Of a stretch of DNA of 64,000 bases, positions 1 to 64,000 are shown piece after piece. The position numbers were made by a program, and so were the translations under genes. Position 1 is the stretch's first letter; every line of letters starts with the position of its first letter. A model generated the notes under the pieces. It was given only the letters and a program-made list of their open reading frames with translations, was not told the DNA's origin and ran no database searches. Source of the stretch: an uncultured Gammaproteobacteria bacterium (GTDB lineage: Bacteria > Patescibacteriota > Microgenomatia > PFEM01 > JAPLYW01); NCBI GenBank assembly GCA_965230945.1, contig OZ246397.1, positions 304,749 through 368,748 on the forward strand, read 5' to 3'.

Positions 1-1089
1 TCACCAAGTCGGTAAAAATTCTTTGACGTTTTCTGGGGTTATTTGAAATCTAGTCCCACCCCTTTTAACTGATAAACTCTTTCCTTGAACAACCATCTTG
101 GCAATTTTACGACAAATACCATTAATAGTTCTCTCTAAAGTTCTTATTCCCGCATCATAGCCTAATGGCCTAACAATTTTTGACCAAACTTCAGATTGAA
201 TCTCAACAATATCTCTACTTAATCCCGCTTCTTGTAAAGCTCTTGGTAAAACATAATCTTTACCAATAACAATTTTTTCCTCGTCAGTATAAGAAGGCAT
301 CTGAATCGGTTCTAGTCTATCCATAACCGCCACGGAAATATTACTGATATTGTTACAAGTGGTAATAAACAAAACTTCAGAAAGATCAAAAGGATAATCA
401 ATAAAATGATCCCTAAAAGCATGATTCTGTTCTGGATCTAATAATTCCAACAAAACACCCATAATACTGGCTCGACCCTCATTGGTCACCCTATCAATTT
501 CGTCGAGAAGGATGACAGGATTTTTAATACCAACCCTTTTTAAAGACTTCATAATTAAGCCCGGCTCGGCATCAGAACGTAATCGAGACTGACCCCGAAG
601 ATCAAGAGGATCTCCCATACCGCCAAAAGGAATACGAGCAAACTTTCTTCCCATCGCTTCGGCAATAGAATAAGCAATAGTCGTCTTTCCTGTTCCTACC
701 AAACCAACAAAACAAAGAATTGGCGCTTTGGTAACTCCTAAATCTTTCTCATCTTCTCTTTTACTTTTTAATTTTAAAACAGCCATGTATTCCAAAATTC
801 TTTCTTTTATCTGTTTAAGACCATAATGATGAATGTCTAGAATCTTTTTCGCATTTTCTAAGTCCAAAATATCTTGGCTCCGCTTCTGCCAAGGTAAAGC
901 AGTAATCCAATCTATATAACGAACCGTTTTCCCATATTCTGTAGAATATTCGCCGTAACGAGCCATTCGTGAAAGACGCTCTACCATTAGAGAGACTTTA
1001 TCTTTTAACTCAGGTGGAAGGATCACAGAGGTAATCTTTTTTTCTAAATCAACAACTTCTTTTAAAAGGCGGGCAGGTTTATTAGGCAT
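1..1089 (-). CDS. lon: ATP-dependent protease Lon, partial. The C-terminal protease domain runs off the window start. The N-terminal LON domain is short.
   Basis: Walker A 'GLVGTGKTT', 'LLDEIDR', 'DPEQNHAF', 'LDRLEPI' align with the Lon AAA+ module. The ORF reaches the window edge. Confidence 0.85.
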   Translation of the reverse strand: MPNKPARLLKEVVDLEKKITSVILPPELKDKVSLMVERLSRMARYGEYSTEYGKTVRYIDWITALPWQKRSQDILDLENAKKILDIHHYGLKQIKERILEYMAVLKLKSKREDEKDLGVTKAPILCFVGLVGTGKTTIAYSIAEAMGRKFARIPFGGMGDPLDLRGQSRLRSDAEPGLIMKSLKRVGIKNPVILLDEIDRVTNEGRASIMGVLLELLDPEQNHAFRDHFIDYPFDLSEVLFITTCNNISNISVAVMDRLEPIQMPSYTDEEKIVIGKDYVLPRALQEAGLSRDIVEIQSEVWSKIVRPLGYDAGIRTLERTINGICRKIAKMVVQGKSLSVKRGGTRFQITPENVKEFLPTW

Positions 1090-1130
1090 TTCTAACTTAG
1101 ATTAACAAAAAAGAGGGGGTTAAAACAAGA

Positions 1131-3272
1131 CTAACGATATTTTCTACCCGAAAATTTCTTTTCCTTATGATGAGGTTTTTCCCCTTTACTAGATTCATCA
1201 AAAAGCATGGAAAGGTTAATTCTTCCCAAGTCGTCAATTTCAACAACTTTGACCTTCACCTTTTGACCTATCTTAACGATATCTTCTGGATTATCTACAT
1301 ATTCAGATGACATCTTAGAAACATGAACTAGACCATCTTTACCTGGTAAAAACTCAACAAAAGCCCCAAAAGGCTGAATTCTTCTAACAATTCCTTCATC
1401 AAAAACTTCACCCACTTTAACTTCCCTTACTAAACCCTTAATCCAGGTAATTGCCTTTTCTACTGCTTCTCTATCAGGAGCAGAAACATTAACTGTCCCA
1501 TCATCTTCAACATCAACCCCGGCACCAGTTTCGGCAATAATATTTTTAATGGTTCTACCGCCAGGACCAATTACATCTCCAATCTTTTCTGTCGGGATAT
1601 GCAAAACCTCAATCTTAGGCGCATATTTAGAAACCTGAGCCCTAGATTTAGGTAAAGCTTTTATCATTCTTTCTAAAATAAAAAATCTGCCCTCTTTGGC
1701 CTGTTTTAAAATCTCATCTACTACTAACAGGGTTAAGTCAGTAGTCTTGACATCCATCTGAATGGCAGTTATGCCTTCTTTTGTGCCGGTTACCTTAAAA
1801 TCCATATCTCCATTAAAATCTTCCAAACCCGTGATATCTGAAAGAATTACTCTCTTACCTCCCTTGCTAATCGTGCCCATAGCAATCCCAGAAACAGGAG
1901 CTTTAATAGGAACACCAGCATCCATTAAAGAAAGGGCTGAACCGCAAGTAGAAGCCATGGAAGTAGAACCATTAGAAGACATAATTTCGGAAACAACACA
2001 AATGGTGTAAGGAAATTTCTCTTCTGAAGGAAGAACAGGTTTTATAGCTCTTTCAGCTAAAGCTCCGTGGCCAATTTCTCTTCTCGAAGGAAAACCAACA
2101 CGACCAGTTTCACCTATGGAAAAAGGCGGCATATAATAATGATGAATATAACGCTTGCTTTCTTCCCCCTCCATGCTTTCAATTAGCTGCTCCAATGCGG
2201 AAGAACCTAATGTCGTCACCGTTAAAGCCTGGGTATTCCCTCGTTTAAACATGGCTGAACCATGAGTTCGCGGCAAAATACCAATCTCAATATCAATCGG
2301 CCTAATTTCATCTAATTTTCTCCCATCTGGTCGTTTTCCTTTTTCTAAAATCTGGTTTCTAATAAACTCTTTTATTAACTTATCAAAAATTTTACTAATC
2401 TTTTCTCTTTTTTGCTCATATTTCTCTGATAGGGCAATTTCCAACTCTTTACGCATAACGCCTGCATTCTCTTTACTAACAACTAAATCAACAATCTCTT
2501 TTAGTTTATCCTTAATCTCCTTCTTAACCTCAGCCATCAATTGAGAATCAATTTTATCAACTTCAAACTTTTGTTTTTTAAGACCAACTTCTTTCCGCAG
2601 GTCTTCAATTAGCTTGGTAACTTTGTTTATTCCCTTTTGGGCAAAATCAATCGCTTTTAGGATTGTTTCTTCAGGGATCTCCTTGGCCCCTCCTTCAAAC
2701 ATGATTAAAGCCCTATCAGTAGCTGAAACTATCAAATCTAACTCCGAATATTCTAAGTCTTGATAAGTAGGATTAACAACAAAAGCGTCATGACCATTTT
2801 TAGGCACAAAACCTACCCTTACTGAACCAACTGGCCCCTCCCAGGGAATATCAGAAATATGCAAGGCCGCTGAAGCAGCGCACAAGGCTGGGATGTCTGG
2901 ATCATTTTCCGCATCTACAGACAAAACCGTAATTGTCACTTGGACTTCTCCTTTGTAGTCTTCTGGGAAAAGAGGCCTAATAGAACGATCTATTAGCCTG
3001 GCTGTCAAAGTAGCTTCCTCAGAGGGACGGCCTTCTCTTTTTACCCAACGAGAACCCTTGATGCGACCGCCAGCATAAAGTCTTTCCACAAAATTAACCT
3101 GCAGGGGAAAATAGCCTAAATCTTCTTTAGGAGCAGAATCTACCACCGTAGCTAAAACCATGGTATCTCCGTAACGAGCCAAGACAGCACTGGCAGCCTG
3201 ACTAGCCAAACGACCAACTTCCAAAGTTAGTGTTTTACCACCAATTTCAACTGATTTTTCAACAATTTTCAT
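1131..3272 (-). CDS. pnp: polynucleotide phosphorylase (PNPase)
   Basis: 713 aa with two RNase PH-like domains plus KH and S1 at the C-terminus. Sits downstream of rpsO as in the canonical rpsO-pnp operon. Confidence 0.95.
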
Positions 3273-3556
3273 TTATTTAAGCTTAATTCTCCTATCACTC
3301 TCTTGTATCTTACTTCGTCTTTCTTAAGAAGATAAGCTAGAAGCCTCCTCCGCTTAGAAACCATAGATAGTAACCCGCGCCGAGAATGGACATCCTTTTT
3401 ATGCTCCTTGAGATGATCTGTTAAATTCTTGACTTTGTGAGTTAAAAGAGCGATTTGGACTTCTGGAGAACCGGTATCACCCTTTGTCTGAGCAAACTTT
3501 TTGATAATCTTCTGTTTTTCATCTACACTTAAAGACATTGGCTGATATTCTAACAA
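3269..3556 (-). CDS. rpsO: 30S ribosomal protein S15
   Basis: 95 aa, S15-like '[14 protein letters not shown]...[16 protein letters not shown]...'. 4-bp overlap with pnp. Confidence 0.95.
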
Positions 3557-4431
3557 AAAGAGGTCTAATTAACAAGAGGATGAAAGAGATAACTCTAAAA
3601 GCACCAGCAAAAATAAACCTGGGTCTTTCTATTTTAAAGAAACTTTCTCCTGGCTACCATGAAGTAAAATTTATTTTCCAGCAAGTTTCTCTGTTCGACC
3701 GTATCCATCTTAAAGAAATTAAAGAAGATAAAATCAAGATCTTCTGCAATGATAAAAAGGTCCCCCTAAACAAGATCAACACCGTCTATCAAGCAGCCTT
3801 ACTTGTTAAAAGGAAAATGAAAATTAAAAAAGGGATCGAAATTATAATTGATAAAAAAATCCCTGTGGCAGCTGGTTTAGGAGGCGGTAGCTCTGACGCC
3901 GCCCAAACATTGCTCGGTTTAAATAAAATCTGGAATTTAGGCCTTAATACGACTGACTTAATTAAATTAGGCCTTAAAATCGGTATGGATGTTTGTTATC
4001 AGCTTGTTGGGGGAACAAAACTAGCTACTCACTTAGGTGAAAAAATCAAACCCTTACCTAACCTACCTCAATTACATCTTGTTTTAACTAATCCCAACCA
4101 AGAAGTTTCTACTAGATGGGCTTATGAAAACGTTGATTATAGCCAAATTGGCAAAAAACAACTCAAGGAACTAACCAAAGCCATTAAGAAAAAAGATGTC
4201 AAGAAAATTGCTTTAAATCTTCACAACGACTTTGAATTTTGGGTTCCTAATTTTTATCCGGTTATCCTAAAAATCAAAGACAAAATGTTTTCCAACGGAG
4301 CTTTGGGAGCAATAATGAGCGGTTCAGGTCCAACTGTCTTTGGTGTTTTTAAAAACAAACCCACGGCCTTAAAGGCTTACACGGCTCTAAAAAAGGACTT
4401 TCCTAAAACCTACCTTGTCAAAACCCTTTAA
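3538..4431 (+). CDS. ispE: 4-diphosphocytidyl-2-C-methyl-D-erythritol kinase-like GHMP kinase. The real start is probably the internal Met near 3580.
   Basis: 'APAKINLGL' N-terminal motif and '[14 protein letters not shown]' GHMP ATP-binding motif. Confidence 0.75.
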
Positions 4432-5288
4432 ATACGAGTATTACCTTTGTAAATTTTAGGTTTTAGCCAATCAGAAGAGGGTTTTTCAGAAAAGCCGTGC
4501 TTTTTTGTTAAAATTTTCTTTTGCTTTGCCCTCTTTTCTTCGATAACAACTACCTCTCTTTGTATTTTTCGGCCACCAGACCGCAAACAGAAAGCTATGG
4601 CCTCAAAAGTAGTTGCCGTTGATTTATTCAAGGAAAAATTGGCGGTCGCCTGTCTGATACCTAGTAAAAGATTACCAGCAATGTCTTCATCAACAGGCAA
4701 TTTCAAAGAAGCCAAAAGCAAGGCTATAAATTCACCATAGGAAGCCATCTGAGAATTAACAAAATTAATCTTGCCAAATTGTTTATTGTCTGGATTAATA
4801 TCAAGATTAATAACCTTTCCTTTATCAAAAAGTTCTCTGTTCTCAAAATAAACTTTATCTAAGTCCTCCAAACTAGCGGCTCCGACAACAAAAACCGCTT
4901 CAGCTGCATTACCGGTATAGGAATAGATGATCTTCTCCGGAGAAAAAGCTGGGTAACCTTCTTTACTTTGAATAATTAAAGTAAATTTTTTATCTTCGGT
5001 ATTATACCTGACTTTTTCGATTGACTCATCAAGGTCAAAAGAGGCCATAAAATCTCTGCCAGTCATTTTTTCTTTAACCTTATCCACACCTACTAAAGAA
5101 GAAAAATCTACAATCATTGGTTGAGAACAAACAATAGAAACTTTTTTACCAGATTTTTGCAGGGAAAGAAAGAGAGATAGGGCGGCTGCCACCTTATCCT
5201 GATTTAAATTTTTTGGAAGAACAATAGCAAAACTTTGAGCAGAGGCTAAGGCTTCCTCAAGCGGAGTGAAATCATAAGAATCTTTCAT
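4428..5288 (-). CDS. DHH/DHHA1-like (NrnA-like) protein with degenerate catalytic motifs
   Basis: Sits in the slot downstream of infB where rbfA/nrnA usually lie. The N-terminal 'PKNLNQDKVAAALSL' resembles DHH motif I, but the Asp/His residues are replaced. C-terminal 'SGGR' sits where the DHHA1 GGGH motif would be. Confidence 0.4.
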   Translation of the reverse strand: MKDSYDFTPLEEALASAQSFAIVLPKNLNQDKVAAALSLFLSLQKSGKKVSIVCSQPMIVDFSSLVGVDKVKEKMTGRDFMASFDLDESIEKVRYNTEDKKFTLIIQSKEGYPAFSPEKIIYSYTGNAAEAVFVVGAASLEDLDKVYFENRELFDKGKVINLDINPDNKQFGKINFVNSQMASYGEFIALLLASLKLPVDEDIAGNLLLGIRQATANFSLNKSTATTFEAIAFCLRSGGRKIQREVVVIEEKRAKQKKILTKKHGFSEKPSSDWLKPKIYKGNTRI

Positions 5289-5290
5289 TT

Positions 5291-6802
5291 TCAGGCTTGA
5301 GATTTACGATAAGATACTAACACATCGCCAATTTCAAAGTCAAGCTGGGGAGAAAAAACAACTCCAAATTCTTCTCCCTGCTTTAGTAGGGTAGCTTCCT
5401 CTTTACCTTTTCTCATTGTCTTAATACGGACATCACCTAAAACTTCATCCTTTCTCAAGAGGTGAATTTTATCGTCCTTTTTAATTTGTCCCTCAAGTAC
5501 CTTACAACCAGCTACATTTTCTTTCATCTCAAAGCGAGCCAAAATTTCGGCTTTACCTAAAATTTCTTCATCAATGGTAGGTTCAAGAATTTTCAGGACC
5601 TTCTTCCCAACTTCTTCCAGCAATTCATAAATAACTTGAAAAGTGGAAACCTTGACCTTTTCTGCAACCGCTAATTTTTTAACTTGAGTAGGAACTTTAA
5701 CATTAAAAGCTATCACCTCTGCTGAACTACTAGCGGCTAATAAAACATCAGATTCATTAACCTCACCCACACCTGCTTTCAAAAGCTGACAATTTTCAGG
5801 CAGATTATTCTTAATTGCCTCCAGCGTTCCCAAGACATCAGCCTTAAGGATTAAGTTTAATCGTTCTTCTTCCTCTTGTTCTTTTTTTTCTTTGCTATCT
5901 GGTTTTTTTAAAGAAGTCTCTTTCTTTTCTAGCTTCTTTTTCTCAAAATTCTCCCTGCTTATTCTTTCTACTTTCTCACCCACTAGAGGAACTTTCTTAA
6001 AACCTAAGATTTCCACTGGCTGACTTACCAAGGCTTCTTTAACAGATTGGCCTCTATCATCAAATATGGCTTTGATTTTGCCGTAAACTCGACCTACTCT
6101 AATCTCATCACCAATTTCTAAACTACCATCACGAATTAAAACGGTGGCCAATGGCCCCCGGTGAGCATCTAATTTCGATTCTAAAACAACTGCTTTTAGT
6201 GGATTAGAGGCCTTGCCTTTAAGCTCCATCATCTCTCCTAAAAGAAGAATCATCTCCAAAAGGTCTTTTATCCCTTGGCCTGTTTTAGCGGAGACAGGTA
6301 CCAAAACAATCTTGCCCCCGTATTCTTCAATTGAAATACCATTTTCTGCAAGATTTTTCTTTGCTTGCTCAATTTTTACCTCAGGGAGATCAATTTTGTT
6401 TAAAGCCACTAAGTAGTTTAAACCTACTTCGTTAATATATTTTAAACTTTCTTTTGTTTGCGGTTTAACTCCATCATTGGCAGCAACTACCAAAATCGCT
6501 AAATCAGCAATTTTAGCTCCCCGAGATCTCATTTCATTAAAAGCAGCATGACCTGGGGTATCCACAAAGGTAATCTCCCTAGCCGGCTTATCTTTCTCTG
6601 TCCCCACTCTTACTTGATAGGCAACAATATGTTGAGTAATACCACCATGTTCTTTTCTGGCTAGATCAATTTCTTTAATTTTTGAAAGAAGAGTTGTTTT
6701 ACCGTGGTCAATATGACCCAGAATAACGACAACTGGAGCTCGACCCATTTTGCCTGAAGCAGATGAAGATTTTAAACCTTTTTTGGTTGTCGTTTTTTTC
6801 AT
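5291..6802 (-). CDS. infB: translation initiation factor IF-2, compact form
   Basis: G domain 'GHIDHGKTTLL', 'DTPGH', 'NKID'. 503 aa. Follows nusA. Confidence 0.95.
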   Translation of the reverse strand: MKKTTTKKGLKSSSASGKMGRAPVVVILGHIDHGKTTLLSKIKEIDLARKEHGGITQHIVAYQVRVGTEKDKPAREITFVDTPGHAAFNEMRSRGAKIADLAILVVAANDGVKPQTKESLKYINEVGLNYLVALNKIDLPEVKIEQAKKNLAENGISIEEYGGKIVLVPVSAKTGQGIKDLLEMILLLGEMMELKGKASNPLKAVVLESKLDAHRGPLATVLIRDGSLEIGDEIRVGRVYGKIKAIFDDRGQSVKEALVSQPVEILGFKKVPLVGEKVERISRENFEKKKLEKKETSLKKPDSKEKKEQEEEERLNLILKADVLGTLEAIKNNLPENCQLLKAGVGEVNESDVLLAASSSAEVIAFNVKVPTQVKKLAVAEKVKVSTFQVIYELLEEVGKKVLKILEPTIDEEILGKAEILARFEMKENVAGCKVLEGQIKKDDKIHLLRKDEVLGDVRIKTMRKGKEEATLLKQGEEFGVVFSPQLDFEIGDVLVSYRKSQA

Positions 6803-6839
6803 AATTTACTTTTACTTCCAATTGATAACTCATACCAAT

Positions 6840-7937
6840 TTACTCTTTTTTCTTAGAACTCTTATCGGTCTTTTTATCTTTTTTCTTCTTATCTTTACTC
6901 TTTTTTACCTTTTTTACCTTCTCTTTCTTTTCTTTTTTTAATTTGCTTTTCTTTCTTTCCTGCTTTTTCACGGCAGTTTTCTGTTCATTAATATCAATCT
7001 TATAACCAGTCAATCTTACTGCCAATCTCACATTTTGCCCTTCCTTACCAATGGCCAAAGAAAGCTGATCTTCAGGCAGGGAAACAATAGCGGTTTTACC
7101 TTTTTCATTCACCTTTACCTTAATATTCTCGGCCGGAGACAAAGCCGCTATAATAAATTTTTCTATATCTTCGCTGTATTGAATAACATCAATCTTTTCT
7201 CCACCAAGCTCATTAATTACTGCCTGAACTCTAACTCCTTTTTGGCCTACACAAGAACCAACAGGATCAACCCCAGCTTGAGTAGAAAAAACAGCTACCT
7301 TGGAACGATTGCCGGCTTCCCGAGAAATTTCTTTTATCTTAACCGCCCCAGAAGCTAATTCAGGCACTTCTCGCTTAAAGAGACCTTCTACCAGCTCTTT
7401 ATCTGCTCTGGAAACTATTACTTGCTGGCCTTTGCCAATTTCTTCAATGCCTTTAATATAAAAGGTAAGTCTTTGGCCAATGTTGTAATTTTCTGAAGAA
7501 ACCTGTTCGATTTTTGGCATAACGGCTTCGGTACGATCAACATCAACAATAATATTAGGACCATCAAAACGAATAATGCGACCATTAACCAGACTGCCAA
7601 TTCTCTTAGAGTACTCTTCTAAAACAGAAGATTTTTCTGCCTCTCTAATTTTTTGAATCAAAACCTGTTTAGCTACCTGAGCGGCAATGCGGCCAAAATC
7701 CGGCGGAGTAACTTCCTTTTTACCGTCTTTTAAGGAGAAGATGTGAGTTTCACCTGTTTCCTGATTAATCTCCACTTCATATTCTATCTCTTCTTCAGCA
7801 CCATAGTCACGACGATAGGCGGCCAATAAGGCCTCCTTAATAGAGTCGATGACTACCTCTACCTCAATACCATGTTCAGCACAAATCTGATTTAAGGCTG
7901 AGGCAAATTCGGTTCTTGCTTTTTTAATAGCTGCCAT
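6840..7937 (-). CDS. nusA: transcription termination/antitermination factor NusA with a lysine-rich C-terminal tail
   Basis: NusA N-terminal domain, S1 and two KH regions ('GAVKIKEISREAGNRSKVAV', 'GVDPVGSCVGQKGVRVQAV'). C-terminal K-rich tail. Confidence 0.95.
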   Translation of the reverse strand: MAAIKKARTEFASALNQICAEHGIEVEVVIDSIKEALLAAYRRDYGAEEEIEYEVEINQETGETHIFSLKDGKKEVTPPDFGRIAAQVAKQVLIQKIREAEKSSVLEEYSKRIGSLVNGRIIRFDGPNIIVDVDRTEAVMPKIEQVSSENYNIGQRLTFYIKGIEEIGKGQQVIVSRADKELVEGLFKREVPELASGAVKIKEISREAGNRSKVAVFSTQAGVDPVGSCVGQKGVRVQAVINELGGEKIDVIQYSEDIEKFIIAALSPAENIKVKVNEKGKTAIVSLPEDQLSLAIGKEGQNVRLAVRLTGYKIDINEQKTAVKKQERKKSKLKKEKKEKVKKVKKSKDKKKKDKKTDKSSKKKE

Positions 7938-7954
7938 TCTTTTCTTCCTTATCT

Positions 7955-7975
7955 AAAAAGGTGGGGATCCCCACC
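7955..7975 (-). terminator. Leader hairpin/attenuator candidate. A perfect 16-bp palindrome GGTGGGGATCCCCACC followed, on the minus strand, by TTTTT, about 20 nt upstream of the nusA start.
   Basis: Seen directly in the sequence. A sigma70-like promoter (minus strand -35 TTGACT at 8029-8034, -10 TAAAAT at 8006-8011) lies just upstream, which would put the hairpin in the nusA leader. Confidence 0.5.
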
Positions 7976-8005
7976 TCTAATAATTCACAAATCTAATCTA
8001 GAAGA

Positions 8006-8034
8006 ATTTTAGCAAGAAGGAGTAAAAAAGTCAA
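8006..8034 (-). promoter_or_regulatory. sigma70-like promoter candidate for nusA-infB (TTGACT-17-TAAAAT on the minus strand)
   Basis: Hexamers and spacing read off the sequence. No experimental support. Confidence 0.35.
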
Positions 8035-8088
8035 TCAAAATTAACCGAGTGATCTTTTTATTTTCCCCAAAACGAAAGTATATAATTT

Positions 8089-8122
8089 AGCTCCCCATCG
8101 TGGACGATGTTCGGACTAGTTT
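8089..8122. repeat. Copy A of a 34-bp direct repeat, agctccccatcgtggaCgatgttcggactagttt. It overlaps the stop codon of the HD-domain gene.
   Basis: Second copy at 9397-9436 with one mismatch (C/T). Both lie immediately 3' of minus-strand genes. Confidence 0.8.
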
Positions 8123-8694
8123 ATTTCTCGCTCTCTTTTAGCTAGTTCTTTGTTAAAAATGATTCTTGCTGTCTTTGTATAAAATTTATTTCCTTTCCTA
8201 ACATCATAATTCTCCTTAGGAGTTATCTCATACTGCCCTACATCTTCATAAAAAGGCTCCTTAAAGGTGTCAGATAAAGTATCTGCATCAATGAGCAATC
8301 TTTTGTTTAAATTTCGAGGATTTTTAAACTTATGAGCCAGCATGACACCAATTATTTCTTTTATTTTAGCCTTATCGTATTTAAGGCTACTCAAAATCTC
8401 TTTAGCGATTGGCGGACAATATTTTAGGTGTAATTCTAAGGCTTTCTTAGCCTTGGATCCTCTCATTATCTTTTGCAAGCTTAACGGAACTTTAGACCAA
8501 CCCGTATCATGTAAAATAGCCGCAGGTATCAAAATATCTTCATCGCCTCTTTCTTTTTTCAGCAACATCTCCATACTCTTAACCACCCATTTAGTATGCT
8601 TAACAAAATCTTTCTTTTTTCCTTTCTTTAAAAATAGGGTTGCTTTCCGAAGCATTTCAACATAAATTCTTTTCATATCTCCCAATTCTAACAT
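8116..8694 (-). CDS. HD-domain phosphohydrolase
   Basis: 'IPAAILHDTGW' HD motif. 192 aa. Confidence 0.8.
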   Translation of the reverse strand: MLELGDMKRIYVEMLRKATLFLKKGKKKDFVKHTKWVVKSMEMLLKKERGDEDILIPAAILHDTGWSKVPLSLQKIMRGSKAKKALELHLKYCPPIAKEILSSLKYDKAKIKEIIGVMLAHKFKNPRNLNKRLLIDADTLSDTFKEPFYEDVGQYEITPKENYDVRKGNKFYTKTARIIFNKELAKREREIN

Positions 8695-8702
8695 AGAAAA
8701 AC

Positions 8703-8725
8703 AAAAAAGCCGCCTTTAAGCAGCT
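8703..8725 (-). terminator. Rho-independent terminator candidate on the minus strand, downstream of the AAK-like gene
   Basis: agccgc-N6-gcagct stem, 5/6 bp paired, followed on the minus strand by a T-run. Shares the 20-mer aaaaaagccgcctttaagc with the groEL terminator. Confidence 0.45.
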
Positions 8726-8837
8726 CTCTTAAAAAAGAAGTCAAGAATTAATTAGGTTGACAAAGAAAACTTGTAATTTTTGCAAAGTCTTTCTCTACAA
8801 CCTGATTAATTAGATATCGTCCTTAGGCGACAATTGA

Positions 8838-9305
8838 TTAAGCTTTAAATTCCACCACTTGTACTTTTGGATAGGGCGCAAAGAATTTCTTTTTTTTGGC
8901 AGCTCTCTGGCAAGTGGTAACAATATATAAAACATCAAAGCCATGATAAGCGGCGAGTACAAACTGGTCGCCGTTGACATGACAAAGAACACTACCAATA
9001 TCAAGTACAGGAATAATAACAGTTACGTGTGTTCCTATCTCGTTTAAGCGATCTTGAATTTCTGCTTGATTCTTTTCCAATATATCGCGCGCTAACTGTC
9101 TTTCTTTGAAGCTACTTGCCTCGCGACCCAACGGTCCGAAATCATCCACGGGTAAATCTGCCTTCGTAAACGCTTCATTGATTTGTGTTCCTCCTCCGAC
9201 ACACACTACCACAAAATACCTTTGACTTAACTTTTTAATCCATTGGAGCACATCATTATTAAACATGTCGCCAGAAACCTTCACCAGACAATTTTTTCTT
9301 GACAT
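8838..9305 (-). CDS. truncated amino-acid-kinase (AAK) fold-like protein
   Basis: 'LVKVSGDMF' and 'VVVCVGGG' resemble the AAK N-terminal motifs, and the C-terminal 'VNGDQFVLAAYHGFDVLYIVT' resembles the AAK C-lobe. Only 155 aa, so the middle of the fold is missing. Local GC by hand count is about 44%, against about 35% in the flanks. Confidence 0.5.
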   Translation of the reverse strand: MSRKNCLVKVSGDMFNNDVLQWIKKLSQRYFVVVCVGGGTQINEAFTKADLPVDDFGPLGREASSFKERQLARDILEKNQAEIQDRLNEIGTHVTVIIPVLDIGSVLCHVNGDQFVLAAYHGFDVLYIVTTCQRAAKKKKFFAPYPKVQVVEFKA

Positions 9306-9396
9306 TATCTTTTTTCCTTTCTCTAGTGGTAGATTTATTTTAACATAATAAAAAAGCCTTAAAATAGGACCTTAGGAAGAAAAATCAGATGTCTGG

Positions 9397-9436
9397 AAGC
9401 TAGCTCCCCATCGTGGATGATGTTCGGACTAGTTTG
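9397..9436. repeat. Copy B of the 34-bp direct repeat, ending 3 nt before the stop codon of the HIT gene
   Basis: gctagctccccatcgtggaTgatgttcggactagtttgg. See copy A. Confidence 0.8.
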
Positions 9437-9439
9437 GCC

Positions 9440-9892
9440 TTACAATTTAATTTTCAGATTGGCAATTAGCTCTTTTTTCTCTCCTGATTTTGATTCGTAG
9501 CGTATCTTTTTGTCAAAAATGTCTTTAATAGTTTGCCAATCTGTTTGTTTCTTTAGTGGATAAATATGGAAATGAAAGTGGGAAACTAAACCTCCGGTTT
9601 TTAATACCACCGATTTGTCAACCCGCAGAACCTCAAGAAGAGCTTTTTCTGTTCTATGAAATATTCCTGAAAAATACTTGAAGTCTTCAGTCGATAATTC
9701 AGAAGCATTTTCAAAGTGCTCTTTCCAAACAACTAGAGTGTGGCCTTTTACGGCCCAGTCCATATCAAGCATTACCAAAACTTTATCATCTTCATAAATC
9801 ATGTCTTCGGCAGTTTTCTTCTCGGCAATAATTTTACAAAAGATACAGCTGCTCATCAGCTTTATTATACCAAACCAAAAAAGCCCTATCAA
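9440..9892 (-). CDS. HIT-family (histidine triad) nucleotide hydrolase. The start is probably an internal Met.
   Basis: 'CIFCKII' N-terminal motif and 'SHFHFHIYP' histidine triad. Confidence 0.85.
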   Translation of the reverse strand: MIGLFWFGIIKLMSSCIFCKIIAEKKTAEDMIYEDDKVLVMLDMDWAVKGHTLVVWKEHFENASELSTEDFKYFSGIFHRTEKALLEVLRVDKSVVLKTGGLVSHFHFHIYPLKKQTDWQTIKDIFDKKIRYESKSGEKKELIANLKIKL

Positions 9893-9902
9893 AAGGGCTT
9901 TT
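9875..9902 (-). terminator. Rho-independent terminator downstream of dnaJ (aagccct-atcaaa-agggctt, flanked by A/T runs, so it could act in both directions)
   Basis: 7-bp perfect stem seen in the sequence, followed on the minus strand by TTTTTTGG. Confidence 0.6.
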
Positions 9903-10001
9903 AAAAATCATTGCTCCGTCGGTAGGACTCGAACTTCTTCCCTTTTTTATTTTGGGATTTTTGGGATTTAAGAAACAAACTTAAAAGACAGCTTTACGTA
10001 C

Positions 10002-10865
10002 CTATAATTCCAACTTTCTTATTGCTTCTTTTTGGGTTCGTGTAAGCTTTTCAGGAATCTTAACCAAAAGGCGAACATATTGGTCACCACGACCAAAACC
10101 GTGGAGTCGCCTGATTCCTCGACCAGCTAAACGAACCATGGTTCCGGGTTGGGTTCCGGCCCGAACACGCAGTTTTAAATTGCCATCAATGGTTGATACT
10201 TCAATGACACCACCTAAAATGGCCATTAATAAAGAAATTTCTTTATTAACAAAAACATCAGCTCCATCTCTTTGAAAAGTCTTATCCGGTTTAACATCAA
10301 TGGTGATGTAAAAATCAGGAAATTTAATTCTTGAGCCATCATCAACCCCTGGAGGAATGTTAATCTTGCGCTTTTTACCCATAATGACAAATTCTTTCTC
10401 ACAACCTTTAGCGGCCTCCATAAAAGATAAGGTCAAACCATAACGGGGTATTCTGCTTGCTTGCCTGAAAGGCGAAGCACCACCAAAAAACTGTTCGAAT
10501 ATTTCAAAAGGGTCAGAAAAGCCGCCAAAATCAAAACCACCAGCTTGGTCAGTACTAGTATAAGTATAGGTAAAAGGCCCTTGTTTATAGGCTCCTGAAG
10601 CAGCCCCACCAAAAGGGCCACCAGCATATTCACCTCCAGGACTAAAAGCAGCATGGCCAAATTGATCATAAGCTTCTTTCTTTTTAGGGTTGGATAAAAT
10701 CTCGTAGGCCTCGTTAATCTCTTTAAACTTATCACTGGCTTCTTTTGACTTATTGCGATCTGGGTGCCATTCTAAAGCTAGCTTCCGATAAGCTTTCTTA
10801 ATATCTGCCGCGGAAGCACTTTTAGAAGTTCCTAAGATATCGTAATAATCTCTTTTTGTCGGCAT
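10002..10865 (-). CDS. dnaJ: DnaJ-family co-chaperone lacking the Cys-rich zinc-finger domain (class B/CbpA-like)
   Basis: J domain 'YYDILG...HPDRN', a G/F-rich region, then a C-terminal substrate-binding domain. No CXXCXGXG repeats. Confidence 0.9.
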
Positions 10866-10930
10866 AATTTATTTTAGCAAAATTTAAGGCCGCTTACGCG
10901 ACCCTAAACTTTTAATTTTAATTTTCTAAT

Positions 10931-12847
10931 TTATTCAACAACCTCTCCTTCCTCTGCTTTCTCTTTATCCTTACTCTTATCGTCTTTTTCTTCCTTTTTT
11001 CCAGAAGCTCTTTCTTTTGGTTGTTCTTCTTTATTTGGAGCCTGCTGTTGCCGATACATAGCTTCTCCAATTTTTTGAAGATTATCAGAAAGCTCTTTAG
11101 AAGCTTTCTCTAATTCTTCTTTCGAAGAATCTTCTTTAGCTAAAACTTCTTTTAGTTTTTTGATTTCTTTCTCAACCTTTTCTTTGTCTTCTTTCTTAAC
11201 CTTATCACCAGCATCCTTTAGGGTCTTTTCAGCCGTGAAGACCAGATTATCAGCTTGGTTCTTAGCTTCAACCGTTTCTTTCTTTTTCTTATCTTCCTCG
11301 GTATATTTCTCAGCCTCAGCTCGAGCCGTTTTAACTTCTTCATCAGAAAGGCCAACAACTCCTTTAATGGTGATTTTTTGCTCTTTATTGGTAGCCTTAT
11401 CTTGAGCTTTAACAGTTAAAATACCGTTGGCATCAATATCAAAGTGAACCTCAATCTGGGGTACACCTCTTGGCGCTGGCGGGATTCCATCGAGAAAAAA
11501 ACGACCTAATGATTTGTTGTCAGCGGCCATCGGCCGTTCTCCTTGCAAAACATTAATTTCTACCTGTGTCTGATTGGCAGCCGCCGTAGAAAAGATCTGA
11601 GACTTGGAAGCAGGAATGGTCGTATTCCTCTCAATCAAAGGAGTACGAACCCCTCCTAAAGTCTCAATGCCCAAGGTTAGGGGAGTGACATCAAGAAGCA
11701 AGACATCTTTAACTTCACCGCCTAAGACACCACCTTGAATGGCCGCTCCCACAGCTACTACTTCATCCGGATTAACGGAACGGTTGGGAGTTTTACCAAA
11801 AATGTCTTTGACTATTTGAACAATCTTTGGCATCCGCGTCATGCCACCCACCAAGATAACCTCATCCACATCAGCGGCCTTAATCTTGGCATCCTTTAAA
11901 CAAAGTTCAACCGGCTTTTTAGTTTCTTGAATTAAATCAGAAACAAGTTGTTCCAACTTAGACCTACTAAGCTTCATAGAAAGATGCAGCGGTTGGCCAC
12001 CCTTACCCTGAGTAATATAGGGCTGGTTGATATCTGTCTCTTGAGCCGATGAAAGCTCAATTTTAGCCTTTTCAGCGGCATCACGAACTCTTTGCAAAGC
12101 CTGTTTGTCCTCCCTTAAATCAACTCCATTTTCTTTTTTAAATTCGTCGGCAATCCAATCAACAATTTTTTCATCAAAGTCATCTCCACCAAGATCGGTA
12201 TTCCCATTGGTAGCTTTGACTTCAAAAACACCATCACCAATCTCTAAAATGGAGATATCAAAAGTACCTCCGCCTAAATCATAAACGGCAATCGTTTCCC
12301 CGCCTTTCTTCTCTAAACCATAGGCTAAAGAAGCAGCTGTCGGCTCATTAATAATGCGTTCTACTTTCAAACCAGCAATTTCACCGGCTTGTTTGGTAGC
12401 CTGACGTTGGGCATCATCAAAGTAAGCTGGAACAGTAATTACCGCCCTCTCTATCTTTTCACCTAAAAAGGCTTCCGCATCTGCCTTGCATTTGCCTAAA
12501 ATTTTGGCAGAAATTTCCTGAGGAGTACATGTTTTACCGCCAGCTTCTACCACAACCATGCTTTCTTTACCTTCTTTAATCTTGTAGGCCACCATTTTCT
12601 GAGTTTTTTTAACTTCCTCATCAGAAAATCTACGACCCATTAATCTTTTTACTGAATAAATAGTATTTTCAGGGTTAAGAACCATCTGTCTCTTAGCCAC
12701 TTCACCGACTAAATTCTTAATTGGCTCTACAGCTGAAGGAATAATATTTTTACCTTCGGCTGAAGGAATTACCTTAGGTTTACCAGCCTCCATAACGGCC
12801 ACACAAGAATTAGTTGTTCCTAAATCGATACCAATAATTTTTGACAT
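10931..12847 (-). CDS. dnaK: molecular chaperone DnaK (Hsp70)
   Basis: '[14 protein letters not shown]', 'DLGGGTFD', '[11 protein letters not shown]'. 638 aa. Confidence 0.97.
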
Positions 12848-12861
12848 ATTTTTCTCCTTTT

Positions 12862-13302
12862 TTATCTGCCTCCGCCAACTTTTACCTTGGCAGGACGGAT
12901 AATTTTATTATTTAATAAATAACCTTTTAAAATAACTTCTAAAACCTTATTTTTGGACCCCTTGACCATTTCCGTAACTTCCATTAAATTAGGATTAAAA
13001 TCTTCATTTAAAGCTTCAATCTCCTCAACTCCTTCGGCTTCTAAAATTTCTTTAAAACGATTAATTGTCAAAGTTAAGCCCTCGTCTTTAAGATGGCTTT
13101 CACAACGTTGTAAATCATCTAAAATACTTAACAGTTTTACTAATAATTGAGCCTTAGAAAATTTAACGAATTCTCTTTTTTCTTTCTCTACTCTTTTTTC
13201 CAGATTAGCATAATCGGCTAAGGCTCTTTTCCATTTATTGTCTAACTCAATGAGCTGTTTTTCAAAAAGTAAGTTTTGTTTCCTGGGACCTTTCTTGATC
13301 AT
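12862..13302 (-). CDS. grpE: nucleotide exchange factor GrpE
   Basis: Sits between hrcA and dnaK. Coiled-coil N-terminus plus a C-terminal beta domain. 146 aa. Confidence 0.85.
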
Positions 13303-14033
13303 TACAAATTACCTGCTAATTCCTCGATCAACTTGGCAAAATAACGAACAGTAGGCACCACCGAGGAGTAATTTAAGCGATTAGAACCTATTACCCCCAA
13401 AGAACCAGACTTCTTATCATCAGCTCCAAAGTTAACAAAAACCATACCACAAGGTTCTAAATAATCATAACCTAACTCATCACCAAAAAGAAAGTGTACC
13501 GAACCCTCATCAAATGATTTTTCAAACAAACGATGTATCTGATCAACCTCATCCAGCATTGAAAGGATGGTTTTAGTAACATCAATATCAAAAAATTCTG
13601 GCATGTTTAAAATATTAGCATAGCCAGCATGATAAATTTCACCATCTTTAGTACTGGCTACTGCTAAAGTTCTTGTTTGCTTAGCCAAGGCTTTGACTGC
13701 CTCTCTCATTAAATGATCAAAATCAAAGCGGGAATCCCAAATTTTTTCTCGAGCCGCCACCTCATCAACTACAGAAAGTTTTTTTTCTTCCATTAAGTGA
13801 TTAATGTAAAAGCGAAAGGCGTCTTTGGTGGGAATTCTTCCCGAAGAAGTATGGGGTTGCTTTAAATAGCCAGTCTTAATTAATCTGGCCATCTCATTTC
13901 TAATGGTGGCTGGCGAAACTCCTAACTCATACTTTTTCTCCAAAACTTCAGAACCAACTGGTTCACCGGCTTCAATATATTCTTCAATGACGGCCTTTAA
14001 AATTTTAGTTTGTCGCTCAGTTAATTCTACCAT
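13302..14033 (-). CDS. hrcA: heat-inducible transcription repressor HrcA, short form
   Basis: Winged-helix N-terminus 'ILKAVIEEYIEAGEPVGSEVL...SPATIRNEMARL'. First gene of the hrcA-grpE-dnaK-dnaJ operon. Confidence 0.9.
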   Translation of the reverse strand: MVELTERQTKILKAVIEEYIEAGEPVGSEVLEKKYELGVSPATIRNEMARLIKTGYLKQPHTSSGRIPTKDAFRFYINHLMEEKKLSVVDEVAAREKIWDSRFDFDHLMREAVKALAKQTRTLAVASTKDGEIYHAGYANILNMPEFFDIDVTKTILSMLDEVDQIHRLFEKSFDEGSVHFLFGDELGYDYLEPCGMVFVNFGADDKKSGSLGVIGSNRLNYSSVVPTVRYFAKLIEELAGNL

Positions 14034-14066
14034 TTTTTCTAAAATCAGCTTCAGATCAAGACTAAT

Positions 14067-14093
14067 TTAGCACTTTTATAACATAACTGCTAA
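14067..14093. promoter_or_regulatory. CIRCE-like inverted repeat upstream of hrcA: TTAGCACTT-N9-AACTGCTAA
   Basis: The CIRCE consensus is TTAGCACTC-N9-GAGTGCTAA. The left half matches 8/9 and the right half 6/9. It lies 34 nt upstream of the hrcA start. Confidence 0.65.
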
Positions 14094-14118
14094 AAGCTGT
14101 CAAGAGTTAATTAATAAA

Positions 14119-15003
14119 TCAAGTAAAACTTATAATATCTTCATCTTTGAGAATCTGATTAAGACTCGCTTCTTGGCCAGGAAAACGAGCCGAAGGTCCC
14201 CATAAAAATATTTTGTTAACTCTTTTATCTTTTGGAAAAACTTTCCCAAAGACATCTTTTATCATCTGTCTTTTTTTTAAAATCAGTGGTTTCTCAAAAT
14301 CAAGCTTACCCCCCTTAGGCCTTAAATAAATACGCATTAAGTTTAATCTTTGCCAGACTGCTTTCTTAAGTTCTTGAAGACCAATATCTCTTTGGGCGCT
14401 AATGAAAAACTTCTCTTTTAAATTTTTAGGAGGCAATCCTTTTAACAAGTCTATTTTATTTATTACCGTTAGAATGGGTAGTTTATCTACACCTGTCTTT
14501 TGTATATCTCCCAACAAAGACTCAATTCTACCTTGAGATCTGATATCAACTACTAAAATTAATAAGTCGGCTATACGACTGGCCGCAAGAACCTCCTTCC
14601 CTTTTCCTGAACCTAGAACCGCTCCTTTAACAATGCCTGGTAAATCAAAAATCTGAATTAAGGCTCCTTTATACTTAAGCATGCCCGGAATTACCGTTAA
14701 GGTAGTAAAAGGCCAAGGTTTAATACGGGCTTGGGCATTGGTTAACTTTTTAAGCAGAGTCGATTTCCCTACTGAAGGTGGTCCAATAAAGACAACAGTG
14801 GCATCGCCCTCTTTTTTAGGAATAAAACCAAAACGACTACCTTTTTTTCCTAGCCTTCTCTCTTTATCTTTAAGTTTGGCTATTTTTGCTTTTAAGTGTC
14901 CAATATGATGTTCTGTTCCTTTATAATAAGGAGTCTTTCTAATTTCTTCCTCTAAAAGAGCAATTTTGGCATCAATATCTTCGTTTAAATTAGAACGGCT
15001 CAT
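14119..15003 (-). CDS. DRG-family (Rbg1/Drg-like) GTPase with a C-terminal TGS domain
   Basis: The N-terminal helix 'TEHHIGHLKAKIAKLK' matches the DRG signature 'ATEyHLGlLKAKLAkLR'. G1 'GPPSVGKST', G3 'DLPG', G4 'NKID'. C-terminal TGS-like 'MRIYLRPKGG'. Confidence 0.75.
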   Translation of the reverse strand: MSRSNLNEDIDAKIALLEEEIRKTPYYKGTEHHIGHLKAKIAKLKDKERRLGKKGSRFGFIPKKEGDATVVFIGPPSVGKSTLLKKLTNAQARIKPWPFTTLTVIPGMLKYKGALIQIFDLPGIVKGAVLGSGKGKEVLAASRIADLLILVVDIRSQGRIESLLGDIQKTGVDKLPILTVINKIDLLKGLPPKNLKEKFFISAQRDIGLQELKKAVWQRLNLMRIYLRPKGGKLDFEKPLILKKRQMIKDVFGKVFPKDKRVNKIFLWGPSARFPGQEASLNQILKDEDIISFT

Positions 15004-16709
15004 GATTCAGGGGGCGGCGTAATTGTTTCCGGTAGTCTTTTAATCTTTTTAAAGCGAACTATCATTTTCTTTAAAATAGCAATTTCTTCAATTCCAAAAA
15101 GCCAACTTAAGAAAAGGTAACTGGCAACTCCAAGCAAGCCAACAAAAGCTGTCAGAAGAATGAGGTTCAAGGTATAACGAGTATCTAAAACAAATAGTTC
15201 AAAGCTGATAGGTAACTTTAGCCCCACCCATCTAAGGAAAGAAAGATTCTTATCCCAAACTGAGCGGTCAAGAACTTTAAGGAAGAAGAAAACCAAACTA
15301 CCAGACAGAAAAGAAGCCAAGGTGACTTTAAAAAAAGTCAAAAAGATTTTTCCTTTTTCTAAAATAGGCAGTCTTTTAGAAAGTAAAATAAACAAGGTCG
15401 TCGCTTGAATAAAAGAGGCTAAAGAAAAGGCCAAGGCCAAAGTCCAAACATTAAGTTTTAAAACAATGATAAAAATTACTCCTAAACAAATATTAATCAA
15501 AATGCCAACAATAGAAACTTTAACTGGTGTCTTCGTATCATGAAGAGCCCAAAAAGCTCTCGTTAAAGGATAAATTAGACCCTGAGCTAAAATACCTAAA
15601 CCAAAAGCAGAAAGGGTATGACCGGTTTGAACCGTTGATTCCCAGGTAAAGCGAGCGGCTCCAAAAACAAGCCTGACAATGGGAATCCTTAGAACTGTCA
15701 GAAAAACAGCCGCCGGAAGAATTAAAAAAAAGACCTGTTTGAGTAAAGAAGCCAAAGTCTGGCTAAACTCTTTTAAATTATTACGAGCTGATTGATAAGA
15801 AAGCGAAGGCAAAGAAGCCTTGGCAATACTGATGCCAAAAAGACCAATAGGTAACAAGGCTAGGGAATTGGCAAAAGTATAATAGGTATAAGAGGCGACA
15901 GATACCAAAGAAGCTAAGAAAAGTTCTGTGATCTTGCCTAGCTGAAAAGAAGATAATTCTACTATTCTAGGCAAAGCTAAACGACCAATCTCCCTGACTC
16001 CTGGATGCCTTAAATTTAAGGCTAATTTCGGTCGGAAGCCCAACCAAAAAGCCACAGGTAATTGAATTAAGAAATGTAAGAAGGCTCCGGCCACGGCACC
16101 AATAACTGGAGCATAAATACCAAAATGAGCTGAAAGAAAAACGGCCCCTAAAATGATGCCAAGATTGTAAAGAATAGGAGCCAAGGCTGGCACCAAAAAC
16201 CTTTGTAAGGATTCCAAAATGCTGGTTAAAAAATAACTGAGAACAAAAAAACCTTGAGCTAAAAGTAAAATTCTGGAGAGACTGGCTATTTGAGCTGTTT
16301 CTTGAAAACTAAATCCTGGAGCAATAAGTCGATAGATCGGTTTAGCGGTCATAAAAATAACAATTGCCAAAGCCATAAAAATTAAAAAAGTGAAGTTAAG
16401 GCAAGTAGAAGCCACATTCCACGCTTCTTGCTTCTTACCCCTTGAGATATAAGAAGTAAAAGTGGGGATAAAGGCAGAAGAAAAAGTCCCAAAAACCAGA
16501 ATCTCAAAAATTGTCTCTGGAATCCTAAAGGCAGCAAAATAAAGAGATAAAGTTTCCACTGAAAAGAAATGAGCCAAAACACGGTTACGAACCAGACCCA
16601 AAAAACGAGAAGCGGCAATGGTAACCATAATAATGAGAGCCGCAGATAAAATCGTCTTCTGGCGTCTAGTAAAAACTTTAGATCCGCGCTGAAGTAAATT
16701 TCTAAACAT
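15000..16709 (-). CDS. murJ: lipid II flippase MurJ/MviN
   Basis: 569 aa polytopic protein. The N-terminus 'LGLVRNRVLAHFFSVETLSLYFAAFRIPE' is typical of MurJ. Confidence 0.85.
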   Translation of the reverse strand: MFRNLLQRGSKVFTRRQKTILSAALIIMVTIAASRFLGLVRNRVLAHFFSVETLSLYFAAFRIPETIFEILVFGTFSSAFIPTFTSYISRGKKQEAWNVASTCLNFTFLIFMALAIVIFMTAKPIYRLIAPGFSFQETAQIASLSRILLLAQGFFVLSYFLTSILESLQRFLVPALAPILYNLGIILGAVFLSAHFGIYAPVIGAVAGAFLHFLIQLPVAFWLGFRPKLALNLRHPGVREIGRLALPRIVELSSFQLGKITELFLASLVSVASYTYYTFANSLALLPIGLFGISIAKASLPSLSYQSARNNLKEFSQTLASLLKQVFFLILPAAVFLTVLRIPIVRLVFGAARFTWESTVQTGHTLSAFGLGILAQGLIYPLTRAFWALHDTKTPVKVSIVGILINICLGVIFIIVLKLNVWTLALAFSLASFIQATTLFILLSKRLPILEKGKIFLTFFKVTLASFLSGSLVFFFLKVLDRSVWDKNLSFLRWVGLKLPISFELFVLDTRYTLNLILLTAFVGLLGVASYLFLSWLFGIEEIAILKKMIVRFKKIKRLPETITPPPES

Positions 16710-16743
16710 TGTTTCTAAAAGACCTTTTTGCTATACTTTAATT

Positions 16744-16763
16744 AATTGTACTAATTGTACAAT
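16744..16763. promoter_or_regulatory. Tandem TAATTGTAC x2 containing the palindrome TTGTACAA, in the divergent murJ/rpsT intergenic region. Candidate operator.
   Basis: Seen directly in the sequence. About 35 nt upstream of rpsT. Confidence 0.3.
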
Positions 16764-16797
16764 GCTTTTTTATCGATTGTAAATTAGCTTTTAAAAG

Positions 16798-17043
16798 ATG
16801 CCAATTACTAAATCAGCCAAAAAAGCTCTTCGTAAGGATAAAAGAAGAGCTCAGGTTAACAGAAAAATAAAGGATCGTGTTAAAGCTGCCTTAAAGAAAA
16901 CGCGTAAAAACCCTAACAAGAAAAACCTAAGGGAGGTTTTTAGTTTTCTTGATCGAGCCGCTAAAAAGAAAGTTATCCACAAAAATAGAGCCAATCGTCT
17001 GAAATCAAGGCTGCTTGATCTAGCTAAAAAGAAGAAAAGCTAA
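16798..17043 (+). CDS. rpsT: 30S ribosomal protein S20
   Basis: 81 aa basic protein, 'ITKSAKKALRKDKRRAQVNR'. Confidence 0.9.
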   Translation: MPITKSAKKALRKDKRRAQVNRKIKDRVKAALKKTRKNPNKKNLREVFSFLDRAAKKKVIHKNRANRLKSRLLDLAKKKKS

Positions 17044-17049
17044 TTCCTC

Positions 17050-17079
17050 TTTACAAAACTTGCCTTCCTCAACTATACT
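17050..17079 (+). promoter_or_regulatory. sigma70-like promoter candidate for the pilN-like operon (TTTACA-18-TATACT)
   Basis: Hexamers read off the sequence only. Confidence 0.25.
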
Positions 17080-17098
17080 TGAATAAACCAGGGTTTTT

Positions 17099-17656
17099 AT
17101 GGCTGTCCAAACAAAAGCTCCTAAAACAAAAATCGAGTTTATTCCTCAAGAAGATTGGGAAAGAACAAGTTTCGGTAAATTCCTAAAATGGCTCTTAAAT
17201 ATTGGTCGCTGGATTATCATCGTTACTGAACTGATAGTCATTATTGCTTTCATCTCCAGATTCAAATTAGACCGAGATTTAACCAATCTTAACGAAGAAA
17301 TCAAGCAGAAGCAGGCCATTGTCGCCTCATCCTCTGACTTTGAAGAAGAGTTTCTCTTCTTGCAAAAAAGACTTTCTACCATTGAAGGCTTAAGAAAAAC
17401 TCAAATTGAAGCCAATAAAGTAATCGATATCTTTGCCCAATTAACACCCGTTGGTGTTAAGATTTCCAATCTCACTCTAGCTGCCAAAGAAATCAATCTT
17501 ATCGCCACAGCTAACTCAGAATTTACCTTTGCTACCTTCTTAAAAAATCTTAAAAATTCTTCACAAATCAAAGATGTCTCTATCTCCAATGTCAATATCA
17601 GTGAGGAATTCGGCTTAGGAATTAGTTTTAATGTTAAAGCAAAAATTAAAACCTAA
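17099..17656 (+). CDS. pilN: PilN-like type IV pilus assembly protein
   Basis: Short cytoplasmic N-terminus, a single TM, then a periplasmic coiled-coil region. 185 aa. Adjacent to a PilO-like gene. Confidence 0.55.
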   Translation: MAVQTKAPKTKIEFIPQEDWERTSFGKFLKWLLNIGRWIIIVTELIVIIAFISRFKLDRDLTNLNEEIKQKQAIVASSSDFEEEFLFLQKRLSTIEGLRKTQIEANKVIDIFAQLTPVGVKISNLTLAAKEINLIATANSEFTFATFLKNLKNSSQIKDVSISNVNISEEFGLGISFNVKAKIKT

Positions 17657-17661
17657 AAACT

Positions 17662-18282
17662 ATGGTTGATCTTAATCGACAGATTGATTCCCATCGCTAT
17701 CATCGTTACTTCGTTGATCTGGGCAATTTTTATAAAACCAAAAAGTCCAAAGTTTATACTGGTATTATCATTTCCCTTTTAACGATTATCTTTTTCATCA
17801 TCTTTGCGATTAAACCAACCTTAGTAACCATCGCCCAATTAATCAGGCAGGTCAAAGATCAAAAAACGGTTGTCACCGCCTTGGAGAAAAAAACTAATAA
17901 CTTATCTCAAGCCCAGACCAACTATCTTAATATTGAATCCAGGCTCTTTTTGGTAGATGAGGCTTTGCCCACAACTGCCGAAATTAATTCTTTAGTCAAA
18001 CAATTTGAAATCCTTAGTAGAAAATCCGGCATCAGCATTGAAAGCTTCCGCATCAATGAAGCTACTTTGAATACCTCTAAATCAAAAAAGAGCCAAAAAC
18101 AACCAGTCAGCTTTAACCTAACTATCTCTGGTAATTACGAAAGTTTAAAAACCTTCATTGATTCCTTAAATGATTTAAGAAGGATTATCACTGTTGAAAG
18201 TTTTGTCTTTCAAGTAGGGCGGGGTGAGGATGACATTTTAGCCTTAAATATCAATGGCCAAGCTTGGTTTTTAGCAAAATAA
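17662..18282 (+). CDS. pilO: PilO-like type IV pilus assembly protein
   Basis: N-terminal TM, coiled-coil, and a C-terminal alpha/beta region. 206 aa. Confidence 0.55.
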   Translation: MVDLNRQIDSHRYHRYFVDLGNFYKTKKSKVYTGIIISLLTIIFFIIFAIKPTLVTIAQLIRQVKDQKTVVTALEKKTNNLSQAQTNYLNIESRLFLVDEALPTTAEINSLVKQFEILSRKSGISIESFRINEATLNTSKSKKSQKQPVSFNLTISGNYESLKTFIDSLNDLRRIITVESFVFQVGRGEDDILALNINGQAWFLAK

Positions 18283-18283
18283 T

Positions 18284-18655
18284 ATGAATCAACAAAAATT
18301 TCAACTAGGAAAAAAAGCTTTGTTTTTAACAATTCTTAGTTTTATTACTGTCTTTACCTGGGTTGGCTTTGAAGTCTATCAGGCTAGTAGTAAAACTACC
18401 ATTACCAAAGTAACCAAAAAACAAATGGCTCCCATTAATCCCAATATTAAGACCAAGATCATTGAAAGAATTGATGAGAGCCTTTCCTTTTCTCAAGAAG
18501 AAATGGACATTATTCCTGTCAGCGAAGCAACAGCTACTCCTACAGTAGAATTAAGCGAAGAGCCAACAGAAACAACTCCCTCAGCAGAAGCAACTGAAGA
18601 AGAAAGCGCAACTGGTAGTAGTCAAGCAACAGAAGAAAATGATACTCTAGAATAA
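18284..18655 (+). CDS. small membrane-anchored protein with an acidic T/E/S-rich C-terminal tail
   Basis: N-terminal TM 'ALFLTILSFITVFTWVGF', then a low-complexity acidic tail. Confidence 0.5.
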   Translation: MNQQKFQLGKKALFLTILSFITVFTWVGFEVYQASSKTTITKVTKKQMAPINPNIKTKIIERIDESLSFSQEEMDIIPVSEATATPTVELSEEPTETTPSAEATEEESATGSSQATEENDTLE

Positions 18656-18691
18656 ATAAACTTTTAATCTGCTCTGGGCGGACTGTTCGTT

Positions 18692-20065
18692 ATGAAAAAA
18701 ATTCGTCGTCTACCAACAATTGTCGGCATTATTCTCGTTTTGGGAGCTATTGTTAGCGGTGTTTTTTTAATTAAGCAAGGTCCCAGTCTTTTTCTAAGGG
18801 CCGCTCCGGAGATTACCCCTGCCCAAATAAAAATCACTAATGTCAACGGTAGTAGTTTTGCAGTTTCTTGGATTACTGATGAAAAAACCACCGGCTTTGT
18901 AAAATATGGTCTGGAGCAAAAAGTTTCTTTTACTGCAACTGATGATCGCGACCAACTTTCTGGAAAAACAGAAAGTTTTTTAACCCACCATGTAACAGTC
19001 AAAAATCTAAAACCTAACACCAGCTACTTCTTTAAAATTGGCTCTGGTGGCAAAATTTTTGATAACAATGGCCAGGCTTATCAGATAAAAACTGCTCCGG
19101 CCTTTTCAGGTTCCCCGCCTCCTAATGATGTCGCTTACGGTACTGTAGTGGATCAAAACAGCAATCCAGTTGAGGGGGCTATCGTTTATCTTTCCTTAGC
19201 CAATGCCAATCCTACTTCCACCCTCAGTAAATCTTCAGGAAGTTGGGTAATCCCTTTAAATTTAATCCGCTCGGCTGATCTTTCCTCTTATGCCAACTAT
19301 GATAAAGAGGCTTCAATTGAAGAAATTTTTATTCAGGCTGGCTCCTTAGGAACGGCTGCGGTAGTAGCCACCACTAAAAATGACAGTCCCATGCCTAAGA
19401 TTATTCTGGGGCAAAACTTTGACTTTAGACAAATCGCTGAGGAAAAATCAACGACACCAGAAAAAGAACAAGAATCTAGCCAAGAAGCAACGGCTACCAG
19501 TAAATTTAGCCTCAATGAAACAACTACGCCATCAGCCTCTACCATCTCAGCTAAACTCGATATCATCAATCCCGAAGAAAATGAAGAGCTCAACTCTCAA
19601 AAACCACAAATTTTGGGAACTGGACCAGTGAATAAAACCCTTACCATTACCATACAATCTCCAGCCACTTATTCAGGCACAGTTAAAGTAGACAATCAAG
19701 GTAATTGGAGCTGGATCCCGCCTGAAAACCTAGAACCAGGTGAACATACCGTTACTGCCAGCTATACTGATGAAAATGGCCAAGAACAAAAAATTTCCAA
19801 AACCTTCATCGTTCTGGCTTCAGGAACCAGCTCCCTGCCGGCGATGACTGCTTCTCCCTCAGCAGAGACATCGCCTTCTGCCGAAGCTTCTCCTTCACCA
19901 ACACCAACCATAGCTACTGATAGCAGTCGCACTTCTATGCCTTCAACCAGTGAGGGCGTACCAACTTCTGGTTACTTGACACCAACCTTTACGGTCTTCA
20001 TAATAGGAATCAGTTTAATTTTCATGGCATTATTTCTAAGAAAACTTAATGGACGATCTGCCTAA
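18692..20065 (+). CDS. cell-surface protein with an N-terminal signal anchor, an FN3/purple-acid-phosphatase-N-like domain, an S/T/P-rich stalk, and a C-terminal 'VPTSGYLTPTF'+TM+'RKLNGRSA' anchor
   Basis: 'SFAVSWITDEKTTGFVKYG...HHVTVKNLKPNTSYFFKIG' is FN3-like. The C-terminus has an LPXTG-like VPTSG motif followed by a hydrophobic helix and a basic tail. Confidence 0.7.
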   Translation: MKKIRRLPTIVGIILVLGAIVSGVFLIKQGPSLFLRAAPEITPAQIKITNVNGSSFAVSWITDEKTTGFVKYGLEQKVSFTATDDRDQLSGKTESFLTHHVTVKNLKPNTSYFFKIGSGGKIFDNNGQAYQIKTAPAFSGSPPPNDVAYGTVVDQNSNPVEGAIVYLSLANANPTSTLSKSSGSWVIPLNLIRSADLSSYANYDKEASIEEIFIQAGSLGTAAVVATTKNDSPMPKIILGQNFDFRQIAEEKSTTPEKEQESSQEATATSKFSLNETTTPSASTISAKLDIINPEENEELNSQKPQILGTGPVNKTLTITIQSPATYSGTVKVDNQGNWSWIPPENLEPGEHTVTASYTDENGQEQKISKTFIVLASGTSSLPAMTASPSAETSPSAEASPSPTPTIATDSSRTSMPSTSEGVPTSGYLTPTFTVFIIGISLIFMALFLRKLNGRSA

Positions 20066-20744
20066 AACTGACCATGATCAAGATCAAAATACAAAAGAAA
20101 AACCTATTGAGATTGGCTCTTTCGATCAAAAATCTCCCCTTTCTCAAACTCAAAGCAGTTCAATAGAACCGCCAAAAGCAATGCCACCTCTCCCAGAAAC
20201 CGATGAAAAACCATCTGAAGTAAAAATAATAGGAGAACCAGAAGTAAAACAGACGGCACCAGAAGTAACCAATATTACTACCTCACCTCCTGAAAATAAG
20301 AACAAAAAACTTAAAAATATTTCCGCCATTATAGGCTTGCTTATCATTATCATTGCCCTACCTTTAAGTCTTTTGTTAGTTAAACAAAGGCAAGAAATTA
20401 GGAAAAAGGCTGAAGCTCCTGGCCTAAGTGGAAGCATTTCTTTTTGCGGTATTACCATTAGTCCAACTGGACAGTCTTTTAGTAATGGCACTTATACTTT
20501 CACTTATTCAATTACCGGAAGTGGTCATACTGTAAAAGTTCATACTTATGGTTGTGCTTGTGTAGAGGGAGCAAGAGGAAGTTGCGGTACTAATTCTGGA
20601 AAATGTAAAGGTAATAGCTTCACTACCCAAACCCCTTATAGCGGAAGCATTACCGCCCCTAAAATTGGAGATGATTGTGGAACTTATCAAGCTGATGTCT
20701 ATGTCGTCTCTGTAGATGGGAATACAGCCTGTCACAATAACTAA
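20049..20744 (+). CDS. Cys-rich secreted/anchored protein. It has a TM followed by 'VKQRQEIRKKAEA', paralogous to the N-terminus of the next gene. The start is uncertain.
   Basis: TM 'ISAIIGLLIIIIALPLSLLLV' plus the shared post-TM motif. About 8 Cys in the C-terminal 100 aa. Confidence 0.6.
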   Translation: MDDLPKTDHDQDQNTKEKPIEIGSFDQKSPLSQTQSSSIEPPKAMPPLPETDEKPSEVKIIGEPEVKQTAPEVTNITTSPPENKNKKLKNISAIIGLLIIIIALPLSLLLVKQRQEIRKKAEAPGLSGSISFCGITISPTGQSFSNGTYTFTYSITGSGHTVKVHTYGCACVEGARGSCGTNSGKCKGNSFTTQTPYSGSITAPKIGDDCGTYQADVYVVSVDGNTACHNN

Positions 20745-21871
20745 TGAATAAACTTAAATTTAGCAAGTCAACTATTTTTACCCTTTTAGGCATCCTTGTT
20801 ATTGTTGCTTCTATTCCAATGGCAGTAATCTTGGTCAACCAAAGGCAAGAAATTAGAAAAGAAGCGGCTCAATCATGCGGAAGCTGGTGTGCCTCTAAAG
20901 TTGGCCATGCAGATTATCCGTGGTGTATTTGTAATGCGGACAGAAGCCCAAAGTCTGGCTATACAGAAGCTGGTAGAACGACAACCTCAGACTGTACCCG
21001 TTCTTGTGTGGCCTATCGAGAGAAAAGTTCTCCACCACCATCTCAGCCAACAGCTACACCAACACCAAAGTCAAGCGGTCCATCTTGCGGCAGTTGGTGT
21101 GCTTCAAGGGTCGGTCATGCAGATTATCCGTGGTGTATTTGTAATGCGGACAGAAGCCCAAAGTCTGGCTATACAGAAGCTGGTAGAACGACAACCTCAG
21201 ACTGTACCCGTTCTTGTGTTGCTTATAAACAATCTACATCTGCTCCTACTCCAACCCCCTCTGGCCAAAACTGTGGTGGTTGGTGTGCTTCAAAAGTCGG
21301 TCATGCAGATTATCCTTGGTGTATTTGTAATGCCGATAGAAGTCCTGCCTCAGGCTATACAGAAGCTGGTAGAACGACAACCTCAGACTGTACCCGTTCT
21401 TGTGTGGCCTATTCTTCTACCCAAGATGCCGCCGGTGCCGCAGGACATCCAGTTTGGGGACTCTATCAAACCGGTAAAACCTGCTCTGTTACTTCTACAC
21501 CTACCCCGACACCTACTAGAGGAACTACACCTACCCCGACACCTACTAGAGGAACTACACCTACCCCGACACCTACTGGGACCGTTACTCCTACTCCTAC
21601 ACTAACGATCACACCAACCCCAACTCCAACTAGTACAGTAACTCCTACCCCCACAGCCACTGTGACCCCAACTGGTACGATCACACCAACCCCAACTGGT
21701 ACGATCACACCAACCCCAACTGGTACGATCACACCAACCCCTACCCCAACCACAATAGCTGCAGCTACTCCAAGCGCAGAACTACCTGAGGCTGGCTTTA
21801 CCCTTCCTACTTTTGGAGCTATCATCGGTGGTATTCTATTAATAATCACTTCACTGATCTTCATTCTCTAA
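20744..21871 (+). CDS. surface protein with three tandem 6-Cys modules, a PT-repeat linker, and a C-terminal 'LPEAGFTLPTF'+TM anchor
   Basis: Signal anchor, then 'VNQRQEIRKEAAQ', then the module 'CGSWCAS[KR]VGHADYPWCICNADRSP.SGYTEAGRTTTSDCTRSCVAY' three times, then (TPTP)n, then LPEAG and a hydrophobic tail. Confidence 0.8.
   Translation: MNKLKFSKSTIFTLLGILVIVASIPMAVILVNQRQEIRKEAAQSCGSWCASKVGHADYPWCICNADRSPKSGYTEAGRTTTSDCTRSCVAYREKSSPPPSQPTATPTPKSSGPSCGSWCASRVGHADYPWCICNADRSPKSGYTEAGRTTTSDCTRSCVAYKQSTSAPTPTPSGQNCGGWCASKVGHADYPWCICNADRSPASGYTEAGRTTTSDCTRSCVAYSSTQDAAGAAGHPVWGLYQTGKTCSVTSTPTPTPTRGTTPTPTPTRGTTPTPTPTGTVTPTPTLTITPTPTPTSTVTPTPTATVTPTGTITPTPTGTITPTPTGTITPTPTPTTIAAATPSAELPEAGFTLPTFGAIIGGILLIITSLIFIL
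20873..21412 (+). repeat. Tandem intragenic DNA repeats. Three units of about 210, 186 and 144 bp. Units 1 and 2 share about 105 bp of perfect identity, and the last 60 bp of all three units are identical.
   Basis: Aligned by eye. Further 30-bp x3 (21497-21586) and 24-bp x3 (21671-21742) repeats encode the PT linker. Confidence 0.85.
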
Positions 21872-21892
21872 AGACTGTGGTAAAATCACTTT

Positions 21893-23134
21893 ATGAAAGT
21901 CGCTATTATTGGTGGTGGACCTACTGGCTTAATTATTGGTTTGAGAGTTAGTCAAAAAGGGCATCAGATAACCGTTTTTGAAAAAGGAAAAAAGATCGGC
22001 GGTTTAAGTAAAACTTTTAAAAGAAAAGACTGGCAATGGCCAGTTGAACAATTTTATCATCATCTTTTTTCTTCTGATAAAACCGCTAAAAAAGTTATCT
22101 CTCAGTTAGGATTAAAAGATAAACTCTTTTATTCACAACCCAAAACTTCTATTTTCAAAAATCATCAATTTCTAAGGCTTGATTCTCCCTTATCTGTTTT
22201 GAAATTTCCCTACTTCTCTTTCTTAGAAAAGGTAAGATTTGGTCTAGTTACTCTTTATCTTAAATTGAGTAATAATTTTCTCACTTTTGAAAAAATCCCG
22301 GCTGTTAAGTGGTTAAAAAAAGCTTATGGGAAAAAAGTCTATCAATTTTTATGGGAACCTCTTTTAAAATCAAAATTTCCTTTCAAAACTAGCCAAATAT
22401 CCCTCTCTTGGTTTTGGGCTAGAATTAAAGTAAGAGGCTCAAACCTTGGCTATCTTAAAGGAGGCTTTCAGGTTTTAACCGATAAGTTAGAAAAAAAGAT
22501 AAAAGAAAATGGTGGCCAAATACTAACCAATCACGAAATCAAAAGCTTTAAAAATTTAAAAAACTTTGACAAAATTATTTTCACCACTCCCATTTCTATA
22601 TTTTTAAAAATAGCCAAAAACAAACTCCCTAAAAGCTACCAAGAGCAGCTCAAAAAACTAAAAATGCTAGGTGCTCTTAGTCTAATTCTCGTCTCAAAAG
22701 AAAAATTTCTGAAAGATGGCACCTATTGGCTAAATATCAATGAAAAAAATTATCCTTTCGTTGCCGTAGTTGAACATACCAACTTTATCCCCTCAAAACA
22801 CTACAATAAAAATAAAATTCTTTATATTGGCGGTTATTATCCTCAAAATCATCCCTTTTTTAAAATGAACAAAGAGCAAATCTTAAAAGAATTCTTACCT
22901 TACCTTAAAAAAATCAATCCCCAATTTAATCTAAAAGCAATAATCGATTCTTACTTTTTCACTGATCTCAATACACAACCCTTAAGAATAGTTAACTATC
23001 TTCAATTAATGCCTTCTTCTAAAACACCCATTAAAAACACCTTTTTGGCCAACATGCAGTTAGTCTATCCTTATGATCGAGGCACTAACTATGCTTTTCA
23101 ATTAGGAATTAAAATTGCCAATGAAGTGGAATAA
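21893..23134 (+). CDS. FAD-dependent oxidoreductase (amine-oxidase / UDP-galactopyranose-mutase-like Rossmann type)
   Basis: N-terminal 'KVAIIGGGPTGLIIGL...VFEKGKKIGGL' dinucleotide-binding motif. 413 aa. Confidence 0.75.
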   Translation: MKVAIIGGGPTGLIIGLRVSQKGHQITVFEKGKKIGGLSKTFKRKDWQWPVEQFYHHLFSSDKTAKKVISQLGLKDKLFYSQPKTSIFKNHQFLRLDSPLSVLKFPYFSFLEKVRFGLVTLYLKLSNNFLTFEKIPAVKWLKKAYGKKVYQFLWEPLLKSKFPFKTSQISLSWFWARIKVRGSNLGYLKGGFQVLTDKLEKKIKENGGQILTNHEIKSFKNLKNFDKIIFTTPISIFLKIAKNKLPKSYQEQLKKLKMLGALSLILVSKEKFLKDGTYWLNINEKNYPFVAVVEHTNFIPSKHYNKNKILYIGGYYPQNHPFFKMNKEQILKEFLPYLKKINPQFNLKAIIDSYFFTDLNTQPLRIVNYLQLMPSSKTPIKNTFLANMQLVYPYDRGTNYAFQLGIKIANEVE

Positions 23135-24758
23135 AAAAATAATTTTCATCTTTTCTTTATTGGGTATTATCCTTTTAGGGGGGTTTTTACGCTTCTACAA
23201 TCTCAATTGGGATCAAGGTCACTTCTTTCATCCTGATGAAAGAAACATTGCTAACGCTGTTTCCAAAATTAGATTTTTTCATCAATTAAATCCTCAGTTC
23301 TTTGCCTACGGCAGCTTACCTATCTATCTCTATAGAGTTACAGGAGATATTTTAGTCGCTTTGACTAAAAACCAAGATTGGGTCTTAGAATGGCCCAATA
23401 TTAACATTATCGGCAGAAGCTTTTCGGCCCTTTTTTCTAGCCTATCTTTAATTTTGGTCTTCTTTTTAACTAAAAAAATATTTAATAAAAAAGTGGCTAT
23501 TTTGGCTACTTTTTTTACTGCCTTTTGTCCTTCCCTTATCCAAACGGCTCACTTCAGTGTAACCGAAAGTCTACTTGTCTTCTGGTTGCTTTTAATAAGC
23601 CTTCTTTCTTTAAAGATTGCCGATAAGGCAAGCTATAAAAATTATCTGGTGACAGGTTTTATTTGGGGACTAGCTTTAGCCACTAAGATCTCCGCCCTTT
23701 CCTTTGCTATCATTCCCTTAACCGCTCATCTTCTTTTCCATTTTAGAAAAATAAAAAACTATTTAAAACTTCTTGTCGGTTTTACCGTTGCTTTTCTAAC
23801 CTTTGCCTTTTTATCACCTTATACCTTCCTAGCCAAAGAAAAATTTTTGGAATCAATGAGATACGAAAGTGGTATTGTTTGGGGAACACTAAAAGTAGTT
23901 TATGTCCTACAGTTTGAAAAAACCTTACCCTATCTTTTTCAAATCAAAAACTTGCTTTGGCAAATGGGACCAACAGCTTTCTTGGGAATCCTGGGTCTTC
24001 TTGTCCTTTTAGTAATCGCCTTTAAAAAGAAAGAGAAAAAGATTTTTATTCTTCTTTCTTTTCCTATCGCTTACTTTCTCTATGCCGGGCTTTGGTACAC
24101 TAAATTCATCCGCTATATGATTCCCTTACTTCCTTTTTTAGCCATTGGTCTTGCCTGGCTAATTTACAAGATTCGTTTAAAAACTAAAATCTTTGGCAAT
24201 TTTTTAATCATTTTATGTCTCCTTACCAACCTTCTTTGGGCCTTAGCTTTTTTTTCTATCTATAGTAAAGAACAAACAAGAATAACGGCTTCAAAATGGG
24301 TTTACCAAAATATTAAAAAAGGGGATTACATTCTTAACGAACATTGGGATGACGGGCTACCCTTAAATCTTGACTCAAATCATCCCTCTAATTACAAAAT
24401 TGAACAATTAACCATCTATGAAGCCGACAATCAACAAAAACTTAACTACTATGCTGAAAAACTAGACCAAGCTAACTATCTCATCATTAACAGTCGCCGC
24501 CTCTACGGCACTTTAATGTTTTTACCAGAAAAATATCCATTAACCTCTAAATATTACCAACTGCTTTTTGAAAACAAACTAGGCTATAATAAAGTAGCTG
24601 AATTTACCTCCTATCCATCAATTTTAGGAATCGTAATTAATGATGATAAAAGTGAAGAAAGCTTCCAGGTTTATGATCACCCAAAAGTTATGATTTTTGA
24701 AAACAAAAAGATTTTTAACCAAAAGCAGTTTGAAGAGATTTTAAACATTTATGATTAA
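23115..24758 (+). CDS. GT-C fold membrane glycosyltransferase (ArnT/PMT-like, GT39/GT83 family)
   Basis: Polytopic. An 'HPDER' acidic motif sits in the first extracytoplasmic loop ('FFHPDERNIANAV'). Confidence 0.75.
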   Translation: MPMKWNKKIIFIFSLLGIILLGGFLRFYNLNWDQGHFFHPDERNIANAVSKIRFFHQLNPQFFAYGSLPIYLYRVTGDILVALTKNQDWVLEWPNINIIGRSFSALFSSLSLILVFFLTKKIFNKKVAILATFFTAFCPSLIQTAHFSVTESLLVFWLLLISLLSLKIADKASYKNYLVTGFIWGLALATKISALSFAIIPLTAHLLFHFRKIKNYLKLLVGFTVAFLTFAFLSPYTFLAKEKFLESMRYESGIVWGTLKVVYVLQFEKTLPYLFQIKNLLWQMGPTAFLGILGLLVLLVIAFKKKEKKIFILLSFPIAYFLYAGLWYTKFIRYMIPLLPFLAIGLAWLIYKIRLKTKIFGNFLIILCLLTNLLWALAFFSIYSKEQTRITASKWVYQNIKKGDYILNEHWDDGLPLNLDSNHPSNYKIEQLTIYEADNQQKLNYYAEKLDQANYLIINSRRLYGTLMFLPEKYPLTSKYYQLLFENKLGYNKVAEFTSYPSILGIVINDDKSEESFQVYDHPKVMIFENKKIFNQKQFEEILNIYD

Positions 24759-26778
24759 CGATCTTACCTACATTTTTAGTTGGTGGTTTTTATTTTTTGC
24801 TCTTGGTATTCTCTTTTTACCTTTAAATTACTTCTTCTTTAAAAAATTCTTTGACCATGGCTATATCTTCAGTAAAATATTAGCCCTCTTACTTATTAGC
24901 TACACTAGTTGGCTTTTAGCTAGCTTAAAAATCCTTCCTTTTAGCCAAATAAGCATTTTGGGGATCATTATTCTTTGGGGACTGATTAACCTTTTTATCA
25001 AAAAACTCAGCAAATTAAATATCAAGTCCTTGATTAAAAAGAATTGGAAAATCTTTTTACTTGAAGAGCTTCTTTTCATCTTTTGTCTGCTTGCTTGGTC
25101 TTTTGTCCGCGGTTTCCAGCCTAATATCCATGGTTTGGAAAAACTCATGGACTATGGCTTTGTTAATACCATCCTCCGTTCTAGCTTCTTTCCTCCTTTA
25201 GATATGTGGTTTTCAGGAGAAACCATTAACTATTACTACTTTGGTCATCTCATAACTGCTCTTTTAACTAAAATTACTAAAATTGACTCTGCCATTACCT
25301 ATAACCTCATGATCGCCAGCCTTTTTGCCTTTATCTTTACGGCCGTCTTTTCTTTAGCTGGTAACTTAACTTCTTTTTTTCTAAAAGAAAAAAGAATAAA
25401 GAATAAATTAAAATTTATCTTGTTAGGTGGCTTTTTAGCTGCCTTTTTCCTTAGCTTAGGAGGCAACTTACACCCTTTTTACTGGCTTGTAAAAGAAGGT
25501 ACCTTTGTCGGTTATTGGTACCCCGATGCCACCCGTTTTATTGTGGAAAAATTTGGGGCGGCTGATAATACCATTCATGAATTCCCTCTTTATAGTTTTG
25601 TGGTCGCTGACCTTCACAGCCATCTTTTAAACCTGCCTTTTGTCCTTCTTTTTATCGGCCTCTTAATAAGGCTTTTTTATCTAAAAATTATCAAACTAGC
25701 TGATTCCGTCTTTTACGGCTTTTTGCTGGGAATAATGTATATAACTAATCCCTGGGATCTACCAATTTATTTTCTTCTTTTATCTCTGGTTGTTTTTTAT
25801 CATTATTATCTAAACTTCAACTTAAGTTTTAAAACATTTCTTAAGACTTTCTTATTCTCTCTTAGCGTATTTTTACTAGCCATCATTTTTCCCTTGCCTT
25901 TCCATCTTCAATTTAACCCCATTGCCAATAAAATTGCCTTGGTTGACTTTAATTCTCCCCCATGGATGCTTTTGGTTCTATGGGGCTTACCGCTTTTTAT
26001 AAGCTTAAGCTTTCTACTAATTTTAAAAACAAACAAGATGAAATTAAGTAAAACTGATTCTTTTATCTTAACTTTACTTGGCGTCAGTTGGTTTCTAATT
26101 ATTGTTCCCGAGATTATTTACCTTAAAGATATCTACATTCATTCTTATCAACGAGCCAATACCATGTTTAAACTTACCTATCAGTCTTTTGTTATGTTCT
26201 CCTTATCAACCGGCTTCATTTTCTTAAGAATTTTCCTTCTTAAAAGCAAAAAGATAAAAATACTGCTTCTTCTTTTAAGCCTACCCTTTATCTTTTCTGT
26301 CTCTGTCTATCCTTACTTTGCTATCAAGTCTTTTTATGGTTTCCAAAATTACAAAGGTCTTTATGGTTTAAACCAGCTTAAGAATTTTTATCCAGACGAC
26401 TATCAAGGAATTCTATGGCTAAGAGAAAATATTAAAGGCCAACCAGTAATTGTCGAAGCTGTGGGTGAAAGTTACACTGACTTTGCCAGGGTTTCAGCTA
26501 ATACAGGTCTGCCTACCATCTTAGGCTGGCGAGTTCATGAATGGCTTTGGCGAGGTTCCTTTGACGAACCTGGCAAGAGAACTGAAGAAGTCAAAGAAAT
26601 TTATGAAAATAATGACATTGAGAAAACCCAAAAGCTTCTAGAAAAACATCAGGTTAGTCTAATTTTTATAGGCAGTTTAGAAAGAAAACAATATCTTAAT
26701 CTAAAAGAGGAAAAGTTCAGCAAACTAGGGAAGTCTATTTTCTCTTCTGGACAAACCAAGATTTACAAGATTGACTAA
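24751..26778 (+). CDS. large polytopic membrane protein, putative GT-C-type glycosyltransferase/polymerase
   Basis: 675 aa with more than 12 predicted TMs. Conserved 'HEFPLYSFVVADLHSHLLNLPF' loop. Confidence 0.6.
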   Translation: MINDLTYIFSWWFLFFALGILFLPLNYFFFKKFFDHGYIFSKILALLLISYTSWLLASLKILPFSQISILGIIILWGLINLFIKKLSKLNIKSLIKKNWKIFLLEELLFIFCLLAWSFVRGFQPNIHGLEKLMDYGFVNTILRSSFFPPLDMWFSGETINYYYFGHLITALLTKITKIDSAITYNLMIASLFAFIFTAVFSLAGNLTSFFLKEKRIKNKLKFILLGGFLAAFFLSLGGNLHPFYWLVKEGTFVGYWYPDATRFIVEKFGAADNTIHEFPLYSFVVADLHSHLLNLPFVLLFIGLLIRLFYLKIIKLADSVFYGFLLGIMYITNPWDLPIYFLLLSLVVFYHYYLNFNLSFKTFLKTFLFSLSVFLLAIIFPLPFHLQFNPIANKIALVDFNSPPWMLLVLWGLPLFISLSFLLILKTNKMKLSKTDSFILTLLGVSWFLIIVPEIIYLKDIYIHSYQRANTMFKLTYQSFVMFSLSTGFIFLRIFLLKSKKIKILLLLLSLPFIFSVSVYPYFAIKSFYGFQNYKGLYGLNQLKNFYPDDYQGILWLRENIKGQPVIVEAVGESYTDFARVSANTGLPTILGWRVHEWLWRGSFDEPGKRTEEVKEIYENNDIEKTQKLLEKHQVSLIFIGSLERKQYLNLKEEKFSKLGKSIFSSGQTKIYKID

Positions 26779-27707
26779 TCTCTCAAGAGATTTTGAACAT
26801 GCTGATGCACTTCTTGCCAATCACCTGATTCGGGAATCAAAACCCACTGGTTATCATATTTTTCTCTAGAAGGAGGCGGATTAATTAAATAACCGTCATT
26901 TAAAACTTCTGTTTTTATCTTGCTCTTTTTAATCTTCAAGCCTACCTTCAGTAAATCATCATATTTACTTGAGGAAATATCAGTTTTGATATTTTCATTA
27001 ACCAATTTAATTAATTGATTTAAACGACTGTAGCTAAAAACCACTTGAGGATTAAAAAGTCTTTTTTTAATAGCTAAAAGTAATCTTTGTTGTCGTTGAG
27101 AACGAGCAAAGTCAGTACCTTCGTCGCCTTCAGCATTTCTAGAACGAACATATTTTAAGGCTCTTTGGCCATCCATCCATTGTTTTCCAGCTTCAAAATG
27201 GATATCTTGGTAACGGCAATTAAATTCTGGATCTCCATCACATAAATCATCTTCTTTGCCAACAATCGGATAGCGATAGTCATCAAAAGAGCGTTCTACA
27301 TCTACTTCAATTCCATCCAGAAGATCAACCATTTTGGTAAAAACATCGAAATCAACAAGGAGGCTATAGTCTATTTTTTGGCCTAGAATATTACTGACAA
27401 CACTTTTAGTTTCATCCATACCCTCGTAATGATAGACACTATTTAATTTCGTTCTTAATGAGGGCACCCAAATATCCCGAGGCAAAGAAAGCAATAAACT
27501 CTTACCGCTTTCATTTTCTATAGAAAAAAAGATAATCGTATCGGTTAAATCATTACCAGTATGATTTTCACCAGCCATCCCTAAAACCAAGATGTTGGTT
27601 CGTCCTGATGGTGGTTTTAAAAGATAATAACCACCAACAATTAAAGAGCCAATAATTAAAAAGCTAATTCCTAACCAAAAAAGTAATTTTTTCCAACGAT
27701 TGTTCAT
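26775..27707 (-). CDS. LytR-CpsA-Psr (LCP) family cell-envelope polymer transferase
   Basis: N-terminal TM, then 'ILVLGMAG...DTIIF...LSLPRDIWV' LCP signature. Confidence 0.85.
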   Translation of the reverse strand: MNNRWKKLLFWLGISFLIIGSLIVGGYYLLKPPSGRTNILVLGMAGENHTGNDLTDTIIFFSIENESGKSLLLSLPRDIWVPSLRTKLNSVYHYEGMDETKSVVSNILGQKIDYSLLVDFDVFTKMVDLLDGIEVDVERSFDDYRYPIVGKEDDLCDGDPEFNCRYQDIHFEAGKQWMDGQRALKYVRSRNAEGDEGTDFARSQRQQRLLLAIKKRLFNPQVVFSYSRLNQLIKLVNENIKTDISSSKYDDLLKVGLKIKKSKIKTEVLNDGYLINPPPSREKYDNQWVLIPESGDWQEVHQHVQNLLRD

Positions 27708-27721
27708 GATAAAATGGAGCA

Positions 27722-29557
27722 GTGCCCCAAAAAAATAATATAGCTAGTATTTTATCTCAACTTAACCCTGCCCAGCAAGAAGCAGTCTCTTATGGCCAAG
27801 GGCCATTGCTTATCTTAGCCGGCCCAGGATCAGGAAAAACTAGAACTCTTACCTATAGAGCCGCCTATTTAATTCAAGAGGAAAAGGTTAAACCAGAAAA
27901 TATTCTTCTTTTAACTTTTACCAATAAAGCCGCCCTGGAGATGAAAAACAGACTAAAGAAGATTCTTCAACAAGACAAAATTCCTTTTGCCGGAACCTTT
28001 CATAGTTTTTGTGCTCAAATCTTAAGAATAAACGGAAAATATCTAAAGATTCCTCCTAATTATCTTATTTATGATAAATCAGATCAGTTGGAGACGATCA
28101 AAATGGTCTTAAAAAAACTTGACCTTTCTATAAGTCAATTCAAACCAAGTTCTGTATCCACCAGCATTTCTCAAGCCAAAAACGAACTTATCTCCGCTTT
28201 AGAATATCCGCAATACGCCCAAGGACATTGGCAAGAAACAGTCGCCAGAATCTATCTTAAATATCAACAATTTCTCAAAGAATACCAGGCTTTAGATTTT
28301 GATGATCTTCTTTTGGAAACCGTTCGTCTTTTTAGAAAAGAAAAAGAGGTTTTAGAAAGATATCAAAACAAATATCATTGGTTTTTAATCGACGAATATC
28401 AAGATACCAACCAAGCCCAATATATTCTCACCAAACTCCTAACCAAAAAATGGCGTAATTTAAATGCCGTCGGTGATGCCAGCCAAGCCATCTATGGCTG
28501 GCGAGGAGCCAACTATCGTAACCTACTGAACCTCAAGGATGATTTCTCCGATTTAAAAGTTATCAACTTAGAACGTAATTACCGCTCTACCGAAACCATC
28601 CTTGAAGCGGCTAATAGCGTTATCAAGCAAAATACTACTCATCCCGTCTTAAATCTTTGGACAGAAAAAAAAGGTGGCCAGAAAATATCCCTTTTTCAAG
28701 CCAAAAACGAACATCAAGAAGCAGATTTCATTATCGAGAAAGTTAAAAATTATCTTTTAGAAAACAAAACTTTACCTTCTCAAGGATTTGCTGTTCTTTA
28801 CCGAACCAACGCTCAATCAAGAATTATCGAAGAATCTTTTCTACACCACAGTATTCCCTATACCCTCGTCGGCGGAGTAAGGTTCTACGAAAGAAAAGAG
28901 ATCAAAGACTGTTTAGCCTATCTAAGATTGATAGCCAACTCGCAAGATAAGCTTTCTCTTAAAAGAACCGAGAAATTAGGTAAAAGGAAACTTAAAAAAT
29001 TCTTTAGTTTTCTGGAAAAAAAGAAAAAAAGCAAGAAAGAATTAACAACCCTTCAATGGCTAGATGGGATTTTAGAAAGCACTAAATATTTAGAGCAGTT
29101 TAATGAAGACAATCCTCAAGAATTAAGCCGCATAGAAAACGTTAGAGAACTTCGTTCTGTCGCCGAAGAATTTCCCGATCTTCGTCAATTCTTGGAAAAT
29201 GTTGCCTTAATCCAAGAAGAATATACACCTCAAGGTAAGGCCCGCTTTAAAGAAGATTCAGAAGAAAAAATTACCTTGATGACGGCTCATGCCGCTAAAG
29301 GAACAGAATTCTCTGTTGTCTTTATGATTGGTATGGAGGAAGGTCTTTTCCCCCATGCCCGTTCACTAACAGAAAAAGATGAGATTGAAGAAGAAAGAAG
29401 GCTATGTTATGTAGCCATGACCAGAGCCAAAGATAAACTCTATATTTCCTACACTCAAAAACGCTTCTATTTTGGCGAAAGCTCTGTCAATCAGCTTTCC
29501 CGTTTTATCAACGACATCCCGCCTCACCTTCTCGATGTGTTAAAATTAAACGCATGA
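27722..29557 (+). CDS. uvrD: UvrD/PcrA/Rep-family ATP-dependent DNA helicase
   Basis: 'LNPAQQEAV', Walker A 'GPGSGKTRTL', 'LIDEYQDTN', 'YRS', and the later helicase motifs. Confidence 0.9.
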   Translation: MPQKNNIASILSQLNPAQQEAVSYGQGPLLILAGPGSGKTRTLTYRAAYLIQEEKVKPENILLLTFTNKAALEMKNRLKKILQQDKIPFAGTFHSFCAQILRINGKYLKIPPNYLIYDKSDQLETIKMVLKKLDLSISQFKPSSVSTSISQAKNELISALEYPQYAQGHWQETVARIYLKYQQFLKEYQALDFDDLLLETVRLFRKEKEVLERYQNKYHWFLIDEYQDTNQAQYILTKLLTKKWRNLNAVGDASQAIYGWRGANYRNLLNLKDDFSDLKVINLERNYRSTETILEAANSVIKQNTTHPVLNLWTEKKGGQKISLFQAKNEHQEADFIIEKVKNYLLENKTLPSQGFAVLYRTNAQSRIIEESFLHHSIPYTLVGGVRFYERKEIKDCLAYLRLIANSQDKLSLKRTEKLGKRKLKKFFSFLEKKKKSKKELTTLQWLDGILESTKYLEQFNEDNPQELSRIENVRELRSVAEEFPDLRQFLENVALIQEEYTPQGKARFKEDSEEKITLMTAHAAKGTEFSVVFMIGMEEGLFPHARSLTEKDEIEEERRLCYVAMTRAKDKLYISYTQKRFYFGESSVNQLSRFINDIPPHLLDVLKLNA

Positions 29558-30564
29558 AGATTCAGGAAGTTCCAGTAAAGGAAAAAGATAAATTCAATTC
29601 CTTGGTTACTCATCCACTACAATCCTGGCCATGGGGAAAATTTAGAAAAAAAACAGGTATTAAAGTTATCCGCCTAGGTCTCTATAAAAACAAAAATCTC
29701 CAAGAAGCCTACCAAATATTCGTTCATCCCCTGCCTAAATTACCATACACCATTCTCTATTTTCCCAAAGGACCTAAGCCTAGCAAAACCATGCTCCAGG
29801 CTTTAAAAAAGATTGGGCAAAAAGAAAAGGCGATTATGGTCAAAATGGAACCTAATGTTAAAAATGATGAAAAAATAAAAAAATTCTTGCTGGCTAATGG
29901 TTGCCAAGCAGGCAGGCCACTTTTTACCAAGTTTACTTTCCATCTTGATTTAAAACAGAAAGAGGAAGAAATTCTGCAAAAGATGAAGCCTAAAACAAGA
30001 TATAATATCCGCTTAGCGCAAAGACACGGCGTCGAAATTGAAGAAGATAATTCTGCTCGAGCCTTTAAAACCTATTTAAAACTAACCAAAGAGACAATGA
30101 AGAGACAAGGCTTTTACGCTCATAGTCCTCAATACCATCAAAAAATGTGGGCGGAAATGAGTCAGGCAAAGATTGCTCATCTCTTTTTAGCCAAATATCA
30201 AAAAGAAATCCTAGGTGCCTATATCTTCTTCATCTTTAACAATGTCCTTTATTATCCTTATGGCGCTTCAAGTAGAAAATACAAAAAAGTCATGCCTCTC
30301 TATGCTCTTTTCTGGGAGGCGATTAAATTCGGACAAAAAATGAACTGTCATACCTTTGACATGTGGGGTAGTCCAGGACCTCAAGTAAGCCCCAAAGATG
30401 CTTACTTTGGTTTTCATCGCTTTAAGGAAGGTTTTGGCGGAGAATTAATAGAATTTATAGGTACCTATGACCTAGTCATCAACCCTCTTCTCTATCCACT
30501 TTTCAATTTCACTAATACGATCCGTTGGCAATTTTTACGCCTAAAATCAACTATTACTTTTTAA
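29554..30564 (+). CDS. FemAB/FemX-family aminoacyl-tRNA-dependent peptidoglycan peptidyltransferase-like protein
   Basis: C-terminal 'YYPYGASS...RFKEGFGGELIEFIGTYD' matches the FemAB C-terminal region. ATGA overlap with the helicase gene. Confidence 0.7.
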   Translation: MKIQEVPVKEKDKFNSLVTHPLQSWPWGKFRKKTGIKVIRLGLYKNKNLQEAYQIFVHPLPKLPYTILYFPKGPKPSKTMLQALKKIGQKEKAIMVKMEPNVKNDEKIKKFLLANGCQAGRPLFTKFTFHLDLKQKEEEILQKMKPKTRYNIRLAQRHGVEIEEDNSARAFKTYLKLTKETMKRQGFYAHSPQYHQKMWAEMSQAKIAHLFLAKYQKEILGAYIFFIFNNVLYYPYGASSRKYKKVMPLYALFWEAIKFGQKMNCHTFDMWGSPGPQVSPKDAYFGFHRFKEGFGGELIEFIGTYDLVINPLLYPLFNFTNTIRWQFLRLKSTITF

Positions 30565-31405
30565 CTCGATCAACTCTTCCTAAAAGTGTTCCTACTTGCT
30601 CACCTTTGGCAAATTTCAGAATAACATCTTTTTCATAACCGGCAATTCCAACACGTAATTTACATTTAGCACATCGTAATGCTTCTCGCAGTTTTACTAT
30701 CATCCCTCCGATGCCGTTTCCACTGGAAGTACCTTCAATAAAATTAATTAAATTTTTCTCTCTATTCCATATGTTAATTTCCTCATATAGCTCTGCCTTT
30801 GAGTCAATCTTCGGATCAGCTGTATAAATTCCTCCTTCATCAGTCAAAAAAAGAATTGCATTGGCCCCAATCTTTAAAGCAGTCATTTTGGCCAAACGGT
30901 CATTTTCACTAATTCTTTTTTCCATAAGCGCTATTTCCTTATCTGAAACGGGATCATTTTCATTAATAATAGGAATCTGCCCAATTTTTAAAAGATCAAA
31001 GATGCACTGGATAACTTCATTCCTTTCCCTTTCATTAGACCAATTGGTAAAAGTCAGTAGAAATTGCCCTGCTGTTTTTTTAAACTTTCGGAAACCTTCT
31101 GTCCATCTCTTCATCAGGAGCGGTTGGCCTATGGCTGCTAAAACCTGCTTATCGACACTGTTTGTATTTAATCCAAATTCTTCCAGTTTTTCTCTTCCTG
31201 CTTTTATAGCTCCGGAACTCACCACTATCAATTCCACTCCTTGTTTTTGAAGCTTCACAAGTTGTCTTGCATAATCATTGAAGATTTTCTGGTCTAGCTT
31301 CTTTTTACCATTTTGAAGACTACATAAATTCTCTGTTCCACATTTAACCACTAACCGTCGCGGTAAAATTCGCTTTTTATTTCCTTTTGTCTTAGTTCGA
31401 GACAT
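30554..31405 (-). CDS. proB: glutamate 5-kinase (AAK domain only, no PUA)
   Basis: 'LVVKCGT', 'VVSSGAIKAGRE', 'IPIINENDPVS', 'LTDEGGIYTADP', 'GNGIGGMIVKL' follow the ProB motif order. Confidence 0.8.
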   Translation of the reverse strand: MSRTKTKGNKKRILPRRLVVKCGTENLCSLQNGKKKLDQKIFNDYARQLVKLQKQGVELIVVSSGAIKAGREKLEEFGLNTNSVDKQVLAAIGQPLLMKRWTEGFRKFKKTAGQFLLTFTNWSNERERNEVIQCIFDLLKIGQIPIINENDPVSDKEIALMEKRISENDRLAKMTALKIGANAILFLTDEGGIYTADPKIDSKAELYEEINIWNREKNLINFIEGTSSGNGIGGMIVKLREALRCAKCKLRVGIAGYEKDVILKFAKGEQVGTLLGRVDRVKK

Positions 31406-31443
31406 GATGAAATTATATCAAAAGCCTACATTCCTTCCAAATG

Positions 31444-34317
31444 TTACTGCCATGCTTCACAAATCAACTTATAATCACAGAAATCACATAAAGGACTTGG
31501 TTTAGGTTCAAAATCACTCTTGGCTATTTCCTGAGCCTTTTTAATAATCTCTTTTCTCACTTCCTGAAGCTGTTTACTAGTCCTTTTGGTGGAGATTTTT
31601 TTACCAGAATCTAAAAAGTAAAAAGTCAAGGTCACTTCTCGTGGATTTTTATTGTAAATACCTTTATCCTGGGCTGCCAAAGCATAAACGGTCATCTGTA
31701 AAGATTTATCAACTTCCTTTTGTTCTAATGAACGACCCGTTTTGTAGTCAATAATCTCTATTTTATCTTTGCCAATCTTATCAACGCGATCTATCTTACC
31801 GCCAACTTTTAGATCAGGACTGGCCTTAATAATGAAAGACTGTTCTAAAGATTCAATGACCACTTTCTTATCCAGATTTTTATAAAAGTTAGCTAACATC
31901 CTCTGAGCCGCTCGTTTACCTTCTTTCTCATGAGCCTTATCAGTATAACCCAAGGATGACCAATTTCTATCTAACAAAGATAAAAGATCTTTCTCTTTTA
32001 ATTTCTGTTTACCCTTAATCCCCTGAAGGAAATCTCTTAATGTTCGGTGAATTGTATTACCAAGGCTCTGGGGTGCCGAAGGAGCGACCGGTATTCTCTG
32101 TAGATAGCGATAACGATACTGCAAAGGACAATTATTAAAAGTATCTAATTGAGAATAAGAAAGATAATTAATCACTGGCCTCTGTTTCTCTTCAACTCTT
32201 TCTTTTTCTTGAGACTTGTAGTCAAAAATTGAAAGCTGATCAGTATCTTTAACAATTTCTTTTCTGATGGCTTTCTCACCTAGGGCCTCAACGACAAAAG
32301 GTGAAATCTTTTTCTCTCTTTTAGCTTCACCATAATAATTAGATAAAGAAAAAATTAATCTATCTCTCGCCCTGGTCATGGCCACATAAAAAAGACGCCG
32401 TTCTTCTTGTTGGTGATAATCGCCGGAAGGCAAAATCTCTTTAATCAGCTGTTCGGGAATAGGAATCTGTTCTCTTCTTTCCCTAGTAGGAAAACGGGCT
32501 GAAACCAAATTAACCAAAAAGACAACGGGGAACTCGAGACCTTTAGAAGAATGAACGGTTAAAATATTAACTCTATTCTCTTCAGACCAATCAAAATTAT
32601 TAGCCAAAGGAGATTCTCCTAATCTCATTGAGAGATTAATCCAATCAACAACCGCCTGGACAGTAGCATCTTCATGATCAACTTCATAGGTACGTAGCCT
32701 ATCAAAAAACTTGGCGATATTCTGGGCTATTTTTTCTTCCTGAAGGCTTTTGTATTCAGCCAGCTTTTTTAAAAGACCAGTATCTTGTAAAAAGTAATAA
32801 AGAATCTGCCCGGCTGTTTCCTTATTTAAAAGACCTAAATGGCGGTGAACTATTTTAACAAAGGCATTAATCTGCTCTTTAGTTTTCGGCGAAACAAAAA
32901 TTTTATCTACTTCTTCACATGCTTCAAATAAAGAAAGATTCTGTTTTCTAGCAAAATTATTAATGGCCGCCAAGTCACGGGGAAAAATATTAAAATAATC
33001 CATTGACAGAATCTTAAACAAAGCAACATTATCTTCAAAATTATAAAGAAGTTTAAGATAGGCAATCAGATCCTTAACTTCTGCCTGACGAAAAAGTTGT
33101 CCAGGCCCTAAAAACTGGTAAGGGATACCATGACGAGCAAATGCCCGCGTAAAAGGCCCAGCATGATTATTAGCTCTTACCAAAATGGCAAAATCAGAAT
33201 ACTTATACTTCTTACTAAGTTCCTCAATCTTTAAGGCGACTTTTTCTGATTCATTTTCCACTCGATCAGTATAAAGAAGCTCAATCGGGGATTGCTTAAC
33301 CTGACGGACAGCGATAAGGTGTTTGTCAATTTTTTCCTTAACTTCTAGCCTATCTGGATTATTGTTTTGGATTAACTGGTAAGCATGATCAAGAATTAAC
33401 TGTGAAGAACGATAATTCTCTTTGAGAACAACTATTTTTGCCTTAGGAAAACTTTCTTTAAATTGAATGACATTGGAAATGGCTGCTCCACGCCAGCGGT
33501 AGATTGATTGGTCATCATCAGCACAAACGGTAATATTCTGTTTCTTGCCCGCCAGAAGAACAGCCAATTGGTTTTGAGCATAGTTGGTATCTTGGAATTC
33601 ATCAACAAGAATATAATTAAATTGCTTTTGATATTGCTGTAAGATGTTTTTTCTTCTCCGAAAAAGTTCTAAAGTTTTGGCAATTAAGTCAGCAAAATCA
33701 AAAAGTCCTTCTTTGGCCTTCAGTTCTTCATAGGCCTGGTAAGCTAAGGCTAATTCTTGAAGTTTATCCATCTCTTGTTTTTCTTCTTTAGTTAGTTTCC
33801 TTTTCTTTTCTTTTTTGACCCAACTTAAATATTCAGCCGAAGAAACATCTTCATCTTTTAATCTGGAAAAATGCTGCAGCATACCGGCAATAAACTTGGT
33901 GGGATTACCTAGAGGACGAAAATATTTTAGTTTAAACTTAAAAAGATTCTTGGTTAAAAATTGAATCGTTTCTGCCTCAGCCATCAATTTATAATCAGGA
34001 TTGAGGCCAATATGAATTCCTTCCTGTCGTAAAACCCGGTCACAAAAAGAATGAAAGGTAGAAATCCACATATCGATATAGCCATAGGGTAAGGCCAGAT
34101 CAACTCTCTCTTCCATCTCCCTGGCCGCTTTGTCAGTAAAAGTCAAAGCCAAAATTTCGGTTGTTTTGGCTTTCTTAGAAGTGATTAAGTATTTTATTCT
34201 CTCGGTGATAACCGTTGTCTTACCTGTTCCGGCTCCGGCAATAATCAACAAAGGCCCATCACCATAAGAAATAGCTTCTTTTTGAGCCTTGTTTAACTTT
34301 TTCTGATTCTTAGGCAT
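31444..34317 (-). CDS. UvrD-like helicase fused to a C-terminal PD-(D/E)XK nuclease with a Cys4 Fe-S motif (AddA/AdnB/Cas4-like)
   Basis: N-terminal 'LIIAGAGTGKTT', 'LVDEFQDTN'. C-terminal 'NNCPLQYRY...C-x2-C-x5-C (CDFCDYKLIC)'. Confidence 0.85.
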   Translation of the reverse strand: MPKNQKKLNKAQKEAISYGDGPLLIIAGAGTGKTTVITERIKYLITSKKAKTTEILALTFTDKAAREMEERVDLALPYGYIDMWISTFHSFCDRVLRQEGIHIGLNPDYKLMAEAETIQFLTKNLFKFKLKYFRPLGNPTKFIAGMLQHFSRLKDEDVSSAEYLSWVKKEKKRKLTKEEKQEMDKLQELALAYQAYEELKAKEGLFDFADLIAKTLELFRRRKNILQQYQKQFNYILVDEFQDTNYAQNQLAVLLAGKKQNITVCADDDQSIYRWRGAAISNVIQFKESFPKAKIVVLKENYRSSQLILDHAYQLIQNNNPDRLEVKEKIDKHLIAVRQVKQSPIELLYTDRVENESEKVALKIEELSKKYKYSDFAILVRANNHAGPFTRAFARHGIPYQFLGPGQLFRQAEVKDLIAYLKLLYNFEDNVALFKILSMDYFNIFPRDLAAINNFARKQNLSLFEACEEVDKIFVSPKTKEQINAFVKIVHRHLGLLNKETAGQILYYFLQDTGLLKKLAEYKSLQEEKIAQNIAKFFDRLRTYEVDHEDATVQAVVDWINLSMRLGESPLANNFDWSEENRVNILTVHSSKGLEFPVVFLVNLVSARFPTRERREQIPIPEQLIKEILPSGDYHQQEERRLFYVAMTRARDRLIFSLSNYYGEAKREKKISPFVVEALGEKAIRKEIVKDTDQLSIFDYKSQEKERVEEKQRPVINYLSYSQLDTFNNCPLQYRYRYLQRIPVAPSAPQSLGNTIHRTLRDFLQGIKGKQKLKEKDLLSLLDRNWSSLGYTDKAHEKEGKRAAQRMLANFYKNLDKKVVIESLEQSFIIKASPDLKVGGKIDRVDKIGKDKIEIIDYKTGRSLEQKEVDKSLQMTVYALAAQDKGIYNKNPREVTLTFYFLDSGKKISTKRTSKQLQEVRKEIIKKAQEIAKSDFEPKPSPLCDFCDYKLICEAWQ

Positions 34318-34323
34318 TTTCGA

Positions 34324-35292
34324 CTACTTTATCTTTTTAACTTCCTTTTTGACGCCCTCGCCCAAAGACTGAGTTGAAGAAAGCTTCTGTCCAAGCTGGG
34401 TAAAACCAGAAGCAACATTATGCATTTGATTATAGGCATTTTGTAAATGACGGGATAAAAGAGAAAGGTTTTCTTCAACTTTATTGTAATCTTTATGAAT
34501 AGCCCTAATGGCTGCTAAAATCTGTTGAGCTCTTTTTTCGATCTTTTGACCTTCAAAACTCATCAAAATGGCTCGTAAGTAAGCATAAAAGGTCGTCGGT
34601 GAAACTGGCAAAACTCTTTTCTTGCTGCTGTACTCAAAAAGCTCGGCATTATTGACAATTTCATAATAAACAGTTTCTGAAGGCAGATACATTAAAGCGT
34701 AATCGATTGTGCCCTCTTCAGTGAGAATGTATTTGGAAGCAATATCATTGATATGTTTTTTGACATCTTTAACAAATTCCTTTTCGGCTGCTTTTTTCTC
34801 ATGATCGCTTTGGGCATCCATTAGACGACGGAAATTTTCCATAGGAAATTTAGAATCAACCGGAATAATACCGGCTGAGGTCTTAATAGCCGCATCAACC
34901 TTGACTCCTGACTTAAAACTATACTGCAGGAAAAAGGAACTTTTAGGTAACATCTGGGCTAGCAACTCCCTTAAGACTTGCTCACCAATGTTACCACGCA
35001 ACTTAGGAGAACGTAAAAACTCTTGAATATCCTTCATCCCTCGACCAATTTCAGACATCTCGCCAATATTTCTCTGTACCTGACTAATAACTCTAGCGGC
35101 GTTATCCAATCTTTCGTTAATTGACTGAGACATTACCTGACTTGATCTCTGTTGACTCTTCAACCATTCTTTTAAAGTTTCGTCTGGTTTAGCCATTTCT
35201 TTAATCTCGGCAATTTTTTTTAAAATGAAAAAAATACCTACTCCCAAAACAAGAGCCAATAGAGCAAAAAGAAGATAAAGTTCACGAATCAT
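34324..35292 (-). CDS. rmuC: DNA recombination protein RmuC
   Basis: N-terminal TM and coiled-coil, then a C-terminal RmuC domain 'RGNIGEQVLRELL...IIPVDSKFP...ALMYLPSE'. Confidence 0.85.
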   Translation of the reverse strand: MIRELYLLFALLALVLGVGIFFILKKIAEIKEMAKPDETLKEWLKSQQRSSQVMSQSINERLDNAARVISQVQRNIGEMSEIGRGMKDIQEFLRSPKLRGNIGEQVLRELLAQMLPKSSFFLQYSFKSGVKVDAAIKTSAGIIPVDSKFPMENFRRLMDAQSDHEKKAAEKEFVKDVKKHINDIASKYILTEEGTIDYALMYLPSETVYYEIVNNAELFEYSSKKRVLPVSPTTFYAYLRAILMSFEGQKIEKRAQQILAAIRAIHKDYNKVEENLSLLSRHLQNAYNQMHNVASGFTQLGQKLSSTQSLGEGVKKEVKKIK

Positions 35293-35333
35293 GGCGATTT
35301 TAATTATAACATCAGTTGTTATACAATTGAACC

Positions 35334-35675
35334 ATGAGGAAACAGCTGAAAACTAAAATAAAACGCCGCAAAAACTTCCTGCCTCCTTTAATCTTAGCCA
35401 TTATCTTTTGGGGAATCTGGGTTTGGTTTGTTTACTCTTTTCCCCCCGACAACAACCTTCTTATTTTTATCTTTTATATTCTTCTTTTCTTGGCTGCCTT
35501 TTTCACCATGGCTCTTGTTTTTGCTAATAGCAAAATGGGGGTTACCACCGCCATCTGGTTTATCTTTATCCTTGTCTTCCGTTACTTTAAAATCAGTAAT
35601 CTTTTGAATCTTTCCTTGTTAACCGTTATCTCTTTTCTTCTCCTCATCTACTTTAGTAGAAAAATAAATAATTGA
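35334..35675 (+). CDS. small polytopic membrane protein, hypothetical
   Basis: 113 aa, 3-4 hydrophobic helices. Confidence 0.45.
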   Translation: MRKQLKTKIKRRKNFLPPLILAIIFWGIWVWFVYSFPPDNNLLIFIFYILLFLAAFFTMALVFANSKMGVTTAIWFIFILVFRYFKISNLLNLSLLTVISFLLLIYFSRKINN

Positions 35676-35693
35676 CAAAATCATTTCTTGGTG

Positions 35694-35764
35694 ATTTAAT
35701 TAAATAAACAAATCAAAACTGCACGATAATTTTTCCTCTGTCCGATTTAATCAATTAAACAAAT
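35694..35764. promoter_or_regulatory. Two copies of a 20-mer, GATTTAATTAAATAAACAAA at 35694-35713 and GATTTAATCAATTAAACAAA at 35745-35764, upstream of and overlapping the start of the TrpR-like gene. Candidate operator pair.
   Basis: 17/20 identical, 51 bp apart. A TTGACA-like hexamer sits at about 35674. Confidence 0.4.
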
Positions 35765-36128
35765 GCAGATTTCTAAAAAGAAGCTGCCGCCACAAGTCAA
35801 AAAACAAATTTATGACCTTCTCCATAGAGTTATCGCCGATATTAGGAACCCTCAAGAAGTCAAAGAGTTTCTAGAAAGTTTTTTAGGTGATAATGAAAAG
35901 GAGGCTATTTCCCGCAGATTAGGCATTGCCCATCTTTTAAACAAGGGCAAAACCTACGCCTATATTAAAGACTATTTAGCTGTTTCCAGTACCACCGTCG
36001 CTTCCATCGCCAGAGAAATAAAAAAAGAAAAAGGATTTACAGTAGCTTTTAAAAAGATTTATGCTGATGAATGGGCTGACAAATGGGCCAAAAAAATAAC
36101 AGAGGTCTTCAAGAAAAGTAAAAAATAA
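35763..36128 (+). CDS. TrpR-related YerC/YecD-family DNA-binding protein
   Basis: 'EKEAISRRLGIAHLLNKGKTYAYIKDYLAVSSTTVASIAREI' matches the YerC/YecD HTH region. Confidence 0.75.
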   Translation: MQISKKKLPPQVKKQIYDLLHRVIADIRNPQEVKEFLESFLGDNEKEAISRRLGIAHLLNKGKTYAYIKDYLAVSSTTVASIAREIKKEKGFTVAFKKIYADEWADKWAKKITEVFKKSKK

Positions 36129-36210
36129 GCTTTCCCATAGTGTTTTCCGAATCTTAGAAATTTTTAAAAATAATTAAGGAGTTTTACCAAAAAATAATAG
36201 AATCAAAGAT

Positions 36211-36492
36211 ATGATAATTAAGAAAAAAGTACAACAAAAATATTTTCAGGCTGTAGAAGATGGGAGAAAGCGCTTTGAAGTCAGATTGGCAGACTTTAAA
36301 AGTAAAGCAGGAGATATTCTTATTTTAGAAGAGCAAGAAGAAAAAACTAAAAAATTAACTGGTAGGAAAATTAAGTGTGAAGTTTTGTATATCTTCAATA
36401 CAAAAGATATAAAGAAGTTTTATAAGAAAGAAGATTTAGATAAATACGGACTTGTAGTTCTGGCCATAAGAAGAAAATATAAACACCAGTAA
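36211..36492 (+). CDS. ASCH/DUF3850-like small protein
   Basis: 'KYFQAVEDGRKRFEVRLAD...GDILILEE' matches the DUF3850 pattern. Confidence 0.6.
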   Translation: MIIKKKVQQKYFQAVEDGRKRFEVRLADFKSKAGDILILEEQEEKTKKLTGRKIKCEVLYIFNTKDIKKFYKKEDLDKYGLVVLAIRRKYKHQ

Positions 36493-36507
36493 TAGCTTCT
36501 TAAAATT

Positions 36508-36536
36508 CTCTTTCTCCTTCAAAAAGAGCCTTTTTT
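36508..36536 (+). terminator. weak AT-rich hairpin plus T-run after the DUF3850 gene
   Basis: ctcttt-N8-aaagag, then ccTTTTTT. Confidence 0.3.
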
Positions 36537-36549
36537 AGTTTAAAATATA

Positions 36550-37977
36550 GTGGCTATGAACAAAAAGTTTTATATTACCACTGCTATTGATTATGTGAAT
36601 GACACCATTCATATCGGCCATATTTTTCAAAAATTAGTAGCCGATGTTTTGGCGCGCTATTTTCGTCAAAAATTAGGTAAAGAAAACGTTTTTTTTCTAA
36701 CAGGAACTGATGAATACGGGCAAAAAGCAGAAAAAGTAGCCCAACAATCTAAAATCTCAACTAAAGAATTTGTTGATAAAATCTCAAAATCAGATCAAAG
36801 GCAGCAAGATTCATTAAAAATTTCCTATGATAGATTTATCCGTACGACTGATAAAGACCATCAAAGAGTTGTCCAAGAAATTTGGAAGCGGGTCGAAAAA
36901 AATGGAGATATCTACCTGGGGGAATATACTGGTTTGTATTGTGAAGGCTGTGAAGCTTATTACACAGATAAGGATTTAATCGATTGTCACTGCCCGTTTC
37001 ATCCTGATCAGCAAATTAAAAAAGTCACCGAAAAAAATTATTTTTTCCGCTGGTCAAAATATAAAAATTTCTTGATTGATTATCTTCAAAACAATCCTCA
37101 TTTTGTCATCCCTGAAGTAAGAAAAAACGAACTTCTTGAATTTGCTAAAGATATCAAAGATATCCCTATCTCACGTGCTAATTTTAAGTGGGGCATCCCT
37201 GTTCCCAATAATCCTTCTCAAGTAATTTATGTCTGGTTTGATGCTCTCATTAATTACCTAACCGGCGTTGGCTTTCTTGAAAACAAAAGTCTATTTAAAA
37301 AATTCTGGCCGGCTGATATTCATATTTTGGGAAAAGATAATGCCCGCTGGCATGCGTTGCTTTGGCCAGCTATGCTCAAGTCTGCTGGGGTTAAAGAATT
37401 GCCCAAAACAATTCTTATTAATGGCTTTTTAACTCTAAACAACCAAAAAATCAGTAAGTCAGCTGGGAATATTATACGCCCAACTGATTGGGTAAAAAAA
37501 TATGGCAACGATGCTACCAGATATTATCTTTTAAGATATACCAGTATTATTAAAGACAGCGATGTCTCGGGAGATAAACTGCGCCAGGCCTATAATGCCG
37601 ATCTTGCTAATGGCCTAGGTAATCTTGCTGCCCGCATCGCTAAACTTTGCGAAAGGTCATCTTTTGAATTTAATAAATATCATGCAGTCATAACTGAAAG
37701 ATACAAAAAAGGTTTAGAAGAATTCAAATTTGATAAGGTTATTAAAACTATCTGGGAAGAAATTCGCAGTCTAGATCGTTATTTAGATAAAAAAGCTCCT
37801 TGGAAAATTAAAGAAAAAGAAGAATTAAAAACTGTCCTGCAGAAAGCTATTAATAGCCTCAGACAAATAGCCTATGACTTACAACCTTTTCTACCTGAAA
37901 CTTCAGATAAAATCCAAAAGCAATTCAAGGGTCCTAAAATTAAATCAGGTAAACCACTCTTTCCAAGGCTTAACTAA
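36550..37977 (+). CDS. metG: methionyl-tRNA synthetase, compact form without the C-terminal tRNA-binding extension
   Basis: HIGH motif 'TIHIGHIFQ', 'KISKS' (KMSKS), and a Zn-knuckle 'CEGCEAYY...CHCPFH'. Confidence 0.9.
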   Translation: MAMNKKFYITTAIDYVNDTIHIGHIFQKLVADVLARYFRQKLGKENVFFLTGTDEYGQKAEKVAQQSKISTKEFVDKISKSDQRQQDSLKISYDRFIRTTDKDHQRVVQEIWKRVEKNGDIYLGEYTGLYCEGCEAYYTDKDLIDCHCPFHPDQQIKKVTEKNYFFRWSKYKNFLIDYLQNNPHFVIPEVRKNELLEFAKDIKDIPISRANFKWGIPVPNNPSQVIYVWFDALINYLTGVGFLENKSLFKKFWPADIHILGKDNARWHALLWPAMLKSAGVKELPKTILINGFLTLNNQKISKSAGNIIRPTDWVKKYGNDATRYYLLRYTSIIKDSDVSGDKLRQAYNADLANGLGNLAARIAKLCERSSFEFNKYHAVITERYKKGLEEFKFDKVIKTIWEEIRSLDRYLDKKAPWKIKEKEELKTVLQKAINSLRQIAYDLQPFLPETSDKIQKQFKGPKIKSGKPLFPRLN

Positions 37978-38768
37978 TGTTAATTGATACCCACGCTCAC
38001 CTAGATTTCTCTCAATTTGATAATGACAGAGAGAAGATTATAAAAGAAACTAAAAGCTTAGGTATAAAAGTCATCAATGTTGGTTCTCATAGACAAGCTT
38101 GTCTAGATTCGGTCAATCTCGCTGAAAAACACAAAAATATCTATGCGGCTGTTGGCATTCATCCTCACGATACCGAAGATGTCAAAGATATAAATAAACT
38201 GATTGATTTCTTAGAAAAACTTAGCAGAGAACCTAAAGTGATCGCCATTGGTGAATGCGGCTTAGATTATCATCCTTTTGATCAAGGAAAATTTAGAAAA
38301 GATTTAAATTTAGATATTAAAAACAAACAAAAAGAAGTCTTTAAGGCTCAATTTGAATTAGCTCAGAAACTTAAACTTCCAATCATTATTCACAACCGCG
38401 ATTCTCACCAAGATCTTTTAAAGATTATTAAAGATTTCAAAGGTAGGGGTGTTATCCATTGCTTTTCTGGTGACAAAATCTTTTTAAAAAAGGTTTTAAA
38501 TCTAGGTTTTTATATTGGTTTTGACGGCAATATCACTTTTAAAAACGCCAAAAACCTACAAGAAATAGTTAAACTTACTCCTCTAGAAAAAATTTTAATA
38601 GAAACTGATTGTCCATTTTTAGCACCCGAACCTTTCCGTGGTTTGAGAAACGAACCTAAAAATGTTAAAATAGTGGCTGAATTTATTGGGGAATTAAAGC
38701 AGATCTCTTTCAGTAAGGTTGCCCAAACAACAACCCAAAATGCTAAAAATCTTTTTAAAATCAAATAA
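37977..38768 (+). CDS. tatD: TatD-family metal-dependent DNase/hydrolase
   Basis: 'LIDTHAHLDF', 'IGECGLDY', 'IHNRD'. 263 aa. Confidence 0.9.
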   Translation: MLIDTHAHLDFSQFDNDREKIIKETKSLGIKVINVGSHRQACLDSVNLAEKHKNIYAAVGIHPHDTEDVKDINKLIDFLEKLSREPKVIAIGECGLDYHPFDQGKFRKDLNLDIKNKQKEVFKAQFELAQKLKLPIIIHNRDSHQDLLKIIKDFKGRGVIHCFSGDKIFLKKVLNLGFYIGFDGNITFKNAKNLQEIVKLTPLEKILIETDCPFLAPEPFRGLRNEPKNVKIVAEFIGELKQISFSKVAQTTTQNAKNLFKIK

Positions 38769-40276
38769 TGAAGAAAGCTGAACAAATAAACTACAGAAAA
38801 CAAAGACTTTTGGAAATGCTGCCAGGAAGCATCACCTGGCTGGTCATTCTTTTCCCTATTTGGGGCGCTTTTTTCATTCCTCGAATTGTCGCTTACTTCA
38901 CCATTGCCTTTTTGGTCTTTTGGCTTTATCGTTCTTTCCAAAGCGGTATCTTAGGTATTAGAGGTTATATTAAAATTCGCCGCAGTGAACAAACTGACTG
39001 GAAAGAAAAGTATTTAAAAGAAAAAGATAAAAATTCTTTAAGCTGGAATCAAATAAAACATGTTGTCATCATTCCCAATCTCAATGAAACAATAGAAGTC
39101 ATCTCTAAAACCTTAAAAAACTTAAGTCAACAAAAAGATATTAATAAAAACCAGCTCATCGTTGTTTTAGCCATGGAAGGAAGAGCGGCTGATTCAGACC
39201 AGAGAGCCAAAGAATTACTGCAAAAGTTTAAAGATAAATTTGGCAAACTGGAAGCCATCATCCACCCAGATGGAATTATAGGTGAAGTTAAAGGCAAGGC
39301 TTCTAATGAAGCTTGGGCCGCCAAAAAAATCAAAAAGATAGTTGTTAATCAAGAAGGTTATGATATTAATAAAATCACCATCACCAGCTGTGATGCTGAT
39401 GCTCATATTCACCTTAAGTACTTCTCAACTCTGACTTATCAATTCGCCATCAATAAAAACCGTTACCTGCGTTTTTGGCAATCACCCATCTGTTGGCACA
39501 ATAATTTTTGGAAAGTTCCTGCCTTTGTCAGAATCATCGGTACTTTAAGCAATGTTGGCTATCTAGCCAACATTCAAGAACCAGACGGGTTGTTTTTTAA
39601 CTACTCAACCTACTCAACTTCACTAAAACTTCTCGACGAGGTTGGCTATTGGGATACTGATATTATTCCTGAAGATTGGCATATCTTTTTACAGTCCTTT
39701 TTCCATAAAAAAGGCCTTGTTGAAGTTGAACCTATTTTCTTACCCACAAGTATTGATGCTCCAGAGGGTAAAACTCATTTTGCCGCCTTAAAAAACCGCT
39801 ATGAACAATGCAAGCGACACGCTTGGGGAGCAACAGACATCCCTTACGCCATCAACAAAGCCATGCGACACAAAGAAATTCCTTTTTTAATTAGATTTTT
39901 TCGTGTCTACAAGGTTATTGAAAGCCACATCCTCTGGGCCACCAACTGGTTTTTATTAACCTTAGGTGCCTGGGTACCAGCTTTAATCAACCCCTTCTTT
40001 AAGCAAACTGCTCTTGGTTACAACCTACCTAAAGTAGCCCAGTGGGTCTTAAATATCTGTCTCCTGTTTTTGATTATCATGATTGTCGTCGATCGAGCCA
40101 TGCGTCCCAAGCCACCCAAGAAAGAAGTTCGTCGCGGATTTGGCTTTTTGGAAATTATCCAATGGCTTTTAATGCCTATTGCCGCTCTATTTATGGCTGT
40201 CCTCCCTGCTATTGATTCTCAAACCAGATTAATGCTTGGTAAAAGATTAGAATACCACGTCACTAAAAAGATCTAA
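38768..40276 (+). CDS. membrane-embedded GT2-family glycosyltransferase
   Basis: N-terminal TMs, a GT-A core 'VVIIPNLNETIEV...ITSCDADAH', then a C-terminal TM bundle. Confidence 0.7.
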   Translation: MKKAEQINYRKQRLLEMLPGSITWLVILFPIWGAFFIPRIVAYFTIAFLVFWLYRSFQSGILGIRGYIKIRRSEQTDWKEKYLKEKDKNSLSWNQIKHVVIIPNLNETIEVISKTLKNLSQQKDINKNQLIVVLAMEGRAADSDQRAKELLQKFKDKFGKLEAIIHPDGIIGEVKGKASNEAWAAKKIKKIVVNQEGYDINKITITSCDADAHIHLKYFSTLTYQFAINKNRYLRFWQSPICWHNNFWKVPAFVRIIGTLSNVGYLANIQEPDGLFFNYSTYSTSLKLLDEVGYWDTDIIPEDWHIFLQSFFHKKGLVEVEPIFLPTSIDAPEGKTHFAALKNRYEQCKRHAWGATDIPYAINKAMRHKEIPFLIRFFRVYKVIESHILWATNWFLLTLGAWVPALINPFFKQTALGYNLPKVAQWVLNICLLFLIIMIVVDRAMRPKPPKKEVRRGFGFLEIIQWLLMPIAALFMAVLPAIDSQTRLMLGKRLEYHVTKKI

Positions 40277-40340
40277 GTTACATTTCTTAATTCTTTTTGA
40301 GGGGTTCTTAATTTGCTATACTATTTGCTATACTTGAAAT

Positions 40341-41627
40341 ATGAATCAGTTTACCACCAGCCTCTGGGGGGACGAGGCTTGGGCTGCTACTTTAGCCGTT
40401 AAACCCATTTCCCAAATTATAAAAATTGTTGCCACGGATACTTCTCCGCCTTTTTACTACCTTCTCCTTCATGGATGGATGAAAATCTTTGGGTCTTCAG
40501 AGATAGCCATAAGGAGTCTTTCCTTTTTGTTCTTTCTTGGCACAGTACTGACTGTCTATCTCATTGCCCGATATCTCTGGGGGAGAAAAACTGGTATTTT
40601 AGCTGCCCTTTTGGCCTTTACTAATCCTTTTCTCTTTACTTACGCTTTTGAGGGAAGAATGTATTCACTTTTAGTCCTAACCTCTACCTTATCCATCTAC
40701 TTTTTCTTAAAGAAAAATCGGCTTGGATTTATTTTAGCAACCGCCGCTGCCTTGTATACCCATCATTTCTCTCTCTTCATCGTTATTTTTGAGGGGCTCT
40801 GGGTAATTAAAGAAAATCGGGGAAAGAATTTTAAACAAATTATAAAAAACCTTTCAGATTTTTTTATTATTGGTCTTTTATATCTCCCCTGGTTTTATCC
40901 CCTTTACTACCAAACATCACTAGTTGGCAGTGGTTTTTGGTTGGGCAAGCCGACTTTTGAGGTATTCAAAGACACCATTCACAACTTTTTAGTAGGTTCC
41001 GGGAAAGAGATTTCTCGTCAATTAGCCTACTGGATAATATTTGCCGTCTTACTTTTACGAAAGTGGACTAAGGAAAAAGAAAAATGGGTCTTCCTTTTAG
41101 GCTGGTTTTTTACTCCCCTAATTTTAACTTTTATCATTTCTCGATTTTTTCAACCAATCTTTTACGACCGCTATATGTTAATGGCTATTCCAGCAGCTTC
41201 AGTTTTAATCGCCTCCAATAGAAGAAAACTTTCTTTTATCTTTATCTTTATGGTTATCTTTTTTTTAGCAACAGTTAATCACGCTTACTTTTTCCATCCC
41301 GTCAAAAGGCCGTTTAGGGAACTCGCGGTCTTCATTAAAAAAGAGGCAAGAGAAATACCACTTGTTAACTATAACGCTGCTGCTCATCATCTTTGGGAAT
41401 CAAAATATTATGACCTTCAGGCACCAATCTATTCCCCCCAACCACTTCCTTTCTATACGGGAACAGCCTTAATGGAGGAAGGCGATATAATTAAAAAAAT
41501 ACCGGATGTAAAAGAAATCGGAGTGATAACCAGCGCCCCAATTGAAGAAACAAACATCCCTGGCTATCATCTGATGAAAGCCCAAAAATTTGGCCAGCTC
41601 TCATTTATGTGGATGGGAAAAGATTAA
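40341..41627 (+). CDS. GT-C fold glycosyltransferase (GT39/ArnT-like)
   Basis: 'SLWGDEAWAATLA...SPPFYYLLLHGWMKIFG' N-terminal loop. Polytopic. Confidence 0.7.
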   Translation: MNQFTTSLWGDEAWAATLAVKPISQIIKIVATDTSPPFYYLLLHGWMKIFGSSEIAIRSLSFLFFLGTVLTVYLIARYLWGRKTGILAALLAFTNPFLFTYAFEGRMYSLLVLTSTLSIYFFLKKNRLGFILATAAALYTHHFSLFIVIFEGLWVIKENRGKNFKQIIKNLSDFFIIGLLYLPWFYPLYYQTSLVGSGFWLGKPTFEVFKDTIHNFLVGSGKEISRQLAYWIIFAVLLLRKWTKEKEKWVFLLGWFFTPLILTFIISRFFQPIFYDRYMLMAIPAASVLIASNRRKLSFIFIFMVIFFLATVNHAYFFHPVKRPFRELAVFIKKEAREIPLVNYNAAAHHLWESKYYDLQAPIYSPQPLPFYTGTALMEEGDIIKKIPDVKEIGVITSAPIEETNIPGYHLMKAQKFGQLSFMWMGKD

Positions 41628-43116
41628 AATGAAAAAATTATTTTCTTCACACTGGGTTTTTTTATTATTAGGGTTCGTCTTTCTTCTGCGTCTTCCTTTA
41701 CTATTCGAGCCCTTTACTTACGCTGATGAAGGCATTTATTTAACTTTAGGTCAGGCGGTAAGAAAAGGTTTAGTTCTTTATCGAGATATTCATGATAATA
41801 AGCCACCTATGCTCTATTTAACAGCCGCTATTACCGGTAGTTTTCCTGTTTACCGAGCAATCCATTTTCTTTGGAGCTTTGCTACGATATTTATTTTTTA
41901 TAAACTAAGCCAAATTGTATTTCTAAAAAACAGGAAGGCGGTTATCATCTCCACTAGTACCTTCGCCATCCTTACCAGCCTTCATACTTTCGAGGGAAAT
42001 ATTGCCAATGCGGAAAATTTTATGCTCCTTCCGACTCTCATAGCTTTCTTTCTTATTTTTAAGTTTATTAACAAACCAGCGAGCAATCAAAAATTCCTCA
42101 AATGTTGGTTCTTGATAGGCATCCTTCTTTCTCTGGCAGTTCTTTTTAAGGTACCGGCTATCTTCGACTTTTTCGCTGCTTTGATCTTTATTTTTCTAAT
42201 TTTCCTTGATCAAAAACAAAAAAACTATTTATTATTCCCATCATTACTCATCGGCTTTCTTCTACCCATTTTAATCACTGCTCTCTATTTTGCTTACAAA
42301 AACGCTTTAAGTCAGTATCTTACGGCTGCTTTTCTTCAAAATCTTCCCTATCTTTCTTCTTGGGGAGGAGGTAGTCCAAAAATAGGAGAACTGCCAATAC
42401 TACTTTTAAGCCGGGTAGCTATGGTTTTTTTGCTTATTATCTTTCTTTTTATTTTCCGAAAAAAAATTTGCTTAAATATTAAATTTATTCTTCTCTGGTT
42501 TTCCTTTTCTCTTTTTGCCGCTCTTTTATCTTCACGTCCTTATCCTCATTATTTAATTCAAGTCCTTCCTTCTTTTTCCTTGGCTTTTGGTTTTTGGACC
42601 CTGACTAAAGCAAAAACCTTGCTTAAGCTCATCCCCACTTCTTTAACATTGATCTTTATTTTGACTTTTGCAAGTTTTCGCTTTTGGTACTACCCCAACC
42701 TTCCCTATCTAGCCAACTTTTACCAGTTCGCAGTTGGAATAAAATCTCGCCAAGATTACCTCAATTATTTCGGTGGCCAAACAAAAAGCCTTTATGAAAC
42801 GGCTAGTTTTATTAAAAACCATACCGATAAAAAAGAAAAAATCTTTATCTGGGGAACCCAACCATCTCTTTACAGCTTAACTAATCGCTTGCCTGTAGGC
42901 CGCTATACCGTCGCCTATCATATCATCGACTTTGACGGTTATAGGGAAACGATGCTAGCTTTGACAAACAAACCACCGCGCTGGATCATTGTTACCCCTG
43001 ATGAGAAAAAATCATTCCCACAACTAGAAAATTTATTAGACTATGACTACACTCTCTATAAAAAGATCGGTGAGAATAAAATCTTCTATCGTATCCCAAA
43101 GATCTCCCGATTATGA
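41590..43116 (+). CDS. GT-C fold glycosyltransferase (PMT_2/ArnT-like). The likely start is the Met at about 41629.
   Basis: 'YADEGIYLTLGQAVRKGLVLYRDIHDNKPPMLY' is the typical PMT_2 N-terminal loop. Confidence 0.7.
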   Translation: MASSHLCGWEKIKMKKLFSSHWVFLLLGFVFLLRLPLLFEPFTYADEGIYLTLGQAVRKGLVLYRDIHDNKPPMLYLTAAITGSFPVYRAIHFLWSFATIFIFYKLSQIVFLKNRKAVIISTSTFAILTSLHTFEGNIANAENFMLLPTLIAFFLIFKFINKPASNQKFLKCWFLIGILLSLAVLFKVPAIFDFFAALIFIFLIFLDQKQKNYLLFPSLLIGFLLPILITALYFAYKNALSQYLTAAFLQNLPYLSSWGGGSPKIGELPILLLSRVAMVFLLIIFLFIFRKKICLNIKFILLWFSFSLFAALLSSRPYPHYLIQVLPSFSLAFGFWTLTKAKTLLKLIPTSLTLIFILTFASFRFWYYPNLPYLANFYQFAVGIKSRQDYLNYFGGQTKSLYETASFIKNHTDKKEKIFIWGTQPSLYSLTNRLPVGRYTVAYHIIDFDGYRETMLALTNKPPRWIIVTPDEKKSFPQLENLLDYDYTLYKKIGENKIFYRIPKISRL

Positions 43117-43128
43117 TAGAATAGTTAC

Positions 43129-43500
43129 GTGCGCGCCCCAATTATCAAAACATTAAGATTAATCCCCTCAACGGAAAACAAGAGCTTAAGAAAGTTTCTA
43201 AAACTGGCTTTTATCATTATCCTCGCTGAAATCTTAATCATCCTTTTTTCTTTATCCTTCCTGCCGCCTCAAGTCCCTCTTTTTTATTCCCGTCCTTGGG
43301 GTGGAGAACAACTGGTTCATCCTTTGTATCTTTTCATCATTCCTTTGGCAAACCTCCTCGTTCTTATCCTCAATTCAGTCTTAATTTCCTTTATCCCTAA
43401 AAAAGATAGTCTCATTAGGCAAATCCTGACCATCGGCGTTTTGATTTTCAATTCTTTATCATTAATTACCTTAATACAAATTATTAGATTGGTTATTTGA
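43129..43500 (+). CDS. small membrane protein, hypothetical
   Basis: 123 aa, hydrophobic. 4-bp overlap with the next gene. Confidence 0.4.
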   Translation: MRAPIIKTLRLIPSTENKSLRKFLKLAFIIILAEILIILFSLSFLPPQVPLFYSRPWGGEQLVHPLYLFIIPLANLLVLILNSVLISFIPKKDSLIRQILTIGVLIFNSLSLITLIQIIRLVI

Positions 43501-44567
43501 TGGATTTTCTTACTAAAAACTTAATCATCTATCCTTTAGCTGTCGCTTTTTTTATTTCCTTAATATTTACTCCCTTAACCATCAAATTGGCCTGGAAATT
43601 GGGCTTAATTGATGACCCTCAAAAAAGAAAACACCCGGCCAAATTACATAAAAAAGCCATTCCTAGAGCTGGCGTTATTCCTATTTGGGTAGCTCTTATC
43701 ATCACTAGTCTCATTTTTCTGCCTCCTGACAGATACCTTTTAGGCATCTTAGGCGGAGCTAGTCTTTTACTTATCTTAGGCATTCTTGACGATAAATATG
43801 ATCTTAATCCTTATTTAAGATTAATTGGCTGCCTTTTAGCTGCCAGCTTGGCTGTTTTTTCCGGAGTTAAAATCTTTTTCATTACCAATCCTTTAGGCGG
43901 TGATATTATTCACTTTGTTCAACCCATGGCTATCATTTTGGCTATCTTATGGATCAGCTTTTTGGCCAACATCACCAACTGGTCGTCTGGCTTTGACGGC
44001 CAATTACCGGGCATTGTCGTCATTGCCGCTTTAACAATTGGCTTTCTAAGTTTCCGTTTTTCCGCTGATATTACTCAATGGCCAGTAACTATTCTTGCTG
44101 CCATCACCGCCGGGGCCTTTTTAGGCTTTTTACCTTACAACTTCTTCCCGCAAAAAATCATGCCTGGCTATGGCGGTGGCACCTTAGCTGGATTTATGCT
44201 GGCCACCTTAGCTATTCTTTCGACCACCAAAATCGGTACTTTGCTTGTCGTTTTAGGTATTCCTTTCATTGATGCCTTGTATTCCATCACCAGAAGAACT
44301 ATAACTGGCCGTTCACCAGTATGGGGCGATCGCGGTCATCTTCATCATAAGCTTTTAGACGAATGGCATTGGGGGAAAAGAAAAACCGCCCTTTTTTATT
44401 GGCTCATTACCGCCTTGCTGGGTATTTTAGCTTTAAATTTGCGAAGTATCCAGAAATTCTATACAATCGTTATGTTAGTAGTCATTATTGGTAGTTTGCT
44501 TTTATGGTTCAATTTTTTCTCAACCTATTTAAATCGACCAGGCCGAGACAAACCCTCAAAAACCTAA
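43497..44567 (+). CDS. GT4-family polyprenyl-phosphate sugar-1-phosphate transferase (MraY/WecA-like)
   Basis: 'LGILDDKYDLNP', 'ITNWSSGFDGQLPGI', 'NFFPQKIMPGYGGGTLAGF'. About 10 TMs. Confidence 0.8.
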   Translation: MMDFLTKNLIIYPLAVAFFISLIFTPLTIKLAWKLGLIDDPQKRKHPAKLHKKAIPRAGVIPIWVALIITSLIFLPPDRYLLGILGGASLLLILGILDDKYDLNPYLRLIGCLLAASLAVFSGVKIFFITNPLGGDIIHFVQPMAIILAILWISFLANITNWSSGFDGQLPGIVVIAALTIGFLSFRFSADITQWPVTILAAITAGAFLGFLPYNFFPQKIMPGYGGGTLAGFMLATLAILSTTKIGTLLVVLGIPFIDALYSITRRTITGRSPVWGDRGHLHHKLLDEWHWGKRKTALFYWLITALLGILALNLRSIQKFYTIVMLVVIIGSLLLWFNFFSTYLNRPGRDKPSKT

Positions 44568-45445
44568 GTATTTTTGCCCCTTTGGTCTTCTCAGGCAGTC
44601 TTTTTATAGCTAAAAGCTTTTGGATTACAGCTTTGGCTGTTTTCATCTTCACCATCATGACCTCCTCTATTTACCTGATCAACGACATTATTGATTTACC
44701 TAAAGATCGTCTTCATCCTATTAAAAAGAAAAGGCCTATTGCCTCAGGTAAATTGCCTATCCCCGTCGCTTTGTTTATTGCCATTTTTGGTGTCTTCCTT
44801 TCTTTATCTCTATCTTTTTCACTAGGTTTTTTCTTCTTTTTAACCTTACTTATCTATTTTATTTTGCAAATCAGCTATACCTTTTGGCTAAAAAACATCA
44901 TTGTCTTAGATATTCTCATCATTGCCAGTGGTTTTATTCTCAGAGTTTATGCCGGTGCTTTTGCCATTAACGTCCATATGAACGTTTGGTTTTTGCTTTG
45001 TGTCATCTCCCTTTCTTTATTTCTAGCTGCTGGTAAAAGAAGAGCCGAATTGGCGGTGTTGCAAAAAAGAGCCCCTAATCATCGCCGTACACTAACTTTC
45101 TACACCAACGATCTCTTAGATGCTTATCTGGCCATGTTTGCCAACGGAACTTGGCTGGTTTACGCCCTGTTTACCTTTTTTGCCCCTCAGCCAATTATCA
45201 TTAAAAAAACTTCACTCATATTACTCAACCTCCCCTTAACCTTAGCCGGCATCAACAAGTGGTTGATGATTACCATCCCTTTTGTTATTTATGGCATTAT
45301 GAGATATATGAATATCGTTTATCAGGGCCAAAAAGCCGAATCTCCAGAAAAGGTACTTCTCTCAGATAAACCTCTTTTGATTACGGTTGTCTTGTGGGGA
45401 ATCTTGGTCGTTACCATCCTTTATGGTATTAACCCTGGTCTCTAA
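44504..45445 (+). CDS. UbiA-family prenyltransferase, decaprenyl-phosphate 5-phosphoribosyltransferase (DPPR synthase)-like
   Basis: 'RPRQTLKNLSIFAPLVFSG' N-terminus and 'NDIIDLPKDRLHP' Asp-rich motif. Confidence 0.7.
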   Translation: MVQFFLNLFKSTRPRQTLKNLSIFAPLVFSGSLFIAKSFWITALAVFIFTIMTSSIYLINDIIDLPKDRLHPIKKKRPIASGKLPIPVALFIAIFGVFLSLSLSFSLGFFFFLTLLIYFILQISYTFWLKNIIVLDILIIASGFILRVYAGAFAINVHMNVWFLLCVISLSLFLAAGKRRAELAVLQKRAPNHRRTLTFYTNDLLDAYLAMFANGTWLVYALFTFFAPQPIIIKKTSLILLNLPLTLAGINKWLMITIPFVIYGIMRYMNIVYQGQKAESPEKVLLSDKPLLITVVLWGILVVTILYGINPGL

Positions 45446-45465
45446 ACAAAAAAGCAAGAAAGGAG

Positions 45466-45813
45466 GTGAAAAAAATGAACTGGAAAAAAGCTATTGGCTT
45501 TGGTGTTATCCTTTGGGTTTTGATGTTTACCATTGTTTCCTTCTTTATTGCCTTTAATATTTACAGGTTTGCCTGGATGCAAGTCGTAACAGCTATCATC
45601 AGCGGAGTTATCGCTTTTGTCTTAGCTGGTTATGTTAAACCCAAAAAGATCGTTAGTGCTTTAAATTATGGTCTAGTCTGGGTAGCCGTTGGATTAATCT
45701 TAGATGCCATCGTAACCATGAAGTTTAACGCCGCCATCTTTGCCTCTTGGCCTTTGTGGTTAGGCTATGCCTTAGTTCTTGTTGCCCCAATAATAAGGGT
45801 TAAAAAGAAGTAA
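45466..45813 (+). CDS. small 4-TM membrane protein, possibly a GtrA-like flippase subunit
   Basis: 115 aa with four hydrophobic helices. Located at the end of the glycan cluster. Confidence 0.4.
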   Translation: MKKMNWKKAIGFGVILWVLMFTIVSFFIAFNIYRFAWMQVVTAIISGVIAFVLAGYVKPKKIVSALNYGLVWVAVGLILDAIVTMKFNAAIFASWPLWLGYALVLVAPIIRVKKK

Positions 45814-45814
45814 A

Positions 45815-46903
45815 CTAGGTGCCGAACTTAAATTCAACCACCTCGCCATCAACCAGAGGGTAATCTTTCCCCATTGTTTTAACTTTCCCTAACCTGCGCG
45901 CTTCATCCCAACCTCCACACTTAACAAAATCTTCAAAAGAAATAATATCTGCTTTTATAAAATTCTTTTCAAAATCAGTATGAATCACCCCAGCCGCCTG
46001 AGAAGCTAAAGTGTCTCTTTTAATCGTCCAGGCACGTACTTCTTTACCACCTGTGGTAGTGAAAAAAGAAATCAAATCCAATAATTGATAGCTTTTTTTG
46101 ATTAAACGATTTAATCCCGTATCTTCCAACCTATATTGCTTAAGATAATCTTTCTGTTCTTGCTCATCCAAGGCTAAAATTTCGTTTTCTAACTTAGCAC
46201 AAAAAACTAAAAAATTACCCCCACCAACAATTTTCTCAGCCTCCTTTTTTACCTTATCCAAATTCTCAAGCTGCTTTTCAGAAATATTAAAAACATAAAG
46301 CACGGGTTTTAAAGTCAATAAATTCAAAGAGGCGATAAAATTTTTTTCCTCATTAGATAAACCAGCATCTGAAGCCAAAACTCCGTCATTTAACTTCTGC
46401 TTTAGCTTTTTAACAACTTCAAACCTTAATTTTTCCTCTTTACCTGTTTCTAACCTTGGCTCCTTTTGCTTTTCCAAAGCAGCCAAGTCAGCTAAAAGAA
46501 GTTCTGATTCAACCGTTTTTATATCTGACAACGGATTAATCTCACCTATATGAGCTACATTTTCATCTTCAAACATACGCACTAAATGAACAATAGCCGC
46601 CGCCTCTCTGATATGAGATAAAAACTGATTGCCCAAGCCTTCTCCTTTAGAAGCACCCTTTACTAAGCCAGCAATATCATAAAATTCAACGACAGCAGGA
46701 ACTATTTTTTCAATACCTGTAACCTTAGATAAACTACTCAATCTTTCGTCTGGAACTTCAACCACACCTACATTAGATTCAATAGTACAAAAGGGGTAGC
46801 TAGCAACATCAGCCACCTGCTTTTTTAAGAGAGCATTAAACAAAGTAGACTTACCTACATTAGGCAAACCAACAATTCCAATAGAAAGCTTCATAAGAAC
46901 CAA
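45815..46903 (-). CDS. ychF: ribosome-binding ATPase YchF/Ola1
   Basis: 'IGIVGLPNVGKSTLFNAL' and a C-terminal TGS domain. Confidence 0.9.
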   Translation of the reverse strand: MVLMKLSIGIVGLPNVGKSTLFNALLKKQVADVASYPFCTIESNVGVVEVPDERLSSLSKVTGIEKIVPAVVEFYDIAGLVKGASKGEGLGNQFLSHIREAAAIVHLVRMFEDENVAHIGEINPLSDIKTVESELLLADLAALEKQKEPRLETGKEEKLRFEVVKKLKQKLNDGVLASDAGLSNEEKNFIASLNLLTLKPVLYVFNISEKQLENLDKVKKEAEKIVGGGNFLVFCAKLENEILALDEQEQKDYLKQYRLEDTGLNRLIKKSYQLLDLISFFTTTGGKEVRAWTIKRDTLASQAAGVIHTDFEKNFIKADIISFEDFVKCGGWDEARRLGKVKTMGKDYPLVDGEVVEFKFGT

Positions 46904-46931
46904 TTATAGCATCAAAGAAGAATTTAAGAAG

Positions 46932-47873
<942 letters not shown>

Positions 47874-47900
47874 GAAAATGGTAGAATAAACCTACACTAG

Positions 47901-47972
47901 GTGCGGTGGCGAAGTGGAAACGCTGTGGTCTGCAAAACCTCGATGCGCGGGTTCGATTCCCGCCCGCACCTC
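47901..47972 (+). tRNA. tRNA-Cys(GCA)
   Basis: Acceptor GGTGCGG/CCGCACC, T-arm GCGGG-TTCGATT-CCCGC, anticodon loop CTGCAAA. Manual fold, D-arm slightly irregular. CCA is not encoded. Confidence 0.8.
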
Positions 47973-48016
47973 AAAAACTTGACTTTCTAGGTTATTTTTG
48001 GTATCATACAACACAG

Positions 48017-48042
48017 TCCTCCTCTATTAGGAGGATTTTTTT
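48017..48042 (+). terminator. Rho-independent terminator after tRNA-Cys: TCCTCCT-ctatt-AGGAGGA followed by TTTTTTT
   Basis: Perfect 7-bp stem plus a T-run, seen directly. Confidence 0.65.
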
Positions 48043-48064
48043 ATGGGGTTAATTAGCCCCTATT

Positions 48065-48619
48065 ATGAAATACAAATTAATCAAGAGGTTTTTACGTGAG
48101 TTTTTCGAGAAAAAAACTATTCGCAAAATTTTTGGATTAAACTTAGCCGCCGTCGTTTTATTCACCGGCTTTCTTAGCACGCCTATTTCCGCTTTTAAAC
48201 AGAACCCTGATCAAGAAATAGTTTCTTTAACTGCCGAAGTAGTTACTTTAACTACGGAAAATTCTGTCAGGGCGCCTTTAGACATTTTTGCCGTTACCCA
48301 AGGTTATTCTGTTTTTCACCGTGGTGTTGACTTAAACGAAGTTTTAGGCGCGCCTGTCTATCCTCTTATGGATGGTAGAGTTGCGGCTGTTTTCTATAGC
48401 CGCTTTTCCTATGGAAACCGCGTCATTATTGACCATGGTTCTGGATTTAAATCATTATATGCTCACTTAGCCAATATCACCGTAGCCAAGGGTGATGAAG
48501 TTGATAAAAATACTGTTTTAGGTACCGTTGGTTCTACTGGTTGGTCCACCGGTTCTCACCTTCATTTAGAGGTATACCATAATGGGAGAACTTTTAACCC
48601 CCTGACCATTCTTAAATAA
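48065..48619 (+). CDS. M23-family (LytM-like) peptidoglycan metalloendopeptidase
   Basis: 'HRGVDL', 'GNRVIIDHG', 'YAHL', 'GSTGWSTGSHLHLEV'. Confidence 0.85.
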   Translation: MKYKLIKRFLREFFEKKTIRKIFGLNLAAVVLFTGFLSTPISAFKQNPDQEIVSLTAEVVTLTTENSVRAPLDIFAVTQGYSVFHRGVDLNEVLGAPVYPLMDGRVAAVFYSRFSYGNRVIIDHGSGFKSLYAHLANITVAKGDEVDKNTVLGTVGSTGWSTGSHLHLEVYHNGRTFNPLTILK

Positions 48620-48651
48620 TTCCGTTAGGTAACTTTCTCATTTTTGGCAAT

Positions 48652-48680
48652 AAAAAAGCCGCCTTTAAGCGGATTAAAAA
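48652..48680 (-). terminator. Terminator candidate between the convergent M23 and groEL genes (short GC stem flanked by A/T runs)
   Basis: ccgc-N6-gcgg with AAAAAA upstream on the plus strand and TTTTTT upstream on the minus strand. Same 20-mer as at 8701. Confidence 0.4.
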
Positions 48681-48696
48681 GTTATTTCTTTTTTTC

Positions 48697-50382
48697 TTAC
48701 ATTCCCATCATCCCACCTGGCGTTGGGGCTTTCTCTTCATCAGTTTTTAAATCTGTAATTAAACCTTCAGTAGTAAGAATCATCATGGCCACAGAGACAG
48801 CATTTTGAAGAGCGATTCGAGTTACCTTAACTGGGTCAATAATCCCAGCTTTAATCATATCGACATATTCTAAATTCATAACATCATAACCTATGCCCCT
48901 TGGCTTGTTCTTTATCTCTTCTATAACAGCATCACCATTTTGGCCTGCGTTTTGAACGATAAGCCTCATTGGGGCTAATAAAGCTTCTTTCAATACATTA
49001 AGACCGGCAACTTCGTCACCCTCGGCAGAAATCTCATCGGGTGTTTTTTCTTCAGTTGTTTTGTCCTTTTCACCAACACCCTCTAAGAGTTTATTGTTTA
49101 AAGTCTTAGACGCTTCAAGTAATACTACTCCACCTCCAGGAACGATACCTTCTTCAATGGCGGCTTTAGTAGCAGCCACAGCATCTTTAACTCTTTCTTG
49201 CTTCTCTTTCATTTCCGTTTCCGTAGCCGCTCCTACTTCAATGACAGCTACTCCACCTGAAAGTTTAGCCAATCTTTCCTCTAATTTTTCTTTGTCAAAA
49301 TCAGACGTAGTCCTTTCAATTTCCGCCTTTATTTGTTTAATCCTGCCTTTAATTTGAGCTTTAATCCCTTTACCGCCGACAATAACAGTATTATCTTTAT
49401 CAGTAGTAATGCGGTCGGCTTGACCTAGATCTTCAATTTCAATGTCTTCAAGCTTACGACCAAGATCCTGAGAAATAACCGTTCCCCCAGTTAAAATGGC
49501 GATATCTTCTAACATCTCTTTTCTACGATCACCAAAGCCAGGCGCTTCTACCGCTAAAACATTGAAAGTTCCTCTTAATTTATTAACTACCAAGGTAGCT
49601 AAGGCTTCTGCTTCAACTTCATCAGCAATAATAACTAAGTTCTTGGAAACTTTAACTAATTTCTCTAAAAATGGCAGTAACTCTTGAATGGAAGAAATCT
49701 TTTTATCAGTTAAAAGAATGTAGGGATTCTCAATGTTGGCTTCCATACTGTCAGAATTGGTAACAAAGTAAGGAGAAATATAACCCTTATCAAACTCCAT
49801 TCCCTCTTTGTAATCAATTACCAGCTCCAAACCCTTCCCTTCCTCAACTGTCACTACCCCATCTGGACCAACCTTTTTAATTGCTTTGGCAATTTTTGCC
49901 CCAATTTCGGCATTTTGGGCAGAAATGGTGGCTACCTGAGTAATTTTTCTGGAGTCATTTTTAATAGGCTTTGCCTGGCCCTTAATCGATTTAACAACCC
50001 AATCAACCGCTTTCTTAATTCCTTGGTTTAAAACCATCGGGCTAGCAGGGACTGGTTCTCTATTAAGCATTTTCATTCCTTCATCAACAATTGCTTGTGC
50101 TAAAATGGTCGCTGTACTTGTCCCATCGCCGGTAATATCATTTGTTTTCTCAGCGGCTTCTTTAACAAGTTGAGCCCCCATGTTCTCAAAAGGATCTTCC
50201 AGCTCAATTTCCTTAGCGACGCTAACGCCATCATGAACGACAGATGGAGCTCCCCATTTTTTATCTAGAGCCACGTTTCTGCCTTTAGGACCTAAGGTTG
50301 TCCCTACTGCCTTAGCCACAGCATCAACACCCTTTTTTAATTTTTCTCTTGCTTCAGCAGAATATTTAAATTGTTTTGGCAT
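48697..50382 (-). CDS. groL: chaperonin GroEL
   Basis: 561 aa with a C-terminal GGM tail 'GGMMGM'. '[12 protein letters not shown]'. Confidence 0.97.
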
Positions 50383-50388
50383 AAGTTC

Positions 50389-50706
50389 TTATTTAATAAT
50401 GGCTAAAACATCTTCAAATTTAACAAAGATAAATTCTTTACCTGAAGTTCCAAACTTAACCTCATCGCCGCCCCACTTTTTGTAAATAACCATGTCGCCA
50501 ACTTTAAACTCAGGGACTACCCTTTGGCCATTTTTATAAATAGGTTTACCAATCGATATAATCTTTCCCTTTTGTGATTTTTCGTCATGAGTATCAGGTA
50601 AAACAATACCGGTAGCGGTTTTTTTCTCCATGGCTACCGGTTCAATCAAAACGTAACCAGCTAACGGTTTAATTTTAGATATAGAGCTATTTGATTCTTT
50701 CTTCAT
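50389..50706 (-). CDS. groS: co-chaperonin GroES
   Basis: 105 aa, 'IKPLAGYVLIEP...GIVLPD'. Confidence 0.9.
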   Translation of the reverse strand: MKKESNSSISKIKPLAGYVLIEPVAMEKKTATGIVLPDTHDEKSQKGKIISIGKPIYKNGQRVVPEFKVGDMVIYKKWGGDEVKFGTSGKEFIFVKFEDVLAIIK

Positions 50707-50737
50707 CTTTAATTGGTAAATTTGAAGTTTAAAAAAG

Positions 50738-50764
50738 TTATCACTTAAAGATAACTTTTGCTAT
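50738..50764. promoter_or_regulatory. Degenerate CIRCE-like element upstream of groES, TTATCACTT-N9-TTTTGCTAT, containing the perfect inverted repeat AGTTATC-N7-GATAACT
   Basis: Shares the left half TTAkCACTT and the right-half core TGCTA with the hrcA-proximal element. 32 nt upstream of the groES start. Confidence 0.45.
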
Positions 50765-50787
50765 TTTAACAATCGCTTATTTTATTG

Positions 50788-51390
50788 TCAAGAAGCATCA
50801 CTTAGCCAACTGAAACTCTCTACAAGATTTAAGAAAACTCCATTAGAGAAAACCTCTTCTCTCTGTCCTCGAACAATAGATGTACTAATAATAAGAATAA
50901 GTTCGCCTTTCCTAAAGGCAAAACCTCCTTTACCGGTAGGCTCTAAAGCAGCCTTGGGGATAAAAAACTTAATTATTTCGTAATTGTTTATTCTTGCTTT
51001 TTGAGTCCAACTAACTCCTCCTTCAAAATCCTTAAAATAACCACGCAAGAAACTCTCTAAAGAAATCGTCAGTGGTTGACTGTAAAGATCAACAAAATAA
51101 TTCACCTTAGTAGGATTAAGGGTTATTTGGTAAAGATGCTCCTGAGAGGGTGTAATTTTTTCTTCTAGAGGTAAATCCCAAAAGGCTGGATAAGAAAAGG
51201 AAAAACCATACTCTTGATTAGTGTAGTTAGTAAATTTAACTACCGCTGTTGGCGTAGGACTAATTTCCATCTCTAGCTGATTCTCAATCTTACTATCAAA
51301 AGATCTAAAGCCTCTTTTAATTGAAAAAAATACCAGAAAGGTAACTAGAGCTAGGATAAAGATGATAATGACAACAAATCTTTTATTCAT
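50788..51390 (-). CDS. secreted or signal-anchored hypothetical protein
   Basis: N-terminal TM, then a 180-aa domain of unknown function. Confidence 0.5.
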   Translation of the reverse strand: MNKRFVVIIIFILALVTFLVFFSIKRGFRSFDSKIENQLEMEISPTPTAVVKFTNYTNQEYGFSFSYPAFWDLPLEEKITPSQEHLYQITLNPTKVNYFVDLYSQPLTISLESFLRGYFKDFEGGVSWTQKARINNYEIIKFFIPKAALEPTGKGGFAFRKGELILIISTSIVRGQREEVFSNGVFLNLVESFSWLSDAS

Positions 51391-51395
51391 CTGGG

Positions 51396-52145
51396 TTATT
51401 CTAAAAAAGTTAAAAGAGTCATTAAGCCGATTCCCAAAAGTAAACCTAAAAGCTGAAGAGCTGATTTAGAAATATTATTTTCCTTTTTAAGTTCGGGAAT
51501 AAGATCAGCAGAAGCAATGTAAATAAAACCACCAGCAGTAAAGGGAATAATCAAAGGGATTATTCCTATAAATTTAGAACCTAAAATTAAAGCCAAAACA
51601 ACTCCCAAAACGGCTGTTAAGGCAGAAAGAAAATTAAAAAAGAGGGCTTTCTTCTTAGAAAAACCACCGTAAATCAAAACACCAAAGTCGCCAATTTCTT
51701 GAGGAATTTCATGAAGAACCACGGCAACAGTGGTGGCTATTCCTAAAGGAAAACTTACCAAAAATCCTGCGGCAATAACGACCCCATCAATAAAATTATG
51801 AAAAGCATCACCTACCAAATTCATAAAGACTAAAGGATGAGGATGTTGCTTAGTCGTAAGAATATGACAATGACGCCAGAGAATAAACTTTTCTAAAATA
51901 AAAAAGAATAAAACACCAACTAAAATTGAAAGAGAAAAGCTAAAACTTATTCCCAGTTCTTTTATGGCTTCAGGAATAAGATGAATAAAAGCACCTCCTA
52001 AAAGCCCTCCCACAGCAAAGCTAACCAAAAAAAACAATATTTTTTGAAGAAGCTGTTTTTTAACAGCCAAGAAGAAAAGACCGATAAAGGCAATTAAGCT
52101 AACAATAAAAACACTTAAAATGGAAGCTAACCAAACACTCGTCAT
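51396..52145 (-). CDS. ZIP-family metal cation transporter (ZupT-like)
   Basis: 'HNFIDGVVIAA', 'HEIPQEIGDFGVL'. 8 TMs. Confidence 0.85.
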   Translation of the reverse strand: MTSVWLASILSVFIVSLIAFIGLFFLAVKKQLLQKILFFLVSFAVGGLLGGAFIHLIPEAIKELGISFSFSLSILVGVLFFFILEKFILWRHCHILTTKQHPHPLVFMNLVGDAFHNFIDGVVIAAGFLVSFPLGIATTVAVVLHEIPQEIGDFGVLIYGGFSKKKALFFNFLSALTAVLGVVLALILGSKFIGIIPLIIPFTAGGFIYIASADLIPELKKENNISKSALQLLGLLLGIGLMTLLTFLE

Positions 52146-52324
52146 TTAATCTTTAACCTTTCTAGTCTTTTTTTGTATTCTAACATAGTCTTTTGAGAAC
52201 AATCCTGAGGATGAAACAAAACTCGTCCTTCCTCCACAACCTCAGTAGTACGACGAGGAGCCATGTACTTTTTTTGTAGCTGGTAAGCTAGTTTTTCCAG
52301 TTGCCTAAGAATCTTTCTACCCAT
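52142..52324 (-). CDS. small basic hypothetical protein. ATGA-coupled to the ZIP gene and overlaps the end of the nucleotidyltransferase gene by 37 nt.
   Basis: The ORF exists, but there is no recognisable motif. Confidence 0.3.
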   Translation of the reverse strand: MGRKILRQLEKLAYQLQKKYMAPRRTTEVVEEGRVLFHPQDCSQKTMLEYKKRLERLKIK

Positions 52325-52932
52325 TGGTTTTGTTTTAGTAATTTTTGATAAAGGTTATCTTTTTGCCAAAGAGGTTTCAGCTGTAAAATCTCATGAGCTG
52401 AAAATAAATTCTGCTCTTTTTTAGGAATTTTTAAATGATTCTCATCCAAGAACATATTCAAGCAAATTTTATCTTTAACCTGGGTCTCTTTAGGATGACG
52501 CCTCTTGCCTGAAATCTCAATGAGGACAACGACCAGAAAACGACTCAACCATAAACGACCTCTAGCGGTGACAACCAAAAAATCAATATCGTCGTCTTGA
52601 TTAGCATTACCCATAGCCAAATTGCCGGTAACCGCCACCATCTTTAGAAAAGGAACTATTTTTAAAATATGAGCTATTTTTTGGGCTACTCTTAATTTTT
52701 TTTGGCAATACTTCTCTTTGTTTCGCCTGGTTTTGATAATCTTTTGCCTGCCTTTGAGAAAAAAATAATCTCCTTTATGGCCAATTTGTCCTTTTTCAAT
52801 ATCCCTCAAAGAAAAGTTTCTTTTTTGAGGAGTAATTAAAAACTTTTTTAATTGCTCAAAGGTAAGAGGATAATCGAAAACATCAGCATAAACTACCGTC
52901 TTTAAAATACTTTTCTGCAGGGTATCCATCAT
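52288..52932 (-). CDS. Pol-beta-superfamily nucleotidyltransferase-domain protein
   Basis: 'VAVTGNLAMGNANQDDDIDFLVV' fits hG[GS]x9-13Dh[DE]h. 214 aa with N- and C-terminal extensions of unknown function. Confidence 0.6.
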   Translation of the reverse strand: MMDTLQKSILKTVVYADVFDYPLTFEQLKKFLITPQKRNFSLRDIEKGQIGHKGDYFFLKGRQKIIKTRRNKEKYCQKKLRVAQKIAHILKIVPFLKMVAVTGNLAMGNANQDDDIDFLVVTARGRLWLSRFLVVVLIEISGKRRHPKETQVKDKICLNMFLDENHLKIPKKEQNLFSAHEILQLKPLWQKDNLYQKLLKQNQWVERFLGNWKN

Positions 52933-52937
52933 TTAAA

Positions 52938-54863
52938 CTACCTAACCGTATAGCTACCAATCCCATATTGAGAAAGAAGTTGGCTAACTCCCTGAGCAGT
53001 GGTGCTTAACATCTCCGTAGCAGAAGTACCCGAATTAACACCATTAACGGCATCTTCAAAATACTTAATCATGCGGTCATTAAGACCATTATCAAAAGTT
53101 CGAGAACAAAGATACCAGGTTTTAGCTTTATTGGCTTGATTTACAAAAGGGGCTACCATAGCATTACTGACCGACAAGCCAGCCATATCCATTCTCGGAT
53201 AAGGCTCACCAAATAAACGCACTTGAGATTGAGTTTGGTAAAGCTTCTGGAGGCTTTCTTTAGAAGACAAAAACTTTAAAAACTCCCAGGCTTGTTTAGA
53301 ATTTTGGCTTCTCTTAGCTACCCCTTCTACCCAAAAAGAGGCCCAGTTAATTTCCGTATCAGGCAATTGAGGGACAGCCACAACCTTAAATTTTAAATTA
53401 GGATTGATGTTTTTAATCTCAAAAACATCCCAGGAATAACCAAAAAACATGGCTACTTTACCGGTAGCAAAGGCAAGAGTAGAGGCAGGTAAGGTTCCAT
53501 TCCAAACATTATCTGTTTTATTAAAAATGGTGTAATAAGTGAGGGCGTCTGCGGCTAACTGACTGGTAGGATTGGCGAGATTAACCCCATTTTGTAACAT
53601 CATCAAGCCCAAAATATCCGGCCAATGTTCAACATTAGCAGTTGTCCCTAGAGCTACGCCGGCTGTCTGAATTCTCCCTCCTTCATCATAAGTAGTCAGA
53701 TCAATGGCTATTTGCCGTAGCTGATCCCAAGAAGTCGGCGGAGTTTTACCTCCAGCCTGAAAAATATCCTCATTATAAAACAAAGCCAGGGTATCTATAC
53801 CTAAAGGCAACCCTAAAAAGGAAGTTTCTGAACGAAGGTTATTTTTGACCACCGGAAAGTAAGTATTTTCAAAACTGGCCGCGCTCATAACTTCAGAAGG
53901 AACAGGACTAAGTTCATTTTTCAACATCGGCACCCAGGTAATATGAAAACGGAAAACATCAGGACCTTCGTTACGAGCTAAGGCTGATTGGAGTCTTTCT
54001 CGATATTCTCTAGGTGATTGTTGAAGATAGTTGATTTTTACCTGGGGGTTTTTCTTCTCCCATTCACTAATAATTCCCTTCATGACCGTTTCTGGTTCCC
54101 AAAGGCCCCAGTAGGTTAAACTTACCTCTTTGGGTTTTTGAAAACGAGGTAAGACCAGTTTAAAAATAGCCAAACCACCTAAAACCAAAAGCGCCAAAAC
54201 TAGTAAAAAGGGTAAGACTTTTTTTAATCCCCCTTTGGAACCTTGCTCAGCAGTCAATTCAGCCATGACTGCCTGCTTTGCAGAATCATCAACTGGCAAT
54301 GATGAACTTGCTAAAGGAGCCGCCATTGCTTCTTTAACTGGAACCCCTTTTTCTGGTAAGGGTTCTGCCCTCTCCCAGGGTGGTGATAAAGGTTTTGATT
54401 CTTCTTTAAAATGTACCTTCTCCACCTTAGGCTGAACTGTCCCTTGCCAAGGAGGAGATACGGCCTTTTGGGAAGGAGCAAAAGGTTTGCTAGAGCCTAA
54501 GTTCTCCCCAGATCCAAAGCCCTTTTTAAATGCCGTTGTTGACTGACCTTGAAAAGAAGAAGGTTGTTGGCTGCTAGTTGAAAAAGATTTTTTAAAACCA
54601 GGAGGTGTTGGTTTCAATGCGGGTTGAGTTGGACTTTGCCAGGAAGGCTTCGGCCTTGCATCTGCAGGAGTAAATAAGGGCCCTTTTTTATTAAATCCTT
54701 TGCTACTAAAATCAGGCTTGTTAAAAGAGGGCTTATTAAAAGAACTGCTAGGAAATTGCGGTCGAAAACCACTCTGGCTCCCTGGAACAGTACCAGTTGG
54801 TTTTTTTAAAGAAGGATTTAAACTTTGACCTTTTAAAGAAGATTGCTTTTCATCAGGCATCAT
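52938..54863 (-). CDS. Membrane-anchored ABC-type extracellular solute-binding protein (SBP_bac_1-like) with an N-terminal S/P/K-rich disordered region of about 215 aa
   Basis: Disordered region, then a TM, then 'LTYWGLWEPE...INYLQQSPREYRERL...' sugar-type SBP fold. No permease or ATPase genes nearby. Confidence 0.75.
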   Translation of the reverse strand: MMPDEKQSSLKGQSLNPSLKKPTGTVPGSQSGFRPQFPSSSFNKPSFNKPDFSSKGFNKKGPLFTPADARPKPSWQSPTQPALKPTPPGFKKSFSTSSQQPSSFQGQSTTAFKKGFGSGENLGSSKPFAPSQKAVSPPWQGTVQPKVEKVHFKEESKPLSPPWERAEPLPEKGVPVKEAMAAPLASSSLPVDDSAKQAVMAELTAEQGSKGGLKKVLPFLLVLALLVLGGLAIFKLVLPRFQKPKEVSLTYWGLWEPETVMKGIISEWEKKNPQVKINYLQQSPREYRERLQSALARNEGPDVFRFHITWVPMLKNELSPVPSEVMSAASFENTYFPVVKNNLRSETSFLGLPLGIDTLALFYNEDIFQAGGKTPPTSWDQLRQIAIDLTTYDEGGRIQTAGVALGTTANVEHWPDILGLMMLQNGVNLANPTSQLAADALTYYTIFNKTDNVWNGTLPASTLAFATGKVAMFFGYSWDVFEIKNINPNLKFKVVAVPQLPDTEINWASFWVEGVAKRSQNSKQAWEFLKFLSSKESLQKLYQTQSQVRLFGEPYPRMDMAGLSVSNAMVAPFVNQANKAKTWYLCSRTFDNGLNDRMIKYFEDAVNGVNSGTSATEMLSTTAQGVSQLLSQYGIGSYTVR

Positions 54864-56671
54864 CTAATGTTATCATAGACAAGATGAATAAAAAAGTTCA
54901 AGGGACAAAAAAAGAACTAAAGAAAGCCATTTTAAAATGGCTTTTGACCAGTCTTTTTACTCTTTTGCTTTTGTTTTTTATTGTCTATCATCTAGCTTAT
55001 CTAAAAAAGATTTATCCAGGGGTAAGCATCGCTTATCAACCAGTAGGTAATAAAACTATCAGCGAAGCCTCAATTGTTTTAAATAATTACTTGGCTGAAA
55101 AGAAACCTGCCAAGCTATACTTTTTTTCTGAAACTGAACAAGAATGGGAAGCTAATCTTGAAGAATTAAACTTTTTTTATGATGTCGGTTTGAGTGTCGA
55201 AAAAGCTTATCAGATTGGCCGCAGTACCCAACCCCTCAAGGATCTTCAAGTCAAAACCAAAAGCTGGTTTAAAGCAACCAACATTGGTCTAGAATACTCA
55301 CTTGATCAAAATCTTTTAGAAAGCAAAGTGGCTACTATTGCCGGCCAGATTTTTATTCCTGCCATTGAACCAACCATCAAGATCGTCGAAGCTACTCCGG
55401 CTGGTCAAACTTCAAGAATTTCCATTGAACAAGGCAAAAACGGCCAAGAACTAGATAAAAGAAAACTCATGGCTTTAATTAATCAACAAATTGCTCAAGT
55501 TGATTTTCAATCAATTAACCTACCGGTAATTCATATCTCCCCAATTTTAACTGAAGAACAAATTGAAAATACTCGTTTTAGGGCCGAAAAATTTTTAAAT
55601 AAGAAACTCCTTTTAAAAACTAAAGAGAACAGTTGGCAACTCGAAGAAAAAGAATTAATCGAACTTTTATCTTTTAGCAACGGTTTTAATCAAGACAAAA
55701 TTGCTGATTGGGCTAAAAATTTAGCCTCAGTCGTCAACCGCCTTCCCCAAAACGCTACCTTTCGTTTTTCAGAAGGCAAAGTCATTGAATTTAAACCGGC
55801 CCAGGAAGGTAAAAAACTAGAAGAGAAAAAAACTATTGATTTCATCGCTCAAGCTTTAGCTCAACTTGAAGAAGAAGAAAGCCAAGTCAATATCAATCTT
55901 CCAGTAATCACCAGCCAACCAGCCATTAAAACAGCCGATGTTAATAGCTTGGGTATCAAAGAACTTGTTGGTAAGGGCACTTCTTACTTTAGAGGATCAA
56001 TCACTTCCAGGATTCATAATATCAAACTTGCTTCTTCAAAGCTAAACGGCCTTTTGATTCCTCCTGGAGAAATCTTTTCTTTTAATCAAGCTTTGGGAGA
56101 AGTTTCTCTATCTACTGGTTATAAAGAAGCCTACATTATTAGGGATGGCCGCACTGTTTTAGGTGACGGAGGTGGCGTTTGCCAGGTTTCTACCACCTTA
56201 TTTAGAGCCGCTTTAGATGCTGGCCTGCCCATCGTCGAACGCAAGGCTCATGCTTATCGTGTCTCTTATTACGAACAAAACTCACCCGTAGGTCTGGATG
56301 CAACTGTCTTTAGTCCCACCGCCGATTTAAAAATTAAAAATGACACCCCTGTTCATCTTCTTATCCAAACTTCCGTTGACAACCAAAACTACCGCTTGGT
56401 TTTTAAGCTTTATGGCGCCCATGACGGCCGCAGTGTAAATATCTCTAAGTCTCGGATATGGGATCAGTCTCCTCCTCCTCCAGATTTATATCAAGACGAT
56501 CCCAGCCTGCCGACAGGACAAATTAAGCAAATCGATTGGAAATCATGGGGAGCCAAAGTTGCCTTTGATTACAAGGTAGAACGCTTTGGTGAGATTTTAC
56601 AAAAGCAAACTTTTTACTCCAATTTTCGACCTTGGCAGGCTATCTATCTAAGAGGAACCGGACCCCATTAA
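54797..56671 (+). CDS. VanW-domain protein with an N-terminal TM. The probable start is the Met at about 54884.
   Basis: C-terminal 'GGGVCQVSTTLFRAALDAGLPIVERKAHAY' is the VanW signature. Confidence 0.8.
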   Translation: MVFLKKDLNFDLLKKIAFHQASSNVIIDKMNKKVQGTKKELKKAILKWLLTSLFTLLLLFFIVYHLAYLKKIYPGVSIAYQPVGNKTISEASIVLNNYLAEKKPAKLYFFSETEQEWEANLEELNFFYDVGLSVEKAYQIGRSTQPLKDLQVKTKSWFKATNIGLEYSLDQNLLESKVATIAGQIFIPAIEPTIKIVEATPAGQTSRISIEQGKNGQELDKRKLMALINQQIAQVDFQSINLPVIHISPILTEEQIENTRFRAEKFLNKKLLLKTKENSWQLEEKELIELLSFSNGFNQDKIADWAKNLASVVNRLPQNATFRFSEGKVIEFKPAQEGKKLEEKKTIDFIAQALAQLEEEESQVNINLPVITSQPAIKTADVNSLGIKELVGKGTSYFRGSITSRIHNIKLASSKLNGLLIPPGEIFSFNQALGEVSLSTGYKEAYIIRDGRTVLGDGGGVCQVSTTLFRAALDAGLPIVERKAHAYRVSYYEQNSPVGLDATVFSPTADLKIKNDTPVHLLIQTSVDNQNYRLVFKLYGAHDGRSVNISKSRIWDQSPPPPDLYQDDPSLPTGQIKQIDWKSWGAKVAFDYKVERFGEILQKQTFYSNFRPWQAIYLRGTGPH

Positions 56672-56672
56672 A

Positions 56673-57695
56673 ATGAAGATTCTAGGTATTGAGACCAGCT
56701 GTGACGAAACTGCAGCCGCCCTAATCCAAGACGGCCAAAAGATGATCAACAATGTTGTCGCTTCCTCTGTTAATCTACATAAAAAAACTGGCGGGATTAT
56801 CCCTGAAGTAGCTGCCAGAGAACAACTAAAATATATTATCCCTGTTATTGAACAAGCCTTAGGAAAAAGGATTAATAGAAAACAGCCATCCATTGATGCC
56901 TTGGCAGTAACCGTTGGTCCAGGATTAATTGGCAGTCTTCTAATAGGCGTCGAAACAGCCAAAACCTTAGCCTATCTTTGGCAAAAACCCATCGTTTCTG
57001 TAAACCATCTTCAAGCTCATCTTTACGCTAACTTTTTAGAACAAAAAGCGCCTTCTTTCCCCGCCCTAGGACTAGTCGTCTCCGGCGGTCATACTGATTT
57101 GGTTCTAATAAAAAGCCATCAAGAAATTAAATGGCTGGGTGGTACCAGAGATGATGCCGCTGGTGAATGTTTTGATAAATGCGCTCGTCTCCTTGGTCTT
57201 GGCTATCCAGGCGGTCCAGCCATCAGCGGAGAAGCTAAAGATTTTAAGAAAGAAAAATCAAGCATCAGCTTACCAAGACCAATGCTGAAAACTAATGACT
57301 TTGATTTTTCCTTTTCTGGTTTAAAAACAGCCGTCCTAAGTAAGGTTAATAACCTTAAAGAAAAAAATCAATTTAATCAGCAAATTATTAAAGAGTTTGC
57401 TTTTGAAATCCAAGAAGCCATTGTTGATGTTTTAATAGAAAAAGCTTTTAAGGCTAGCCAAAAATATGAGATTAAAGCCTTACTTTTAGCCGGCGGAGTA
57501 ACCGCCAATCCCCGTCTAAGGGAAAAAATAAAGAACAAACTAGGTAAAAACTATCCTTTATTTATCCCGCCAGCAAATCTCTGCACTGATAATGCTGCCT
57601 CCATTGCTGCCTGTGCCTATTTTAACTTTCAACCTCAACCTTGGCCTAAAATCCAAGCCGACTCTAGCTTGGAAATTGAAGAAATGATAAAATAA
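56673..57695 (+). CDS. tsaD: tRNA N6-adenosine threonylcarbamoyltransferase TsaD (Kae1/Gcp)
   Basis: 'ILGIETSCDETAAAL', 'HLQAHL', 'VSGGHT'. Confidence 0.9.
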   Translation: MKILGIETSCDETAAALIQDGQKMINNVVASSVNLHKKTGGIIPEVAAREQLKYIIPVIEQALGKRINRKQPSIDALAVTVGPGLIGSLLIGVETAKTLAYLWQKPIVSVNHLQAHLYANFLEQKAPSFPALGLVVSGGHTDLVLIKSHQEIKWLGGTRDDAAGECFDKCARLLGLGYPGGPAISGEAKDFKKEKSSISLPRPMLKTNDFDFSFSGLKTAVLSKVNNLKEKNQFNQQIIKEFAFEIQEAIVDVLIEKAFKASQKYEIKALLLAGGVTANPRLREKIKNKLGKNYPLFIPPANLCTDNAASIAACAYFNFQPQPWPKIQADSSLEIEEMIK

Positions 57696-57703
57696 CCTCC
57701 AAG

Positions 57704-59719
57704 ATGGAAAAAACCTATCAGCCTCAAAAAACTGAAAAAAAAATTTATCGCCTTTGGGAAAAGAAAGATTATTTTAAACCCCAAGAAGGGATAAAAGGCA
57801 AAAAACCTTTTGTCATCACTCTCCCACCTCCTAATGTTACCGGTAAACTTCATCTGGGTCAGGCCATGTATGTCTTGGAAGATATTATGGTTCGTTACCA
57901 CCGTATGCTCGGTGAACCAACTCTCTGGCTGCCTGGTTTTGACCATGCCTCTATTATTGTCGAGCATTTGGTCGTTAAAGAACTTAAAAAAGAAGGTAAA
58001 AGTAAGAAAGAACTCGGTAGAGAAAAATTCTTAAAGGAAGCTCAAAAATTTGCCTTAGACTCAAAAAAGACCATCAAAAACCAACTTAAATCAATGGGTT
58101 TTTCTTTAGACTGGTCAAAAGAAGCCTACACCTTAGATGAGGAAAGATCAGAAGCCGTCAAAGAGGCCTTCAAAAGGCTTTCCGAAAAAGGCCTTATCTA
58201 CCAGGGGGAAAGAATCATTAATTGGTGTTCCCGATGCCAAACAGCTCTCTCTGATTTGGAGAACGATTATCAGGAAGAAAAAGGTCAACTTTATTATATG
58301 AAATATGGCCCTTTTACTTTAGCGACCACTCGCCCAGAAACTAAATTTGGTGATACCGCTGTTGCCATTCATCCCAAAGATAAACGTTATCAAAAATGGA
58401 TTGGTAAAGAATTTACTTATCAATCTTTAGTTGGACCAAAAAAAATGAAGGTCATTGCTGATGAAGCAGTTGACCCTCAATTTGGCACCGGCGTCGTCAA
58501 AGTTACGCCTGGTCATGATCCCAATGACTTTGAAATCGGCCAAAGACACCACTTAAAAACTATTAATGTTATTGACCAAAAAGGACGTTTAACTAAAATA
58601 GCCGGCAGATTTGCTGGCTTAACTGTTGCTGAAGCTAGAAAAAGAGTCGTCGCTGGATTAAAGGAGAAAGGAGACTTAGTTAAAACTGAAGAGATTACTC
58701 ACGCCGTTGGCCACTGTCAACGTTGTGGCATGACGACTGAACCTTTAGTCTCCAAACAATGGTTCATTAAAACTAAACCTTTAGCCAAAGAGGCCATCAA
58801 GGCTGTTAAAGAAGGGAAAATTAAAATTATTCCTAAAAGATTTGAAAAGATTTACTTTAACTGGCTGGAAAATATTCATGATTGGTGTATCTCTCGTCAG
58901 TTATGGTGGGGTCATCCAATACCAATTAAGGGAGAAAGTGATGTTTTAGACACTTGGTTTTCTTCCGGACTTTGGTCCTTTTCAACCTTAGGTTGGCCTA
59001 AAAAAACTCAAGACTATCAAAATTTCTATCCGACGACAACGAGAGAAACGGGATATGATATCCTCTTTTTCTGGGTCGCCAGAGAAATTATGCTTGGTCT
59101 ATTTTTAACTAAAAAAGTTCCTTACAAAACCGTCTATCTACATGGTCTAGTTAGAGATAAACATGGACAAAAAATGAGTAAAAGCAAAGGTAATGTTTTG
59201 GATCCCTTGAACCTAACTAAAAAGCATGGTACTGATGCTCTTAGAATGGCTCTAGTGGTTGGTAATCCCCCGGGAAATGATATTTCTGTAGCCGAAGAAA
59301 AAATTAAGGCCTACAGAAATTTTGCCAATAAAGTTTGGAATGCCTCCCGTTTTATCCTCGATAGAACCAAAGCCAAAAAAGCAAAATCTAATCATCCTGA
59401 TGACCAAAAACTAGAAAAGGCAATTCAAAAAACCATCAAAAAGGTCAATGGCTTTATGGAGCGCTATCGTTTTGATCTGGCCGCGGATGAAGTTTACCAT
59501 TTCTTCTGGCATACCTTTTGCGATAAATATATTGAACAAAGTAAAGATCGTTTTAAAAAAGCACAAGGAACTCTAACTGAAAGCCTGAAGGCCCTTCTAA
59601 AACTCCTCCATCCCTTCATGCCTTTTATAACAGAAGAAATTTGGCAAATCGGTAAAGAAAAGCAACCCCAATTCTTTAAAGAGAAAGCTGCTATCACCGC
59701 AAAATGGCCCAAAGAATAA
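57704..59719 (+). CDS. valS: valyl-tRNA synthetase, compact form (reduced editing domain, no C-terminal coiled coil)
   Basis: 'PPPNVTGKLHLGQA' (HIGH-class), 'TTRPETKFGDTAVAIHPKDKRY', 'KMSKSKGN'. Confidence 0.9.
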   Translation: MEKTYQPQKTEKKIYRLWEKKDYFKPQEGIKGKKPFVITLPPPNVTGKLHLGQAMYVLEDIMVRYHRMLGEPTLWLPGFDHASIIVEHLVVKELKKEGKSKKELGREKFLKEAQKFALDSKKTIKNQLKSMGFSLDWSKEAYTLDEERSEAVKEAFKRLSEKGLIYQGERIINWCSRCQTALSDLENDYQEEKGQLYYMKYGPFTLATTRPETKFGDTAVAIHPKDKRYQKWIGKEFTYQSLVGPKKMKVIADEAVDPQFGTGVVKVTPGHDPNDFEIGQRHHLKTINVIDQKGRLTKIAGRFAGLTVAEARKRVVAGLKEKGDLVKTEEITHAVGHCQRCGMTTEPLVSKQWFIKTKPLAKEAIKAVKEGKIKIIPKRFEKIYFNWLENIHDWCISRQLWWGHPIPIKGESDVLDTWFSSGLWSFSTLGWPKKTQDYQNFYPTTTRETGYDILFFWVAREIMLGLFLTKKVPYKTVYLHGLVRDKHGQKMSKSKGNVLDPLNLTKKHGTDALRMALVVGNPPGNDISVAEEKIKAYRNFANKVWNASRFILDRTKAKKAKSNHPDDQKLEKAIQKTIKKVNGFMERYRFDLAADEVYHFFWHTFCDKYIEQSKDRFKKAQGTLTESLKALLKLLHPFMPFITEEIWQIGKEKQPQFFKEKAAITAKWPKE

Positions 59720-60234
59720 AGATTAAAAAATTTTTTCTCTCTAAGAAATTTCTGAGTTTTAAAAAAGGGACTTATCGATGGATTGGGCCTATTGGGGTAA
59801 GTTTAATCTTCATTCTCATTCTCCTTTCTTTGTTTCTACCTAAAAATAATCTTCAGCTTTTAAAAGAAAAGCTTCTAAAAAATAGCTATCATTTAGAAAA
59901 TAAGCTTAAATTAAGTAAGGCTCTTTTAGAAAGCAATCAATTTAAAACGGCCGGAGAAATTCTTAAAAGCATCCCTTTAACCGAAGATATAAAAACAAGC
60001 CAGCTTTGGCAGGAAAAACATTATTCAGATCCTGAAGACATAAGACAATTAATAAAAATATGGGGAGGAATTACTAAGGATAAGCCTCATTACCGCGACG
60101 GCTATCTTCAATTGGCCATTCTCCATTACAAAATTAAGGAAAAGGAAAAAGCAAGGGGAAATCTGCAAAAAGCTTTAGAAATTGATCCCAATTTTGAACT
60201 GAGCAATAAATTAAAGGAGATTATTTTCCCTTAG
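59704..60234 (+). CDS. membrane-anchored TPR-repeat protein
   Basis: N-terminal TM, then TPR-like helices. Confidence 0.55.
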   Translation: MAQRIKIKKFFLSKKFLSFKKGTYRWIGPIGVSLIFILILLSLFLPKNNLQLLKEKLLKNSYHLENKLKLSKALLESNQFKTAGEILKSIPLTEDIKTSQLWQEKHYSDPEDIRQLIKIWGGITKDKPHYRDGYLQLAILHYKIKEKEKARGNLQKALEIDPNFELSNKLKEIIFP

Positions 60235-60973
60235 ATTTTTCCTGTTTTTGTTCTTCTTGAAGTGACTCCTTAGTTTTCTCCTCCTGAGGCTCCTTCTCTT
60301 CCTCTTTACCTTCTTTTTTCTCCTCCTCTATCCGCTCTTCGCCTTCCTCTGTCACTTCTTCACCCTCCTCTTTTTCCTCTACTGGAGCTACTTCCTCTTC
60401 CTTAGCTGGAGGCTCGATCTTAGCTAAAATCTGCGAAGTATCAGTTAAGGGTCTAACACCTTCGGCTAATTTAACATCAGCTAGTGTAACTGCATCGTCA
60501 ATTTGTTCTAAGCTGGAAATATTTAGCTCTATCTTTTCTGGAAGATCAGCGGGTAAAGCTTCGACCTCAATTTCACTTAAAGGCTGAATTAGAATACCGA
60601 CTTTACCTTTAACGGCTGCTGATTCTCCTACCAATTCTACCGGAATTTTAGCCGTCACTTTTTCTTTTAAGTCTACTTGGTAGAAATCTGCATGGAGGGG
60701 TTCATCACTTACCGAATGATATTGAATATTATGAATTAAAACCGGTCTTACCTTATCTTCTCCCTTAACTTTTAACTCCACCAATCCTGTTTCTCCGACT
60801 CCTTTAAGTATTGGCAGAAATGATTTTAAATCCACTTGCACAGCCAATGATTTAATTTCCTTGCCATAAATATTGGCTGGTAAAATACCCTCCTGACGCA
60901 AAAGCTTAACCTTGTGGCCAATCACTTTTCTCTTTTCAACATTAAGTTTAATTTTATCTTTTTTCGTCAACAT
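60221..60973 (-). CDS. rplY: 50S ribosomal protein L25/general stress protein Ctc with an acidic C-terminal tail
   Basis: 'KLNVEKRKVIGHKVKLLRQEGILPANIYG' is the L25 N-terminal domain. Ctc-type extension. Confidence 0.85.
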   Translation of the reverse strand: MLTKKDKIKLNVEKRKVIGHKVKLLRQEGILPANIYGKEIKSLAVQVDLKSFLPILKGVGETGLVELKVKGEDKVRPVLIHNIQYHSVSDEPLHADFYQVDLKEKVTAKIPVELVGESAAVKGKVGILIQPLSEIEVEALPADLPEKIELNISSLEQIDDAVTLADVKLAEGVRPLTDTSQILAKIEPPAKEEEVAPVEEKEEGEEVTEEGEERIEEEKKEGKEEEKEPQEEKTKESLQEEQKQEKSKGK

Positions 60974-60987
60974 AGATTAGTATCTTA

Positions 60988-63498
60988 TCATCTAACTAAA
61001 TTAATTTCAAATAGTAAATCTTGGTTAAATTGGGGATGAAAAAGAAGACCATCAGTAGTTTGGCTAAAATCCATCGATGAAAACGCTTGTCTATCAGAGG
61101 GTGGCATAAACCAAAGACTGAAAAATTCGTCCTTAATTCCTGGCTGCTTTTGCAGGAAAAACAAATAGCGATTAACTTTTTTACCCAACTTCTCTTTTAA
61201 TCGATAAACTACTTCTAAAGAACGACTTTCCTGAATGGGCACTTCAACGAGAAAACCAAAAATTTGTCTTTCGTGTTCCTCCATCCTTTCTATTTCTTCA
61301 ACCTCCTGAATTTCACCGCTGCTGGGGTTTTTAATATTTACGGAAACCAGTTCTGCTTCTAAGGGAGCATAAATCCTAAGATAGCTTTTGTATCTACCAG
61401 CCGGAAAAGCTTCTGATTGAGAATCGTTACGATAATCAAGCTGTAAAGTCGATTCAACTAAACCATCATCTTGAACCCTTATCTGATGGGACAAGCTTCT
61501 TTTAAGAAAATAATTAGCCTTGTTAATGCCAACGTTAGCTTCTGAAATCAAAAGATAATCAACGAAACAACCTTCTTCTTTTAAACAATTAACATTTTTA
61601 ATACCTCCATCCCAGCCGAGCTCCTGAATAATGGCCGTGGCTTTTGGATTATCCAACCAAATGAGAAAATCTTTAGCAATTAAGCCAGGGTAAACATTCT
61701 TAGCTAAAGTGAATAAAGTTTTTTGATCACTTTCTTTAAGTTTCTCAAACAAAACTCGAGCTACTCCACCTAAAAAATCTTGCTTTTGGGTAGAGCCTGG
61801 AAAGAAATTTATTTCTGAATAATATTCGGCTCTGTCAAAGAAATTATCGGCATTAATTTTTTCTTGATAATCTGGAAGTTGAATTTCGCCAGTAGCCTGA
61901 AGCACTTTTTGAGCTAAGAAAAGATTAATTCCCAAAACTCCATCAACGCTTCTACCCGTCTCTTTTTCAAAAAACCAACTAGCTTTTATGGCCGAGCTAG
62001 GAAAATCAATGTCCCAATTAGAATCGCGTAAATACCAACCGGCTTCTCCCAAATATTTTTTAAGGTCTTCGGGTGGTTCAACGTGGCCTTTTAACTGACC
62101 ATCAGCCACATAAACATCATGAACTTCAAAATCAGTTAACTGTCCCTCATTAAAAGTCAAAATTCCATAGGAACCAATAAAGCCGCCTGTTGGCCTTAAC
62201 TCGCTGCTGTTTTGAAAAAGCACCAAATAGGTCTGCTTTTTGTCCAAACCAATTAACTCTGGCAAGAGTTCAATTCCTTTTCTAGCCTGAAGAAGTAAAT
62301 TTCTTACCCTGGCCACCTCTTTGATACTTCCTTCATTAGAAAATTGTCCTTCTACTAAGGAAAGGCGATTAAAGCTTTTCTCAAGATCTAATTTGATCTC
62401 CACAATTAAATCTCTCACATTAGCTGGTTCTTTTTGAAAAACAGCCTTTGCCAAAACACTGGCTCTATCAGCAGCTTTGATAAGGCTATTAATCCCCTCA
62501 GCGGCCGTCTTCCCCAAGAAAAATAAATTATTTATCCGACCGGCTTTGCTTTCGCTTACAAACTCAAAAATCCGACTCAATTGAACTGACTGCTGCTGTC
62601 CTTTTTTAAAAAAGTCCTGAGCCGTAGCTGCTTTTTTACCAGCACTAGTCAGATTACCTTCCAAAACTAAAGTCTGGGCTTGTTTAAGATAACGACTCCC
62701 CAAAAGCCCGTAAAAAGCCAAGGAAGTAAAAGGATAACTGATCAACAAAAACAAGAGAACAACAAGTAAAAGCCGCCAATACTTCATTGATACCCTTATT
62801 GATACCCTTCTAGAAGGCGAAGCTTGTTCTTCTTCTTTTGTTCTTTTAAATATCTCCCTTAAAGGGAAAGGTTTTTTAAATAAAGACTCTTTAACGACTA
62901 GTTTTTCCTTTTCAAAATATTCTTCAACTTGATTAAGTCCTCTTTTTAAACTTACCTTTGGCTTCCATCCTAATCTCTTATCTTCTTCCATTAAAGAAAA
63001 AGTTTGTTTGGCTGTTCCTCCGCCAAACATGGCCTTAAGTAAACCATAAATAAAATCTGAGACAAAAAGTGGTTGGATACCAAAACCTTGGTAACTCTTC
63101 TTAAGATGCTGATAATCTTCTTCCGGCATCCCCGGGCCATAAACATGAGAGAAACGGACCAACCTGACATCTTTTTTCTTCTCTTGAGAGTATTTGAAAA
63201 TTTTGTTTTCCAATAAGCTTTGATTTGAGGAAAATCCTAAAGCGAACAAAAATTTTGTTCCTTCGTCTGGCAAATCTAAAAGTTTTTTTATCTGCGGGAA
63301 ATCTTGACTAAAACAAAAAATGTAATCAAAAGTTTTAAATTCTTCTTTACTTATCTGGTCGCTAAAGAACTCCACCTGACAACCATACATCAACAAAGCC
63401 TTTTTTAAAAACGAGTCAACAAAATCCTTGGTTTTAACAATTAAAGCGACGGGTTTTTCTTTTGTTTCTTTAAGTTTGTGAAAAACTGTTTCATCCAT
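60988..63498 (-). CDS. Large membrane protein with a cytoplasmic degenerate NAD-epimerase-like N-domain, one TM, and an extracellular DUF4012-like domain
   Basis: 'VRFSHVYGPGM' is epimerase-like but there is no GxxGxxG. TM 'LLLVVLLFLLISYPFTSLAFYGLL'. 'PTGGFIGSYGIL' resembles DUF4012. Confidence 0.65.
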   Translation of the reverse strand: MDETVFHKLKETKEKPVALIVKTKDFVDSFLKKALLMYGCQVEFFSDQISKEEFKTFDYIFCFSQDFPQIKKLLDLPDEGTKFLFALGFSSNQSLLENKIFKYSQEKKKDVRLVRFSHVYGPGMPEEDYQHLKKSYQGFGIQPLFVSDFIYGLLKAMFGGGTAKQTFSLMEEDKRLGWKPKVSLKRGLNQVEEYFEKEKLVVKESLFKKPFPLREIFKRTKEEEQASPSRRVSIRVSMKYWRLLLVVLLFLLISYPFTSLAFYGLLGSRYLKQAQTLVLEGNLTSAGKKAATAQDFFKKGQQQSVQLSRIFEFVSESKAGRINNLFFLGKTAAEGINSLIKAADRASVLAKAVFQKEPANVRDLIVEIKLDLEKSFNRLSLVEGQFSNEGSIKEVARVRNLLLQARKGIELLPELIGLDKKQTYLVLFQNSSELRPTGGFIGSYGILTFNEGQLTDFEVHDVYVADGQLKGHVEPPEDLKKYLGEAGWYLRDSNWDIDFPSSAIKASWFFEKETGRSVDGVLGINLFLAQKVLQATGEIQLPDYQEKINADNFFDRAEYYSEINFFPGSTQKQDFLGGVARVLFEKLKESDQKTLFTLAKNVYPGLIAKDFLIWLDNPKATAIIQELGWDGGIKNVNCLKEEGCFVDYLLISEANVGINKANYFLKRSLSHQIRVQDDGLVESTLQLDYRNDSQSEAFPAGRYKSYLRIYAPLEAELVSVNIKNPSSGEIQEVEEIERMEEHERQIFGFLVEVPIQESRSLEVVYRLKEKLGKKVNRYLFFLQKQPGIKDEFFSLWFMPPSDRQAFSSMDFSQTTDGLLFHPQFNQDLLFEINLVR

Positions 63499-63521
63499 CT
63501 TAAATTAATGACGTGAAATAA

Positions 63522-63947
63522 CTAAGAAATATTTTTGTCTAATGTTTGGTTAACTAATAAATCCGCTTCCTTGTTCATTTGACGAGAGATAAAACGATAG
63601 AAAAAATTAGCACCAATCTCTCTTTCCAATCCCCTTACCTGAATAATTAAATCAACTAACTTCGCGTCTTTAATTTTATAAAAACCATTTAACTGACTAA
63701 CAACTAATTTTGAATCGAGAAAAAAAATGAAATCAGCCTCTGTTTTTTTAAAATCTTTCCTAAGCCATTTTAAGGCTTCAATGACTCCTGAATATTCGGC
63801 TATATTATTGGTCGTTTGACCAAGAAACTTTCCAAAGCTTTTTATCTTCTTTTTGTGCTTATCTTTAATAACGACACCAATTGCCCCTAGTCCAGGATTG
63901 CCCCTTGATCCCCCATCCGTAAAAATAAAAAAAGTTTCTTTAGCCAT
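63522..63947 (-). CDS. rnhA: ribonuclease HI
   Basis: 'IFTDGGSRGNPG', 'TNNIAEYSGVIEAL', and a C-terminal Asp. Confidence 0.9.
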   Translation of the reverse strand: MAKETFFIFTDGGSRGNPGLGAIGVVIKDKHKKKIKSFGKFLGQTTNNIAEYSGVIEALKWLRKDFKKTEADFIFFLDSKLVVSQLNGFYKIKDAKLVDLIIQVRGLEREIGANFFYRFISRQMNKEADLLVNQTLDKNIS

Positions 63948-64000
63948 TTTAGAAAATTTTTCCTTTCTCTTTAATTAATTGGAGTAGTGTTTTTGGAAAA

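Follow-up and report, generated by a model that had tools for sequence, protein, structure and literature searches.

Systems that combine a PPPRS enzyme, a flippase and a GT-C glycosyltransferase attach Ribf, Xylf or Araf residues to glycans; they have been characterised in Citrobacter and Pseudomonas and are called widespread (Kelly 2024, PMC11127046), but neither this paper nor its SI contains a CPR example. In Citrobacter youngae O1/O2, the gene for an Rv3806c-homologous, UbiA-fold synthase adjoins the GT-C gene(s) (ORF15-ORF14-ORF12). The pilin D-arabinofuranosylation system of Pseudomonas aeruginosa PA7/Pa5196 comprises a PPPRS homolog, DprE1/E2 homologs and the GT-C enzyme TfpW. The mycobacterial and corynebacterial arabinan pathway consists of Rv3806c, Rv3807c, DprE1/DprE2, Rv3789 and the Emb/Aft GT-Cs, and its polymer is WecA-primed and Lcp1-ligated. 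The streptococcal rhamnose-polysaccharide side-chain module (the primer GacO and GacI-GacJ-GacK-GacL) resembles the locus described here in its WecA-like primer, in a GT-C that decorates a wall polysaccharide and in a lipid-P-sugar donor synthase helped by a small membrane protein. Its donor synthase, however, belongs to the GT2 enzymes and produces Und-P-GlcNAc out of UDP-GlcNAc, rather than being a PRPP-dependent UbiA-fold enzyme, and no homology to GacJ was detected for the small membrane protein of the locus here (p4).

Mycobacteria and Gram-negative bacteria are already known to use the general mechanism; in the CPR lineage considered here it was previously undescribed. We could identify a Microgenomates operon that we are inclined, with some reservation, to assign to a cell-envelope glycan with a polyprenyl-phospho-ribofuranose (lipid-linked pentofuranose) donor. 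It lies in a 64,000-nucleotide stretch of DNA, which was analysed as a whole and is subsequently referred to as the window. The genes and their predicted products are:

p1, 38768..40276, + strand: 502 aa; membrane-integrated, processive-type GT2 glycosyltransferase
p2, 40341..41627, + strand: 428 aa; GT-C glycosyltransferase of the PMT_2/ArnT type
p3, 41629..43116, + strand: 495 aa, counted from the ATG at 41629; GT-C glycosyltransferase
p4, 43129..43500, + strand: 123 aa; conserved small membrane protein with 3 TM helices
p5, 43497..44567, + strand: 356 aa; polyprenyl-phosphate N-acetylhexosamine-1-phosphate transferase, MraY/WecA superfamily, WecA-like
p6, 44504..45445, + strand: 313 aa; polyprenyl-phosphate 5-phosphoribosyltransferase, DPPR-synthase/PPPRS homolog with UbiA fold
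p7, 45466..45813, + strand: small 4-TM protein with hydrophobic segments

The original prediction had named seven co-directional genes, and the ORF scan of the window found all seven to be genuine, all on the + strand and at exactly the coordinates predicted (38768-45813). The proposed identities were borne out for six of them, p1 as GT2, p2 and p3 as GT-C enzymes, p4, p5 and p6. The start of p3 is most likely the ATG at 41629, rather than the mechanical ORF start at 41590. The TatD gene overlaps p1 by 1 nt, gaps of 64, 1 and 12 nt follow at the p1-p2, p2-p3 and p3-p4 junctions, p4 and p5 overlap by 4 nt, and 20 nt separate p6 from p7. The p5/p6 overlap measures 64 nt, is read in different frames and covers the first 21 codons of p6. 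Because no overlap or gap exceeds 64 nt and no convincing internal terminators were found, the genes have the structure of an operon.

Close relatives of p6 occur in at least 584 loci of a collection with one genome per species. We compared synteny in 80 related loci, 58 of which had sufficient upstream sequence for counting p1 and the GT-C genes. Among Microgenomates, the order p1-(p2)-p3-p4-p5-p6 is retained in genomes whose p6 is as little as 46% identical, and since nearly all of the 80 loci show the arrangement, it is beyond chance. The p1-p6 block is a genuine operon, kept throughout a lineage of ultra-small CPR bacteria (Microgenomates). Its core is made up of the GT2 (p1, 53/58 loci), p4 (69/80 at E<1e-5), the phosphoglycosyltransferase (PGT) p5 (77/80) and the PPPRS p6. 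The GT-C content is variable: p2 is optional (only 10/58 loci), and 14 of the 58 operons lack any GT-C, which means that PPPRS and GT-C are not always linked in cis.

The flanking genes (MetRS, TatD, a PEGA-SH3 protein and GroEL/ES) are equally syntenic, so that some of the adjacency is due to a frozen backbone, not to function. It is conceivable, if rather unlikely, that the genes are no more than such neighbors, with p1 making an independent exopolysaccharide, p4/p5 priming a separate wall polymer, and p6 feeding GT-Cs encoded anywhere in the genome. This would fit the synteny, which takes in unrelated housekeeping genes all the way from RmuC to GroES, the variable GT-C content and two variant loci (L054 and L074) in which p6 is accompanied by an SDR and PBP2, without p3, p4 and p5. 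The overlaps, however, are of the translational-coupling type, with 4 nt at p4/p5 and an out-of-frame p5/p6 overlap of 40–70 nt conserved in 72/73 loci. Moreover, every member acts on glycans that are polyprenyl-phosphate-linked or membrane-associated, which would hardly be expected of random neighbors.

The assignment of p6 is central to the shared-pathway reading. The protein matches Pfam UbiA (E 7e-19) and, among the NCBIfam models, passes the DPPR-synthase model NF008978 (213.1 bits, cutoff 207); two further DPPR-synthase models reach 194 (NF008977) and 153 bits (NF008976), as compared with at most 36 bits for all aromatic/heme prenyltransferase and other UbiA subfamily models. Its best solved relative is M. 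tuberculosis Rv3806c (PDB 8j8j, E 6.5e-35). Of 13 substrate-binding residues established by experiment in Rv3806c, 11 are identical in p6 and invariant in 24 orthologs (R22, K28, Y70, N73, D77, K87, R90, Q135, Y138, K143 and K191); the other two are substituted (Y157 to F, K208 to R). The Tyr-to-Phe change is also present in some mycobacteria, according to the Rv3806c structure paper. The conserved residues are those binding phosphoribose, pyrophosphate, Mg and the lipid phosphate. They include the phosphoribose-binding residues that the same paper describes as not common to ordinary UbiA enzymes. The subfamily score over a curated cutoff, the relationship to Rv3806c and the conserved binding residues support p6 as a membrane phosphoribosyltransferase, as judged from its sequence. 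Public records label p6 a 'UbiA prenyltransferase family protein' or '4-hydroxybenzoate polyprenyltransferase', and an ordinary aromatic or heme prenyltransferase (MenA, UbiA or CtaB-like) would make the glycan context coincidental. We regard this as extremely improbable, as p6 reaches only 17–36 bits with the models for heme o synthase, UbiA and GGGP synthase and the Rv3806c-specific phosphoribose-binding residues are invariant. The predicted DPPR-synthase subfamily was thereby upheld against a grouping with the MenA/UbiA quinone prenyltransferases.

The neighboring p5 matches PF00953 (E 3.4e-23) and aligns over its full length with the NCBIfam WecA model, at 89 bits against a cutoff of 326; MraY scores 33.6 bits, and the only sequence matches in the PDB are to MraY (E 2e-8). 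It contains DD and DRGHLHH motifs and a clade-specific NxVNW(S/A)(K/S)GxDG motif in place of the canonical NxxNxxDGxDG. These features support a WecA-like enzyme that would load HexNAc-1-phosphate on polyprenyl phosphate. The label GT4 given to it earlier is appropriate in the sense of Pfam Glycos_transf_4 (MraY/WecA superfamily), but not as CAZy GT4. Upstream of it, p4 carries an invariant LPPxVPLFYSxPWGExQL motif after TM1 that is predicted to be extracytoplasmic (alignment of 26 orthologs). It matches 988 representative clusters at E<=1e-3, nearly all of them stand-alone proteins of 105–140 aa; hints of DUF1648 are faint (5/26 members, best E 0.061). In one natural fusion (P0449), a p4-like N-terminus is followed by a WecA-like enzyme with 36% identity to p5, which makes p4 a candidate partner of this phosphoglycosyltransferase, although the fusion is a single case and possibly a frameshift artefact.

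The GT2 enzyme p1 has two N-terminal TM helices, a GT-A domain, interface helices and four C-terminal TM helices. The copy in the window has no Pfam match and only a weak match to the PgaC C-terminus; PF13632 (Glyco_trans_2_3) is present in its orthologs, whose names are of the cellulose/PNAG-synthase-like kind. An AF2 model (pLDDT 90.4) had as its best Foldseek hits in the PDB the Chlorella-virus and Xenopus hyaluronan synthases (E 2.7e-10), BcsA and chitin synthase, and the motifs D209xD211, E302-D303 and Q347xxR350(W) are invariant, with H351 in the window copy where orthologs have W. The orthologs, the motifs and the model support p1 as a hyaluronan/cellulose-synthase-like processive GT2. 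A lipid-PP primer is normally dispensable for synthase-type GT2 enzymes, and it is therefore not evident how p1 and p5 could both serve one polymer.

GT-C enzymes as a class use polyprenyl-phosphate-linked sugars at the external side of the membrane. The two predicted ArnT/PMT-like transferases were recovered: p2 matches PMT_2 (E 8.4e-12; the NCBIfam mannosyltransferase MT1671 scores 35 bits, far under its cutoff), and p3 resembles ArnT, PMT and ALG-type enzymes. Both have GDE and PP..Y loop motifs (hhalign, 283 columns, E 0.0056, low probability). The GT-Cs are closer to these enzymes than to the Emb/Aft arabinofuranosyltransferases. Some p3 orthologs, like p2, match PMT_2/PMT, families that include protein O-mannosyltransferases, and Pmt4, DPY19 and AglB are among the structures closest to p3. 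The same donor and GT-C chemistry might serve proteins (type IV pilins, S-layer or other surface proteins), in parallel to pilin arabinosylation by TfpW in P. aeruginosa, a system that uses a PPPRS homolog (cited in Kelly 2024, PMC11127046). PilN and PilO are encoded in the window, and the PEGA-SH3 surface protein is conserved next to p6. We consider protein acceptors unlikely: the operon core of GT2 synthase, PGT and PPPRS consists of glycan builders, GT-C fold likeness does not tell acceptors apart, and no pilin gene lies within the operon.

With a DPPR synthase sharing an operon with GT-Cs, a GT2 and a WecA-like enzyme, the polyprenyl-phospho-pentose surface glycan of the original prediction is still the best reading, and ribofuranose, which had been offered as a possible donor, is the parsimonious sugar because the cluster lacks an epimerase. 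The product of p6 would be dephosphorylated by an enzyme encoded elsewhere and then flipped outward. Polyprenyl-P-ribofuranose would be used by p3, and in the source genome also by p2, for adding pentofuranose to a glycan primed by p5 and/or polymerised by p1. In this scheme p4 may be a small subunit acting with p5, and the p5/p6 overlap could couple synthesis of the acceptor-priming and donor-forming enzymes, rivals for one lipid carrier. An LCP enzyme, for instance the one encoded at 26775-27707, may then link the polymer to peptidoglycan.

The operon has no recognisable flippase, 5'-phosphatase or epimerase. Neither the cluster nor the window yielded a 5'-phosphatase (HAD-PRP or PAP2) or a GtrA, SMR or MATE flippase, and domain searches of the scanned window ORFs found no DprE1, DprE2, Glf or PRPP-synthetase domains, confirming the predicted absence of DprE1/DprE2. 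It is possible, but decidedly improbable, that epimerases encoded elsewhere turn the donor into arabinofuranose or xylofuranose, as in a true analogue of DPA-dependent arabinan synthesis. DprE1/E2 and the ORF13 epimerase are precedents, an SDR epimerase gene lies directly upstream of p6 in both variant loci, and the analysis covered 64 kb of a source genome with a longest contig of about 615 kb; the parsimony argument points to ribofuranose.

The operon is best read as following, in a CPR version, the published logic of "three-component pentofuranose" systems (Kelly 2024). As in Citrobacter, the donor expected without an epimerase is polyprenyl-P-Ribf. In contrast to that system, both a fused HAD phosphoribose-phosphatase domain and a MATE flippase are missing, the GT-Cs are of the PMT_2/ArnT-like kind, the PPPRS gene overlaps that of the WecA-like PGT and is accompanied by genes for a synthase-type GT2 and a novel small membrane protein, and the position is in the lineage-wide core genome, not in a variable O-antigen locus. 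With the arabinan pathway it shares an Rv3806c homolog with conserved active-site residues, and the overall scheme agrees as well: priming by a WecA-type enzyme, polymerisation by a GT2, transfer of pentofuranosyl units by GT-Cs using a lipid-P donor, and an LCP ligase, here encoded in the same window. It differs in that the window lacks DprE1/E2, an Rv3807c-type PAP2 and a GtrA-like Rv3789, that the GT2 is of the multi-TM synthase type whereas GlfT2 is soluble, and that the sugar is probably ribose, not arabinose. The P. aeruginosa system likewise joins a non-actinobacterial DPPR-synthase homolog to a GT-C, but has epimerases and a pilin-linked locus, while the operon here has neither epimerase nor pilin gene. 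The suggested placement of the pathway outside the Actinobacteria is in itself no novelty, given the published Citrobacter and Pseudomonas cases (PMC11127046).

The ATG at 45475, which an AGGAGG Shine-Dalgarno sequence precedes, is the likely start of the small protein p7. It has no domain matches in Pfam or NCBIfam, GtrA and SMR included, and no homologs among the 80 related loci; YchF directly follows p6 in the closest relative (L001). The protein is strain-specific, and its predicted membership in the system is doubtful. A second island had been proposed as a galactofuranose arm. Its contents were as described, an amine-oxidase-type FAD protein, a PMT_2 GT-C and a DUF2298/Chlor_Arch_YYY protein. 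The galactofuranose assignment is not supported and fails the refutation test set for it in the original prediction, as the FAD protein groups with NF005560/PRK07233 (403 bits) and not with Glf, to which it aligns only over the Rossmann motif (residues 2-63). Its relatives in the PDB are PF1083 and protoporphyrinogen oxidase, and we classify it as PRK07233/protoporphyrinogen-oxidase-like. The SDR epimerase encoded directly beside p6 in L054 and L074 echoes the auxiliary epimerases of Kelly 2024.

The seven co-directional open reading frames (ORFs) p1 to p7 at 38768-45813, originally predicted to form a glycan-assembly cluster, were recovered at exactly these coordinates by ORF calling. Their spacing is operon-like.

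Genes of the cluster, with the junction to the preceding gene
38768-40276, + strand: p1, predicted membrane GT2; 1 nt overlap with the TatD gene
40341-41627, + strand: p2, GT-C type; 64 nt gap
41629-43116, + strand: p3, GT-C type, from its probable start at 41629; 1 nt gap
43129-43500, + strand: p4, small 3-TM protein; 12 nt gap
43497-44567, + strand: p5, WecA-like; 4 nt overlap
44504-45445, + strand: p6, UbiA-fold, putative polyprenyl-phosphoribose synthase (PPPRS); 64 nt out-of-frame overlap
45466-45813, + strand: p7, ORF; 20 nt gap

Scans for promoter and terminator consensus sequences performed no better than on shuffled sequence, and an Rfam search returned tRNA-Cys as its only match. The window has a GC content of about 37% and is dense in housekeeping genes (PNPase, IF-2, NusA, DnaK/DnaJ/GrpE, MurJ, PilN/O, MetRS, TatD, YchF, GroEL/ES and LeuRS). 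Nearly all of its 2-kb bins from 1 to 64000 have a negative GC skew and the cumulative skew drops monotonically to -4.5, which places the whole window on one replichore, without an origin or terminus signal.

We ran Pfam and NCBIfam on 47 window ORFs (the larger, non-shadow ones). Three of the seven cluster ORFs (p2, p5 and p6) were identified directly. The other four (p1, p3, p4 and p7) had no significant match to either collection, and we therefore turned to orthologs and structure prediction. The family identities proposed for the cluster hold, with caveats on the start of p3 and on the label 'GT4' for p5, which is correct as the Pfam name of the MraY/WecA family but not as CAZy GT4.

The most informative member is p6. 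It matches UbiA (PF01040; E 7.1e-19, 68.5 bits, cutoff 34.2) throughout its 313 aa, leaving no additional domain and no fused HAD phosphatase. It passes NF008978, the model for decaprenyl-phosphate phosphoribosyltransferase, with 213.1 bits (cutoff 207), and stays under the cutoff on two sister DPPR-synthase models (194 vs 234 and 153 vs 474). On the models for heme o synthase, UbiA, GGGPS and ChlG it reaches 17-36 bits. An ordinary aromatic, heme or GGGP prenyltransferase is extremely improbable: at most 36 bits on every such model stand against 153-213 on the DPPR-synthase models.

The best solved relative of p6 is Rv3806c of M. tuberculosis (8j8j, E 6.5e-35). This enzyme binds Mg2+ through N73 and D77, pyrophosphate through R22, K87, R90, Y138, K143 and K208, ribose through N73 and Q135, the 5'-phosphate through K28, Y70 and Y157, and the lipid phosphate through K28, Y157 and K191; its phosphoribose-binding sites are absent as conserved sites from ordinary UbiA enzymes (PMC10994848). 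We transferred these residues to p6 via a HMMER alignment and judged their conservation in 24 orthologs. Eleven of the 13 (R22, K28, Y70, N73, D77, K87, R90, Q135, Y138, K143 and K191) are identical in p6 and invariant in the orthologs. The remaining two are Y157, which corresponds to F144, a change to Phe also reported in some mycobacteria (PMC10994848), and K208, which is R195 in the window copy and Lys in 17 of the 24 orthologs. Subfamily scores and binding residues together bear out the assignment of p6 to the DPPR synthases, apart from MenA/UbiA. Homology thus supports a role in which p6 would catalyse the reaction of PRPP and polyprenyl phosphate to polyprenyl-phosphate-ribose-5-phosphate.

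The true start of p6 lies inside p5, in a different frame. R13 and K19 of p6, the counterparts of the essential R22 and K28 of Rv3806c, are both encoded within this overlap (44504-44567). Public gene models of p6 begin downstream of the conserved N-terminus, with 287 aa for the public proteins P0001 and P0002 and 262 aa for P0004. All three leave out R13 and K19, and the 287-aa models thus lose catalytic residues. The start codon of p6 is systematically mis-annotated in public records.

The overlapping partner p5 matches PF00953 (E 3.4e-23). Its best NCBIfam model is WecA, with 89 bits over the full length, under the equivalog cutoff of 326; MraY gives 34 bits. The DD and DRGHLHH motifs are present in the p5 clade. 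In place of the canonical NxxNxxDGxDG we find NxVNW(S/A)(K/S)GxDG, the first Asp of DGxDG being replaced by Lys or Ser, a change that recalls eukaryotic and archaeal GPT variants. This replacement marks a divergent subfamily of the MraY/WecA superfamily. Judged from its sequence, p5 is a WecA-like phosphoglycosyltransferase of that subfamily and, by homology, would make a polyprenyl-PP-HexNAc primer.

The small protein p4 has three TM helices and, after the first, an invariant LPPxVPLFYSxPWGExQL motif that is predicted to face outward. Pfam gave only faint hints of DUF1648, and neither Pfam nor NCBIfam showed a GtrA, SMR or MATE match. The family comprises 988 representative clusters (E<=1e-3), almost all of them stand-alone proteins of 105-140 aa. 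The public protein P0449 (475 aa) carries a p4-like N-terminus (motif LPPEVPLWYTLPWGAERL) fused to a WecA-like enzyme with 36% identity to p5, which keeps the canonical DWLDGLDG. No other fusion occurs among the best 150 representatives of the family, and this single case could be a frameshift artefact. This fusion and the 4 nt overlap of the two genes hint that p4 may be a partner of the phosphoglycosyltransferase p5.

For p1, profile searches against PDB sequences were unproductive, as they were for p3, making structure prediction necessary. Window p1 has no Pfam match, and its orthologs carry PF13632 and are named cellulose/PNAG-synthase-like. In the model (pLDDT 90.4), a GT-A domain and interface helices lie between two TM helices at the N-terminus and four at the C-terminus. 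Foldseek matched it best to the PDB structures of hyaluronan synthases (E 2.7e-10), BcsA (TMq 0.52-0.54) and chitin synthases. D209xD211, E302-D303 and Q347xxR350 are invariant across orthologs, and W351 of the QxxRW motif is His in the window copy. Homology and the model support p1 as a probable processive membrane GT2.

Both p2 (PMT_2, E 8.4e-12) and p3 are PMT_2/ArnT-like by Pfam and fold, and neither is of the Emb/Aft arabinofuranosyltransferase type. Their homology supports the use of polyprenyl-phosphate sugars on the outer side of the membrane. With GT-C enzymes of this kind, protein glycosylation is another conceivable outcome. The synthase-type GT2 and the primer enzyme of the same operon, which build glycans, speak against it, and we consider it unlikely. 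A role of p7 as a conserved flippase was ruled out: it has no homolog in any of the 80 related loci described below, and no family match, including GtrA, SMR and MATE.

Homologs of p6 number more than 5,000 at E<=1e-10, mostly unnamed or called 'UbiA prenyltransferase', from Patescibacteria and Microgenomates. In a collection with one genome per species we located at least 584 p6 loci and analysed the best 80 of them by searching their ORFs with the window proteins; the nearest genome in the searched contig collection was only 83% identical. All of these best 80 come from Microgenomates-type MAGs (Shapiro-, Blackburn-, Chisholm-, Beckwith-, Davies- and Woesebacteria). The titles of many of the records read 'uncultured Gammaproteobacteria', 'Pseudomonadales', 'Candidatus Bathyarchaeia archaeon', 'Clostridia' or 'Nevskiaceae'; as taxonomy, these labels are evidently wrong or placeholders. 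The order MetRS-TatD-p1-(p2)-p3-p4-p5-p6 is kept down to 46% p6 identity. Gene content was counted in the 58 loci with sufficient upstream sequence.

Gene content of the operon in 58 loci
p1-p3-p4-p5-p6: 26 loci
p1-p4-p5-p6, lacking a GT-C gene, p1 with two extra N-terminal TM helices: 14 loci
Full set including p2, as in the window: 10 loci
Other reduced forms: 8 loci

In Daviesbacteria-type operons without any GT-C gene (loci L050, L056, L070 and L072), p1 is about 590 aa long. It is extended at the N-terminus by about 88 residues, in inserts of 27 aa and 61 aa that contain two more hydrophobic helices. Two variant loci, L054:2715-6640 and L074:2768-6599, lack p3, p4 and p5. Their p6 is about 51% identical; the gene before it encodes an NAD-dependent epimerase/dehydratase (PF01370, E 1e-40), and the one after it, in convergent orientation, a PBP2-type transpeptidase. 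These loci may represent an epimerase-equipped version of the donor pathway.

The out-of-frame overlap of p5 and p6 is present in 72 of 73 loci and measures 40-70 nt (55 nt in 45 loci, 64 nt in 17). Synteny reaches outward from RmuC to GroES. The adjacency to MetRS and TatD, whose genes metG and tatD are a common housekeeping pair, belongs to the genome backbone, and synteny by itself says less about function here than it would elsewhere. For the same reason we rejected TatD as the missing phosphatase. Backbone synteny would suit functionally separate neighbours that only share a position. The nearly universal p5/p6 overlap speaks against this explanation, to which we give little credence.

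Several expected pathway components were looked for. As originally predicted, the DprE1/DprE2 pair is not in the window: neither enzyme, nor Glf or a PRPP synthetase, was found among the 47 ORFs scanned with Pfam and NCBIfam, and a pair of FAD_binding_4 oxidase (DprE1) and SDR reductase (DprE2) is also absent from the recurrent neighbours in the 80 loci. An arabinose or xylose donor would call for epimerases encoded elsewhere, and we regard it as improbable. The same ORFs gave no HAD or PAP2 match that could represent a 5'-phosphoribose phosphatase (HAD PRP, PAP2 of Rv3807c type or PA7_6246 type). The cluster has no flippase of MATE or GtrA/SMR type, and the only MOP/MATE-like protein of the window is MurJ (15000-16709), 22 kb away. 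The flippase may be non-homologous to known types or encoded elsewhere.

We propose the following mechanism as the reading with the best support. Starting from PRPP, p6 would form polyprenyl-phosphate-ribose-5-phosphate, which would be dephosphorylated and flipped to give polyprenyl-phosphate-ribofuranose. The GT-C enzyme or enzymes would use this donor to attach pentofuranose to a glycan that p5 and/or p1 produce, and the product could be joined to peptidoglycan by an LCP enzyme such as that at 26775-27707. The conserved p5/p6 overlap would co-regulate two enzymes sharing one lipid carrier. Against the mechanism weigh the negative searches of cluster and window for a phosphatase, dedicated flippase, epimerase and PRPP synthetase. 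In addition, a quarter of the operons (14 of 58) have no GT-C gene in cis, and a synthase-type GT2 would have to cooperate with a lipid-PP primer.

Taken jointly, these data allow a tentative reading, which we consider possible rather than probable. Microgenomates (class Microgenomatia, CPR/Patescibacteria) would hold, at a fixed core-genome position, an undescribed envelope-polymer machinery that combines three elements. One would be the synthase-type GT2. The second would be a WecA-like primer enzyme that is divergent and has an obligatory small subunit of a new kind, the p4 family with its roughly 1000 sequence clusters and no known domain. The third would be a donor synthase that makes lipid-linked ribose from PRPP, its gene always overlapping that of the primer enzyme. 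Such a machinery would yield a wall glycopolymer or lipoglycan that contains ribofuranose and defines the lineage. Proteins unrelated to known ones would flip and dephosphorylate the donor, p4 being a candidate for one of these roles.

Among described systems, the nearest in concept is the three-component pentofuranosylation of Kelly 2024, in which a PPPRS, homologous to Rv3806c and carrying a fused HAD phosphatase, acts with a MATE flippase and a GT-C enzyme (GT136), epimerases being optional; CPR is mentioned neither in the text nor in the SI (PMC11127046). PPPRS and GT-C are common to both, here as p6 with p2 and p3 in one operon. In contrast to that system, the window operon lacks its phosphatase and flippase types, its PPPRS gene is tightly tied to a WecA-like gene and to the p4 family, a synthase-type GT2 is part of it, and in Microgenomates it is a core-genome feature of the whole lineage. 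It differs from the mycobacterial arabinan pathway in having no DprE1/E2, Rv3807c, Rv3789 or Emb/Aft-type GT-Cs. Our literature search found no relevant paper joining CPR/Patescibacteria with DPPR synthase, arabinan or ribofuranose. With a DPPR-synthase p6 in one operon with GT-Cs, a GT2 and a WecA-like enzyme, the polyprenyl-phospho-pentose glycan pathway first proposed for this cluster was largely right. Since the mechanism class is already known, what is new is a lineage-wide variant of it in CPR bacteria.

CPR/Patescibacteria account for a large part of bacterial diversity, and their cells live attached to others. To our knowledge, almost nothing is known experimentally about their cell envelopes. 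A core-genome operon predicted to yield a ribofuranose-bearing surface glycan offers a testable hypothesis on the chemistry of their surface, host attachment and phage receptors included, and p1-p6 offer a lineage marker for Microgenomates. The PRPP-dependent lipid-pentose donor pathway, which is validated as a drug target in tuberculosis and diversifies serotypes in enterobacteria, would extend to a third major bacterial group. The p4 proteins are flagged as a conserved family of small membrane proteins.

A second island had been proposed as the galactofuranose arm of the same pathway. It consists of three genes with overlaps of 20 nt and 8 nt, after which comes an LCP gene in convergent orientation.

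Genes of the second island (21893-26778) and the adjoining LCP gene
21893-23134: FAD protein (NF005560/PRK07233, 403 bits)
Second gene: GT-C protein (PMT_2/PMT)
Third gene: DUF2298/Chlor_Arch_YYY protein (506 bits)
26775-27707, convergent: LCP (LytR-CpsA-Psr) ligase

We rejected the FAD protein as a UDP-galactopyranose mutase (Glf). It has no GLF domain match, and Glf structures align at residues 2-63 only, the dinucleotide-binding motif (E ~2e-4). Behind NF005560, its next-best HMMs are HpnE, CrtD and the protoporphyrinogen-oxidase type, and its best PDB matches are PF1083 (uncharacterised; 3e-13) and protoporphyrinogen oxidase. With a PRK07233/protoporphyrinogen-oxidase-like protein and no sugar-nucleotide context, a galactofuranose arm is not supported. 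This amine-oxidase/phytoene-desaturase-like flavoenzyme may act on the polyprenol carrier or a lipid-linked sugar. The third protein has no solved relative by sequence.

Gene order including the LCP gene is identical in four close metagenomic relatives (about 70% identical), and a metagenome scan with the FAD protein found only close relatives with identical synteny. Beyond common envelope-glycan themes we found nothing that links the island to the p1-p6 operon; in the 80 loci, the surroundings of the cluster contain no homolog of the FAD protein or of the LCP enzyme. Locus L049 alone has a DUF2298 gene, 3.6 kb upstream of the cluster, separated from it by a D-Ala-D-Ala carboxypeptidase gene, an unassigned ORF and a gene for a class I (Glu/Gln-type) tRNA synthetase.

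Convergent to the operon, at 46932-47873 (- strand), lies a gene for a membrane-anchored protein with PEGA, an acidic linker and SH3_3. A homolog follows p6 in 68 of the 80 loci, mostly directly and with a median gap of about 10 nt; in the window, p7 and YchF separate the two. The protein may sit at the surface or bind the wall and be related to the glycan, or its position may be mere backbone synteny. Directly upstream of the second island, the co-directional stretch 17099-21871 encodes PilN and PilO, then a small ORF, a protein of 457 aa that has purple-acid-phosphatase-N/fn3/Big_13 domains, and lastly two ORFs that match no family; its gene order recurs in the metagenomic relatives L081, L083 and L084.
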